A stretch of 64,000 nt of DNA. It comes from Nemertoderma westbladi. Its lineage: Eukaryota; Animalia; Xenacoelomorpha. The position numbers were made by a program, and so were the translations under genes. The notes below the pieces were generated by a model, which did no database searches, had not been told where the DNA came from, and worked only from the letters and a program-made list of their open reading frames with translations. The stretch's first letter is position 1; each line of letters opens with the position of its first letter. This document shows, one piece after another, positions 1 through 64,000 of the stretch. Location: NCBI GenBank assembly GCA_032718475.1, contig JAUCBJ010007358.1:34454-98453 (forward strand). Reading direction: 5' to 3'.

Positions 1-963
1 TTCTGCAGTTGCTTACCATTGTTATACTTATCAGAGGGAGAAATGTTTATTGGCCAGTTGATTCAAAACGCTAATAGGATATGAGGTTGTTATATTGCTA
101 GGCTGTAGGCTACAGTGAACATGTGTTTGCTTAGTTAAGAGTCGTAGCGTATTCTGATTGGTTAGTTAGTTTATATTCCCCTATTGTAATAATTGTAGAT
201 GCCATATAGTTGATTATACGCGGTATATAAATCCGAGAAATATTGCAATATGCAGTGTGTGTAGCATTCTTCCAATATTTTACAGTACCTGCAGTTTTGT
301 CTGTGATGTGAGCAATATTTAGATTATATTTTACTCGGTGTGCCTGGACTACTTATGTGATATAATGTGTTGTAGTGTACAAGTACTCGATATTTCGTGA
401 ATATTTTATTGTGCATTGCGTTTGATAACTGCAACTACAAACAGGATTAAAGCCGTTGGGACCAGTTTCAATAATCGTAGCGTTACCCTATTAGAGCTGT
501 AAGTATATCCTTATATTAATTCTATATTAGACGTTATTCAATATATTACTATTCATGTTATATTTATGTACATTCAACCACGTTTTCAGCCGCCATTAGT
601 TATCCAGCCCGTGTCCCTAGTATCACTTTATCTAAATGTCCCCACATCAAAGATAGACCGCTATATTTCCCTTTCTGATCCCGTTGTTGTCTTAAGTCAC
701 TGCCACACTCAACCCGACTCAACTCTACCCTATACCCAAAACAAACATTTATTGCCAGACCAGTCCGAGTCTTTGTGCTTCACCCTAAGCTACCATTTTA
801 TATCTTACTTACTTACTTACTGGTAGCTACAATAGTGGGTCGCCACTATTGGCTACAGTAGTTTCCAGGCCGTAGTATAATTAAAGAAGCACATTGTAAC
901 ATATTTATTTAAATCCTTCCCGTTTCGTTTTCGCGCGGCGAAGCTGGAATGACCTTATAAATT

Positions 964-1412
964 TGTTACGGGTGGTCTGGCAACCGCTACTTATAATTAG
1001 GCCCTCGCTTTGGTTGCGCAGCCGAGCGAGGACCATTTCTCTTTGTATTTGTAGACAACGTATCGCGATACAACCCTAGCAGCACACACCCACGCCACAT
1101 TATATATATTTGTTTCTAGCCAATTTGGTTATGTAGGTATCGTAATTGTATATAGTTTGTATTGAAACACGACCATAATCATTTGTAACAATAAGTGTAT
1201 ATAATTTTAGAAATTACACAATATTTTAGAATTTTGATATCAAATAAGTAACTAATAATTACTGTTATACTGTATATTCGGTCCTTTTCATTAATTTCAT
1301 GTCATTATTAACCAACTAACAAGATTGAGTTAAATATCGTCATCATTGTCAACTGTACTCTGCTTGTTAATTAAGTCACTACGACGTATACATAATAATA
1401 AATTTTGTTGCA
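964..1412 (+). mobile_element. Candidate 5' LTR of the BEL/Pao element
   Basis: Starts TGTTA and ends TTGCA. TATA-like run near 1101 and AATAAA near 1397. Ends 32 nt before the gag ATG. No second LTR is present to confirm it. Confidence 0.3.
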
Positions 1413-1444
1413 GTAAAGGAAAAATAATATTTAATTAAAATAAA

Positions 1445-4400
1445 ATGTCAGATCATTACAGTACTAGTGCTGCATTGAGTTCCTCATGCGATTCGCAATC
1501 AGAAGATTTGTGCTGGGACGATGCTGCAATGGAACTCACCCCAGCAGAAAGGTCCCATTCAGATTCATTAGCAGCATCTCAAACAGAACGTCAAGCTAAT
1601 GAAATAGAGCAGCAGTGCTCTACAGTGTCTGTATCAGACACACAAAATCAACACCAAGACGACCCTAGGAATTTATTCGAAACCAGACAGGCTCCCGACA
1701 ATACCATGCTTCGAAGGTCTACCCGTCTACCAACCAGGAACTACAGCTCAGCTGTCAATCATGAGCAACAAGTTGCCATTCGAAGACGATTGGCAGCTTA
1801 TAAAGGGAGCCTTACTCAACTTTATAAATCTGAACAGCGCCTGAGTCAGAGTGATTTATATTTAACCCCATTAGCTGTATTTAGAACGCATGTGCATAGC
1901 ATGGAATTGAGCTGGAAAAATATAGAAAGAAGTTACAAAGCGTTGGTGACTCTATGTCTTGAAGATGGGGATGATCGATTAGCATTAGATTACGACCAAG
2001 ATTTACAGATTGCTGAGAACAATTTTTTCCAACACATGCGAATCGCTGAGGAACTAAATGACCAGGCCCAAATTTCACAGCAATCAAAAATTTTAAATGC
2101 AACCGTTTCAGTAACCAACAGGCCTCATATTCCACTTGTCACCACTGTGGATTCAATAAATGCAGTCCTTCCTGTAACTGCTGATTTGGTCACAGCTGCC
2201 CTGGAACAATCTGGAATAAATTTACCCTACGATGGGTTATCCCCAGCCACAGCTCAATCAGCTGGTACTGTAGTAATAGGAGAACGCCCCAAAGGCCAGA
2301 ACACCCCCGCTAAAGCCTTATCCTTTATTCATGCAGGTACAGGTGTGAACGCAAGTACAGATCAACCCGAAACTCAGTTAAATAGAGATGTACATGGGTG
2401 GCTTAATTCGAATCACAATAACAGCCAGTCACAAATAAGTATACCCCTTGAGCCCAAATCTAAGGAATTCCAAAGGATACAAGGTGAGTTCGATACTGCA
2501 GTGGCACAAGGAACCATTGAAAAATATTCTTATCGAACTCTAAAGGGTTTAAGACGAGAAAATGAATTACAAAATGAAATTGTCCCTAATGATTCCGTCT
2601 CCAATGTAGGAAGTAGGTATCATAAACGAGCTACTTCAAAGGCATCATCCAAGGTGTCACGAGTCACCCAATCTGAAACGGGAAGGTCTAACATTATGGC
2701 TGCCCGCAGAGAAGCTGAGCTTCTATCTTTAAAAGCAGAGATGGGGAAGGAGGCAGAAGAGATGAAACTTCTTGAGCAAAGCAGACTCGATGCTCACCGC
2801 GCTGAGCATGAGCATCAAGAGCGAGCATTAAAGGTGAAAGTAAAGTTACAGGAAGCTAATGACAATGCAAAATTAGCCAGGGCCAGATTAAAATTATTGG
2901 AACGGGATGCTGTATTAAGGGATTTCGCCCAAAATAAATCTGGGGAAAAAATTCAGGAAACAAAAAATTCGCGAATATCGATAGACCCTGATGTTCCATG
3001 TGCCAATGCAAGTATTTCTATTAGTGACAACATTAATGTGATACCGGTACCTGTTAGTAGTGTTAGTGTTAGTAGAGTGCAAATGGAGCGGAGTGCTGAA
3101 GTACCAAATGGACGTATGGGTGGAAGTGGAGTTGGTACACCTGTTCGTGCGACTGTTGAAGTGTGTAATGCAGCCAGTGGAAAAAGTAATGTACCGAAAT
3201 TTATGTTAGTGGATAATGGTGTAGCAGGTACTAGTTACATTAGCCCTAGTTATCAACCCAAAAATGATCCTAATGTTTTAGATAAAATTTCAAAATATCA
3301 GCCATCGAATGTTAATGAAAATGAATCAGTTCAGCTTGATAATGATGCTTCGGTGTCTATCGATGTTCATAATTGCCAAAATAAAGCCACTGCAGTAAAC
3401 CGAACTGCACCTCACTCTGGGAATGTCAGTACATTCCCCGATACTGTAGGGAATTCCAAAGATCACTCTATAAAATTGACTGAGCATGAGCTTGAACAGC
3501 CCAAAATGGATAACTTAGAGCCGAGATTACACATTCAAGCGAAAGGTGGGTCAGTGTCTTTGGGCCACACGCAGTCGACACCTGGCCTAAAAGTGAAATC
3601 GATTAGAGTGGCACGGTACCATACATCCTACTCAGATGCACCACAGCATAACTGTTTTGAATATGTTGATACTCCTGTAAAGCATTCAAACTTTATTGCA
3701 TCTACAGCAAGGTCATTGAACCCAATTAAACGACCAGTAACTGGAAGGGCAGCCGAACTTGACACAATTATTGAAGAGAAACAAGATGGCAATGACCAGG
3801 AATGTGCTGCATGCTTGCAAGGAGGGCCTCTTGCAGCAGTACACTACAACCCACGTGGCACCCCATATCATTTGCAAGCTGGCCCAAATCCAATAGCCAT
3901 TCCACACCCTGTACCAGTGTTTAAATCTCGTATCCAACCACCATTCCTACCTCGACCATACGGGAGCAATGGCATAAGAGCAACTCAGGAGCATTCCTTG
4001 GTAAAACCCCCTTTAGTGCCTGCTCCCATTTATGTACCTGCAAAGCAGACTACAGAATTATCAACTGTGCTTAATCCTGCAGCCATCGTCAGCCCAGTGC
4101 TGTCTGAGCCAGAACCTATATATATTAGTTGCAATTCACAAAGACAGGTCACAAACGTTTACTCTCCCGACCAACAACAACCACAGAATATGTTCGAACC
4201 CGATGATCACAAGCAGTCAGTTACCATGGCAACACAAACAGAATCTCATGGTAGGAAAGCGAGTGGAGAACAAGACAGAAATTACAACAAAGTAATTATT
4301 TCCAGTCCTAGAAAGATAACCAAAGTAAGAGAACATGAGGTGGATACAGATATGCCTGACGAACCTGAACATTCAAGTTCCAGAAGCAATGAAATATGTG

Positions 4401-7400
4401 ACAGTAGGGTAAGAGGTCGGCTAATTTCTAAGGCTGATACTATTTTAGCTCAGATTCTGGGTACACACAACGATTCGAACTCTAATTCAATCCTTGGCAC
4501 TGGCGCAGTTACAAATAATATAGGACAGTCAACAACTACAGAATCAGTTTGGAAAAATGTTGTTATGCGTTTAACATTGCCACCACAAATTCCAGAACCA
4601 TTCACTGGTAATCCTATTGAGTTTGTCAGCTTCATTCAAACCTTTTATGACAGAGTTCATGTCCATGACATTACAGACTCTGAAAGACTTAATTACCTGT
4701 TACAATATACCCGTGGAACACCACATACTGCTATTCGGAAGGTGAAAGGGCTGCAGTCTGGATATGCTAAAGCCTTGGAAATACTAAATGACCGTTATGG
4801 AAATTCATTACAAATAGTTGATAAGACAATATCCCAACTCGTTGATATCTCTCGCCTGGGTGATAATGATATCATTGGATTGAGAGAATTGGCTGATAAC
4901 CTCATGCAAGCAACACAGTTATTGGAACAAATGGGACGGTCTAATGAAATGAATAGTGTAGAGCATATGAAAAGAATAATAAGTGTCTGCCCCACTCATG
5001 TGCAGTATAAATGGCAAAAACGTGTTCATGAATTAAAAATGATCCATAAGAGACAACCAACTTTCAATGATGTAGTACAGCATATTGAATGGTCAGCAGG
5101 AGTGTCCTGTAACTCAGTATTTAAAGTCAATAGAAAGGCTATCGAAGATTCCACATCATCATCTCAAGGATATGGCAAGGGCCAGAACAAGGATCGGGGA
5201 GGCAATAATAAAACAACATTTCGTCCACCAAATGATGGATCACAACACAATTCCTTTGAGAATTTGCCAGGGAGGCTGGGATTTCCACAACATCCCCGTG
5301 CAACCATGTTACTCACTGATACCCATTACGGAAATACCAATCAACAACCCTATGGAGTAAATCAAGGCTACACCCATATGTCAGAAAATGGACCATATCC
5401 TTTGCATCATGTTGCACCACCACCTTTATCAAATCCAGACTATCGACATCAGCCACTGACGGCACGATTTCAATCTCCAATGCAACTACAACAAACCTAT
5501 CGTAAACCTGTATTAAACCCAAATAAACAGCAACAACCCAATAAGAATCATACAAATCCAACAGGTCCATCTATAGTCAGACCTTTCAAGGAGGCAGCAT
5601 ACAAGTGCATTTACTGTGGTGGAATTGGTCACCGAATATATTCATGTGGATCCTTCATGAAACTGAACCTAGGGGAAAGGCAGAAACATGTTGAAAGCAA
5701 CAATTGGTGCACTAATTGTCTAGGAATGCACCTCACAGAAAAATGTCAGTCGAAAGCAACATGCACAAAATGTGGTAGAAACCACCATACTCTACTCCAC
5801 CCACTGAGCAGTACACCAGCTCATCAATCAATGCATCCTAAGCCACGGGAAGGTGAAATTGGTCTTCTTGTAAATACAGAATATCTGGGAGCTATGGTAC
5901 CAGTTATTCCTGTACTGATTAAGTTTATGGATAGAATTCCTATCACTACCTTCGCCATATTGGATGGAGGATCTACCACCTGTTTCTTGGATAAAGGAGT
6001 AGTGGATTTGATGAACATTCCATCAGAAAAAAGGTTCATAAAAGTAAATACATTATTAGAAAATGGTGTTCTTGTCGAAATAGCTAGAACTCAGTGTACA
6101 ATAAGCGCTATGCTACCGGGATATCATGGGGAACTAGTTATGAACAATATGAATGTTCACGAAAGCATGCACTTTGACACACAATTACCTGACTCAAGGA
6201 TGATTGATTGGCCCCATTTTTATAACATTAGAGATAAATTAGACTACCCACCTGTCGATGTTCATAAGATTTCTGTGATTTTGGGAAGCAATGTACCAGC
6301 AGCACACATACGGACTGCACAGTGCTGGGGGAGTGATGTGAATAAACAACCCTTTGCGATAGAAGGCATATTTGGATGGTGTGTGACTGGTCCTAGACTT
6401 TGCTATATAGAGGAGTCAATGCAAGCCTGTGTGGGGGAAGTGATGGACAACCCTTCACTAATAGAAACATTGAACAAACCAATATACGATCCAATAAATT
6501 ATCCAATAAGTACCGATCCTGATAATGATCTTTACACACAGTTGGCACACTTTTGGAGCCAAGAGGGACAAGGCTTTACAACACCTGAAGGTAAGGTGTA
6601 CAAAACTGAAAGTGATAAGAGAGCTATAAATCTCCTAGAGAAGGCCGTACTTTTGCCAACTGGGCATTACCAGGTACCACTGTTATTCAAACATGAAGAC
6701 CGACAGTTAATAAATAACAAACCACTCGCTATTGCAAGATTGAAAAGTCTGACAAAAAGATTTGCCACAAACCCAGGAAGAGAGAACGAGTACAGAGAAA
6801 TTTTGGAGGATTATATAGCAAAAGGTTATGCTAGAAAGTTAGAGACTGAGGAGCTTGCAGATGATCATAATGCATATTATCTCCCTCATCACTATGTAGT
6901 AAATCCAAATAAAGATAAGATTCGAATTGTGTTCGATGCAGCTGCAACATACAAAGGAATGTCTTTGAACTCACAACTTCTGGAAGGACCAAATGCTACC
7001 AACGACCTATTAGGCGTACTGATGAGATTTAGGCAGGATAAAATTGCATTTTCCTGTGACATTGAATGTATGTTCTATCAAGTAAACACGACTGAAGAAG
7101 ATTCTAATAGCCTAAGATTCTTATGGTATGACAAGGATTCAAAGAAACGCGATCCTGATGTATACAAAATGGTTGTTCAGATATTTGGAGCACGTTCATC
7201 CCCATGTTCCGCCTGCTCAATGGTGCGAAAGACCGCGAAAGATAATATTCAAGACTTCTCCCCACAAGTAATAAAGACTATACTTAGTGGTTTCTATGTC
7301 GATGATGGGATGAAATCGACTGGATCAGTTAATGAAGCTTATGAGATCGCAACTGGTTTAATCGAATGCTTGAAGAAAGGTGGTTTTAATCTAACAAAAT

Positions 7401-10217
7401 TTAAAAGCAATTAGCGGGAACTTCTTGATAAGCTTCCACAAACGAAGAGAGCTGACCCAAACCTAGACCTTGACCTCGACAAACTCCCTACAACCCGGGC
7501 ATTAGGTGTTAAGTGGGACACGGAGGCAGATACCTTCAGTATTAAAGTCAGCCCAAGAAAGTTTCCAACTACAAAACGGAATTGTTTATCTAGTTTGGCA
7601 TCTATTTATGACAAATTAGGATTAGTTGCTCCTGTATTACTTATCGGCAAGAGATTTATGCGGGAGTTGTCCATATCAACCCCTAGCTGGGATACCCAAT
7701 TGGATGTTGAGTTTCTTACACGTTGGAACGAATGGAGTCGCCAGTTGGACTGTTTGAACGAACTCTCATTACCCCGTGCTTATTTTTCGAATCGCTTGAG
7801 TTCAGATCGCATAGAACTCCATATATTTTGTGATGCCTGTGAGACTGGATTAGGAGCTGTTGCATACCTGCGTCAACTTAGGAGAGCTTTGACAGAAGAA
7901 ACACCAAATACCATTATCAATGAAAGTTGCAAACAACCGCAATATGAAGTATCGACAGCATTTGTACTGGCAAAAACCAGAACTGCGCGAAAGAAGTTTG
8001 TTTCTATACCCCGAAAGGAGTTGCAATCTTGTGTTCTTGCCACTAGAATGTCAATCATAATACATGATGAAGTAGAACTATTTATAAATGCGACACATTT
8101 TTGGAGTGATTCCAGAACGTCGTTACAATACATAGCAAACCAGGATAAAAGGTACCCAACCTACATAATTAATAGAGTCGGTGAAATCGTCAAGAGTACT
8201 AATCCAAATCAATGGCATCATGTGAAGGGAATAGACAATGTAGCTGACATGGCCAGTCGTGGGGCGTTCCCACTAGACTTCATTGATAAGTTTGACCTAT
8301 GGTCAAAAGGACCCCAATTCTTACAAACTGATGAACTAGAATGGCCAAATGCTACTCAGCAATATACTGGTAAGGACTTGGATCCTACTGCTGAAATAAA
8401 ATCTAAACGCAAAGTTAATGACATGGGCCCACGAGACGATATAGAACCTATCCCTACTAGTTCGATAGACTATGCACAATTACATTCAATTGATGTGATG
8501 ATAACAATCGAAACACCTACAAATACCACAAATCTGTTACTAGACAAGCTGCTTTCATATTATGGAGATTGGATTCCTTTGATTAGAACTGTTGCTTGGT
8601 TGGTGCGTTTTAAAATGTGGTATATTCGCTCATTTCGCTTAAGACGTAGTCTTAAGCAAAGGTTAATACCAAAGAAGAAGATTAAGGTACTACCGAAATC
8701 ATTATGTTCTAATGCAAAGTCAGTCAATGATAAAGAAGGAACAGTGAAGCCTGTGAACAAACCCAAGAAAAAACAAACGATACAAGTTGTGAAACGCGAT
8801 GTGTTAAACTCTCTGCCAAAACCAGCACCAAAATCACAGTATCCTCTAACATTAGCCGAGGTGCAGGATGCACGTGTCCTTGTATTGAAATATTCACAAC
8901 AAAAGACATATCCAACTTAACTAGCAAGTTTGAAAGTGAACAAACCCATACACAGAAACAGCAACATATTTAAGTTATGTCCCTTTCTAGGAGAGGATGG
9001 CCTAATACGTATGAACAGCCGATTGGTGAAGACACCAACAAACCCTGATATGGCACAACCCATAATCCTATCCTCCAGTTGCCCAGTGACCAGGTTGATA
9101 GTGAGGTATACACATTCAGAGAACATGCACACAGGCAGAGATCATACTTTGGCGATAGTAAGACAAATTTATTGGATTGTGGGGGGACCTGCAAAGCTCG
9201 CAACCCAACGCCACTTAACCAAATAATGGCACCTCTACCCATCGATCGCATTACAGCATTTGAACCCTGCTTTACCTACACTGGTGTTGATTATTGGGGA
9301 TTTATGCTTGTACAACAGGGCAGAAGATCTGTGAAGATGTGGGGCGTAATTTTTACTTGCCTAGTCTCTCGAGCCGTTGCACTAGACTTAGCGGAAGATC
9401 TATCTGCAAGCACATTCATAAACTGCTTCCGTAGATTTGTCTGCCAATATGGAAATGTAAAACTACTCAGATCCGACAATGGAACAAATTTCGTCGGAGC
9501 CGAAACCGAATTATCTGACGCAATCGACCACTGGGACGTTTCACGAATTCAACACAACTTAGGCCCTCAAACGAAATTTGAGTTCCAAGTACCTTATGCA
9601 CCTCACACATCTGGAGTTTGGGAACGATTGAATCGGCCTGCTAAGGACGCTTTACGTGTTGCCCTAGGAAACAAGCTAGTCACCGAAGGCGTAGTGAGAA
9701 CAGCACTCGCTGAGGCAGCAAGAATTATGAACTCAAGACCGCTCTGTAAAGTAACAGATGATCCGACTGCCGACCAGGTACTGACACCAAACGACTTGTT
9801 ATTACGTAAGATAGTTTCACCTTGCCCTGGGGTATATGAGGAGGGTGATATATATTGTCGAAAGACCTGGAAGCAGGCACAGGCATTGACTGAAATATTC
9901 TGGGATAGATGGCTTCTAGAATACTTACCGCTGTTGCGAGAAAGACAAAAGTGGTTCACTAAGAAAAGAAACCTACAACCAGGCGACCTTGTACTTCAAA
10001 TGACAGACACAAAGAATAGACGAACGTGGATCACCGGGGTGATAGACTCTGTAAATCTAGGATCCGACGGTTGTGTTAGATCAGCACAAGTTAGGTGTGG
10101 CGGCACAATCTACTCTAGACATGTCACAAAGCTATGCTTGCTCGAGGCGACAATTACAGAGGAAGAAACTGACGCAAAACGAGCAAATGAGGACTCAGCA
10201 GATTCGTCTGTAAATTC
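1445..10217 (+). mobile_element. BEL/Pao LTR retrotransposon gag-pol, disabled, antisense within RNF19 intron 4
   Basis: Gag with three Zn knuckles (CIYCGGIGHRIYSC, CTNCLGMHLTEKC, CTKCGRNHHTLLH), protease ILDGGS, RT (RIVFDAA, YVDD), RNase H (HIFCDAC, FWSDS) and integrase (GVDY, SDNGTNF, WERL), in BEL order. In-frame stops at 7412-7414 and 8918-8920. Deletion/frameshift near 9187 in the integrase Zn finger. Confidence 0.95.
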
Positions 10218-11587
10218 GACTCCCCAATACTTACTAGACATTGTTAGAGACCCCGACCCAACCAGACTCCCCAATACTTACTAGACATTGTTAGAGACCC
10301 CGACCCAACCAGACTCCCCAATACTTACTAGACATTGTTAGAGACCCCGACCCACCCAGACTCCCCAATACTTACTAGACATTGTTAGAGACCCCGACCC
10401 AACCAGACTCCCCAATACTTACTAGACATTGTTAGAGACCCCGACCCAACCAGACTCCCCAATACTTACTAGACATTGTTAGAGACCCCGACCCACCCAG
10501 ACTCCCCAATACTTACTAGACATTGTTAGAGACCCCGACCCAACCAGACTCCCCAATACTTACTAGACATTGTTAGAGACCCCGACCCACCCAGACTCCC
10601 CAATACTTACTAGACATTGTTAGAGACCCCGACCCAACCAGACTCCCCAATACTTACTAGACATTGTTAGAGACCCCGACCCAACCAGACTCCCCAATAC
10701 TTACTAGACATTGTTAGAGACCCCGACCCAACCAGACTCCCCAATACTTACTAGACATTGTTAGAGACCTCGACCCAACCAGACTCCCCAATACTTACTA
10801 GACATTGTTAGAGACCCCGACCCAACCAGACTCCCCAATACTTACTAGACATTGTTAGAGACCCCGACCCACCCAGACTCCCCAATACTTACTAGACATT
10901 GTTAGAGACCCCGACCCAACCAGACTCCCCAATACTTACTAGACATTGTTAGAGACCCCGACCCACCCAGACTCCCCAATACTTACTAGACATTGTTAGA
11001 GACCCCGACCCAACCAGACTCCCCAATACTTACTAGACATTGTTAGAGACCCCGACCCAACCAGACTCCCCAATACTTACTAGACATTGTTAGAGACCCC
11101 GACCCAACCAGACTCCCCAATACTTACTAGACATTGTTAGAGACCCCGACCCAACCAGACTCCCCAATACTTACTAGACATTGTTAGAGACCCCGACCCA
11201 ACCAGACTCCCCAATACTTACTAGACATTGTTAGAGACCCCGACCCAACCAGACTCCCCAATACTTACTAGACATTGTTAGAGACCCCGACCCAACCAGA
11301 CTCCCCAATACTTACTAGACATTGTTAGAGACCCCGACCCAACCAGACTCCCCAATACTTACTAGACATTGTTAGAGACCTCGACCCAACCAGACTCCCC
11401 AATACTTACTAGACATTGTTAGAGACCCCGACCCACCCAGACTCCCCAATACTTACTAGACATTGTTAGAGACCCCGACCCAACCAGACTCCCCAATACT
11501 TACTAGACATTGTTAGAGACTCCGATCCAGCTAGACTCCCCAATACTTACTAGACATTGTTAGAGACTCCGATCCAGCTAGACTCCC
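10218..11587. repeat. 47-bp minisatellite (~29 copies) containing the RNF19 exon-4 5' splice site
   Basis: Unit CCCCAATACTTACTAGACATTGTTAGAGACCCCGACCCAACCAGACT; the minus strand reads ...ATGTCTA|GTAAGTATTGGGG. Confidence 0.97.
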
Positions 11588-11962
11588 TTGTATGCGGCCA
11601 CCAAAAGCGTCTCGCCCCCTTCTCGCTGCTTCGCACGTCATATTTGGGTGCCAGAATTGTTTGCAATGGTAACAGAAGCAGGTGTCGCACCCCGGACGTC
11701 CACACACAATGCGGGGACAACTGGCGCATCCGGTTGCGATAACAGCGTAACCGCAATCGGGTGTGGGGCACCATCGGCAGTCCGGGTCCGTAGCCAGAAG
11801 TCGACGGAGGGTGAACTCCTCGTACTTAAGGAATACCGAGGAGGAATCCACGCCGAGGATCGCCTTTATATCGTTGGGATGGAGACGTTCCGAGCATTCC
11901 GGACAGCTGATGTTGGTACGGCTCTCCGAGATCTCGATACGGATGTATTGCTGGATACAGTC
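11551..11962 (-). CDS. RNF19: RNF19 (Dorfin-like) RBR E3 ligase, coding exon 4 (end of RING1 plus IBR)
   Basis: [25 protein letters not shown]...[38 protein letters not shown]...[15 protein letters not shown] closely matches RNF19A/B as recalled. Boundaries are tttag|GAC and A|gtaagt. Confidence 0.93.
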
Positions 11963-14900
11963 CTAAAGGGGGGGGGGGGGGGGGGGGTGTAAATGGAAGG
12001 ATACAGTCCGAAATGGGGGATTCCCGATTGTAAATGGAAGGGTACAATCCTAAAGGTGGGAGTGTAAATTAAAGGATGCAGCCCTAAAGGGGGGGGGGGG
12101 GGAGTGTAAATGGAAGGATACAGTCCTAAAGGGGGGAGTGTAAATGGAAGGATACAGTCCTAAAGGGGGGGGGGGGGGGAGTGTGAATGGAAGGATACAG
12201 TCCTAAATAGGGGAGTGTAAATGGAAGGATACAGTCCTAAGGGGGGGGGGGGTAAATTGAAGGATACAGTCCTAAATAGGGGAGTGTAAATGGAAGGATA
12301 CAGTCCTAAAGGAGGGAGTGTAAATGGAAGGATACAGTCCTAAATAGGGGAGTGTAAATGGAAGGATACAGTCCTAAATAGGGGAGTGTAAATGGAAGGA
12401 TACAGTCCTAAAGGTGGGAGTGTAAATGGAAGGATACAGTCCTAAAGGGTGGGGGGGGGGGGAGTGTAAATGGAAGGATACAGTCCTAAATAGGGGAGTG
12501 TAAATGGAAGGATACATTCCTAAATGGGGGAGTGTAAATGGAAGGATACAGTCCTAAATAGGGGAGTGTAAATGGAAGGATACAGTCCTAAATAGGGGAG
12601 TGTAAATGGAAGGATACAGTCCTAAAGGAGGGAGTGTAAATGGAAGGATACAGTCCTAAATAGGGGAGTGTAAATGGAAGGATACAGTCCTAAATAGGGG
12701 AGTGTAAATGGAAGGATACAGTCCTAAAGGAGGGAGTGTAAATGGAAGGATACAGTCCTAAATAGGGGAGTGTAAATGGAAGGATACAGTCCTAAATAGG
12801 GGAGTGTAAATGGAAGGATACAGTCCTAAATAGGGGAGTGTAAATGGAAGGATACAGTCCTAAATAGGGGAGTGTAAATGGAAGGATACAGTCCTAAATA
12901 GGGGAGTGTAAATGGAAGGATACAGTCCTAAATAGGGGAGTGTAAATGGAAGGATACAGTCCTAAAGATGGGAGTGTAAACGAAAGGATGCAGCCTTAAA
13001 AGGGGGGAGGGGGGGGGGGGGGTGTAAATGGAAGGATACAGTCCTAAAGGTGGGAGTGTAAATGGAAGGATACAGTCCTAAAGGTGGGAGTGTAAATGGA
13101 AGGATACAGTCCTAAATAGGGGAGTGTAAATGGAAGGATACAGTCCTAAAGGAGGGAGTGTAAATGGAAGGATACAGTCCTAAATAGGGGAGTGTAAATG
13201 GAAGGATACAGTCCTAAAGATGGGAGTGTAAACGAAAGGATGCAGCCTTAAAAGGGGGGAGGGGGGGGGGGGGTGTAAATGGAAGGATACATTCCTAAAG
13301 GAGGGAGTGTAAATGGAAGGATACAATCCGAAATGGGTGATTGTAAATGGAAGGATACAGTCCTAAAGGTGGGAGTGTAAACGAAAGGATGCAGCCTTAA
13401 AGGGGGGGGGGGGGGGGGGGGGTGTAAATGGAAGGATACATTCCTAAAGGAGGGAGTGTAAATGGAAGGATACAGTCCTAAATAGGGGAGTGTAAATGGA
13501 AGGATACAGTCCTAAATAGGGGAGTGTAAATGGAAGGATACAGTCCTAAATAGGGGAGTGTAAATGGAAGGATACAGTCCTAAAGATGGGAGTGTAAACG
13601 AAAGGATGCAGCCTTAAAAGGGGGGAGGGGGGGGGGGGGGTGTAAATGGAAGGATACAGTCCTAAAGGAGGGAGTGTAAATGGAAGGATACAGTCCTAAA
13701 TAGGGGAGTGTAAATGGAAGGATACAGTCCTAAATAGGGGAGTGTAAATGGAAGGATACAGTCCTAAATAGGGGAGTGTAAATGGAAGGATACAGTCCTA
13801 AAGGGGGATAGTAAATGGAAGGATACCCGATACAGTCCTAAAGGGGGGAGTGTAAATGGAAGGATACAGTCCTAAATAGGGGAGTGTAAATGGAAGGATA
13901 CAGTCCTAAAGGAGGGAGTGTAAATGGAAGGATACAGTCCTAAATAGGGGAGTGTAAATGGAAGGATACAGTCCTAAATAGGGGAGTGTAAATGGAAGGA
14001 TACAGTCCTAAATAGGGGAGTGTAAATGGAAGGATACAGTGGAAGGATACAGTCCGAAATGGGGGGATTGTAAATGGAAGGATACAGTCCTAAAGGAGGG
14101 AGTGTAAATGGAAGGATACAGTCCTAAATAGGGGAGTGTAAATGGAAGGATACAGTCCTAAAGATGGGAGTGTAAACGAAAGGATGCAGCCTTAAAAGGG
14201 GGGAGGGGGGGGGGGTGTAAATGGAAGGATACATTCCTAAAGGAGGGAGTGTAAATGGAAGGATACAATCCGAAATGGGTGATTGTAAATGGAAGGATAC
14301 AGTCCTAAAGGTGGGAGTGTAAACGAAAGGATGCAGCCTTAAAGGGGGGGGGGGGGGGGGGGGTGTAAATGGAAGGATACATTCCTAAAGGAGGGAGTGT
14401 AAATGTAGGGGGTGTAAATGGAAGGATACAGTCCTAAAGATGGGAGTGTAAACGAAAGGATGCAGCCTTAAAAGGGGGGAGGGGGGGGGGGGTGTAAATG
14501 GAAGGATACAGTCCTAAAGGAGGGAGTGTAAATGGAAGGATACAGTCCTAAATAGGGGAGTGTAAATGGAAGGATACAGTCCTAAATAGGGGAGTGTAAA
14601 TGGAAGGATACAGTCCTAAATAGGGGAGTGTAAATGGAAGGATACAGTCCTAAAGGGGGATAGTAAATGGAAGGATACAGTCCTAAAGGGGGGAGTGTAA
14701 ATGGAAGGATACAGTCCTAAATAGGGGAGTGTAAATGGAAGGATACAGTCCTAAAGGGGGGGGGAGTGTAAATGGAAGGATACAGTCCTAAATAGGGGAG
14801 TGTAAATGGAAGGATACATTCCTAAAGGAGGGAGGGTAAATGGAAGGATACAGTCCTAAAGATGGGAGTGTAAATGGAAGGATACAGTCCTAAATAGGGG

Positions 14901-17900
14901 AGTGTAAATGGAAGGATACATTCCTAAAGGAGGGAGTGTAAATGGAAGGATACAGTCCTAAATAGGGGAGTGTAAATGGAAGGATACAGTCCTAAAGGGG
15001 GGGGGAGTGTAAATGGAAGGATACAGTCCTAAATAGGGGAGTGTAAATGGAAGGATACATTCCTAAAGGAGGGAGGGTAAATGGAAGGATACAGTCCTAA
15101 AGATGGAGTGTAAATGGAAGGATACAGTCCTAAATAGGGGAGTGTAAATGGAAGGATACATTCCTAAAGGAGGGAGTGTAAATGGAAGGATACAGTCCTA
15201 AATAGGGGAGTGTAAATGGAAGGATACATTCCTAAAGGAGGGAGTGTAAATGGAAGGATACAGTCCTAATAGGGGAGTGTAAATGGAAGGATATAGTCCT
15301 AAAGGGGGGGGGGAGTGTAAATGGAAGGATACAGTCCTAAATAGGGGAGTGTAAATGGAAGGATACATTCCTAAAGGAGGGAGGGTAAATGGAAGGATAC
15401 AGTCCTAAAGATGGGAGTGTAAATGGAAGGATACAGTCCTAAATAGGGGAGTGTAAATGGAAGGATACATTCCTAAAGGGAGGGAGGGTAGAATGGAAGG
15501 ATACAGTCCTAAAGATGGGAGTGTAAATGGAAGGATACAGTCCTAAAGGGGGGGGGGAGTGTAAATGGAAGGATACAGTCCTAAATAGGGGAGTGTAAAT
15601 GGAAGGATACATTCCTAAAGGAGGGAGGGTAAATGGAAGGATACAGTCCTAAAGATGGGAGTGTAAATGGAAGGATACAGTCCTAATGGGGGGAGTGTAA
15701 ATGGAAGGATACAGTCCTGAAGGGGGGAGTAAATGGAAGGATACAGTCCTAAAGGATGGAGTGTAAATGGAAGGATACAGTCCTAAAGGGGGGGAGTGTA
15801 AATGGAAGGATACAGTCCTAAAGGGGGGGGGGAGTGTAAATGGAAGGATACAGTCCTAAATAGGGGAGTGTAAATGGAAGGATACAGTCCTAAATAGGGG
15901 AGTGTAAATGGAAGGATACATTCCTAAAGGAGGGAGGGTAAATGGAAGGATACAGTCCTAAAGATGGGAGTGTAAATGGAAGGATACAGTGCTAAAGGGG
16001 GGAGTGTAAATGGAAGGATACAGTCCTAAATAGGGGAGTGTAAATGGAAGGATACAGTCCTAAATAGGGGAGTGTAAATGGAAGGATACAGTCCCAAATA
16101 GGGGAGTGTAAATGGAAGGATACAGTCCTAAATAGGGGAGTGTAAATGGAAGGATACAGTCCTAAATAGGGGAGTGTAAATGGAAGGATACAGTCCTAAA
16201 TAGGGGAGTGTAAATGGAAGGATACAGTCCTAAAGGTGGGAGTGTAAATGGAAGGATACAGTCCTAAATAGGGGAGTGTAAATGGAAGGATACAGTCCTA
16301 AATAGGGGAGTGTAAATGGAAGGATACAGTCCTAAATAGGGGAGTGTAAATGGAAGGATACAGTCCTAAATAGGGGAGTGTAAATGGAAGGATACAGTCC
16401 TAAATAGGGGAGTGTAAATGGAAGGATACAGTCCTAAATAGGGGAGTGTAAATGGAAGGATACAGTCCTAAATAGGGGAGTGTAAATGGAAGGATACAGT
16501 CCGAAATGGGGGATTGTAAATGGAAGGATACAGTCCTAAAGATGGGAGTGTAAATGGAAGGATACAGTCCTAAAGATGGGAGTGTAAATGGAAGGATACA
16601 GTCCTAAATAGGGGAGTGTAAATGGAAGGATACAGTCCTATATAGGGGAGTGTAAATGGAAGGATACAGTCCTAAATAGGGGAGTGTAAATGGAAGGGTA
16701 CAGTCCTAAATAGGGGAGTGTAATTGGAAGGATACAGTCCTAAATAGGGGAGTGTAAATGGAAGGATACAGTCCTAAAGATGGGAGTGTAAATGGAAGGA
16801 TACAGTCCTAAATAGGGGAGTGTAAATGGAAGGATACAGTCCTAAATGGGGGAGTGTAAATGGAAGGATACAGTCCTAAATAGGGGAGTGTAAATGGAAG
16901 GATACAGTCCTAAATAGGGGAGTGTAAATGGAAGGATACAGTCCTAAAGGGGGGGAGTGTAAATGGAAGGATTCAGTCCTAAATAGGGGAGTGTAAATGG
17001 AAGGATACAGTCCTAAATAGGGGAGTGTAAATGGAAGGATACAGTCCTAAAGGGGGGGAGTAAATTGAAGGATACAGTCCTAAAGATGGGAGTGTAAATG
17101 GAAGGATACAGTCCTAAATAGGGGAGTGTAAATGGAAGGATACAGTCCTAAATAGGGGAGTGTAAATGGAAGGATACAGTCCTAAAGGTGGGAGTGTAAA
17201 TGGAAGGATACAGTCCTAAAGGGTGGGGGGGGGGGGAGTGTAAATGGAAGGATACAGTCCTAAATAGGGGAGTGTAAATGGAAGGATACAGTCCTAAATA
17301 GGGGAGTGTAAATGGAAGGATACAGTCCTAAATAGGGGAGTGTAAATGGAAGGATACAGTCCTAAATAGGGGAGTGTAAATGGAAGGATACAGTCCTAAA
17401 TAGGGGAGTGTAAATGGAAGGATACAGTCCTAAAGGTGGGAGTGTAAATGGAAGGATACAGTCCTAAAGGGGGGGGGGGGGGGGAATGTAAATGGAAGGA
17501 TACAGTCCTAAATAGGGGAGTGTAAATGGAAGGATACATTCCTAAAGAGGGGAGTGTAAATGGAAGGATACATTCCTAAAGAGGGGAGTGTAAATGGAAG
17601 GATACAGTCCTAAAGAGGGGTGTAAATGGAAGGATACACTCCTAAAGGGGAGGGGGGAGGGAGAGTAAATAGAAGGATACACCCCTAAGCGGGGGGGGAG
17701 TAAATGGAAGGATACAGTCCTAAATAGGGAAGTGTAAATGGAAGGATACAGTCCTAAATAGGGGAGTGTAAATGGAATGATACACTCCTAAAAGGGGGGG
17801 GGGGTGTAAATGGAAGGATACAGTCCTAAAGGGGGGAGTGTAAATGGAAGGATACAGTCCTAAAGGGGGGGGGGAGTGTAAATGGAAGGATACAGTCTTA

Positions 17901-17930
17901 AAGAGGTGGGGGGGTGTAAATGGAAGGGAC
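11953..17930. repeat. 34-bp minisatellite (~6 kb, roughly 170 copies) containing the RNF19 exon-4 3' splice site
   Basis: Unit GGATACAGTCCTAAATAGGGGAGTGTAAATGGAA with variable G runs; the minus strand reads ttccatttacactcccctatttag|GACTGTATCC. Confidence 0.97.
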
Positions 17931-17954
17931 AGTTAGTGCGGACTATAAACTAAC

Positions 17955-18133
17955 CATGCACGACCTGTGTTCGCAGGTAACAACATTAGCGAAGTTGCTC
18001 TTGGGTTGATTGGTTAGACATAAAGGGCATTCATCGGTAGCTGATGGAGAGAATGTCTCGGTACGGGAAGGTTTCCGGCTCTTAGAGCTACTGATTGATG
18101 GCGGGTGGGTGGAATATGTAGAAGACAGTTCGC
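17955..18133 (-). CDS. RNF19: RNF19 coding exon 3 (start of RING1)
   Basis: ...TDECPLCLTNQPKSNFANVVTCEHRSCM joins in phase 0 to DCIQQY. Boundaries are ttaacag| and |gttagt; 179 nt. Confidence 0.9.
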
Positions 18134-18162
18134 CTGTTAAATATAAACAAACTGGATTTAAT

Positions 18163-21100
18163 AGTCAGGTCAGGTCCCCAGATCCTGCTACCACTATGGC
18201 AGTAATGTGGTATTACCTGTAGCTGTCAGCCCAGTAGGGCAGGCCCGATAAGCATAGCCTATTCATTATTTAGTTGATCAAGAGTGGGTTGGTTTTAGCC
18301 CCGTCAACTAAATAAGTCATTGAGGGCTATAGCGCCTCGGGCACCATTGAAGGCAAAGGCCTGATACGCATCTGCAATAGAGATGATAAACGCCCCGCCC
18401 TGTCTATACTGGATGCTCCTCTACCAGTGTTAGGTAACCTAACCCTGGAGGCACACTTGGTTCAGGGTGTAACAAATGGACCCCTACAGTCGGCAGCAGG
18501 GCTGTAGGCCATGATAGGCGGAAGGTAATCAACCAACGGCTAGACATGCTGACAAGGTCGGCGGAAGGTAATCAACCAACGGCGACCTACTGCGAAGACG
18601 CTTGTAGGAGTTGCGACCATAAGCGGTTTACTCTCGCAACTGAAAGATATGAGTATGAGAACCCTCCAGGAGAAATACCGGCTCGGTCGTCGCCCGGGTC
18701 AACAAGGACCGCGTCCCTCAGTGGTACACCAGGCTGGGGTCGATAAGTTGGCTACTAGAACAAATGACAGAGAAGAAAGAAGAACCAACCTGTTGAAATG
18801 TAAAAAGACACTAAAGATTGCTACAATGAGCGCACGCATGCTGAAAGCACATAGCAAACAGGGTGACATGGTCGCTCTGGCAATGGAGTATAACATCGAC
18901 ATCATCTGCATCCAAGAACATCGGATTTGTCATGAAGACACTGCCATGAAGTACAATGACATTGGAAATGGATGGACGTTAGTAACAAGCTCAGCAGTAA
19001 CAAACTCGGCCAATGCATCAATTGGTGGAGTAGGAATTCTGCTAAGCCCATTTGCACTTAAGACCCTAAACAACATCGAATCTATAAATTCCAGGGTTAT
19101 GATCGCAACATTTGATGGGAATCCCAAGGCAACAGTTATATGTTGCTACAGTCCAACCAATTCCTCAGAGCCAGAACAAGCAGTCAAGTTTTATGAAGAA
19201 CTGACTGGACTTATTAAGGACATCCCGAAACACAATGTTAAAGTCATTGCTGGTGACCTGAATGCGCAAATTGGCCCAGAAGAAATCAAGGGTTACACAC
19301 TATAACACCAGTTCTAACAGAAATGGGTACTTACTTTTAGACCTAATGGAAGAATGTGAATTGATACCAACAAACAACACATTCGAAAAGAGTAAGGGGA
19401 AGCTATGGACCTTTCAATACCCTAATGGAACCAAAGCACATCTGGATTACATGCTTATAAACAAAAAGTGGAGAAACAGCATGATCAACTGCGAGGCATA
19501 CAGCTCGTTCAACCTAATTGGTTCGGACCACAGAATTGTGACTGCAGAGATCAGACTCAGTTTGAGAGCCAGCAAACCCAGGACAAGCAAGCAAATCAAA
19601 TATGACTGGGAGAAACTCAGAACTGACAATGCTGTAAAGGATGCTTATACAGTAGAAGTTCAAAACCGCTTTGAAGCACTTCAGTCAATGGATGAAGACC
19701 AATCCACCAATTCAATATACCAGAATATAATAACAGCCCACAAGGAATCAGCTAAGAGGCATATCCCCCAGAAACCCAAACGAAAACAGTATGTGCCATG
19801 GCAAAACTTGTTACTTGTAAGAGAGACGATCTTAAGGAGGGGGGGGGGTAGCGCATTTTCTCACCAAAAAGACGAATTTTTGAAACATATCCTATCTGAT
19901 GCAGAATTTCATGCTGAATCCAAATATGGAAACCGTTTTCCGATATCTTGCTTAGTTTTCGAGATATCTGGGATAGAAGATACTGGCTCCGATATATCGC
20001 GATATCGGTAAAGGCGATGAAGTTTGGGGTTTGCATTCAATTTATGCAAATTTCTCTGCTCAGTGTGCCAATTGGATGTCATTGGAAATGGATGGACGTT
20101 AGTAACAAGCTCAGCAGTAAGAAATTCGGCCAATGCATCAATTGGTGGAGTAGGAATTCTGCTAAGCCCATTTGCACTTAAGACCCTAAACAACACCGAA
20201 TTTATAAATTCCAGGGTTATGATCGCAACATTTTATGGGAATCCCAAGGCAACAGTTATATGTTGCTACAGTCCAACCAATGCCTCAGAACCAGAACAAG
20301 CAGTCAAGTTTTATGAAGATCTGACTGGACTTATAAAGGACATCCCGAAACACAATGTAATATGTTATAATATAATATAATATTATATAATATAATAAAG
20401 CGAGTGAATTAGATGAAATCTCAGCGGAGGTATGGAAAACCGGAGTGCTAAACAGACCATTATTGAATGTTTGCAACCGGATGTTAAAAGGGGAAAAGCC
20501 ACCACCAATTTGGACTAAAGGTCAACTAAAGCCTCTCCCCAAGAAAGGAGACCTCGGCATACCAACAAACTATCGTGGGATCTGTCTGCTTGTGGAAGCT
20601 GCCAAAATATACAATAAAATGATTCTATATAGGATTAGGCCTAACATAGAGAAACTACTCCGTAAGAGCCAAAACGGATTTCGACCAAGCAGATCAACAA
20701 TAGCTCAGATACTTGCATTACGGAGACTGATTGAAGGAATTAAGTCAAAAAATCTCCCCGCAGTCATGACTCCATCCATAGAGGTAAAATGCTTGAAATC
20801 CTAAGAGCTTATGGAATACCAGAAGTAATTGTTGCTGGCATTGGATTGTTATATTGTGACACAGAAGCGCAGGTACTCTCACCAGATGGTGAAACTGAGT
20901 TTTTCTCAATCCTGGCTGGCGTACTGCAAGGTGACACATTAGCACCATTACTATTTGTAATTGTGCTGGATTACGCAATGCGGACGGCCACAAAGGGTGA
21001 AGATCTGGGATTCACACTTCAAGAACGCAGAAGTAGTAGATATCCGGCAACTACAGTCACAGACACCGACTTTGCGGATGACATCGCCCTGCTCTCTAAT

Positions 21101-21828
21101 ACGCTAGCAGATGCACAGCTTCTACTAAATAAAGTGGAGAGGGCTGCTAAGGAGGTTGGATTGCATATAAATGCTACAAAGACCGAATTCATGACCTTTA
21201 ATGTTGATGGGAACTTGACAACCATTGATAATAATCAACTAAGGAAGGTCGATGACTTCCAGTACCTTGGATCAAGGATAGAGAGTAGTAAAAAGGACAT
21301 AGAAGTTAGGAAAACAAAGGCTTGGGTAGCTCTATCAAAAATGGATACCATCTGGAAATCAGATCTCTCCAGGCACCTGAAGACCAAGTTCTTTCGAGCC
21401 ACAGTGGAAAGTGTATTTTTATACGGGGGTGAGACCTGGACACTGACTAAATCACTTGAACAACGAATTGATGGTTGCTACACAAGACTACTAAGGGCAG
21501 CCCTAAACATCAGCTGGAGACAACACATGACAAACGCCGAGCTTTATGGTACAATACCACCTGTATCCACCACCCTCTGTGAACGCAGATTGAGATTCAA
21601 TGGGCACTGCTGGAGAAGTTAAGACGAGGTCATACCGATCTACTTTTCTGGCAACCAACTCATGGAAAGCGTAGTCGTGGACGACCGGCCATAACATATA
21701 TAGATCAACTTGAAAGGGATACTGAACTTGGGAGAAACGAAATTGGAAATTGCGACAACTATGGAGAATCGGGAAGCCTGGAAGGATCTCATTTCCACTG
21801 ACCGAGTTCGCTCGACCTAGTAGTAGTA
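18163..21828 (+). mobile_element. RTE-like non-LTR retrotransposon, near full length, frameshifted and rearranged
   Basis: APE motifs (IQEHR, YSPT, GDLNA, LDY, SDH) and RT motifs (QNGFR, GVLQGDTLAPLLF, FADDIAL, YLGS), C-terminal GHCWR, (TAG)n tail. 9-bp TSD GGATTTAAT at 18154-18162 and 21829-21837. Confidence 0.92.
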
Positions 21829-21957
21829 GGATTTAATTAATTTAATTTAATTAAACCAATAGCGATAAGTCAACAAATCAAAGGACATATTATTATGGAG
21901 TTACGCCTCCCTGCGAATATAATATAATAGTTTGCAGGCACTCTCACTCCCACCTAC

Positions 21958-22102
21958 CGGCATTGGATTGTGCGCTGATACTCTGGGCCGAATCATCAGA
22001 CGGGACCCTCGGACGTCTAGACGGTCGCCTAGAGAACAACCGACGGAGTGAGAACTGGATGTCGTTACTGATAAACGAGTTGTTTCTACGGGTTCTACGT
22101 TC
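21958..22102 (-). CDS. RNF19: RNF19 coding exon 2
   Basis: tttatag|ERRTRRNNSFISNDIQFSLRRLFSRRPSRRPRVPSDDSAQSISAQSNA G|gtaggt. Phase 0 in and phase 1 out, which fits exons 1 and 3 exactly. Confidence 0.8.
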
Positions 22103-22120
22103 CTATAAAATAAATGCAGG

Positions 22121-22860
22121 TGGAGTGTATGAGTGGGAATGTATGAGTGGGAGGTTTACTGTGGGAGTGTATGAGTGGGAGTGTATGAGTGGGAGTGTAT
22201 GAGTGGGAATGTATGAGTGGGAATGTATGAGTGGGAATGTATGAGTAGGAGGTTTACTGTGGGAGTGTATGAGTGGGAGTGTATGAGTGGGAGTGTATGA
22301 GTGGGAATGTATGAGTGGGAATGTATGAGTGGGAGGTTTACTGTGGGAGTGTATGAGTGGGAATGTATGAGTGGGAGGTTTACTGTGGGAGTGTATGAGT
22401 GGGAGTGTATGAGTGGGAGTGTATGAGTGGGAATGTATGAGTGGGAATGTATGAGTGGGAGGTTTACTGTGGGAGTGTATGAGTGGGAATGTATGAGTGG
22501 GAGGTTTACTGTGGGAGTGTATGAGTGGGAGTGTATGAGTGGGAGTGTATGAGTGGGAGTGTATGAGTGGGAATGTATGAGTGGGAGGTTTACTGTGGGG
22601 TGTATGAGTGGGAGTGTATGAGTGGGAGTGTATGAGTGGGAGTGTATGAGTGGGAGGTTTACTGTGGGGTGTATGAGTGGGAGTGTATGAGTGGGAGTGT
22701 ATGAGTGGGAATGTATGAGTGGGAATGTATGAGTGGGAGGTTTACTGTGGGGTGTATGAGTGGGAATGTATGAGTGGGAGGTTTACTGTGGGGTGTATGA
22801 GTGGGAGTGTATGAGTGGGAGTGTATGAGTGGGAGTGTATGAGTGGGAGGTTTACTGTGG
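22121..22860. repeat. 14-bp G-rich minisatellite
   Basis: GTGTATGAGTGGGA with variant GGTTTACTGTGGGA. Starts about 18 nt from the exon-2 acceptor. Confidence 0.95.
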
Positions 22861-23199
22861 AAGAGTATTGTAGTTTGTGATAAAGGATGGGGGGGAATCC
22901 ATATAGAATAGTGTTACAACGGGATGAGGATAGATACATATCTTCTTAATGGGATACAGAAAAATAAAAATTATCGGTATTCGAATACATTCATAATTCT
23001 CTAATATTTCTACTTCTGTTTACAATTCTATAGTTGCACAATATAAGACATTTCACTAATCATATCGATAACAATAAAAATGCTACTATTAAGGGCAGGG
23101 GACATACACCTAAATCCAGGGCCAAGTCATCAGGGGGGGGGGGGGGGGGGGGAAGAATGATCCAATACATACAATAAAGGAATAATAACAATCAAATAG

Positions 23200-24003
23200 G
23201 GATGGGCTAATTATGGTTCAAATTAATAGCCGAAGTTTAGGGAAAAATATTGATGAACTTAGACAGGTCTTGCTGGGATCCAATAATGTAATAGTATTAG
23301 CCGTATTAAAAGTAATGGCTGAAGCGCCATGTTAATGACAGGCTTATTTCAATACAAGGGTACAAAGTATATAGAAGGGATCGTAAATCAAAAAGGGGTG
23401 GGGGGGGGGGGGGGTTAATTTACATACCGGAAAATTTTAATTTTAAAATAAGATAAGATATTAAATCATGCAATAGCCTTGAATATATATGGATAGAACT
23501 AGATAACCTATTAATATGTACTTTATATAAACCGCCAAGGAAAAAGACAAATACATTTATTAGCCAATTAGAAGATGAACTCGAACATGCATTAACTCTA
23601 GAACCAAAGATGAAAATACTTATACAAGGAGACTTTAATATAAATTTATTATGTAAAAATCCAAATCCGAGTACTCAGCTATTATAAGAATTAGCAATAT
23701 TGTATATGTATACACTTTAGAAACACAAATAAACCCGTATTACAAAAACAACCGCAACGCTCATTGACCTGGTAATGACAAATATTGATAAGAAAATTAT
23801 ACAACAAACTATCATTTTTCCGTGTGAGTTTTCCGATCATGATCATACACTAACAAAATTAAACTACGTAGTTAGAGACAGGATAGAACACAAAAGGCAA
23901 TGGATAGAATACCGTGATTTTACTAATTTTAGAGAAAGCGAGTTCTTAGCAGAGATTCACAGAATAACATGGGAAAAAATATACTGGGAAACAAATGTAC
24001 AGT
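23200..24003 (+). mobile_element. Decayed CR1/L2-type LINE endonuclease fragment
   Basis: Broken frames reading INSRSL, GYKVYRRDR..RGGG, YKPP, GDFNINLL, TLIDLVMTN and SDHD. Confidence 0.8.
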
Positions 24004-24152
24004 AGAGTTGAAACAGAGACCTGTCACTGATCTCTGGATTCTCCGGGCAATTCTTCTCCGGATAGGTCTCTGGTTCCGGGGTATTATCATTTACCTTGTA
24101 TCACTTTGAGTTTTAATGAATAAAAGAGATAAAACTTAACTTTAAACTTAAC

Positions 24153-26613
24153 ATATAGAATAGTGTTGCAATGGGATGGGGATCCATATAGAATAGTGTT
24201 GCAATGGGTCGGTCCATATAGAATAGTGTTACAATGGGTCGGTCCATATAGAATAGTGTTGCAATGGGTCGGTCCATATAGAATAGTGTTGCAATGGGTC
24301 GGTCCATATAGAATAGTGCTGCAAGGGGTCGGTCCATATAGAATAGTGTTGCAATGGGTCGGTCCATATAGAATAGTGTTGCAATGGGATGGGGATCCAT
24401 ATAGAATAGTGTTGCAATGGGTCGGTCCATATAGAATAGTGTTGCAATGGGTCGGTCCATATAGAATAGTGTTGCAATGGGTCGGTCCATATAGAATAGT
24501 GTTGCAATGGGTCGGTCCATATAGAATAGTGTTGCAATGGGTCGGTCCATATAGAATAGTGTTGCAATGGGTCGGTCCATATAGAATAGTGTTGCAATGG
24601 GTCGGTCCATCCATATAGAATAGTGTTGCAATGGGTCGGTCCATATAGAATAGTGTTGCAAAGGGCTGGGGTCCATATAGAATAGTGTTGCAATTGCAAT
24701 GGGTCGGTCCATATAGAATAGTGTTGCCATGGGTCGATCCATATATAATAGTGTTGCAATGGGTCGGTCCATATAGAATAGTGTTGCAATGGGTCGGTCC
24801 ATATAGAATAGTGTTGCAATGAGTCGGTGTCGGTTCATATAGAATAGTGTTGCAATGGGTCGGTCCATATAGAATAGTGTTGCAATGGGTCGGTCCATAT
24901 AGAATAGTGTTGCAATGGGTCGGTCCATCCATATAGAATAGTGTTGCAATTGCAATGGGTCGGTCCATATAGAATAGTGTTGCCATGGGTCGGTCCATAT
25001 AGAATAGTGTTGCAATGGGTCGGTCCATATAGAATAGTGTTGCAATGGGTCGGTCCATATAGAATAGTGTTGCAATGGGTCGGTCCATATAGAATAGTGT
25101 TGCAATGGGTCGGTCCATCCATATAGAATAGTGTTGCAATTGCAATGGGTCGGTCCATATAGAATAGTGTTGCAATGGGTCGGTCTATATAGAATAGTGT
25201 TGCAATGGGTCGGTCCATATAGAATAGTGTTGCAATGGGTCGGTCCATATAGAATAGTGTTGCAATGGGTCGGTCCATCCATATAGAATAGTGTTGCAAT
25301 GGGTCGGTCCATCCATATAGAATAGTGTTGCAATTGCAATGGGTCGGTCCATCCATATAGAATAGTGTTGCAATTGCAATGGGTCGGTCCATATAGAATA
25401 GTGTTGCCATGGGTCGGTCCATATAGAATAGTGTTGCAATGGGATGGGGATCCATATAGAATAGTGTTGCAATGGGTCGATCCATATAGAATAGTGTTGC
25501 AATGGGTCGGTCCATATAGAATAGTGTTGCAATGGGTCGGTCTATATAGAATAGTGTTGCAATGGGTTGGTCCATATAGAATAGTGTTGGCATGGGTCGG
25601 TCCATCCATATAGAATAGTGTTGCAATTGCAATGGGTCGGTCCATCTAGAATAGTGTTGCAATGGGTCGGTCCATATAGAATAGTGTTGCAATGGGTCGG
25701 TCCATATAGAATAGTGTTGCAAGGGGTCGGTCCATATAGAATAGTGTTGCAATGGGTCGGTCCATATAGAATAGTGTTGCAATGGGTCGGTCTATATAGA
25801 ATAGTGTTGCAATGGGTTGGTCCATATAGAATAGTGTTGGCATGGGTCGGTCCATCCATATAGAATAGTGTTGAAATTGCAATGGGTCGGTCCATATAGA
25901 ATAGTGTTGCAATGGGTCGGTCCATATAGAATAGTGTTGCAATGGGTCGGTCCATATAGAATAGTGTTGCAATGGGTCGGTCCATATAGAATAGTGTTGC
26001 AATGGGTCGGTCCATATAGAATAGTGTTGCAATGGGTCGGTCCATATAGAATAGTGTTGCAATTGCAATGGGTCGGTCCATATATAATAGTGTTACAATG
26101 GGTCGGTCCATATAGAATAGTGTTGCAATGGGTCGGTCCATATAGAATAGTGTTGCAATTGCAATGGGTCGGTCCATATATAATAGTGTTGCAATGGGTC
26201 GGTCCATATAGAATAGTGTTGCAAAGGGCTCGAGTCCATATATAATGTGTTGCAATGGGATATTGGATCCATATAGACAGAGAGTGCTACTGTTACAACG
26301 GGATGGGGGTCCATATTAATAGTGTTGCAACGGGATGGGGATCCGTATCAATAGTGTTGCAACGAGATGGGGATCCATATCAATAGTGTTGCAACGAGAT
26401 GGGGATCCATATCAATAGTGTTGCAACGGGATTGGGATCCATATCAATAGTGATGCAACGAGATGGGGATCCATATCAATAGTGTTGCAACGAGATGGGG
26501 ATCCATATCAATAGTGCTGCAACGGGATGGGGATCCATATCAATAGTGTTGCAACGGGTTGTGGATCCGATCCATATAGACTAGTGTTGCAACGGGATTG
26601 GGTCCATTCCATA
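24153..26613. repeat. 30-bp minisatellite
   Basis: CCATATAGAATAGTGTTGCAATGGGTCGGT with +4 and +6 variants, diverging at the right end. A lone unit sits near 22899. Confidence 0.96.
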
Positions 26614-27605
26614 TGCACTGCATTACGGACAATATGAACATTGTATTCTTCATTACGTTCAATATAAACAATATATGGAATAATAAAACTTTGATAAGTT
26701 AGACCTGCAGACACATATTTGTACCGGTACCGGTACTGATGGATTTACCACAGCAAAACTGTCTAGACAGTAAAATAAACCATGAAAGTGTTTAATTGTT
26801 GATCAAAGCAAAAGCCAAAAGCATGCACAAAAATTTCCTTCACACAAAATATAAAGTTAGAAGTCCATCCATATTGACGTCTACTAAATAGCAACGTTTC
26901 AACAGCAGAAGCGTCTGCAAAGCGCAAAACTCCAAAGAAAGATTCCCTGATTACCGGAGATATTGTCATTAAAGACAGACTGACAGACAAATGGTCACGA
27001 AGTTAGAACAATTGCGAACCAACAAATTACAATTTATCTAAAATCATGGGTCACAATAATTGTCCGGGTTGCAATTGGAGACAGGCAGACAGGAGGGAAA
27101 CTGGACGCAAATCCCATCTTGGCGATAAAATCCCGCCTCAATACAAATTTTTCAATTTAGGGAAATGAGCAGGTTACAGTGACACGTTACTTTAAGCAAA
27201 ACAATAAACTAAACACAATAGGACAGATTAAATATTTATACAGTTTACAGATTTACATCGAATTTCCCCATGAGAGGGATGAATTTTTATTGCGTCCAGC
27301 CCCCCCCCCCCCCCTCCCCACCACCCCTCCTCCCCCCAGCCCCCCCCCCCCTCCCCTATCTGCGAAATTGCCCGGACACCACTGACACATATGAAATAGA
27401 GACAGTCAGGGAGGTGGGATCAGGATCTGAGGTGGATAAAAACGAAACCGGATTTAGCATTTAGCACGTTAAAATGTGAAAGAATGTGATAGTGTCTGCC
27501 GAATGAGATATGACAGTATGACGTGATGTCAGAATAAGGTGGTTTAGTTAGGCTATTCATTTAATGGAACCGTCAGTTATTAATAAATTACATTTTTTTA
27601 CTAAC

Positions 27606-27854
27606 CATTATGGGGCTGTTGTTGCGACGAAAATTGATTCCATTGTCACTGACTTCAACGTTCACGTTGTTTTTACTTCCAACACCTGTGACTCCATTGT
27701 TGTGACTTTTAAACGGCTCACCAATGTCACAGTAATCGGTTGCGCTGCTGCTTCTAGACACACCAGGAGCAGCACCCAACGTGGAGGTACCGGTACCACC
27801 AGATGCTGAACCCAATGTTGTAGCTGTTGGCCGACAACAAACCTCGCCCTGCAT
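27606..27854 (-). CDS. RNF19: RNF19 probable first coding exon
   Basis: ATG-initiated 83-codon Ser/Gly/Asn-rich frame ending ATG|gttagt, phase-compatible with exon 2. No domain homology to anchor it. Confidence 0.65.
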
Positions 27855-28441
27855 AATGTATAGGAGGTGATAGGCCTACCGGAAATCAGAAATTATATCG
27901 CGTTTTGTCTGAATCCAGAATCAATCAGTTCAGCCTCAGCATAACACCAGACTGCCAGAACGAGAACAGTAGAGTGTACCGAGTAGTGCATAGTGAGTAG
28001 ACCTACCTGTCCTGTAGCCTACCGTATGACTGTATGTCTGTATGACCGTTAGCAGTTAGTGCAGTAGTGCTGTAGTGGTAGCAGTGGACTGTCTGAGTGT
28101 CTGCCTGTGGCTGTCAGGCTGTGGGTCTACATGTGGTAATAATCGGTTTCAACTTTCATTCAAGGCCCTCCGGCCTCCAGTCTGCCAGTGTCCAGGCAAG
28201 GCTCGAGTCGGGGATTTTTAGCCTATACAGGCTGAAGGGCGAAGGGCCTAGTGCTGTAGTCGTGTAGTTGTAGTGTAGGCCTATGCTGCTATGAATTTCG
28301 TAACCAAACTACTGCTACAGTGCTGTAGCCTGTAGGCAGGTAGGCCTACTGCTATTCCAGTATTCGAAATAATTAGAAACTGGCTGACTGGCAACAGCAA
28401 CGAACCGACGAACAGGGCAATAATAATTAGGCCTATTAAAC

Positions 28442-29134
28442 GGTCCTACTAAAAACCGCAACTTACCGCAATTTACCGCAACTTACCGCAATTTACCGCA
28501 ACTAACCGCAATTTACCGCAACTAGTTGTTATTTTCAAGCAGCTGCATGGTCCAGTGGCGAAATTCCTGGGCTTCCAATTAGGAGGCCCCGGTTCGATCC
28601 CTTGCTGCCTTGACAGCTTGACAGTGCAGCACTGTTTTCTGTTTGTGCAGTGTTTTAAAAACGGTCCTACGAATTACCCCAAACCAGAATAGGCCCCTAC
28701 CCCGAAATACTTGTTTTTCACTCTCGTTTATTGTTTTGGTTAGAAAAACTTGCCACTGTAACCTGCTCCTTTCCCTCACTGTTTCTAAACATTGTTGTCC
28801 TATTTTGGGGTAGGCCTAATTCGTAGGACCCTCTAACAGTCTAATGTTAACATATCTTGGTTTTATATTGATCATACTGTCATATTACAGCATTAATTAT
28901 AAATTTTGTCGTTTTTAAAACACTGCAAAAACAGCGTTGCCTGGTCAAGGGATCGAACCAGGGCCTCCTACGTGGAAGCGCAAGGTTTGTCACCACTAGA
29001 CCACGAGGCAGCTTGAAAATGACAATTAGTGATTAGTTGCGGTAAATTGCGGTAAGTTGCGGTAAATTGCGGTAAGTTGCGGTAAATTGCGGTTAGTTGC
29101 GGTAAATTGCGGTTTTTACTGTTTTAGTAGGACC
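28442..29134. mobile_element. Foldback/MITE-like element with long inverted arms, tRNA-like segments and a nested related MITE
   Basis: Termini GGTCCTACTAAAA / TTTTAGTAGGACC, inverted (TTACCGCAAY)n blocks, and an inner GGTCCTACGAATT...AATTCGTAGGACC at 28663-28830. Confidence 0.8.
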
Positions 29135-30502
29135 CCTATTACAGTATTAAATGAAAAAGAAGAATTAAATTTCCAAAACAAAGGCTCAAAAAAAGTATTT
29201 TGGGGTAATTAAGTAATTCTAAACTATTTTGGGTTTGGGGTAGTTTTATACTGTTTTGAGGTCTTGGCTGCTTGGGGTGGTTTGGGGTAATTCGTAGGAC
29301 CAGGACCGAAAAATCATCAGAGAATTAGGCCTACTGCTGTACTGAATTAGCCTAGGCTAATCTTGTCTGCTAATACTGTAATCAATCATCAATCATGATT
29401 TATGATCAAACTGTCACTGTCAACAAACTGTCACTGTCCTGCCAAGGCATTCAAGGCTGCAAGGGTGAAGGACAGGGCCACACAGCAAGGTAAAACGAAC
29501 TTAGATCCTGCAAGGTCAGACTTTGATGAACATAGATCTTTGCGAACTTAGGTCCAATATATGCGAACATAGCAGCATAGATCCTATCTGAGTGAACTGA
29601 GATGAGATCCTAACTAATTAGGTGAACTTACTGTAGATCCCCCTTTATGCTATTAAAAGCCTTTGGGAATCATCATGCTAGTCGCGAAGCGAACATAGAT
29701 CCCACTCCCACGTTGAAAGCCTTCAATTGCAATCAGCCATTACAGGCCTTGATTATGACAACTGCGGGCCGAGACTTAATAAGGCAAATTTGTACCAGTT
29801 TTTCCTATGTTTAATTTTTTACTACTTAATAAATAACTTTAATAATTTTAATTTTAATTGTACCGGTAACAAAAGTTATGATTATTAGCAGTAATAAAAT
29901 TAAACCTAGGAAAAACTGGCCCTCCCGTGTCGGCCAACAGTTATTACATAACACATCATGGTCTTTTATAGTGTAGTGTGGTATGTCTGAATTGATATAA
30001 TTGTAAGACGTAGCATTTTGATCTCGTACGATGAGTAATTAAAAATAAAACATAAAAAATAGTGAGACACCCCTGTATGGTATGTACGAATTAATGACTT
30101 CGCAGCAGGGCGGTTTTACATACATTAGCAGCGGATGCCACTGCACTATGATGAATGCAGATAAGTCATCCAAAATGTAATATTTGTTTTAAGTTTTTCT
30201 CCATTTACTGTACAGTAGGCCTACATTACGTACAGTTGGCTATGGTGTGTGTGTATAGGTAGGTCGTTCACATAAAATTAATTTTAGATAAGAAATATGT
30301 ACAAGTCATTTGAAGAAAAAAGCGAACTTTGCGTTGTCGGAAATTTAGTATATAAACCTACAGTACGTATGTAACTGGTAACATATGGATATTGTCTACC
30401 ATTCAGTAATTCAATTGTATACATACTGTACATGTAGTATCAAAAAGTGGTGGCAATTAAATTCCAATCGCTTTCAATTGTATAATTGAACACTATAGAA
30501 AT

Positions 30503-33500
30503 ATGTACGTTATTTTAACCCTATTAAACCCGGGGAGGGGTCAATATGACCCCCCCCGTGGTTTTTTTATTATAATTCTGAAACAAACGCAGTTGGGAAT
30601 CTGAAATTTTATGACTTTTCCTAAAAATCTATTGTCTTCATGGTAGTGAAAACCGTTTTCAAAAATATTGGGTACTTTTCGAGTTATAGCACCATTTTTT
30701 AACCCTACTTTTGGCACTTTTTTTGAGACGTTTTTTGAAAATTACATTTCATTAAATATGAATTGTAACATCTCGGTTTTTGATTTACACCGGTTTTTTG
30801 GTGTTAGAAATTGGATGGAATTCATATAAATTGATTTAGAAATTTCAAACTTGTTTTTTTCGATGGGTGCCAAATTTTGGTGCCAGCACCAAATTTTGAA
30901 ATAAGTCAATTTTGTAAATTGATTATTTGAAACTTGTTTTTTACGCAATTGGGGTTTTTTGAGGTTCTGGTTTCGATGAAATATATACGAGTTGAACCAA
31001 GCGTATCAAACTTGTATTTTTCGGTGCTGTGTGCTAATTTTGGTGCTAGCACGAAATTTTGAAAATCCATTCAATATATAAAATTGCTTGTGACAATTTA
31101 TTTCTTGCGTTTTAGAGGTTTATGGCTGTTCTGAATTCAATGGAAAATATAATTATCGAACTAGACATCTCAAACTTGTATTTTTCGGATGTGGGTACAA
31201 AATGTGGTGCTAGCACCAAATTTTGAAAACCATCAAATATATCAATTGATTGTGTCACCTTGTTTCTTGCGTTATACGGGTTTGTGATGGTTCTGAATTC
31301 AATGGAATCAGTAAAAATTTCATAAGAGTTCTCAAACTTGTATTTTTCGCCGGTGGGTGAAAATTGTTGTGCCAGCACCAAATTTTGGAAAATATGCAAA
31401 TTGATAAGTAGATAGTATCACCTTGTTTCTTGCGTTATACGGGTTTATGAGGGTCCTGAATCCGATGGAATCAATAAAAACAGCACTGGACATCGCAAAC
31501 TTGTACTTTTTGGTGATGGGTACGAAATTTGGTGCTAGCACCAAAATTTGCTAAATTACGCCGAAAAATACAAGTAACAATGATCTGGCATATTAGAAAT
31601 GTATTCCATTAGAATCAGCGCCCTCGAAAACCTGAAAATGTGAATTTATAGCATCGTATAAGTGAATTAAAAATTTTGTGTTCTAACTGAAAAGTGCTGG
31701 TTACTTGTTTTTTTCATTTTTTTCCTACGCAGAGAGGACTAAACAGCCATTTATAGTAATCATATCATTTTTAAATATTTTCCAATGTATTTTGCACCCC
31801 AAAAAACCTGTATTGAAAAATAATTAGCCGAAAATGTAACTTTCAAATTTTGTGAAAATTGTGCACTACTTGTAATTTTGGTGCTGCAATATAACCACCC
31901 CAGTACATTTTTCCGAAAATTTTTTTTTTCGGTCGGATCCAGACAAGTGATACCTACGTACAAACAAAAAATCAGACGTTTTCGTAAATATTTGTAGATT
32001 TTAGAGGGGGGGGGTCAATATGACCCCCTCCCGGTATTTGTACAACATTTTATAGCCCGGTACTAATAGGGTTAATCGCCTTGTTAGCATTAACTGTATT
32101 ATTTTATTTCCTATTATTGAGACCTTTCGGTTCCAGCCATAGAGATTTGCCTTTAGCTCATCGCGGGTTGCCTATAATTGGGAGTTGGTTCCAGATTGTG
32201 AAACCGCCCCCATTAAACGGACGGTTTCTGCTGGAAAACACGAAAAATTTGACATTTCCGGTGGCGAAATATTACATTATGGGACGCACTCTCATATTTT
32301 TGATGGGAATTGATGTTATTAAAAACATTTTTATCACTCAAAGTGCAAACTATAATATGCGTGTGTCATCTAATCACATCCTCTCGATAATAAACAGAAA
32401 CAAAGGATTACTTGAGTCGACTGGAAAGTATTGGATTTCCCACAGAAAGATAAGTTTTGCTATGATGCGTTATTTCGGTTTTGGAAAACGGAATTTTCAA
32501 GAAGCAATTTCACAAGAAGCAACGATTCTGTGTCTTCGCATCGAGATCGATTGTAATTCTTTAGCATTTGAACCTCAGCGTTTTATCAACGATGCCATTG
32601 CTAATGTAATTTCGGCTGCTGTTTTCGGTTCGAGGTTCAGCTACGCAGACAAGTATTTTGAAAGGTTAAATTATTTGATTAAGAATATGGTGGATGAGGG
32701 TAATTTTAATCTGCCTGGAATATTTTATAAAATTTTACAGCGAATTCCAGGGACCTATATCAGCAAATACATCGAGTTACACAAAGAACTTTTAAGATTG
32801 ATTGAGGAGAAAGTAGAAGAACACAAGATTGAGGCGGAAGGTGATAAAGAACCTATGGATTTTATTGACTATCTTATTCTAGAACAGAAAAAGGAATTGA
32901 AACAGAATCATACGAACGACATATTTGATAATTTCAGTATATGTATTATTATAGTTGATATGTTTGCTGCAGGTACAGAAACCACATCTAAAACATTGCG
33001 ATGGTTAATTCTCGCCTTAACAAAACATCCCAAAATACAACGGGAATTTCAACATATTCTGGATGATCAAGTAGGTAGGAACCGGTACCCTACATTAGAA
33101 GATGTGGAACAAATACCCTTTATAACTGCTTGTATTCTAGAAACATTACGAGTATCTGGTGTTGTCCCTGTAACTTTACGTTCTGCCCAAAAAGATGGCA
33201 ATATTAGTGGATTTACTCTTCCGAAATCGGCAAATAATTTAATCCACATTTGGGCATTGAATCACAACCCAGAATGGTGGGTTAACCCAGAGGAATTCAA
33301 CCCAAATAACTTCCTAAGTAAAGACCAACTTACTGTTCGAATTCCAGAGCATTTCATACCATTTGGACTCGGTGCAAGATCCTGTCTAGGGGAGAGATTG
33401 GCTCTCATGGAGTTAAAGATATTTTCAGCCTACTTGTTTCACCAATTTAACTTCGAACCAGTCGATGGCGATAGTCTACCATCACTGAATGATAGCAGAG

Positions 33501-33559
33501 GTAGTTTTTTAACACTCGAACCGATGGAGTACAAGATAATCGCTGTGAAGCGATATTAA
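30503..33559 (+). pseudogene. Intronless cytochrome P450 (CYP2 clan), interrupted at codon 5/6 by the TTAA element; body intact at 32076-33559
   Basis: TM anchor, WxxxR, AGTETT, ETLR, PEEFNPNNF and FGLGARSCLG. Removing the insert restores MYVILIALLALTVLFYFLLL in frame. Confidence 0.88.
30519..32071. mobile_element. Non-autonomous piggyBac-like DNA transposon (1553 bp)
   Basis: TTAA at 30515-30518 and 32072-32075. TIR CCCTATTA/TAATAGGG, subterminal palindrome GGGGTCAATATGACCCC at both ends, internal degenerate repeats at about 30840-31550, no transposase. Confidence 0.88.
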
Positions 33560-33776
33560 TTAGTATCGGTAGAGAAGGATTCAACCATGTGATGGTGTGT
33601 GTCTGATAGTTTCAAAATAATTGGTTCTGTTACAAATAGCTTCGATATCCAATTATAAGGAGGCGTTGTACATAAAAAAAAATATACATATATACAAAAC
33701 TATACAACAGAATGATTACAATTTGACATCACATAGAGAAACTGCTACGTAAGAGCCAAAATGGACTATAGCTCCA

Positions 33777-35905
33777 TGTGGAGGGTGTTGGAAACGGAGT
33801 GGGAGGTGGGGAAGGATCTGTGGATGGTGTGGGGGGCGGAGTGGGAAGTACAGGAGGATATGTGGGGGGTGTTGGAAACGGAGTGGGAGGTGCGGAAGGA
33901 TCTGTGGATGGTGTGGGGGCGGAGTGGGAAGTACAGCAGGATCTGTGGAGGGTGTGGGGGGCGGAGTGGGAAATACAGGAGGATATGTGGAGGGTGTTGG
34001 AAACGGAGTGGGAGGTGCGGAAGGATCTGTGGATGGTGTGGGGGCGGAGTGGGAAGTACAGCAGGATCTGTGGAGGGTGTGGGGGGCGGAGTGGGAAATA
34101 CAGGAGGATATGTGGAGGGTGTTGGAAACGGAGTGGGAGGTGCGGAAGGATCTGTGGATGGTGTGGGGATGGAGTGGGAAGTACAGGAGGATATGTGGAG
34201 GGTGTTGGAAACGGAGTGGGAGGTGCGGAAGGATCTGTGGATGGTGTGGGGATGGAGTGGGAAGTACAGGAGGATATGAGGATGGTGTGGGGGGCGGAGT
34301 GGGAAGCAAAGCTTAACTTTAAATTCTAGTAGAACTCTTAACTTTGAGTTCCAGCTGAACTCTTAACTTTAAGTTGCAGCTGAACTCTTAACTTTGAGTT
34401 CTAGCTGAACTCTTAACTTTGAGTTCTAGCTGTGGTAGGGTGGGAAGTACAGGAGGATATGTGGAGGGTGTTGGAAACGGAGTGGGAGGTGCGGAAGGAT
34501 CTGTGGATGGTGTGGGGATGGAGTGGGAAGTACAGGAGGATATGAGGATGGTGTGGGGGGCGGAGTGGGAGGTGCGGAAGGATCTGTGGATGGTGTGGGG
34601 ATGGAGTGGGAAGTACAGGAGGATATGTGGAGGGTGTTGGAAACGGAGTGGGAGGTGCGGAAGGATCTGTGGATGGTGTGGGGGGCGGAGTGGGAAGTAC
34701 AGGAGGATATGTGGAGGGTGTTGGAAACGGAGTGGGAGGTGCGGAAGGATCTGTGGATGGTGTGGGGGGCGGAGTGGGAAGTACAGGAGGATATGAGGAT
34801 GGTGTGGGGGGCGGAGTGGGAGGTGCGGAAGGATCTGTGGATGGTGTGGGGATGGAGTGGGAAGTACAGGAGGATATGTGGAGGGTGTTGGAAACGGAGT
34901 GGGAGGTGCGGAAGGATCTGTGGATGGTGTGGGGATGGAGTGGGAAGTACAGGAGGATATGAGGATGGTGTGGGGGGCGGAGTGGGAGGTGCGGAAGGAT
35001 CTGTGGATGGTGTGGGGATGGAGTGGGAAGTACAGGAGGATATGTGGAGGGTGTTGGAAACGGAGTGGGAGGTGCGGAAGGATCTGTGGATGGTGTGGGG
35101 GGCGGAGTGGGAAGTACAGGAGGATATGAGGATGGTGTGGGGGGCGGAGTGGGAGGTGCGGAAGGATCTGTGGATGGTGTGGGGATGGAGTGGGAAGTAC
35201 AGGAGGATATGTGGAGGGTGTTGGAAACGGAGTGGGAGGTGCGGAAGGATCTGTGGATGGTGTGGGGGGCGGAGTGGGAAGTACAGGAGGATATGAGGAT
35301 GGTGTGGGGGGCGGAGTGGGAGGTGGGGAAGGATCTGTGGATGGTGTGGGGATGGAGTGGGAAGTACAGGAGGATATGTGGAGGGTGTTGGAAACGGAGT
35401 GGGAGGTGCGGAAGGATCTGTGGATGGTGTGGGGATGGAGTGGGAAGTACAGGAGGATATGAGGATGGTGTGGGGGCGGAGTGGGAGGTGCGGAAGGATC
35501 TGTGGATGGTGTGGGGATGGAGTGGGAAGTACAGGAGGATATGTGGAGGGTGTTGGAAACGGAGTGGGAGGTGCGGAAGGATCTGTGGATGGTGTGGGGG
35601 GCGGAGTGGGAAGTACAGGAGGATATGAGGATGGTGTGGGGGGCGGAGTGGGAGGTGCGGAAGGATCTGTGGATGGTGTGGGTAGCGGAGTGGGAAGTAC
35701 AGGAGGATATGTGGAGGGTGTTGGAAACGGAGTGGGAGGTGCGGAAGGATCTGTGGATGGTGTGGGGATGGAGTGGGAAGTACAGGAGGATATGTGGAGG
35801 GTGTTGGAAACGGAGTGGGAGGTGCGGAAGGATCTGTGGTTGGTGTGGGGGGCGGAGTGGGAAGTACAGCAGGATCTGTGGAGGGTGTGGGGGCGGAGTG
35901 GGAAG
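33777..35905. repeat. G-rich compound minisatellite (~41/83-bp period)
   Basis: Alternating GGAGTGGGAGGTGCGGAAGGATCTGTGGATGGTGT and GGAGTGGGAAGTACAGGAGGATATG subunits, interrupted at about 34311-34431 by the 25-bp repeat. Confidence 0.95.
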
Positions 35906-35911
35906 CAAAGC

Positions 35912-36303
35912 TTAACTTTGAATTCTAGCTGAACTCTTAACTTTGAGTTCTAGCTGAACTCTTAACTTTGAGTTCTAGCTGAACTCTTAACTTTAAGTTC
36001 CAGCTGAACTCTTAACTTTGAGTTTTAGCTGAACTCTTAACTTTGAGTTCCTGCTAAACACTAAACTTTGAGTTTTAGCTGAACTCTTAACTTTGAGTTC
36101 TAGCTGAACTCTTAACTTTGAGTTTCAGTTGAACTCTTAACTTTGAGTTCCAGCTGAACTCTTAACTTTGAGTTCCAGCTGAACTCTTAACTTTGAGTTC
36201 CATCTGAACTCTTAACTTTGAGTTCCAGCTGAATCAACTTTGAGTTCCAGCTGAACTCTTAACTTTGAGTTCCATCTGAACTCTTAACTTTGAGTTTCAG
36301 CTG
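35912..36303. repeat. 25-bp hairpin-forming tandem repeat
   Basis: GAACTCTTAACTTTGAGTTCTAGCT; a second block lies at 34311-34431. Confidence 0.93.
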
Positions 36304-37453
36304 TTGATTAAATTAAAATGAGGATGAAATATATATGCCATTCATATAATAATTGTTCACAAGCAACATCATATTGACAACAACTAATTGAATTGTTACT
36401 TTAGTAAGTAATGGTATCTTTTTACATGGTATGTAAAGTAGCACTTTATGTAAGATATCAGGTGAATGGGTTATTCCCAGCCAATCAAGTGGAGTGCAGG
36501 GTATCTAAACTATACGTGTGTGACGTGTGTATGATCTCAATCAATACGATATGAGTTTTACCCCCTAGAATTACATTCCTTCTCAGAGGCACAAACTATA
36601 GAGAAAGCTGAAAATAATGAAATCTGCGAAGTGCAGTGGCATAGTTGTTACTGGTACATCCAGTTACAAACTGCCTAATATTAAACAAACTTTACCATCT
36701 TAGGTTAAGTATCATCACATGTATTAATTAGTAATACAGTTAAGAATTAGTTTATTTTTTATTAGATTTAGCTTTTCTACTAAACTGGGTTGTAAACAAA
36801 ACTGGGGTATCACACTTCACTTGTTTATTTTATTTAGATGGTATTTAAAGCTCCTATGAGATATAAAGATCAAATAAAGGAATTAATATATATGAATATA
36901 AAACAAATAGAATAAAGAAAAATGTTGTGTAAAGAATAAATCATTTATTCGGATTGAGTGACGTAAAGTTTGTGTTCAAACGGGATCCCAATTCCGAAAA
37001 GTCCGGGAGAAATAAACCAGATCGCGAATTTTTGGAATCGTTATTCTGGAATGTAACTTTTTGTTGAGTGACTATTCTTATTAGTGCGGCAATATATATA
37101 TTGAATTGGAATATATTAAATTTAATTTATGTCAGATATGTTCACAAAAAGTGGGAACCCATTTAAACACTTCTTAATTGTAGACTACGTAGTGAACTAT
37201 TACTAAAATAAATAATTAAAATATTAAATTAATTATAGCCAATAGTTGCAATAATTGTACAGATAAAGCCATTCGGAATATTAAAGATATTCTATAGAGT
37301 TTAACTTCAATAAAAGAACCGGCATTATTTGAGTTGTAATTTTTTAGTGGTTTTTTGAAAATAAAACAAATAAATAAATATTTGTAGCATAACGGGAGGC
37401 ATGAAAATACACAAGGGACATTGCGAGTTACATATAGTGTTTATGTTAGTTAG

Positions 37454-38174
37454 TTAGGGGTTAGATTGATGGAAGGGTTTAGCTGGTTGGGTGACTGGAT
37501 TGTTGGGCGGATAGTAGCCGGTACCATACTGCACCGCTAGAGGGCTGCCTCGGCTGCCGCCGGGCTGGTTGTAAGCGGGTTGGCGGATGTTGGAGTACCC
37601 GGCTGGCTGGTCGTATGTGTTCGGGTAGGTAACGGAGGGGTTGTAGGGCTGGGGGGCATTATAGGGGGCGCTGGACGCGGGTTGGGGGGCGTACTGGGGG
37701 GCGTTATAGGGGGCGCCGGACGCGGGTTGGGGGGCGTTGTAGGGGGCTCCGTGGGAGTTGTAGGGGGCACCTGGTGCGGGTTGGGGGGCCCCAGGCTGCT
37801 GGGCACCTGGCGCGGGTTGGGGGGCGTTGTAGGGGGCACCTGGTCCGGGTTGGGGGGCGTTGTAGGGGGCACCTGGTGCGGGTTGGGGGCCCCCAGGCTG
37901 CTGGGCACCTGGCGTAGGATTGGGGGCGTTGTAAGATGGCCCAGGTTGTAACGGGGGCCCCGTCTGTGGGAACTGTTGCCCCGGTAACACACCATGCTGG
38001 TACTGGCCGCGTGGTGGTCCCGGATATTGTTGCCCTGACGACGACCCAGACACGTCGCGCGTCATCAACTCGTGGTAAGTCGTTAACACTTTCCCCATCT
38101 CGTCGGCTATTTCTTGCATTGTCGTTAATTTGTTATCAAGTTTATCGATTTCGCTGTCAATTTCAGGTCCCATT
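37454..38174 (-). CDS. STAM: STAM exon 4 (GAT/coiled-coil end plus Pro/Gln/Tyr tail, stop)
   Basis: ttacag|A MGPEIDSEIDKLD continues LEDRCQK and resembles STAM 'CHQMGPLID'. Confidence 0.88.
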
Positions 38175-38194
38175 CTGTAAGAAAAATTAAAGAA

Positions 38195-39781
38195 AACGGA
38201 AGTTAATGTAGCGGCGATTAGCGTGTTATTAACGGAAGTTAATGTAGCGGCGATTAACGTGTTATTAACGGAAGTTAATGTAGCGGCGATTAGCGTGTTA
38301 TTAACGGAAGTTAATGTAGCGGCGATTAGCGTGTTATTAACAGAAGTTAATGTAGCGGCGATTAGCGTGTTATTAACGGAAGTTAATGTAGCGGCGATTA
38401 ACGTGTTATTAACGGAAGTTAATGTAGCGGCGATTAGCGTGTTATTAACAGAAGTTAATGTAGCGGCGATTAGCGTGTTATTAACGGAAGTTAATGTAGC
38501 GGCGATTAACGTGTTATTAACGGAAGTTAATGTAGCGGCGATTAACGTGTTATTTACGGAAGTTAATGTAGCGGCGATTAACGTGTTATTAACGGAAGTT
38601 AAAGTAGCGGCGATTAGCGTGTTATTAACGGAAGTTAATGTAGCGGCGATTAACGTGTTATTAACGGAAGTTAATGTAGCGGCGATTAACGTGTTATTAA
38701 CGGAAGTTAATGTAGCGGCGATTAACGTGTTATTAACGGAAGTTATTGTAGCGGCGATTAACGTGTTATTAACGGAAGTTAATGTAGCGGCGATTAACGT
38801 GTTATTAACGGAAGTTAATGTAGCGGCGATTAACGTGTTATTAACGGAAGTTAATGTAGCGGCGATTAACGTGTTATTAACGGAAGTTAATGTAGCGGCG
38901 ATTAACGTGTTATTAACGGAAGTTAATGTAGTGGCGATTAACGTGTTATTAACGGAAGTTAATGTAGCGGCGATTAACGTGTTATTAACGGAAGTTAATG
39001 TAGCGGCGATTAACGTGTTATTAACGGAAGTTAATGTAGCGGCGATTAACGTGTTATTAACGGAAGTTAATGTAGCGGCGATTAACGTGTTATTAACGGA
39101 AGTTAATGTAGCGGCGATTAACGTGTTATTAACGGAAGTTAATGTAGCGGCGATTAACGTGTTATTAACGGAAGTTAATGTAGCGGCGATTAGCGTGTTA
39201 TTAACGGAAGTTAATGTAGCGGCGATTAACGTGTTATTAACGGAAGTTAATGTAGCGGCGATTAACGTGTTATTAACGGAAGTTAATGTAGCGGCGATTA
39301 ACGTGTTATTAACGGAAGTTATTGTAGCGGCGATTAACGTGTTATTAACGGAAGTTAATGTAGCGGCGATTAACGTGTTATTAACGGAAGTTAATGTAGC
39401 GGCGATTAACGTGTTATTAACGGAAGTTATTGTAGCGGCGATTAACGTGTTATTAACGGAAGTTAATGTAGCGGCGATTAACGTGTTATTAACGGAAGTT
39501 AATGTAGCGGCGATTAACGTGTTATTAACGGAAGTTAATGTAGCGGCGATTAACGTGTTATTAACGGAAGTTAATGTAGCGGCGATTAACGTGTTATTAA
39601 CGGAAGTTAATGTAGCGGCGATTAACGTGTTATTAACGGAAGTTAATGTAGCGGCGATTAACGTGTTATTAACGGAAGTTAATGTAGCGGCGATTAACGT
39701 GTTATTAACGGAAGTTAATGTAGCGGCGATTAACGTGTTATTAACGGAAGTTAATGTAGCGGCGATTAACGTGTTATTAAC
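38195..39781. repeat. 36-bp minisatellite (~44 copies)
   Basis: AACGGAAGTTAATGTAGCGGCGATTAACGTGTTATT; begins 20 nt from the STAM exon-4 acceptor. Confidence 0.97.
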
Positions 39782-42144
39782 TCTGTTTCATCCAGAATTA
39801 CTCCAGGTCTAAGGGAAACTAATTTAACAACTTCATATCATGGGAAAGCCTAACTAATAAGTGGACTCGAATGGCGTGTTCTCCGCCATACAGACCGGGA
39901 TAAAACGAGTCGTTTGTACATCGATTACTTCTTTGATACACACACACACACACACACCCCGGCAAACCACTCGAAACGCTAACGTGCTCTTTTTCGTCCG
40001 AAGTGCTAACTGTTCCAGACGCATGCAAATCAACTATACACCTAACTAACAAATTATCTAGAAGGTCGCTAGAGTACAAGGGTGGTAAAGACTACACATA
40101 TACCATAGCCCTAACTGCATGGTCTATTAATGTTGTGCTAACTGCAAACCCGAACAGTATTACTATACACCTAACTGCATGGTCTATTAAAGTTGTACTA
40201 ACTGCAAAACCGGAACAGTATTATTATACACCTAACTGCATGATTTATTCATGTTGTAGGCCTACTAGTGTTTAAACAGGATCAAACATTTCAGCATTTC
40301 TGTAATTCGTCTCGTGATCCCTATTTTGGCATTCGGGATACCTGATTTTTCATTTATCAGAAAAACTTGTCAAAGATTACAGTAGTGACGATATGAAACG
40401 TGGTTTTGAAAACTTCAGATCAGTTTATGGGTCTATTTATTGCAAGGGAATGTTATATTAAATTTGGTAATGAATCATTTTACAGTAGATATATTAGATT
40501 ATCGCACCAAGAGGCACGCGGCGCCAGTCTAGCTGGCATTTACTTCTTAAGATCTCAGATAAAACGTTACACATAGCATAACTAAAAATCAAATCATATT
40601 ATCATATTATCCTCCAAGAGCTTCCAGGTAATTTTTTATAATGTTGATTCTGCGTGAGAACTTAATCTTCAAATTATAGGCTGATATGATAAAGTCTAGG
40701 TGTCTTTGTTCGGAAGATCCTAATGGTCCCAAGCTGATTTCCTTAAATAAAGTTTTTAGATGATATATGTGCCTGAAAATCGACGTAAGTGAAGGCACTC
40801 CATGTGTATCACACATGCTTCATAAGTTGCACAGAGTCCCAAATACAACTTTTCTTTAGTCAATGAACCAGTGGTGCAGATAGTCTGTTGAATGAGTGGA
40901 TAAGGAGTCTGGGAAGATCGTTGAAGCAATTGGTGTTGGTAAATATCATTAATCAGAGATTCCACTTGAAAGATTTTATATAACATATTTGCGGGAATTT
41001 TGCAACCATCAAGATGAAGGAGCTTCCTGAGAGCGTTTCTGTACTTTATATCTAAAGTTTATTTTTCTTTCACAGTAAACCATCCAATATACATGGGCAT
41101 AAAGTAACGGAAAACTGGCATTGCATAGGATTTCCATAGATTTGTCAGGGTTTCGATTGGTATCCATTTTGCTGTCCATCCTAGAGATCGAAATGACTCT
41201 GCTAGTATGATTGGCCAACGAAGACATTCCTTGGTTAGTAACGGATTCAAAACAAAACTTGGGAAAAAGACTCCTGGGAAAATTCTAAGAGATACAAAAT
41301 ATCAAAATTGCCGTAGCTCCTATAGTATGTAAGTTTTTCATTTCACCATTCATATTCGTTTCAGTCTGGGAATAAATTTCGGTTTGCTTAAGTTTCATTA
41401 GACTAATTGTCAATGTGCAGTTCAGAATCCATTATACGTTTCCATGACAAAACACAGTTATCGGGTTAGGACTTTGTATAAAGTACTTTCAAACGAAAGT
41501 AATAAGTTGGGACTTTAGCGCTCCCGGAGTTTATGCAAACGGTTTTATTATTAATTATTGAGAAATGTGAAATAGGGTATTCGCAATCAATATTCAGCGA
41601 GTTAGCGTATTAGAGTATTTGCGGTCTTACAATCATTTAGCACTTGGTAATTGGTACAAATGGAATGTAAGTGTAAGAAGTGTGTTTGTAAGTTAGCATT
41701 ATGGCCATTCGATACTCTTGAGACGTTGAGTGTTTAAGTGTGTTTGAAAAGTACCAATTCCCATAATGCTGCTAAGGGGGGCCATGTTTTTCATATACAT
41801 GACACACTGGACTGCAAAAGTGGCGAAATGCTAACTTGTTGTAAATGGTCAAAAAAACGTTTTGACAAAGTTTCAGATTGCAAGGACCACGAGTTAGCAC
41901 TTTGAGTTAGCACTTTGGAAAAGTTAGCACAATAGCGGAAAAAGAGTTTGCAAAGTTAGCTCTTTGGTATATTTGCCAACACCCACACACACTATTTACA
42001 GACCGGGATAAAACGAGTCGTTTGTACATCGATTACTTATTTGATACACACACACACATACAAACTATTTACATTTTCTACACAATCGATCTCGTATCTA
42101 TTATTATCCTCGCTATGTTCGGATTTTTAAGCATATCGCGGAGC

Positions 42145-44354
42145 GTTATTAGTTATATATAAAGTAGAAGATACATAACCTAAATAATGTTATTAGTTAT
42201 ATATAAAGTAGAAGATACATAACCTAAATAATGTTATTAGTTATATATAAAGTAGAAGATACATAACCTAAATAATGTTATTAGTTATATATAAAGTAGA
42301 AGATACATAACCTAAATAATGTTATTAGTTATATATAAAGTAGAAGATACATAACCTAAATAATGTTATTAGTTATATATAAAGTAGAAGAAACATAACC
42401 TAAATAATGTTATTAGTTATATATAAAGTAGAAGATACATAACCTAAATAATGTTATTAGTTATATATAAAGTAGAAGATACATAACCTAAATAATGTTA
42501 TTAGTTATATATAAAGTAGAAGATACATAACCTAAATAATGTTAATAGTTATATATAAAGTAGAAGATACATAACCTAAATAATGTTATTAGTTATATAT
42601 AAAGTAGAAGATACATAACCTAAATAATGTTATTAGTTATATATAAAGTAGAAGATACATAACCTAAATAATGTTAATAGTTATATATAAAGTAGAAGAT
42701 ACATAACCTAAATAATGTTATTAGTTACATATAAAGTAGAAGATACATAACCTAAATAATGTTATTAGTTATATATAAAGTAGAAGATACATAACCTAAA
42801 TAATGTTATTAGTTATATATAAAGTAGAAGATACATAACCTAAATAATGTTATTAGTTATATATAAAGTAGAAGATACATAACCTAAATAATGTTATTAG
42901 TTATATATAAAGTAGAAGATACATAACCTAAATAATGTTAATAGTTATATATAAAGTAGAAGATACATAACCTAAATAATGTTATTAGTTATATATAAAG
43001 TAGAAGATACATAACCTAAATAATGTTATTAGTTATATATAAAGTAGAAGATACATAACCTAAATAATGTTAATAGTTATATATAAAGTAGAAGATACAT
43101 AACCTAAATAATGTTATTAGTTACATATAAAGTAGAAGATACATAACCTAAATAATGTTATTAGTTATATATAAAGTAGAAGATACATAACCTAAATAAT
43201 GTTATTAGTTATATATAAAGTAGAAGATACATAACCTAAATAATGTTATTAGTTATATATAAAGTAGAAAGAAGATACATAACCTAAATAATGTTATTAG
43301 TTATATATAAAGTAGAAGATACATAACCTAAATAATGTTATTAGTTATATATAAAGTAGAAGATACATAACCTAAATAATGTTATTAGTTATATATAAAG
43401 TAGAAGATACATAACCTAAATAATGTTATTAGTTATATATAAAGTAGAAGATACATAACCTAAATAATGTTATTAGTTATATATAAAGTAGAAGATACAT
43501 AACCTAAATAATGTTATTAGTTATATATAAAGTAGAAGATACATAACCTAAATAATGTTATTAGTTACATATAAAGTAGAAGATACATAACCTAAATAAT
43601 GTTATTAGTTATATATAAAGTAGAAGATACATAACCTAAATAATGTTATTAGTTATATATAAAGTAGAAGATACATAACCTAAATAATGTTATTAGTTAT
43701 ATATAAAGTAGAAGATACATAACCTAAATAATGTTATTAGTTATATATAAAGTAGAAGATACATAACCTAAATAATGTTATTAGTTATATATAAAGTAGA
43801 AGATACATAACCTAAATAATGTTATTAGTTATATATAAAGTAGAAGATACATAACCTAAATAATGTTATTAGTTACATATAAAGTAGAAGATACATAACC
43901 TAAATAATGTTATTAGTTATATATAAAGTAGAAGATACATAACCTAAATAATGTTATTAGTTATATATAAAGTAGAAGATACATAACCTAAATAATGTTA
44001 TTAGTTATATATAAAGTAGAAGATACATAACCTAAATAATGTTATTAGTTATATATAAAGTAGAAGATACATAACCTAAATAATGTTATTAGTTATATAT
44101 AAAGTAGAAGATACATAACCTAAATAATGTTATTAGTTATATATAAAGTAGAAGATACATAACCTAAATAATGTTATTAGTTATATATAAAGTAGAAGAT
44201 ACATAACCTAAATAATGTTATTAGTTATATATAAAGTAGAAGATACATAACCTAAATAATGTTATTAGTTACATATAAAGTAGAAGATACATAACCTAAA
44301 TAATGTTATTAGTTATATATAAAGTAGAAGATACATAACCTAAATAATGTTAAT
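42145..44354. repeat. 44-bp AT-rich minisatellite (~50 copies)
   Basis: GTTATTAGTTATATATAAAGTAGAAGATACATAACCTAAATAAT; ends about 20 nt from the STAM exon-3 donor. Confidence 0.97.
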
Positions 44355-44373
44355 ATAATCGACACAAACTCAC

Positions 44374-44668
44374 TTCTGACACCTATCCTCTAACTCTCTC
44401 AACTCCCGAGGTTCGTCCGACTCCGGTAACTTGGGGTCGCATCGCTCCAACAGATCCAACGTCCGTTTAATAAGGTCCGCGGCCTCTGTCTCGTTAAACG
44501 GACCAATAGGAGGCAGTATAGAGTCACCAGCATCGGAGGACTCAACGTCCTGCAACTCAACTTCCTCCTTAAATCGAAGTTTCCGTTTCTCTACAGCCGG
44601 AGTTAGAATCTCCACGTATGACTTGGGGAACAGACCGACTTGCATTGGTTGACGGGACTCCACATAAC
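44374..44668 (-). CDS. STAM: STAM exon 3 (SH3 end, GAT start)
   Basis: ttag|G YVESRQPMQVGLFPKSYV...LLERCDP...ELEDRCQ AA|gtgagt; phases 1 and 2 fit both neighbours. Confidence 0.9.
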
Positions 44669-46339
44669 CTAAGTCATTATGTGATAAAATTATAGATATA
44701 AAAATAATTGTATATTCATTTATGTAGTCAAGCAACTGGAGAAGCATAAGAGCGGAAATTAGCTGATCGGCAGTTGCCACCCCAGATGGGAAGGGAGCTT
44801 TACTTGTTTTTAAATATTTTATTACACTTGCAACTTTTACTATAAACGCTGCAAGGAAGGTGGACCTAAGAGTATGAGATGGTGGCATTGATATCAAAAG
44901 AACGCAGCACTGCAGCGAACAAACAGGTAAAACAGAATACAAATACGTCGTACACCCAATCCTGAAGGCCGGAGGACACTCTGCTGTAAGTGTAACTGCG
45001 GATGGAAGTGCATTGGATGCATCTGTGGTAGGCATAGGCATGGACGATGTGCCTAGACTGTCTCCCGCCCAAACTCGGAAATGTTATAATCTCGCTCTCG
45101 CTAACTCACCACACACCAGAACCAAACAGAAACCGGCGATCTGCGTCATGGAAGTGCTTTGCCCTATTCGAACCGGTTCAGAAGTCTGTCTTCTGGAGCA
45201 ACCGACTGCTGATTCCGATGGATCAAACAATCATGCCAACAAATCACCACCCTGGATTCGACTAGCTGGCAACAACGCAGGCCTCAGCTTGCGCTCAGAG
45301 AACCCGAAGATTTCATCTCCAGGTTCTTAACCACAAGTATTGGTTCGCTTAACCGACGGCGACAAATCGAATCCACGGAGTTCATCTCCGTGTTCCAGTC
45401 CACAAGGATCAGTTGCTTAACCGACGGCGACAAATCCACGGAATATCCACCGAGTTCATCTCTGTCTTCCAGTCTGCAAAGATCAGTTCACTTAGCTGAC
45501 GGTGACAAATGTACTGAAAATCCATCATCATGGGCTCGCCAATCACACATCAACGATTTTAGTTTTCTTGGAGACAAAGAAACCCGCCTGAATAACTCAG
45601 CTTCAATGATGATGGTGTTGATGAATGATGATGATGATGAATGCCAGATACTGGCGCCATCACTAACTACTTCCTCCACTCCTCACGGAAGTACTGATGA
45701 CACTACCACTACTACCCATGATAAACTAAAACCTGTCATTGAAAGACATTGCAAAATCGAATTTTTCAACCCTGCCTGCAGCAGTAATCAATTCTCCAAC
45801 TCAAAGCAACAGGCGCAGCAGTATTTCCAGAGAGATGATCACTGATCAGTACACTACGAGAGAGGGTGCAATTGGCCATGCAACACAATCGAATGGAAAA
45901 ACCGCAGCAAAATAACAGACTTCTTCACTCCCACCTTGGAGCCACCCCTGAAAAGCAGGATCTCCACTAAATAACCATCTGATATAGAATTAGAATTACC
46001 TAGAACAGCCACACTGGATCTTAAAGAAACATCTGGATCAAGCGAAATATCAAAACTCACTGTTTCTCAGCCAGAAAAACTCAATGTGTATCTACCCTGA
46101 CAACAGCACAAAGCCTGACACCATGGTATGGAAAGGAGATATTAAAATCTATATCAAAACCCCAGCAGCAGGGCCATATAATTCATATTCCACCATCTTG
46201 GCATAATTTACAGACTGTGCAGCTTGCAGGGCAACAGGTTTGTGTGTCATAATATTGTTAAAATCTAGTTATATTGGTGTTGTAAGGTTCTTCGCATTCT
46301 TCACATTAATGGAAAGTAATGGTTACTATTCTGATAGAG

Positions 46340-47815
46340 GTAATGATCCTAAATTCGTGTTTTGTGACGGTACGGAAATGAAGAAACATTATACCCCACA
46401 GTATCTGTTTAGTGATATGGTATAATATTATTATGTCATATATTACTAACACCCATTGATGCCTAGTTATAATGACCGGCATAAAATTCTAAAGTAGCTT
46501 GCTATGTTGTCTAAAGTGAAAAACAAAAATGTGACGGGACGGAATCACAAAACATGAGTAATAATTTGTAAAAGTTTAATTCAATATTCTTGTGAATTGT
46601 CTGACTCGAATCGTCTGTCCCTTTCTAATTTGAATAATAGTCATATACTTTATCCAAAAAGTAAAACTGATTCAAATTTCCAATCATATTTTAAAAAATA
46701 TAGTCATTTATAAAACACTTCATCGCGTGACGGGACGGAAAAAATGACAAGGTGATGAAAGGCCCTCAATATTATTTATATTGTGTAGTTTTGATGTTTA
46801 TTTGAAAATTAAATTATTTATTTATGTTAGCAATTTATTACCTTAGATAATCCAACTGCTTTTATTGGCGTGGTGCTAAATTAAAGCCAATCAAGTAGCC
46901 AAGACTTATATAACACCCCCACCACTACACCACAGCATCCACCTAGTGTGAACTGTGAACTGAAACTATTTTATTTGGGAACTGAAACTGGAACTTCTAA
47001 ATAAATAGCCTCATTCAAACTGAAACTAAAACCGAAACTGAAACCATTTTTTGGGAAATCGGAACTATAATACTAATAAACAGGTTTATTCGAACTGAAA
47101 CTAGTCAAATAATGTTTCAGTTCTTAACACTACCTCCGCCGCAACCAATAACAACAAAGTACAAACATCCTGTGATCCAATGTTTATTACAAACAAACAT
47201 ACTGTAGTCCTACAAAATTTAATTTTATTTGGCAGCTGTTGATTTTGATGAGATATGTTGACATTCCAAAATTGATCCAGACATATGAACAGACATACAG
47301 ATGGACAAGGTAAATATTTCCCGTACTAAAACTGTATGTTAACTTCTATTACGGATCACAGACATCGTTGCCCCGGTGACTAGTAAAATATATATAAGTA
47401 AAATAGGAATTCCACTAACTCGTCGCCCGTGACGGAACGGAAATAATATAAAATTCCATCCCGTCACGAACATGTTATGCAGCGGTCCAGTCCAAAACTA
47501 CTTAACCATTGAGGCTCTAACTTGCTGAATATATACTACATATGTTGTCTCAGAACTTTGTACAGTTTCATACAAATTAAGTCTTTCATAGAAATGTAGC
47601 ATTAATAATAGTCAACGAAATAGTGACGGGACGGAAAATTACACTTTGTTTTATAATTTACAACCATCTACAATGACATTGTATCAAACAGTATATACAC
47701 CACAATGGATAACTTACTAGTGTACCTACCTAGGTAACATTGAATTAAAATTATTATCTTCAAGACTGGGATTTTCCAGAAAATATGATTCCGTCCCATC
47801 ACGATAATTTCTTGC
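46340..47815. mobile_element. Probable non-autonomous DNA transposon remnant with a small nested MITE (~46943-47132)
   Basis: About seven dispersed GTGACGGGACGGAA motifs in both orientations; termini not resolved. Confidence 0.45.
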
Positions 47816-47847
47816 CATTCTCATCTTTTTTCAAAAACAGTACCAGT

Positions 47848-47953
47848 ACCAGTATATACTCGATATATAACCAGTATATACTCGATATATAACCAGTATA
47901 TACTCGATATATAACCAGTATATACTCGATATATAACCAGTATATACTCGATT
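47848..47953. repeat. 22-bp tandem repeat (~4.5 copies)
   Basis: ACCAGTATATACTCGATATATA. Confidence 0.9.
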
Positions 47954-48304
47954 AATCACTATCGAATCTATAACGTTGGATACTGTAACATCTTTACAAC
48001 TTTAGGTCTATCCCGTATGGAAATTGATTTCAACTGCGAATTTCCCTCAGGTACTCTATGGAAGCGAAGGAGGACGGTGTATTTAACACATTCTAACGGA
48101 ACCCATTCTAATTTCCAGGTACAGTCACTCAATGGGATCCCGGGTGAGATATAATAGAATTCATTTATGTTTTATATACGGGAACCGGTAACCAACAAGG
48201 ATGTCTCTCTTCTTGCAAGTCAAACAAATACATTAAAACAAGTAATCAATAATTGCCGTTGTGTTTAATACATACCGGTAGGAAATAATATGTATATCAC
48301 TTAC

Positions 48305-48981
48305 CATACCACCACTGATCATCAGAATCGTCAGTAACGCAGACGACATCATCGGTAGCGAAGGATATCTCATTGGATTCCTTTTTCTCGAAGTTATGCA
48401 GTGCGATGGCCCGGAAGAAGGGAATCTTTTGGTCAGTAGGGGGATCCGTGTACCCAAACTGGTTGGGTCGAGGATACATGGCAGATGGTTGGGTGTGCTG
48501 CGGGTACAAGGCAGACGATTGGGTGTGCTGCGGGTACAGGGCAGACGATTGGCTGTGCTGCGGATACATACTGGAGGACTGGACCGGTTGATTCCGCGCT
48601 TGGCGACGTTGCTCATCCTCCAACGAGGCTGCTATGGCCGCCTTCAATGCGGCATCATCGTCATTATCGGTGGCCCTGGCAACAGGAACCGCGGACTTGG
48701 GAGGCGCGGATGGGGTGTCGAATTCCATACCTTCGCGACGCAACTCGTTGTAGAATGACGGCATCAGGTCGAATTGGGGGTCGCCGGTGGTGGAGAATGT
48801 CTTGGCCCAGTCGCTGATGTAGGCCAGTAGTCGGTCCTTTATAGCGCGGTCTGAGGAACGCAAGACCCCACGACAGGTGCTGATAAAGTCCCGCGAACAG
48901 ATCTCCAAGTAGAACGGCTTCTCTAGATTCTTTGTACAGGAGTCCAGGAGGGTGATCGCTTGGATTTGAACTTTTGGATTT
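48305..48981 (-). CDS. STAM: STAM exon 2 (VHS C-half, UIM, SH3 start)
   Basis: NPKVQIQAITLLDSC...LEICSRDF (VHS), DDAALKAAIAASLED (UIM), AIALHNFE...EISF...QWWY G|gtaagt (SH3). Confidence 0.93.
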
Positions 48982-49165
48982 CTAAAAATATTATTATATA
49001 AAATATTGGAGTGAATGTAAACTAAGTTATGTAGAAGCTACCTATGCTACCATCCTATACATATTAATGTTATTTGTTTATGACCAACACAGTTCACGAT
49101 CCTTCATCGGGCAGACCCAGGCTTTGTTTGACATGAAGGTTATTAACCTTGACAATGGGTCATAT

Positions 49166-50933
49166 ACTCGGGTACTGTTTGCCCTTTTCCAATGTACTAT
49201 CTGTCCTTATCCGATGTGTCGGTGCTCGGGTACTGTTTTTCCTTATCCAATATATCAGTACTGTTTGCCCTTATCCAATGTGCTGAGGAGTACTCGGGTA
49301 CTGTTTGCCCTTATCCAATGTGCTGGCTGATACTCGGGTACTGTTTGCCCTTATCCAATGTGCTGAGGAGTACTCGGGTACTGTTTGCCCTTATCCGATG
49401 TGTCGGTACTCGGGTACTGTCTGTCCTTAACCGATGTGTTACTTGGGTACTGGTTGCCCTTATCCAATGTGCTGAGGAGTACTCGGGTACTGTTTGCACT
49501 TATCCAATGTGCTGGCTGGTACTCGGGTACTGTTTGCCCTTATCCAATGTGCTGAGGAGTACTCGGGTACTGTTTGCCCTTATCCGATGTGTCGGTACTC
49601 GGGTACTGTCTGTCCTTAACCGATGTGTTACTTGGGTACTGGTTGCCCTTATCCAATGTGCTGAGGAGTACTCGGGTACTGTTTGCCCTTATCCAATGTG
49701 TCGGTACTAGGGTACTATTTTTCCTTATCCAATATATCAGTACTGTTTGCCCTTATCCAATGTGCTGGCTGATACTCGGGTACTGTTTGCCCTTATCCAA
49801 TGTGCTGAGGAGTACTCGGGTACTGTTTGCCCTTATCCGATGTGTCGGTACTCGGGTACTGTCTGTCCTTAACCGATGTGTTACTTGGGTACTGGTTGCC
49901 CTTATCCAATGTGCTGAGGAGTACTCGGGTACTGTTTGCCCTTATCCAATGTGTCGGTACTCGGGTACTGTTTTTCCTTATCCAATATATCAGTACTGTT
50001 TGCCCTTATCCAATGTGCTGGCTGATACTCGGGTACTGTTTGCCCTTATCCAATGTGCTGAGGAGTACTCGGGTACTGTTTGCCCTCATCCGATGTGTCG
50101 GTACTCGGGTACTGTCTGTCCTTAACCGATGTGTTACTTGGGTACTGGTTGCCCTTATCCAATGTGCTGAGGAGTACTCGGGTACTGTTTGCCCTTATCC
50201 AATGTGCTGGCTGGTACTCGGTTACTGTTTGCCCTTATCCAATGTGCTGAGGAGTACTCGGGTACTGTTTGCCCTTATCCGATGTGTCGGTACTCGGGTA
50301 CTGTCTGTCCTTAACCGATGTGTTACTTGGGTACTGGTTGCCCTTATCCAATGTGCTGAGGAGTACTCGGGTACTGTTTGCCCTTATCCAATGTGTCGGT
50401 ACTCGGGTACTGTTTTTCCTTATCCAATATATCAGTACTGTTTGCCCTTATCCAATGTGCTGGCTGATACTCGGGTACTGTTTGCCCTTATCCAATGTGC
50501 TGAGGAGTACTCGGGTACTGTTTGCCCTTATCCGATGTGTCGGTACTCGGGTACTGTCTGTCCTTAACCGATGTGTTACTTGGGTACTGGTTGCCCTTAT
50601 CCAATGTGCTGAGGAGTACTCGGGTACTGTTTGCCCTTATCCAATGTGCTGGCTGGTACTCGGTTACTGTTTGCCCTTATCCAATGTGCTGAGGAGTACT
50701 CGGGTACTGTTTGCCCTTATCCGATGTGTCGGTACTCGGGTACTGTCTGTCCTTAACCGATGTGTTACTTGGGTACTGGTTGCCCTTATCCAATGTTCTG
50801 AGGAGTACTCGGGTACTGTTTGCCCTTATCCGATGTGTCGGTACTCGGGTACTGTTTTTCCTTATCCAATATATCAGTACTGTTTGCCCTTATCCGATGT
50901 GCCGGTACTCAGGTACTGTTATCCCTTATCCGA
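49166..50933. repeat. Compound minisatellite with higher-order structure
   Basis: Subunits of about 30-37 bp share GTACTGTTTGCCCTTATCCAATGTG and recur in ordered blocks (identical ORF starts at 49827, 50269 and 50711 give a 442-bp period). Confidence 0.93.
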
Positions 50934-52229
50934 TGATCCGGCATTCTGGAACTGTTTGCCACATCTATCGCATAAGACATGCACTGTCACCTTCAGACCT
51001 AGCTAATCTCATCCACTTTGAAGAAGGTTGCTACACAGGCTATGGGGGGTCTGCCAAAAGAGTCATGATTCCGCGTCAAAAGAATGACAGGCCAGTTGAG
51101 TTTCAGCTACATTGGGCCCAAGTTATGGAGTGAACTACTGTACCTTTATATATCCAAATATCTCAAAACCTGGTCTCTTTCAAACACAATCATAAAAAGC
51201 ATGTTCTAACCACCCTGACGGATAATGACATTTGAACACAATAACTCTATCTACCTCATCTTATCTTACTTAATCTATGCATATTTTTAAATATTTTCAC
51301 TTTGTCATTTTCTGATTTTTATCTGATAATTATAGATATTGTAACCAGCGTACTGATAATTCTAGCGCTTTCGTTTATTTTCAAGATTCTACAAATTAAA
51401 GTGGCCTGAGTAATAAATTACTGGTATTGCCAAAACCCAGCGCTACCATTCACTGCATTGCACATGCAGTCATGCATAGACAGCTAAATAAATGATTTAA
51501 TAGTGGTTTAAACATGAATAACGCTTTGTTTATTCAGTTTCCTAGCTAGGGTTACTCCATTCCCTCTTACTCCATGATTAATTGCGCAGATGATATATCG
51601 CGCTAATTTCAAAACGCCCATGCCCCACATCTCAGATATTTATCAACGAAATCCCGATGTTTCCACCGATTTGAAATCCTTCCAAATCGACCGAAACCAC
51701 TTATTGTGAACAACGCACATCTGAACTGAATGAGTTATAAATCTACATCACCCAGTATTGGCTTAAAGACATTATTATAAATGTACCGGTATATGAATAA
51801 TACCGGCATCCATACCCATACTGGCATGAATAATACCGGATTGCTTCGTATAGAATGCCACAATTCCACGTGAGTTGATGGGCGTCAGGTCGACGTATAG
51901 AACTGGCCTTCCTCGTGGGTAATTTCATTCCCATGGAGCAGTGACCACACGTAGGTGTTTCAGGAGCGAGACCGTATTTTATCCACCACTGAAATTCCGT
52001 TTAGATGAAGTATCTTTATATAGAAAAGACAGTTTTTCACGTGCTGCGAGAAGGGCATCGTCCTATTCAGCCATAAAATTTTATAGTAAAGTAGGAATTG
52101 ATATTCTATAATATCTACGTCGATGACCTCAGTATTATCTTTAATACAAGCGGGGTAGGCTGTATGATTGGATCCACTAGAATAAACCATTTACTGTATG
52201 CAGACGATATGTGTTTGTTGTCAAACTCA

Positions 52230-53010
52230 ATTGTCGGCTTACATAAATTGGTTAACAGCGGTTAGTTATGCTAACAATAACTCCATTATTTTTAATGTGA
52301 AGAAAACTAAATGTGTGTACTTCATTCCGAAATCATTCTCTCTAACGAGTTGCACTAAAATTACATTATATGGAGCATATATTCCTATAGTGGATTCTTT
52401 CAACTATCTCGGACATATTATTACGTCATCAACTGATGACGATTGTGACATCATTAATCAAATGCATTCATTGTATGCTAGAGCGAATACCCTTGTTAGG
52501 AAGTTTGGCAATGCCTCCGTCGCTGTTAAGACTTCCTTATTTCGTGCATTTTGTACTCCTATATATGGTAACAGTCTGTGGACCCGTTCAAATTATTCTC
52601 AATGTGTATACGATAAAATACAAGTTGTGTATAACAATTGCGCTCGTATTTTATTTAATATCTCTCGCCTTACTGGCAGTATCTCACTCTCATTCGGCAC
52701 ATTAAATCTGCCAATGCTGTGTCATATTCACAGCAGATCTGTACACAGCCGTTTTAAACGGGTCAGTGATTCTCAGAATGATTTGGTGCGAACCATTTAC
52801 TCTGCTTGCAGACCATTCTCACGGTTTTTCGTTTCGTGAAACCGTCACTTTTAAGACTTATTATTATTTTTTAGTATTATCATATTAATGTGTATATTTT
52901 GTGCTGTACGTAGGCCTACTGCATTCTGTAATGTGGTAGGTATTTGTTATGTTGTTCTGTAGCTATGTGCCTCCTGGTGCGGAATAAAGAGTAAATAAAC
53001 TATAATAATA
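52230..53010 (+). mobile_element. 5'-truncated LINE 3' end (RT C-terminus plus UTR)
   Basis: FNVKKTKCV...FNYLGHII...LFRAFCTPIYGNSLW, followed by AATAAA and a TAA-rich tail. Confidence 0.8.
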
Positions 53011-53169
53011 GTATATAGGACAGTAGGATGGAGGCCACCAAACAGGAATGAGCCCCTACAGACTGTTGAAGGAGTTCGAACTTCGAATGGGTGTACAGTC
53101 TGACATGACTGCATGACAAAATAAGACGTCAATCAGCCCCTCACTGCCTCTCACAAAGCATAAACTCAC

Positions 53170-53354
53170 TTGTGCTGAAGTCGCTTCACAATAGACTTGA
53201 GACAATCTTTACATGCGGTTGGGGAGTTGCCATCTTTCTTAACTTGATCATAAACATCGCATATTTTATCCCAATTATCATCGACGTTTGCGTCTGATGT
53301 TGCTTCTACAACAATAGAATCATACGGAGATTTTCCTCCAAAGAGAGACGTCAT
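53170..53354 (-). CDS. STAM: STAM exon 1 (VHS N-half)
   Basis: MTSLFGGKSPYDSIVVEATSDANVDDNWDKICDVYD...KDCLKSIVKRLQH AA|gtgagt. Confidence 0.93.
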
Positions 53355-53873
53355 AGTGCCATAAATACAGAAATATCCATGAAATCCAGGTACACTTTTT
53401 TTTACTTTTATCAGTTTATGTTACCGGTACCTACACCTAGCAGGCAGCAGGTAGGCCTACATCAGCCTACATTCAGTACGGTAAGCCTATCAACAGATCA
53501 AACTCCAAACTGTCAAACATCTGACCATAATACCTGTACAAACTTATATACCTTACAGCCATATGCCATATGAATTGGAGTTGAGCTGTTAATGCAACTG
53601 TCAGTCTGTAATTAAAAATGTAATATTATGGTTTTGTTCAGAAATCGAAAAAATGAGAAAGCGCGTCACCGGGAGTTGACAGGTTAAACTTTTGACCAAT
53701 TTTGACTTAGCAAGTTCCAAAATTGGATCAAGTCCAAAATCGCCTATATCACCGACCGCGACCGGCAATATCATTCTGAATACATAAATAAATGTTAACT
53801 AATTTAATTTAGATAATGGTGTCTGTGTGAGTACCGGTAGTGAGTGATCTGATTATAGGTTGTGTAGGCTATG

Positions 53874-53985
53874 CAGGGGAGTATCCAGGAATTTTGATTG
53901 GGGGAGGGTGGTTGGCATCCATTGGGGGCCACGGCCATGTGCCCCCCCCCCCCCCCCCCCCCCTCGGTTACTGGAAACGCCCATG
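53874..53985. mobile_element. Short MITE
   Basis: Imperfect TIR CAGGGGAGTATCCAG / CTGGAAACGCCCATG with an internal poly-C run. Confidence 0.55.
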
Positions 53986-55444
53986 TGCTGATGTGTGCTT
54001 GTGTGTAGGTTAGGTAGTCGTAGTGTAGGCTATAGTCAGATACTGAGATAGTGTTTCCAAGGCTACAGTACTACAGTGACAAGTGAGCAGTACCTGATGC
54101 CTAGTAAACGACCGGTTAACAGGGCCGGGTTGGGGTGACCCGGAACCGGACCTGGCAAAAAAGACGCCGGGCTGCCGGCAATGGCTGAATGTGGAATGGA
54201 GAAGCTGCGGATTATGTGTTAGAAGGGGTCCATAAAATGATGAAATCATTACATCCGTCGGGGGTTCCTAGGGTGTACGGATATGGATCGGTGGAGACAG
54301 TTATATCATGCATCATGGGCTAGTTGGTGCTGTTTTTGATTTAAGGAATACGTTATTTAAATATTCGCCCCAGACTGCCAGAATTCTTTACTAAATAATA
54401 CCGATAACTTCCATGGCGAAAAAGAATCCACGTCAGCGGAGCAACAAATGGGCGAATGTTTGATAAATTGGAAGAAAGGAAAATTTGGAAAGAGGAGAAG
54501 ACCACCCAGGCAATATAGCACTTACGGCTACGGGGGCCCGAAAATTGAAATTATCGGTCAAAGTGGCAAAAATCTTGAAAATCAATATCCATTAATCGAA
54601 CTGAAAAAATATTTGGGGTTGGCGAATCTACTAGAGATTGAGGTAATGAGTTGTGGTAATGAGAAGTGGTTCAGTACCTCCGTAGCTTGTACATCAATTG
54701 AGAACCACGGAAATAAACTGTCAACCAAGTTTGGAAAACTTGAATCAATTGGACGTTTGCGGTTTCAGTTGACAGTAGATAACTTTTTAAGAAATGAATA
54801 TATAAATAAAATAGAAATAAATAAGAAGAAATAAATAAATTGAAAGAAATAAATAAAAAAAAGTTATGATACAGCCATAGGACTATCCCAATCCCATATC
54901 CAGATATCCGCATGCATATACTGATATAGCTGTAGGCCTATAAGTATAGTGATATACTGATATAGATAGGCTGATGATGATAGGCCTACCAGCCTACTGC
55001 CACTGCGCTACCGGTAACTGGGTAATGGTTCTGGAACTGGCACTGGTCTGGCTGTCTGGCAGTCTGGTACCAATCAATCAATCAATCCGGGATGGCCCGG
55101 TCCATTGTTATTACCAATCAATAATATGAATAGCTTTAATATGTAGCACCCCAACACCAATAAACAGAAGATACAGTGTAATTGGAAAGAATACTGGTAG
55201 GTGTAGTTCGTACCACTGTAGTTCGTAGTCCAACCCTGAACCCAGCAACAATCTGAAACTGGACACTGGAAACAGTAACTCAACCTACCAACTGACCGGT
55301 CCGGCAGTGCGGTCTGCCGGTACCACTACTGCTGTACTGCACTACAGACAATGACAACTGCACTACTGCAATCTGCAGTCAGGCAGTGGCAATGAGAGAA
55401 TGATGTGGCTTTGTGACTCATTAGTCAGTTGGTTTGGTAGGCCT

Positions 55445-56500
55445 ATTACGTGGAGCGAGCCACGAAAGTAAGCGAGCTTAGCATACGGGTACCACTAACT
55501 CAATTGGTGTGTATGTCGTTCTGTTGTGTTCAATTTTAAACGTTAATAACTCAGCCAAATCTCGATAAAATCTATCCAAACTTGGTACACAAGTAGTCTG
55601 GCAAAAGTTTAGAAATTTCCCAAGTTGAATTTGTGTTTGGCCTTCGAGAAGCTAAGATAATATCAGTTAATTAATTAAATTGAAATTAATTAAGTTGGTT
55701 AGGGTAAAAACAGCATTTACAACATGACTTTTATTGGAAATTAATTATTTTATAGAATAAGATATAATTAATTATACTTAAAAATTACACAGCTGTAATC
55801 CCCATACCCCATTCAGCCATTCCATTATAGTTTTTAATTAGTTCAAGTGATTTGCTTTAAGAAATGTGTTTTTAATTCATCTAAACGTAATTAAGTTATC
55901 AAAATGCCCTAGTCACTCTATACTTCCCTCATTCATTGGCATGCTTGCTATTGCCTATAGTTTGGGAACCAGTCCAATCATCTCACCACTCTACTTGGCA
56001 ACGGGTAATTACATCTATAGGACATAGGCAGGCACTACTAGTGTAAGGTGCCATACCAATAAGCCAGCTTGCTTATTATTTATCTCGCAAAATGATTGCC
56101 TGAGTATTTCATCCTGATTCTTTAGAATAATTAGTTAAATAATTTCTTTGAGGTGTTGACATGATGAATTCATATTTTAGTATCAATGCTATCGGCATAA
56201 GGTAAGTTTTAATAATTTTTACAAATTGGGTCGCCTCTACGCCTAAAATTTAAAACTCAAATTTCCTGTTAATACAGGCCTTACATTAAACCTCTGTGCG
56301 CCTTTGGGTTGGGGTTGTGCAGTCCGGCAGTCGTGCAGATTAAGAGGGGGTTAAAGGGGGAACTTTTCTCTCTTCTTTGATTTATTCTTAAATTTCTTAC
56401 ATGCCGATTTTGGGATGGAATTGCTCAATTTTAATATGTATCTGATAACTGAGCCTCGTGCTGCGCGGAGGCCCCGCGAACGTGTAAGACTGTCCTGTCA
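55445..56500. mobile_element. Possible Helentron/DINE-like or Crypton-like non-autonomous element
   Basis: Short subterminal inverted motifs (GCCACGA/TCGTGC), an AATAACTC...AAACTTGGTACAC core, and a terminal hairpin CGCGGAGGCCCCGCG. Resemblance only. Confidence 0.3.
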
Positions 56501-56769
56501 TAACATCATATGATATCAAGAAATCAATGAAGAAAACCACGGCGACGGTACTTGTTATTATTATTATTATTGTAAACACGGGTAAGAAAGTACAGTAAAT
56601 ATTATGTCAATGATTAAAAATTATCTAAAAATATCTAAAAACAATGAAATAAAATGAAGTAAAAATATAAACCGTACACCCCTATAAGAAGAGTTAAAAT
56701 TAGTACATATTTAGTTCTAACACGTCAGTTAAAATCTGTTAAAAAGTTAAAAAATAAAATTTATCATTG

Positions 56770-57260
56770 TCATTCAAGTGTGATTGTTGAGTCGTGATTT
56801 GAATGAATTAACATTCGGGGCGGATACAACGTAATCCAGGAAGAGAATTCCAGGGAACGAAAAGGTTCATTGCGCATTTTTAGACAGGCTTCACAAGACT
56901 TAAACAGCTTGAGTGAATGACCAAGTCCTTGTGATGTCGACATCTGGAACAATGACTGCCATTCAACGGCATCAACCCCAGTCAAAATTCGATAGACTTG
57001 TAGGAGATCGGATCTTTGTCTACGGTATTCAAGTGTTGGTAATCCCAGATATTTTAGGCGCTCCGGGTATGGTTTATTTCTCAGTTTCTCAGACCAACCT
57101 AGCGTTGCTCGACGTTGAACCGACTCCAACAAGCGAATACACTCCACACAGGTGAGGCATACTCAAGAATTGGCCTTACGATAGATTTATATAGAATAAA
57201 CGTTTGTGCATCAAAATGATTAAAACTTCTGTACATTATGCCAAGAACCGTGTTATTGTG
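56770..57260 (-). mobile_element. CR1-type LINE 3' fragment
   Basis: LYKSIVRPILEYASPVWS / LESVQRRAT...ERLKYLGLPTLEYRRQRSDL...GHSLKL, frameshifted. Confidence 0.88.
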
Positions 57261-57515
57261 GCAATGTGGCAATGTAACCGTGGCAATGTGCAAAGAGTAA
57301 CTCAAGTCACTATGAACAATAACTCAGAGATCCTTTTCATGCGATGCCTCCTTGATGACAGATTTGCCCAACGTGTAAAGTGGATCTCGGGTTATTTGCA
57401 CCAATATGAATAGATTTACATTTATCTAAATTAAACAATAGATTCCACGTTGAACTCCATTTGCTTAATGTAGAACAAAGGGTAATGCATTTGTGACTGA
57501 ATCATGTCCACAAAG

Positions 57516-58167
57516 TTTACCACAACAGTAAGGCACCGAGATACCTAGCTGAAAAATTTACCACAACAGTAAGTCACCGAGATACCTAGCTGAAAAATTT
57601 ACCACAACAGTAAGTCACCGAGATACCTAGCTGAAAAATTTACCACAACAGTAAGTCACCGAGATACCTAGCTGATAAATTTACCACAACAGTAAGTCAC
57701 CGAGATACCTAGCTGAAAAATTTACCACAACAGTAAGGCACCGAGATACCTAGCTGAAAAATTTACCACAACAGTAAGTCACCGAGATACCTAGCTGATA
57801 AATTTACCACAACAGTAAGTCACCGAGATACCTAGCTGAAAAATTTACCACAACAGTAAGTCACCGAGATACCTAGCTGATAAATTTACCACAACAGTAA
57901 GTCACCGAGATACCTAGCTGAAAAATTTACCACAACAGTAAGGCACCGAGATACCTAGCTGAAAAATTTACCACAACAGTAAGGCACCGAGATACCTAGC
58001 TGAAAAATTTACCACAACAGTAAGGCACCGAGATACCTAGCTAAAAAATTTACCACAACAGTAAGGCACCGAGATACCTAGCTAAAAAATTTACCACAAC
58101 AGTAAGGCACCGAGATACCTAGCTGAAAAATTTACCACAACAATAAGGCACCGAGATACCTAGCTGA
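57516..58167. repeat. 41-bp minisatellite (~16 copies)
   Basis: TTTACCACAACAGTAAGGCACCGAGATACCTAGCTGAAAAA. Confidence 0.96.
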
Positions 58168-58505
58168 TGACAGTATGGAATGAGAAAACAGCAGTTAGCT
58201 AGTAGGAGCTGGCCGAAGAGCTACTAAAACGCAGAGGCATAAGGCTTCGACCCTGGAAGATAAAACAATAAAATTACAGTCATTTATACACATAAAATGG
58301 TTAGGGTGGTTGGAGTAAACTGTCTGTGAGATAATTTCCTTACACTTTTCCGGAAAATCCCTCTTTTATTAGTTTTTGTTTGTGAGTGTAAATTATCGAA
58401 AATAAAGGGGATATAATCACAGGGTTTGTTAATAAATGATTGTGCATCATGTTAATATACAGATACACAATACGATAATATTTTACATTTATACTCGATT
58501 GATAC

Positions 58506-59407
58506 CCGGTGAACCCACACTCCGGTGAACCCACACTACAGTGAACCCACACTCCGGTTAACCCACACTCAGGTGAACCCACACTCCGGTGAACCCACAC
58601 TCCGGTGAACCCGCACTCCGGTGAACCCACACTCCGGTGAACCCACACTCCAGTGAACCCACACTCCAGTGAACCCGCACTCCGGTGAACCCACACTCCG
58701 GTGAACCCGCACTCCGGTGAACCCACACTCCGGTTAACCCACACTCCGGTGAACCCGCACTCAGGTGAACCCACACTCCGGTTAACCCACACTCCGGTGA
58801 ACCCAGACTCCGGTGAACCCACACTCCGGTGAACCCACACTCCGGTGAACCCACACTCCGGTGAACCCAGACTCCGGTGAACCCACACTCCGGTGAACCC
58901 ACACTCCGGTGAACCCACACTCCGGTGAACCCACACTCCGGTGAACCCACACTCCGGTGAACCCACACTCCGGTGAACCCAGACTCCGGTGAACCCACAC
59001 TCCGGTGAACCCACACTCCGGTGAACCCACACTCCGGTGAACCCACACTCCGGTGAACCCGCACTCCGGTCAACCCACACTCCGGTTAACCCACACTCCG
59101 GGGAACCCACACTCCGGTGAACCCGCACTCAGGTGAACCCACACTCCGGTTAACCCACACTCCGGGGAACCCACACTCCGGTGAACCCACACTCCGGTGA
59201 ACCCACACTCCGGTGAACCCGCACTCCGGTGAACCCACACTCCGGTTAACCCACACTCCGGGGAACCCACACTCCGGTGAACCCGCACTCCGGTGAACCC
59301 ACACTCCGGTGAACCCACACTCCGGGGAACCCACACTCCGGTGAACGCCGCACTCCGGTGAACCCACACTCCGGTGAACCCACACTCCGGTGAACCCACA
59401 CTCCGGT
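58506..59407. repeat. 16-bp minisatellite (~56 copies)
   Basis: GAACCCACACTCCGGT. Confidence 0.96.
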
Positions 59408-60107
59408 GCTGCTAAACACCAAAATGGCAAAAAATCTCAAATACTCACAATAGATTCCCAAACAAATCAGAAAGATGGAATTAGGAGTAAGCCGGAATTA
59501 GTTATAAGTGAGTGTTGTTAAAAACTCATAACGTTCGATAACTTTTCGTACTGCTGGAAGGGCCGGCAGTAACGGTATTTCTGCCGTTAAAAATCGTCTA
59601 TTTCGCAATATTTAGCCACCTCCGTCGGCTTTATTTTTCGTCTTTGGAATGTAATCTAGATATCATTAGAACAAACAGATTCCGAATGTGAAAATAGTTT
59701 TTATTCCAAAATTGTAACATTACTCAACGCCGTTAGTATTAACAGCGAGTTGTTATTTAGCACTTTACAACTTTTGGAGGACATTACAGCATTGTATTGG
59801 CCTGTACATTTAGTATTGTATTTGGCAGTTTGGTGTTATTGTTTACGTGACTACGCATGACGACGTTAAAGTAGTGTCCACTAAAGGGGACAACGCCGTC
59901 ATGTGTTACCACGTAAACAATAGGTGGAAATTTGTCTGACAGCCAGATAGGCCTACTGCATTACCTACCGGTAGGCGGGGTATAGCTATTAATAACCACA
60001 GAACCAGTAGGGCCTAGTACAGTATTATATTATAACATGGCTCCAAACGCCGCGATAAATAAACTAACTTATTTATAACATAATTTATGTCATTTTTACA
60101 ATTATTT

Positions 60108-60225
60108 ATAGGGATGTCCCGGAATTCCGTTCCGGCCGGAATTCCGGCGGTTTTTGCCTGATTCCGGTTCCGGCCGGAATTGCCGGAATGGGGTCAATTC
60201 CGGCCGGAATTTTACCGGAATTGCA
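60108..60225 (+). mobile_element. hAT-like MITE end
   Basis: TAGGGATG start followed by clustered CCGGAATT palindromes; partner end not found. Confidence 0.45.
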
Positions 60226-61485
60226 TGTTGCTAACTAGTTTGATAGTTGCAATTATTAGTTTGTTAAATTATTATCACACATTATGTATACATTTACATT
60301 ATCACAAAAATTAAACTGTAACATGTAATTGACTCTCATTTATTGTTTTGGTTCGAATAACATGTTACTGTAAACTGATCCTTTCCTTTAACGGCACTAG
60401 GATATTGCTCCAAATGACGTCATGACGGAATCCTAGGTTGTGTGCAAACGAAGGTTTTTAGGTTTGAGTCTAAAAACTAAACTTTTGGCCAAGGTTTATA
60501 GGTTTTTGAAAAAAAAATGAAATAGTTTAAATTGTCTTTTTTTAACCATATTTGGCTCGGGGGGGGGGGGGGGGATGGGGGTCATTTGAGAATATTTTTT
60601 GGAATTCATTTGGTGTGAAAAACCAAGATTTCGTGACTTTTCCTAAAATTTAAATTAACATAGCTACGTTCATTTTTGTGCTGTGGTCCCTTTCTTGCAC
60701 CCATCTCCAGTATTTTGAGCTAAAATTTTCAAAAAGTTTTAATGGCTCGCCTAAATTATTTTATTTGTGGTATATAGCGGTTTTTTTTAGATGTTGATCA
60801 CGATTGTTGAACTCAAATATAACATGCGAGAAAATTTTTGGTAATTTTGAATGTGCCCCCGGGGCACGAAATAAACAAGTATTGCAAATATGATAATGGA
60901 AATCACCACCAAATCAAATTGATTTTATGACATTAGGGGTTTTCCGGGATGCTGATCATGAATGGGACACTCATATCATATAATATCCGATTCATTGGGG
61001 CATTTTTGGACATGTGCCAAAGTGAAGTGGCACGAAAAATACAATTACCATATTTTGATGATGATAAATCAATAACAAATTAACCTGATTTGATGGCATT
61101 ATTGGCTTTCTGCTTAGCTGAATTCGTATATGACACTAAACAAGTTTTTTTCTGATTGATTGTGGTACTTTTTAATATGTGCCAAATTTGTACGAAAAAT
61201 ATAAGTAGTGCAAATTGATAAAAATTATATGTTTACTCTTCCATAAAATATTTTTACAAGTTCTATCGTGATCAGCGACCTCAAAAACCTCTATAGCTTC
61301 AGAATTATCCATCACAGTTGATATAAGTGGGCAATGGGTCTTTGGGCCACTTGACAACTATCAAGGTTCAAAACGATAATAATAAATAAAAATACAAAAA
61401 TGTTTTAAAAATGATACCCATATCGACCACTGTTATTAATATTAAACTATTACAATACTGTTTCAAGTGCTCATTGATGTTAATT

Positions 61486-61650
61486 GTGTGGTTGAGAACT
61501 GAATCGATTTTTAGTAATTTCAGTTTCAGTTTCAGTTACAGTATTAAAAATTCGCAATTACAGTTATAGTTACAGTATCAAAAAAAACATCAAAATCATT
61601 CAGTTACAGTTGCAGTTACAGTATAATTACAGTTACAGTTCTCAACACTA
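61486..61650. mobile_element. Short MITE
   Basis: GTTGAGAACTG...CAGTTCTCAAC TIR with internal (CAGTTA/CAGTTT)n; related to 46943-47132. Confidence 0.6.
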
Positions 61651-61852
61651 CTGCTTGCACACTAACTGTAATTAATCTCGTCCACATATTCAAACTGTCA
61701 GGACCTGTAATTAATGATTTGATCCAGCTAAAAATTAGTAGTACTGAACATGACTAGCTAGTGCCAGATGAACTGTTATTTCAAGGCCAGCTGTTTGATC
61801 TTCCAATCTGCCAATACCACATCTGATTACCTCAACACACCAATGAGCACAC

Positions 61853-62262
61853 CTATGGCCGCCTTAAATGCGGCATCATCGTCATTATCGGTGGCCCTGG
61901 CAACAGGAACCGCGGACTTGGGAGGCGCGGATGGGGTGTCGAACTCCATACCTTCGCGACGCAACTCGTTGTAGAATGACGGCATCAGGTCGAATTGGGG
62001 GTCGCCGGTGGTGGAGAATGTCTTGGCCCAGTCGCTGATGTAGGCCAGTAGTCGGTCCTTTATAGCGCGGTCTGAGGAACGCAAGACCCCGCGACAGGTG
62101 CTGATAAAGTCCCGCGAACAGATCTCCAAGTAGAAAGGCTTCTCTAGATTCTTTGTACAGGAGTCCAGGAGGGTGATCGCTTGGATTTGAACTTTTGGAT
62201 TTCTAAAAATATTATTATATAAAATATTGGAGTGAATGTAAACTAAGTTATGTAGAAGCTAC
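61853..62262 (-). pseudogene. STAM: Partial duplicate of STAM exon 2 plus 60 nt of upstream intron
   Basis: 410-bp colinear match to 48632-49041 with four substitutions seen by eye. Confidence 0.93.
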
Positions 62263-64000
62263 TGTAAAAGCCTTTGCTGAATTGCCCCGTTATTTTTATT
62301 ATCTTTTGCATTGAAATACTCTGTAGTTGATTTAATAAGTGTAAGAGACCGTATTATTGCTGTATCGGTGTTTTTAGAGGATCTAAGACCTATTTCCTCC
62401 GTATGTGTACTGTGAAAGGCATATTTTATGATTCTATGGCAATTCGTGACGCAAAGGGGTGATAGCTACTCTTGAACAGTAGTTACTATGACTACGGTTA
62501 ACAGCTGACATTCATACGTGTTGATTTCCTTTGTTCTACGGCGTCTCTCAGTTCAGTCAGCCAATTAGAGCGTTTTTGTGGCTCCTTGTACAGAAAATTT
62601 CCGAGAAATGACGCAATGCCTATGTGCAGTGTTTACATTCAGTCCTGAGCCAAAGAAAGAACGGCTTGGAAGTATTTTGTGCTTTACTGTTTTAGCCGTA
62701 CACTAGTAGGCTTAATCATAAGGACATATATCCGTTATCTAACTTGACTAACCTAACTCAATGCAATCAATGCATACTGCAGTACTGCATACACTGCATA
62801 CTGTGTAACACTGTGCATACTTTATATTGTTATACTGCTATTTGCTGTCTGTACTTCATAATTTGGTTGATGAATTATTATATTTGGAATAACGATAAAT
62901 AACCCCGAAAACCCAATATTCTTGATATACTGAAGGTAAGAGAGAAAGGTTATACATAACGATTGTGACTTATGTTAAAGTGGTTTGAAGTGAATCTAAT
63001 GTTATTTGATAGCCCCTACATGAGTCAGTCCGTGTTCCTTTTATATGTAACTAAAATCAGTGAAGATCGGCAGATCAGTGTGCAGTATTGTGCAGCATTG
63101 TGTGCGAGTGATACTGATAACGAAGCATTTCCTAAAGAATGCGCCATATATGTGAATTATAATTAAGCCATATCGTTGTGAGTAGTTTAAGTCATAACTC
63201 TGTTTATATAAATAAAGCGCCACGTCCTAAAGGAACTGTTAATATTCCCGAAGGTGAATAATATTGTCAGAGATTATATAATACTGTCAGTCGAATAATA
63301 CATTAAGCTTACATAGCAATAAAATTAAGCCGTCGAACCCAATCTCCCGGGAATTATCCAGCGGGTGAATGATCGCGCACAGATTGGTTTCGACTAGTGT
63401 AGTGAATCAAATATTTGTCATCGGCTAAAGTGATTTATTATCTAACAGACATCCTAATTTGGCGGGTTAAACTGCCAAAGGTCTGAAAGCGCGAACAATA
63501 ACGGATATCGCTTCTTTATTGCAGTAGGCAATAAAGCTGAAGTACCGGCAACCGGTACCCAGTAGGCCTGACTACCTAACCACACGGACCGGTACCTACA
63601 GCAGTACAGGTACAGCAGTATTATTCGATTTTGATAATTATATACCGGTAGGCCTTAATAATTAATCAGGGAGGGCCCGCCCTGGTTTTTTATTGAGATT
63701 TTACTTATTTCTGTCAAGTTTTATTTGTTTGTAGGCCAGTATTGAACAGAAGGCGTGTAAACCTGATCAGATTGTACAGACGATTTTGTAGGCTGATCTG
63801 TTGTCTGATTGCTGTTAAGTCCGAAGGAGTTGCAGTGTGTGTAGATCACCTGTCCGATTAAGTACGATTAGGCAGTAGGGGCAGCTACGCTGTAAGGTAA
63901 ACCCCCAACTAAAGAATAAGTCGCACTACTGGGTTAGAGCGCATACTCCCTAATCATTTCGGAGTCTGCATGTCCTGTAGTTTATTTAGGCTTGATAGTA

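Follow-up and report, generated by a model that had tools for sequence, protein, structure and literature searches.

How is the end of an exon found when the sequence that marks it is repeated 29 times in a row? This question is raised by a contig of the xenacoelomorph Nemertoderma westbladi (GenBank assembly GCA_032718475.1, contig JAUCBJ010007358.1), of which we analyzed one stretch of 64,000 nucleotides, hereafter the window; all positions given are those of the window. A preliminary description of the sequence had proposed that the 5' splice site (donor) of one exon is amplified about 29-fold, that the copies are decoys possibly reshaped to favor the proximal site, and that arrays built from the exon's own two splice sites flank it on either side.

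The RNF19 exon

The exon in question (Table 1) carries an IBR domain (Pfam PF01485, E 8.9e-14). Its homologues are animal RNF19 proteins, with identities of 62-73% among the 120 listed of 994 matches; none of these 120, whose taxa are spread across animals, exceeds 73%. Judged by this homology, the exon is a real one and belongs to an RNF19A/B-like RBR E3 ubiquitin ligase. A tblastn search of the window, in which 16 of the 120 listed homologues served as queries, located part of the upstream exon and did not find the next, downstream RNF19 exon within the window.

Table 1. Features at and around the RNF19 exon (positions in the window)
Feature	Position	Strand	Evidence
Bel/Pao LTR retrotransposon copy, intronic, antisense to RNF19	1439..10210	+	Pfam DUF1759, Peptidase_A17, DUF5641
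Donor minisatellite, 47-bp unit, 29.1 copies	10218..11587	-	Tandem Repeats Finder, unit table, X2/X3 contigs
The 27 G-enriched distal units; decoy GTAAGT intact in every one	10222..11490	-	
First duplicate, identical to exon end; in-frame TAG 11533-11531 and decoy donor 2 (11503)	11491..11537	-	
Authentic 5' splice site, first intron base 11550	11545..11550	-	X1 contig
Internal coding exon, 412 nt, phase 0 to phase 1; end of RING1, IBR, linker	11551..11962	-	
Acceptor minisatellite, 34-bp, nearly fills upstream intron	11966..17927	-	Tandem Repeats Finder; X1
Upstream RNF19 exon, 3' part (start of RING1), donor at 17954	17955..18062	-	tblastn; joined to 11962 in X1

Structure of the donor array

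The donor repeat is a head-to-tail tandem array with a unit of minisatellite size, for which Tandem Repeats Finder reports a period of 47, 98% matches and 0% indels. As the preliminary description had it, each unit, read on the minus strand, comprises the last 34 nt of the exon and the start of the intron, here its first 13 nt. The roughly 29-fold amplification was also borne out: GTAAGT occurs 29 times on the minus strand at an exact spacing of 47 nt, with first intron bases running from 11550 down to 10234. The background of this motif outside the arrays is 0.25 per kb per strand, and its 29 occurrences are to be read as copies of one site, not as independent events. The splice site is repeated intact, CTA/GTAAGTATTGGGG (the slash marks the exon-intron boundary) being kept in 29 of 29 units. 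The further claim that every copy carries a perfect donor holds for the intronic part, which is GTAAGT throughout, and fails for the exonic part, which reads CTA and not MAG; the site has 9 of 11 matches to the donor consensus.

When tabulated, the units fall into four types only. Listed from proximal to distal, there are 2 exon-type units, 19 with four changes, 6 with an extra G and 2 with a G>A change. The exon-type units are the real exon end and the first duplicate, whose identity to the exon had been noted correctly. The 19 units of the common distal type are marked by four transitions (on the sense strand A>G, C>T, A>G and A>G); the 6 have an additional G where C stood, which creates GGGTGGG, and the 2 have an added G>A that brings back one AG. 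These three distal variants are interspersed along the array. The string of changes that the preliminary description ascribed to the distal copies is found exactly in 19 of the 27, and its three A>G changes in all 27. Its statement that two AGs are removed and G-runs built also agrees with the counts: the exon type has five AGs and one run of three or more Gs per unit, and the common distal type has three AGs and three such runs, the two G>A units regaining one AG. A canonical four-G-run motif is present on the sense strand in 6 of the 29 units, all of the extra-G type, and GGG(AGTC) is common to both borders of the unit.

Donor usage

The exon is represented in three sequencing runs (X1, X2 and X3) from three studies, in each case by assembled contigs labelled 'DNA?'; X1-X3 are flagged as possible sources of the window and may not be independent. 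The X1 contig, with a length of 2572 nt and a depth of 1313, covers 11549-11963 with 0 mismatches and 0 gaps. One of its loose ends is the upstream exon (found at 17956), with an intron of 5992 nt skipped, and the other, read by hand, continues in frame as EIKSCPRC, which resembles the RING2 start of the homologues. No retroelement sequence was seen in X1. Because exons are joined in it, we read X1 as a spliced transcript, and hence as RNA, despite its label. Its match overruns the exon by two bases because the following exon starts with GT, and we place the junction at 11551/11550 because only that cut leaves GT at the start of the intron.

The dominant transcript, for which this single contig of a single run stands, leaves the exon at the first of the 29 donors (11550) and enters it at the last of 130 copies of the acceptor core (AG at 11964-11963). 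The preliminary description had taken the proximal donor as the true one while allowing that the true site might lie elsewhere, and the X1 cut falls exactly at the proximal donor. Because contigs drop rare forms, a few per cent of transcripts may still use distal donors. X1 is without cover over 11495-11548, which we do not count as evidence.

Reading through the first donor leads to an in-frame TAG at 11533-11531, at the place previously given. Donors 2-5 were checked and all include this stop; on the sequence, any distal donor would take in the same premature stop, as had been claimed. We also considered the copies as recursive splice (ratchet) sites and rejected this, as the AG there overlaps the G of the donor (CTA/GT) and the sequence ahead of each of the three AGs still present has a pyrimidine share of 0.40-0.55, vs 1.0 at the true acceptor.

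Origin of the array

We conclude that the array is very probably a splice-junction ('mirage') minisatellite, the outcome of junction duplication and turnover that the gene tolerates, and not a regulatory device. This reading builds on the observed anatomy, on one contig spliced at donor 11550 and at the last acceptor, on the stop, and on the presence of the array in two DNA runs. Slippage at a short, G-rich microhomology is the likely source of a first duplication of a 47-bp piece across the donor boundary, with amplification following it. One early copy would have taken four transitions, three of them A>G, and become the founder of the 27 distal units, which would have spread by ordinary minisatellite turnover, possibly aided by instability of the G-quadruplex type.

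Tolerance of the array may be explained by the way in which the exon is recognized. The spliceosome would define the exon from its strong acceptor and take the first good donor, as in human F7; the scanning model behind this proposal derives from mammalian cells. Because they have no polypyrimidine tract, the 47-nt spacers presumably cannot form exons of their own. With the first donor in use in the one spliced contig at hand, the other 28 are probably disregarded, fully or almost so. Rare leaks would end at the stop before RING2 and would likely be cleared by nonsense-mediated decay. On this view the gene would put up with the array, since splicing is settled at the donor next to the exon and any leakage is cut short by the stop, and the array would be a by-product in a minisatellite-rich genome.

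Comparison with known boundary minisatellites

The donor array is likely a further case of a repeat type known from human and lancelet genes, which we compare here. In intron 7 of human F7, the first unit of a 37-bp VNTR lies across the exon/intron boundary, and of its donors the one furthest upstream is the sole one to be used; donor choice stays unchanged when the copy number is varied from 1 to 12 or the G triplets are mutated (Borensztajn et al. 2006, PMC1557585). F7 and RNF19 are alike in having the first unit across the boundary, identical donors after the real one, and G triplets or runs in the units. They differ in the makeup of the array, with 4 nt of exon and 33 of intron in 5-9 copies in F7, and 34 and 13 nt in 29 copies in RNF19. 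In RNF19, unlike F7 as described there, the distal units have diverged into a G-richer type and the acceptor has an array as well, and whereas polymorphism is established in F7, the RNF19 array is known from the window and from contig depths.

The same paper lists further human donor-spanning minisatellites of similar copy number, namely those of 6-16 (25 pseudo-sites), CBS intron 13 (15-20 units), LMNB2 (100-bp unit) and PDGF intron 4 (81-bp unit) (PMC1557585). According to it, splicing of 6-16 and CBS also draws on two of the pseudo-sites, whereas none is used in the single RNF19 contig.

In lancelets, 'mirage' minisatellites are described in the globins BflGb6 and BflGb9 (Ebner et al. 2010, PMC3087553), in PGBD5 (PMC3902484) and in Adh3 (Canestro et al. 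2002, as cited in PMC3087553 and PMC3902484). They are duplications of 5' or 3' boundaries, with units of 10-160 bp, and they are reported to leave normal splicing undisturbed (PMC3087553; PMC3902484). Like RNF19, they have a homogenised interior, a distinct border unit and an invertebrate host. In RNF19 both boundaries of one exon are involved, with 29 and ~130-170 copies, whereas the lancelet globins, as described there, have the two kinds in different genes; lancelet Adh3 may already be a two-sided case.

The units of RNF19 resemble those of human CEB1, a G-quadruplex-prone minisatellite, in being G-rich and in tandem, and quadruplex-capable G-rich units are known to destabilise minisatellites (PMC2673046). 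We infer a link to RNF19 from the 6 of 29 units with four G-runs; by analogy, quadruplex-type instability could be a DNA-level reason for the G-rich variant to spread.

The G-rich distal variant

The preliminary description also held that the copies had possibly been reshaped to favor the proximal donor. We simulated four substitutions on the exon-type unit, 200,000 times per model, in a post hoc test that treats the changes as those of one founder unit and not as 27 events. The 9-nt donor was left untouched in 41% of simulations and a net two AGs were lost in 10-11%; the keeping of the donor and the loss of AGs need no explanation. At least three Gs were gained in about 4.5% and two G3 runs in 0.3-0.5%. 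The gain of G-runs is real and unusual and, by this post hoc test, not plainly random.

One explanation for this gain is selection: the new G-runs would bind hnRNP F/H-type proteins, push the spliceosome to the proximal donor and be kept as compensation for the decoys. The rarity of two new G3 runs among random sets of four changes and the 10-11% probability of the AG loss speak for it, as does the fact that the proximal donor is the one used, and an enhancer between competing donors is stated to be able to favor the upstream one (PMC1557585). We nevertheless consider it unlikely, since the changes amount to a single founder event, and the gained runs lie next to the decoys, starting at +70 relative to the true donor and at +23 relative to donor 2, while the ancestral GGGG at +10 follows all donors alike. 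With these distances we rejected an hnRNP F/H-dependent G-run enhancer placed to favor the used donor. The decoy donors themselves are not weakened, four changes having a 41% chance of missing the donor, and two units regain an AG. Masking of the distal donors by RNA folding was not supported either, as the predicted folds leave them no less accessible than the true donor (predicted unpaired 0.46-0.70 vs 0.49). G triplets are without effect in the F7 experiments (PMC1557585), and a donor-proximal GGGG can also silence (PMC1079783).

Other arrays in the window are moreover equally G-skewed. Eleven arrays make up 31.5% of the window. The donor array has 64 G runs per kb, on one strand only, and the acceptor array and the arrays at 22122, 24152, 33777 and 58506-59408 have 31-70 G3/C3 runs per kb, likewise one-sided (4 to 5 such arrays besides the donor array, depending on the count, at a background of 7-8 runs per kb). 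With one-sided G-richness so common in the window, and with copy number and G triplets of no effect in F7, adaptive reshaping is not supported. That the minisatellite evolved its own splicing insulation, its copies swept to a G-run-rich and partly quadruplex-capable variant that helps the spliceosome to ignore decoys, is correspondingly doubtful.

Possible effects on RNF19 output

The array could, without any evolved function, lower RNF19 output in a manner dependent on copy number, through use of distal donors or through extra binding of U1. The 28 spare donors are intact and have the same U1 match as the true donor, every one of them would give the stop at 11533-11531, and 6-16 and CBS do use the next two sites (PMC1557585). 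The dominant spliced form is nonetheless correct, and F7 splicing is unchanged from 1 to 12 copies (PMC1557585).

Contig depth, a rough measure, also enters here: the ratio of distal unit to exon contig is 3.3 in X2 and 22.2 in X3, but the ratio of retroelement to exon shifts likewise (9.0 vs 41.8), which may stem from the libraries rather than from the length of the alleles. Because this control moves in the same way, we claim no length polymorphism from X2 and X3, and we regard a dosage effect of the array as improbable.

Reality of the array and its left edge

The preliminary description had named an assembly artefact as the finding that would overturn it. The distal unit is present as a circular 77-nt contig in X2 and X3, two DNA runs from two studies, and no such contig was found in X4; the depth ratio in X3 (22.2) fits the 21.9 that the window predicts. 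Because the distal unit occurs in two DNA runs, in one of them at the depth predicted from the window, we take the donor array to be real, and in bulk it is not an artefact.

In X2 and X3 the exon contigs begin at 11538 and are unbroken where the exon-identical duplicate should branch the assembly graph, so that unit 2 is in these samples either absent or a loop removed by the assembler. That the assembler made or inflated the array as such, or else the array's length together with the junction to the retrotransposon, is highly improbable given the 77-nt contigs, the depth in X3 and the interspersed variants, and its scope narrows to unit 2, with these unbroken contigs, and to the left join, which no listed contig bridges (10210-10218), X1-X3 being possibly not independent of the window.

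The Bel/Pao copy on the left ends 7 nt from the array. It is broken by a stop at 7412-7414 and by a frame break between 8917 and 9049, and self-BLAST found neither an LTR pair nor a 3' LTR for it within the window. The family is multi-copy by contig depth. High-depth Bel/Pao contigs in three of the four runs (X2, X3 and X4) leave the window at 10210, and because they diverge there we conclude that this copy has lost its 3' end. The join between retroelement and array is most likely a deletion scar that also took the original intron behind the unit; because that intron was removed, the microhomology at the unit borders can be bracketed at 3 to 7 nt. We rejected the array as an internal repeat (LTR or 3' UTR) of Bel/Pao, as the element contigs exit before the array and the unit matches the RNF19 exon end.

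The acceptor side

The upstream RNF19 intron (11963-17954, minus strand) is 5992 nt long and is nearly all acceptor-spanning array. The 9-nt acceptor core is present in 130 copies including the real one, and the array has ~130-170 copies. Both splice sites of the exon are thus amplified, with one array on each side of it, as had been reported; to call this remarkable was an overstatement, as the arrangement belongs to a described class. Amplification of both ends of one exon is mildly unusual, and in the part of the open literature that we searched we found no report of two-sided exon arrays.

As a separate observation, the first ~57 nt of the upstream intron resemble a complete short intron. 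They contain a branch-like motif, CACTAAC, about 6 kb from the acceptor used in X1, and the first acceptor-like copy in the intron has AAG instead of TAG.

It is plain that arrays often occur at exon borders in this DNA. Of the nine splice sites that we mapped in the window, two have an array running across them, both of these belonging to the RNF19 exon, and three more lie within 20-27 nt of an array edge; these nine, too few for a rate, are three RNF19 sites with contig support and six sites of a STAM-like gene placed by homology to one protein.

The RNF19 locus is a natural test of exon definition outside mammals. It is one more case in which position is seen to govern the choice of donor in animals, the site next to the exon beating many identical copies, here on both sides of an exon and with transcript support. 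It also serves as an example of an intron enlarged through amplification of its own splice sites. The locus would gain greater weight only if correct splicing proved to depend on the G changes, or RNF19 output on allele length.

Other features of the window

The STAM-like gene lies at 37460-53345 on the minus strand, with four exons by homology. In its last intron, an array with a 44-bp unit (42145-44352) stops 20 nt short of the donor and one with a 36-bp unit (38195-39781) 20 nt short of the acceptor, so that neither site is spanned. We did not accept a resemblance of the 44-bp array to a STAM acceptor: its score of 29 was exceeded in 2 of 2393 background windows and equaled in 2 places, for an AT-rich match chosen post hoc. 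The coding exons contain tandem repeats of their own, in the proline-rich C-terminal part (37649-37889) and, with a 30-bp unit, in the linker between VHS and SH3 (48475-48568). A 410-nt segment at 61853-62262, upstream of the first coding exon, is a 99%-identical partial copy of 48632-49041, comprising the acceptor and 5' part of STAM exon 2; it is a segmental copy or an assembly duplicate.

A fragmented LINE-type element with an RVT_1 match (18553-21800, plus strand) is located upstream of the RNF19 RING1 exon and has an internal duplication of 283 nt (18956-19238 and 20076-20358). An intronless cytochrome P450 frame of 511 codons (32024-33556, plus strand; Pfam E 1.1e-92) is followed by a G-rich 42-bp array that is interrupted by 25-bp arrays. 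Finally, an array of 16 41-bp units on the minus strand (57512-58167) has acceptor-like and donor-like words in its unit and might be a junction array; it adjoins a possible non-coding exon (58167-58330, minus strand), in which stops are visible by eye in all three frames.

Follow-up and report, generated by a model that had tools for sequence, protein, structure and literature searches.

A 170-unit minisatellite across the intron 3/exon 4 border of RNF19 in Nemertoderma westbladi and the use of its last copy as splice acceptor

Introduction

Tandem repeats lying over exon/intron borders, with regular splicing kept, were described in lancelets and termed 'mirages' (PMC3087553, PMC3902484). In the accessible text of these papers the amphioxus examples are the globins BflGb6 (6 and 3 units) and BflGb9 (PMC3087553), as well as Adh3, troponin C and PGBD5 (PMC3902484); units of 10-72 bp are cited there for the Adh3 mirage (PMC3087553, PMC3902484), and both 5' and 3' borders can be copied. 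In human, the 37-bp VNTR of F7 intron 7 is present in 5-9 copies and its first unit spans the exon/intron border; according to the available part of that report the identical pseudo-donors are silent and the most upstream donor is used (PMC1557585). The same text mentions tandem duplications in gamma-globin, for which the proximal copy was used in one study and the opposite was seen in another (PMC1557585).

In a literature search beyond lancelets, which was thin on subscription journals, border-spanning arrays were found just in human. In the constructs of Reed and Maniatis from 1986 a duplicated site that has just a short exon piece beside it is reportedly outcompeted by the one bordering the complete exon; two artificial sites competed there in vitro, as against 155 natural ones in the locus described here.

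The DNA analysed (the window) is a stretch of 64,000 nt of Nemertoderma westbladi (assembly GCA_032718475.1, contig JAUCBJ010007358.1, positions 34,454 to 98,453 of the forward strand). It contains part of an RNF19 gene whose exon 4 is flanked by two arrays. As far as the accessible descriptions of the lancelet mirages go, these arrays resemble them in that tandem units span the border, many but not all units carry AG or GT, splicing is normal in the one RNA run and 5' and 3' borders are both copied; the units of 34 and 47 nt also fall inside the range cited for Adh3. The differences from the same descriptions lie in the 170 copies, compared with 3 and 6 in BflGb6 (PMC3087553), in the array making up 99.5 % of its intron and in a single exon having acceptor copies on one side and donor copies on the other. 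The 47-nt array is like the F7 VNTR in its silent, identical pseudo-donors and in that the most upstream donor is the one employed, with 29 copies in comparison to 5-9; the F7 VNTR is a donor array only, and the 5'-to-3' scanning considered for it in the available text leaves the use of a last acceptor unexplained (PMC1557585).

The intron 3 array is likely a very large, tolerated minisatellite of the mirage type. The kind is known and use of the copy adjoining the exon is the expected answer, so the value of the locus lies in its scale and testability. We favour, with a probability of about 0.7, the reading that the acceptor array is a neutral minisatellite across the border of intron 3 and exon 4, tolerated by the gene, of which the assembled mRNA uses only the last copy.

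Results

RNF19 and its exons

The gene had been named RNF19 in the initial annotation of the sequence, and this name was upheld by an IBR domain in exon 4 (Pfam, E 8.9e-14), by the closest homologues of that exon, RNF19A/B, with 62-73 % identity (best 120 of 996 matches), and by the register of exons 3 and 4, which abut with offset 0 when projected onto 120/120 of these homologues (best 120 of 996). RING1 is cut by intron 3 in phase 0 between CEHRSCM and DCIQQY, RING1-IBR is in register with RNF19A/B, and exons 1-4 joined give 328 codons free of stops. The identification rests on RING1-IBR, the RING2 and transmembrane exons falling outside the window. The positions of exons and arrays are collected in Table 1.

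Intron 2 contains a very high-copy repeat at 18160-18500, whose depth in DNA runs is thousands of times that of single-copy sequence; fragmented LINE sequence (RVT_1) also occurs in the 18160-18500 and 18550-21830 region. Upstream of RNF19, two inverted tRNA-like pieces (28545-28600 and 28945-29005) are flanked by 10-nt repeats (ACCGCAACTT / TTGCGGTAAA) and possibly represent a SINE-derived inverted element.

Table 1. Positions of RNF19 exons and array features in the window
Feature	Position	Strand	Basis or remark
RNF19 exon 1, coding part, predicted	27606..27854	-	frame open with exons 2-4
RNF19 exon 2	21958..22102	-	3' end from X1 loose end; 5' end frame-predicted
RNF19 exon 3, 179 nt, first part of RING1, ends CEHRSCM	17955..18133	-	X1 spliced contig, loose ends are exons 2 and 4
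Unique 5' end of intron 3, 29 nt, donor GTTAGT	17926..17954	-	covered by X2 and X3 DNA contigs; not by X1
CACTAAC, sole CTRAY in intron 3	17932..17938	-	intron nt 17-23, A is intron nt 22; probably not the branch point in use
Acceptor minisatellite, 170 units, modal 34 nt, 155 YAG	11953..17925	-	both ends and unit-unit junctions in X2 and X3
Region of long-poly-C TTTAA units 100, 104, 108, 124, 130, 134, 141	12995..14503	-	shared variant tail
Unit 169, AG lost (TTTCG)	11999..12039	-	87-nt AG-free zone before used acceptor
Unit 170, used acceptor: TTTAC, 20 C, TTTAG	11953..11998	-	use from X1 contig
RNF19 exon 4, 412 nt, remaining RING1 and IBR	11551..11962	-	X1 contig, 0 differences; Pfam IBR
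Donor minisatellite, 29 copies of 47-nt unit (exon 4 end and GTAAGTA...)	10218..11587	-	first donor (11550) used

Composition of the acceptor array

Intron 3 (17954..11963, minus strand) is a GT..AG intron of 5992 nt in phase 0, running from GTTAGT to TTTAG. It consists of 29 unique nt at the 5' end followed by 170 head-to-tail units (TRF: 169.6 copies, period 34), in agreement with the ~170 copies of an acceptor-spanning 34-nt unit reported at the outset. The modal 34-mer joins 24 nt of the intron end to the first 10 nt of exon 4, and 71/170 units are identical to it. All 158 matches of a 19-nt unit motif fell within the array, compared to 0 in 100 shuffles. The intron has 167 AGs in total. 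At the acceptor position 155 units have YAG, 8 TTTAA, 5 TTTCG and 1 TTTGG, and 1 is truncated; all 8 TTTAA units keep an AAG one base downstream.

The array comprises 55 unit variants arranged with higher-order blocks. The mean distance to the modal unit is 4.1 in units 1-10, 0.6-1.75 in units 11-60, 5.55 in units 101-110 and 4.62 in units 161-170. Seven interior TTTAA copies with long poly-C share an identical variant tail and an identical following unit, and are one lineage that goes back to one event; because they count as one event, these seven AAG copies only suggest selection.

Several details of the initial annotation could be made more precise. Its unique part of ~25 nt does hold the donor and CACTAAC, its true length being 29 nt. 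TTTAA is present in the first copy as described there, but it is not peculiar to unit 1, being shared by seven interior copies. The ~20-nt poly-C tract of the used copy amounts to 20 C, at 11968-11987. As for the seeding microhomology, the exact match at the junction is just CC, in addition to a 5-nt match shifted by one base. The 29 nt and the intronic 24-36 nt of one unit add up to ~55-65 nt, and the ~100-fold growth of a ~60-nt intron may fairly be inferred.

The AG nearest upstream of the used acceptor is 87 nt off. Loss of the AG in unit 169 was considered as a sign of selection and rejected, since TTTCG is found in 5 units and the array ends seem more diverged anyway.

Use of the last copy in the message

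Three public runs from three studies (X1, X2 and X3) contain exon 4; they were compared as contigs and none of them is recorded as RNA, all three carrying the label 'DNA?' and being marked as possible sources of the window DNA. X1 was taken for RNA on two grounds: three introns are skipped at GT-AG in its contig, and the repeat at 18160-18500 stays below exon depth in it, whereas X2-X4 show the repeat at thousands of times single copy. X4 did not cover exon 3 and X6, a run from another organism, yielded no records; neither result was given any weight.

An X1 contig of 2572 nt (depth 1312.8) covers exon 3 only, its loose ends matching the beginning of exon 4 and the sequence from 21959 onward. 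A record of equal length and depth covers exon 4, with exon 3 and an exon outside the window as loose ends, and the exon 3 and exon 4 parts of the contig abut (record positions 1556-1970 and 1969-2149). The X1 message joins 21958 to 18133, 17955 to 11962, which is the last of the 170 copies, and 11551 to exon 5. Exons 2-3-4-5 are therefore joined at authentic sites in one contig of one RNA run, and the 17955 to 11962 junction, marked for checking in the initial annotation, was seen. X1 depth was 0 over 11998-12040, 11530-11547 and 17905-17944; contigs lose rare variants, so zero depth is compatible with low-level use of decoys. The depth at 11962-11997 came from 31-nt G-run records with 3-4 differences (7/92 listed) and was left out as intron cover.

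Branch-point spacing

TTTAC occurs in 167 copies in intron 3, each unit having its own. In the used copy the A of this motif (11990) lies at -28 from the exon, a spacing owed to the 20-C tract, and it is the likely branch point. For 129/155 YAG units the distance of this A from the exon-equivalent is 16 nt; it is 28 nt in the last unit only. The used copy ranks first of the 155 YAG units both in this spacing and in its pyrimidine run (23). The spacing across YAG sites is graded from 14 to 28 nt. In a hypothetical one-unit ancestor of 65 nt the TTTAC A was computed to lie at +38 and -28, and an ancestral intron of this length may have had its branch A in that position.

Five further acceptors could be defined in the window (RNF19 introns 1-2 and STAM introns 1-3), and all of them have the A of a YTNAY motif at -28 to -32. 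A shared 5-nt window within -50..-12 arose in 47/5000 mononucleotide and 86/5000 dinucleotide shuffles (p about 0.01-0.02), for a motif and a window width picked after viewing the data of five acceptors, one of them confirmed by RNA; the motifs of these five do not share a 4-nt window. Among the AGs of intron 3, 10/167 have the motif at -28..-32 (7 AAG, 1 GAG and 2 TAG). Only 2/157 YAGs do so, namely the used copy and the interior TAG 14385.

Donor array of intron 4

GTAAGTA is kept in 29/29 donor units, and the 47-nt back-joint of the array is present in X2 and X3. The X1 contig leaves exon 4 at 11549-11551 into the next exon, that is, at the first donor; use of a downstream donor would meet a stop after 17 nt. 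Exon 4 thus has arrays at both of its borders, acceptors at one and donors at the other, and at each it is the adjoining copy that prevails. Spacing cannot have any purchase on the donor side, the 29 donors being identical, and a first-come or exon-defined choice would fit there, as in the case of the human F7 VNTR (PMC1557585).

An exact match of 7 bases exists between the exon start of the donor unit and the far end of the array, which may be truncated; this could be a microhomology that seeded it. The integrase end of an LTR retrotransposon adjoins this array. The element occupies 1439-10200 (plus strand) in intron 4, carries DUF1759, in-frame stops and frame changes, and is presumably of the BEL/Pao type, to judge by its motifs. 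Its 3' LTR seems to have been lost through deletion or an assembly join, because a second copy of window positions 1-1400 was not found in the window.

Discussion

A tolerated minisatellite

The array may have started from the duplication of a 34-46 nt piece that lay over the acceptor in an intron of ~55-65 nt, with slippage on short imperfect homology as a conceivable cause. It would then have spread by ordinary tandem-repeat turnover in higher-order blocks, a process to which the observed variants point. Exon 3 is joined to the last copy in the one RNA run, and branching would likely take place at TTTAC -28 of that copy; judging by the five other acceptors, the motif of the decoys, mostly at -16, is likely too close for this species. 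The last copy is likely the only one to have both a whole exon following it and a local branch point at a suitable distance. Exon definition or proximity may favour the copies that adjoin exon 4, which are the ones observed in use on either side. The strict exon definition put forward in the initial annotation is likely part of the answer, next to local spacing and NMD.

Splicing to any of the upstream AGs was computed to give a premature stop (166/166); for in-frame decoys this is inevitable, given a phase-0 intron whose last bases are TAG. Decoy-spliced messages would probably be targets of NMD, which would remove them. Decoy stops together with NMD would make the array tolerable, and steady-state RNA cannot separate a precise choice from clean-up.

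The 155 near-identical YAGs and 29 identical donors around one exon constitute a ready-made competition series, which could separate exon definition, local spacing and NMD. Border arrays also lengthen introns ~100-fold without transposons, and they can mislead gene prediction.

Alternative explanations

A stronger claim, which we consider doubtful, is that the spacing acts as a ruler: the branch would have to lie 28-32 nt before the exon, and poly-C length would set which copies are live and which dead. The modal unit would then be too short and the used copy of sufficient length, and the spread of long interior copies would have required prior loss of their YAG. Slippage in poly-C would toggle decoys, so that this one intron held 155 latent knock-down alleles and could serve as a natural ladder on which to measure how 3' splice sites are chosen. 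The interior TAG 14385, with its motif at -31, and the six YAG units reaching -24 to -26 are caveats to the spacing. The rule, with poly-C length as a dead/live switch, is the potentially new part of this analysis, and we put little weight on it.

That the choice is sloppy, with interior acceptors often used, the messages removed by NMD and the cost hidden at steady state, appears unlikely. Such use is made conceivable by the 155 YAG copies and by the stops that follow from all 166 decoys, and with at least 1.5 kb of mRNA, including more exons, lying downstream the decoy messages would likely be NMD targets. However, no X1 contig lies over the array core, which is weak evidence against it, and the human F7 pseudo-donors, in the accessible part of the report, are silent even where no stop would follow (PMC1557585).

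Control of RNF19 by copy-number-tuned NMD, as envisaged in the initial annotation, is possible; that copy number or poly-C length sets the NMD share of the message under selection seems to us very improbable. All decoys are unproductive and arrays lie on both sides of exon 4, as such a dial would have it. No decoy isoform is present among the X1 contigs, which lose rare forms, however, and the stop of in-frame decoys is automatic in a phase-0 intron ending in TAG; moreover, like arrays fill 32 % of the window and also occur away from splice sites.

There is little to suggest that the array is real and its length inflated several-fold by the assembly. The length of ~6 kb does rest on the assembly, as only short-read contigs are available and none spans the array; the summed contig depth over the unit core, ~110x that of the exon (X2 1559/14.1; X3 629/5.55), is no measure of copy number. 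Nevertheless, 55 ordered unit variants are unlike a collapsed or looped assembly. Both ends recur in the DNA runs, as do unit-unit junctions and such rare variants as the TTTAA of unit 1 and the 7-nt shorter TTTCG unit. Both X2 and X3 include the unique 5' part, continuing into unit 1, and each departs from the window at a single site in exon 3. At the other end, exon-anchored contigs contain at least 13 (X2) and 15 (X3) of the 20 C of the used acceptor, and an unanchored X3 record matches 11953-12005 with 0 differences.

CACTAAC, the best branch point of the initial annotation and the only CTRAY in the intron, is an unlikely branch point at a distance of 6 kb, and the reading that it is used with the array looped out to the last AG, or that the intron is removed stepwise, can be set aside as highly implausible: its A is just 22 nt from the donor, where the minimum in fly is ~38 nt, it is separated from the used AG (11963) by 164 AGs across 5.96 kb, each unit has a local TTTAC, and signals for stepwise removal are absent from intron 3 (0/167 AGs precede GT as in AG/GT ratchet sites, and GTRAG is found 0 times). 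The arrangement it would demand is that of distant-branch-point exons, in which, according to the accessible text, the branch point lies 100-400 nt from the acceptor and the zone between them must be free of AG (PMC1431707). A hairpin between the exact reverse complements GTTAGT, at the donor, and ACTAAC was likewise rejected, since folding of the donor region did not surpass that of shuffled sequence (z 0.48), which also speaks against looping.

Other arrays and genes in the window

To return to the tolerated minisatellite, array expansion is common in this DNA, since twelve long arrays fill 20.7 kb, or 32 % of the window. Five of the twelve sit at one of 13 defined splice sites or come to within 21 nt of one; with the intron 3 array left out the count is 4/11, for which the binomial p ranges from 6e-5 to 3e-3 depending on the assumed seedable sequence, with a hand-chosen array list and 70-nt zone and some STAM coordinates off by 1-2 nt. 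This pile-up at splice borders exceeds the expectation for random seeding and counts against purely ordinary expansion. It may come from old short introns with younger transposons in mid-intron, from protection against deletion beside exons, or from a mutational bias at splice borders. If the ruler reading were true, the pile-up at intron ends would mean that splice borders themselves seed minisatellites. G-runs are abundant on one strand of both RNF19 arrays; G-quadruplex motifs are enriched near splice junctions, according to the accessible part of a preprint (10.1101/700575).

A 14-nt array at 22122-22849 (minus strand; CCCACTCATACACT, sense strand) ends 19 nt before the acceptor of RNF19 intron 1. 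The A of its last CTCAT is at -28, and the array resembles an amplified branch-point region without AG.

A STAM-like gene (VHS, SH3) of about four exons, one of 677 nt, lies at 37470-53360 (minus strand) and seems intron-poor compared with its vertebrate counterparts. In its predicted intron 44373-38175 a 44-nt array starts ~20 nt past the donor and a 36-nt array ends ~20 nt before the acceptor (arrays 38195-39781 and 42145-44352, minus strand). The 44-nt unit contains TTTAG/GTTATGT, comparable to the acceptor CTTAG/GTTATGT of the preceding exon. A second copy of 410 nt of the STAM VHS exon, acceptor included, lies 13 kb off with 99 % identity (61853-62262 and 48632-49041). A homologue search with the VHS piece gave no matches.

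At 32303-33556 (plus strand) there is an intronless ORF of 418 aa, which we take from its motifs to be cytochrome P450-like, followed by G-rich arrays of 42/83/167-nt and 25-nt units.
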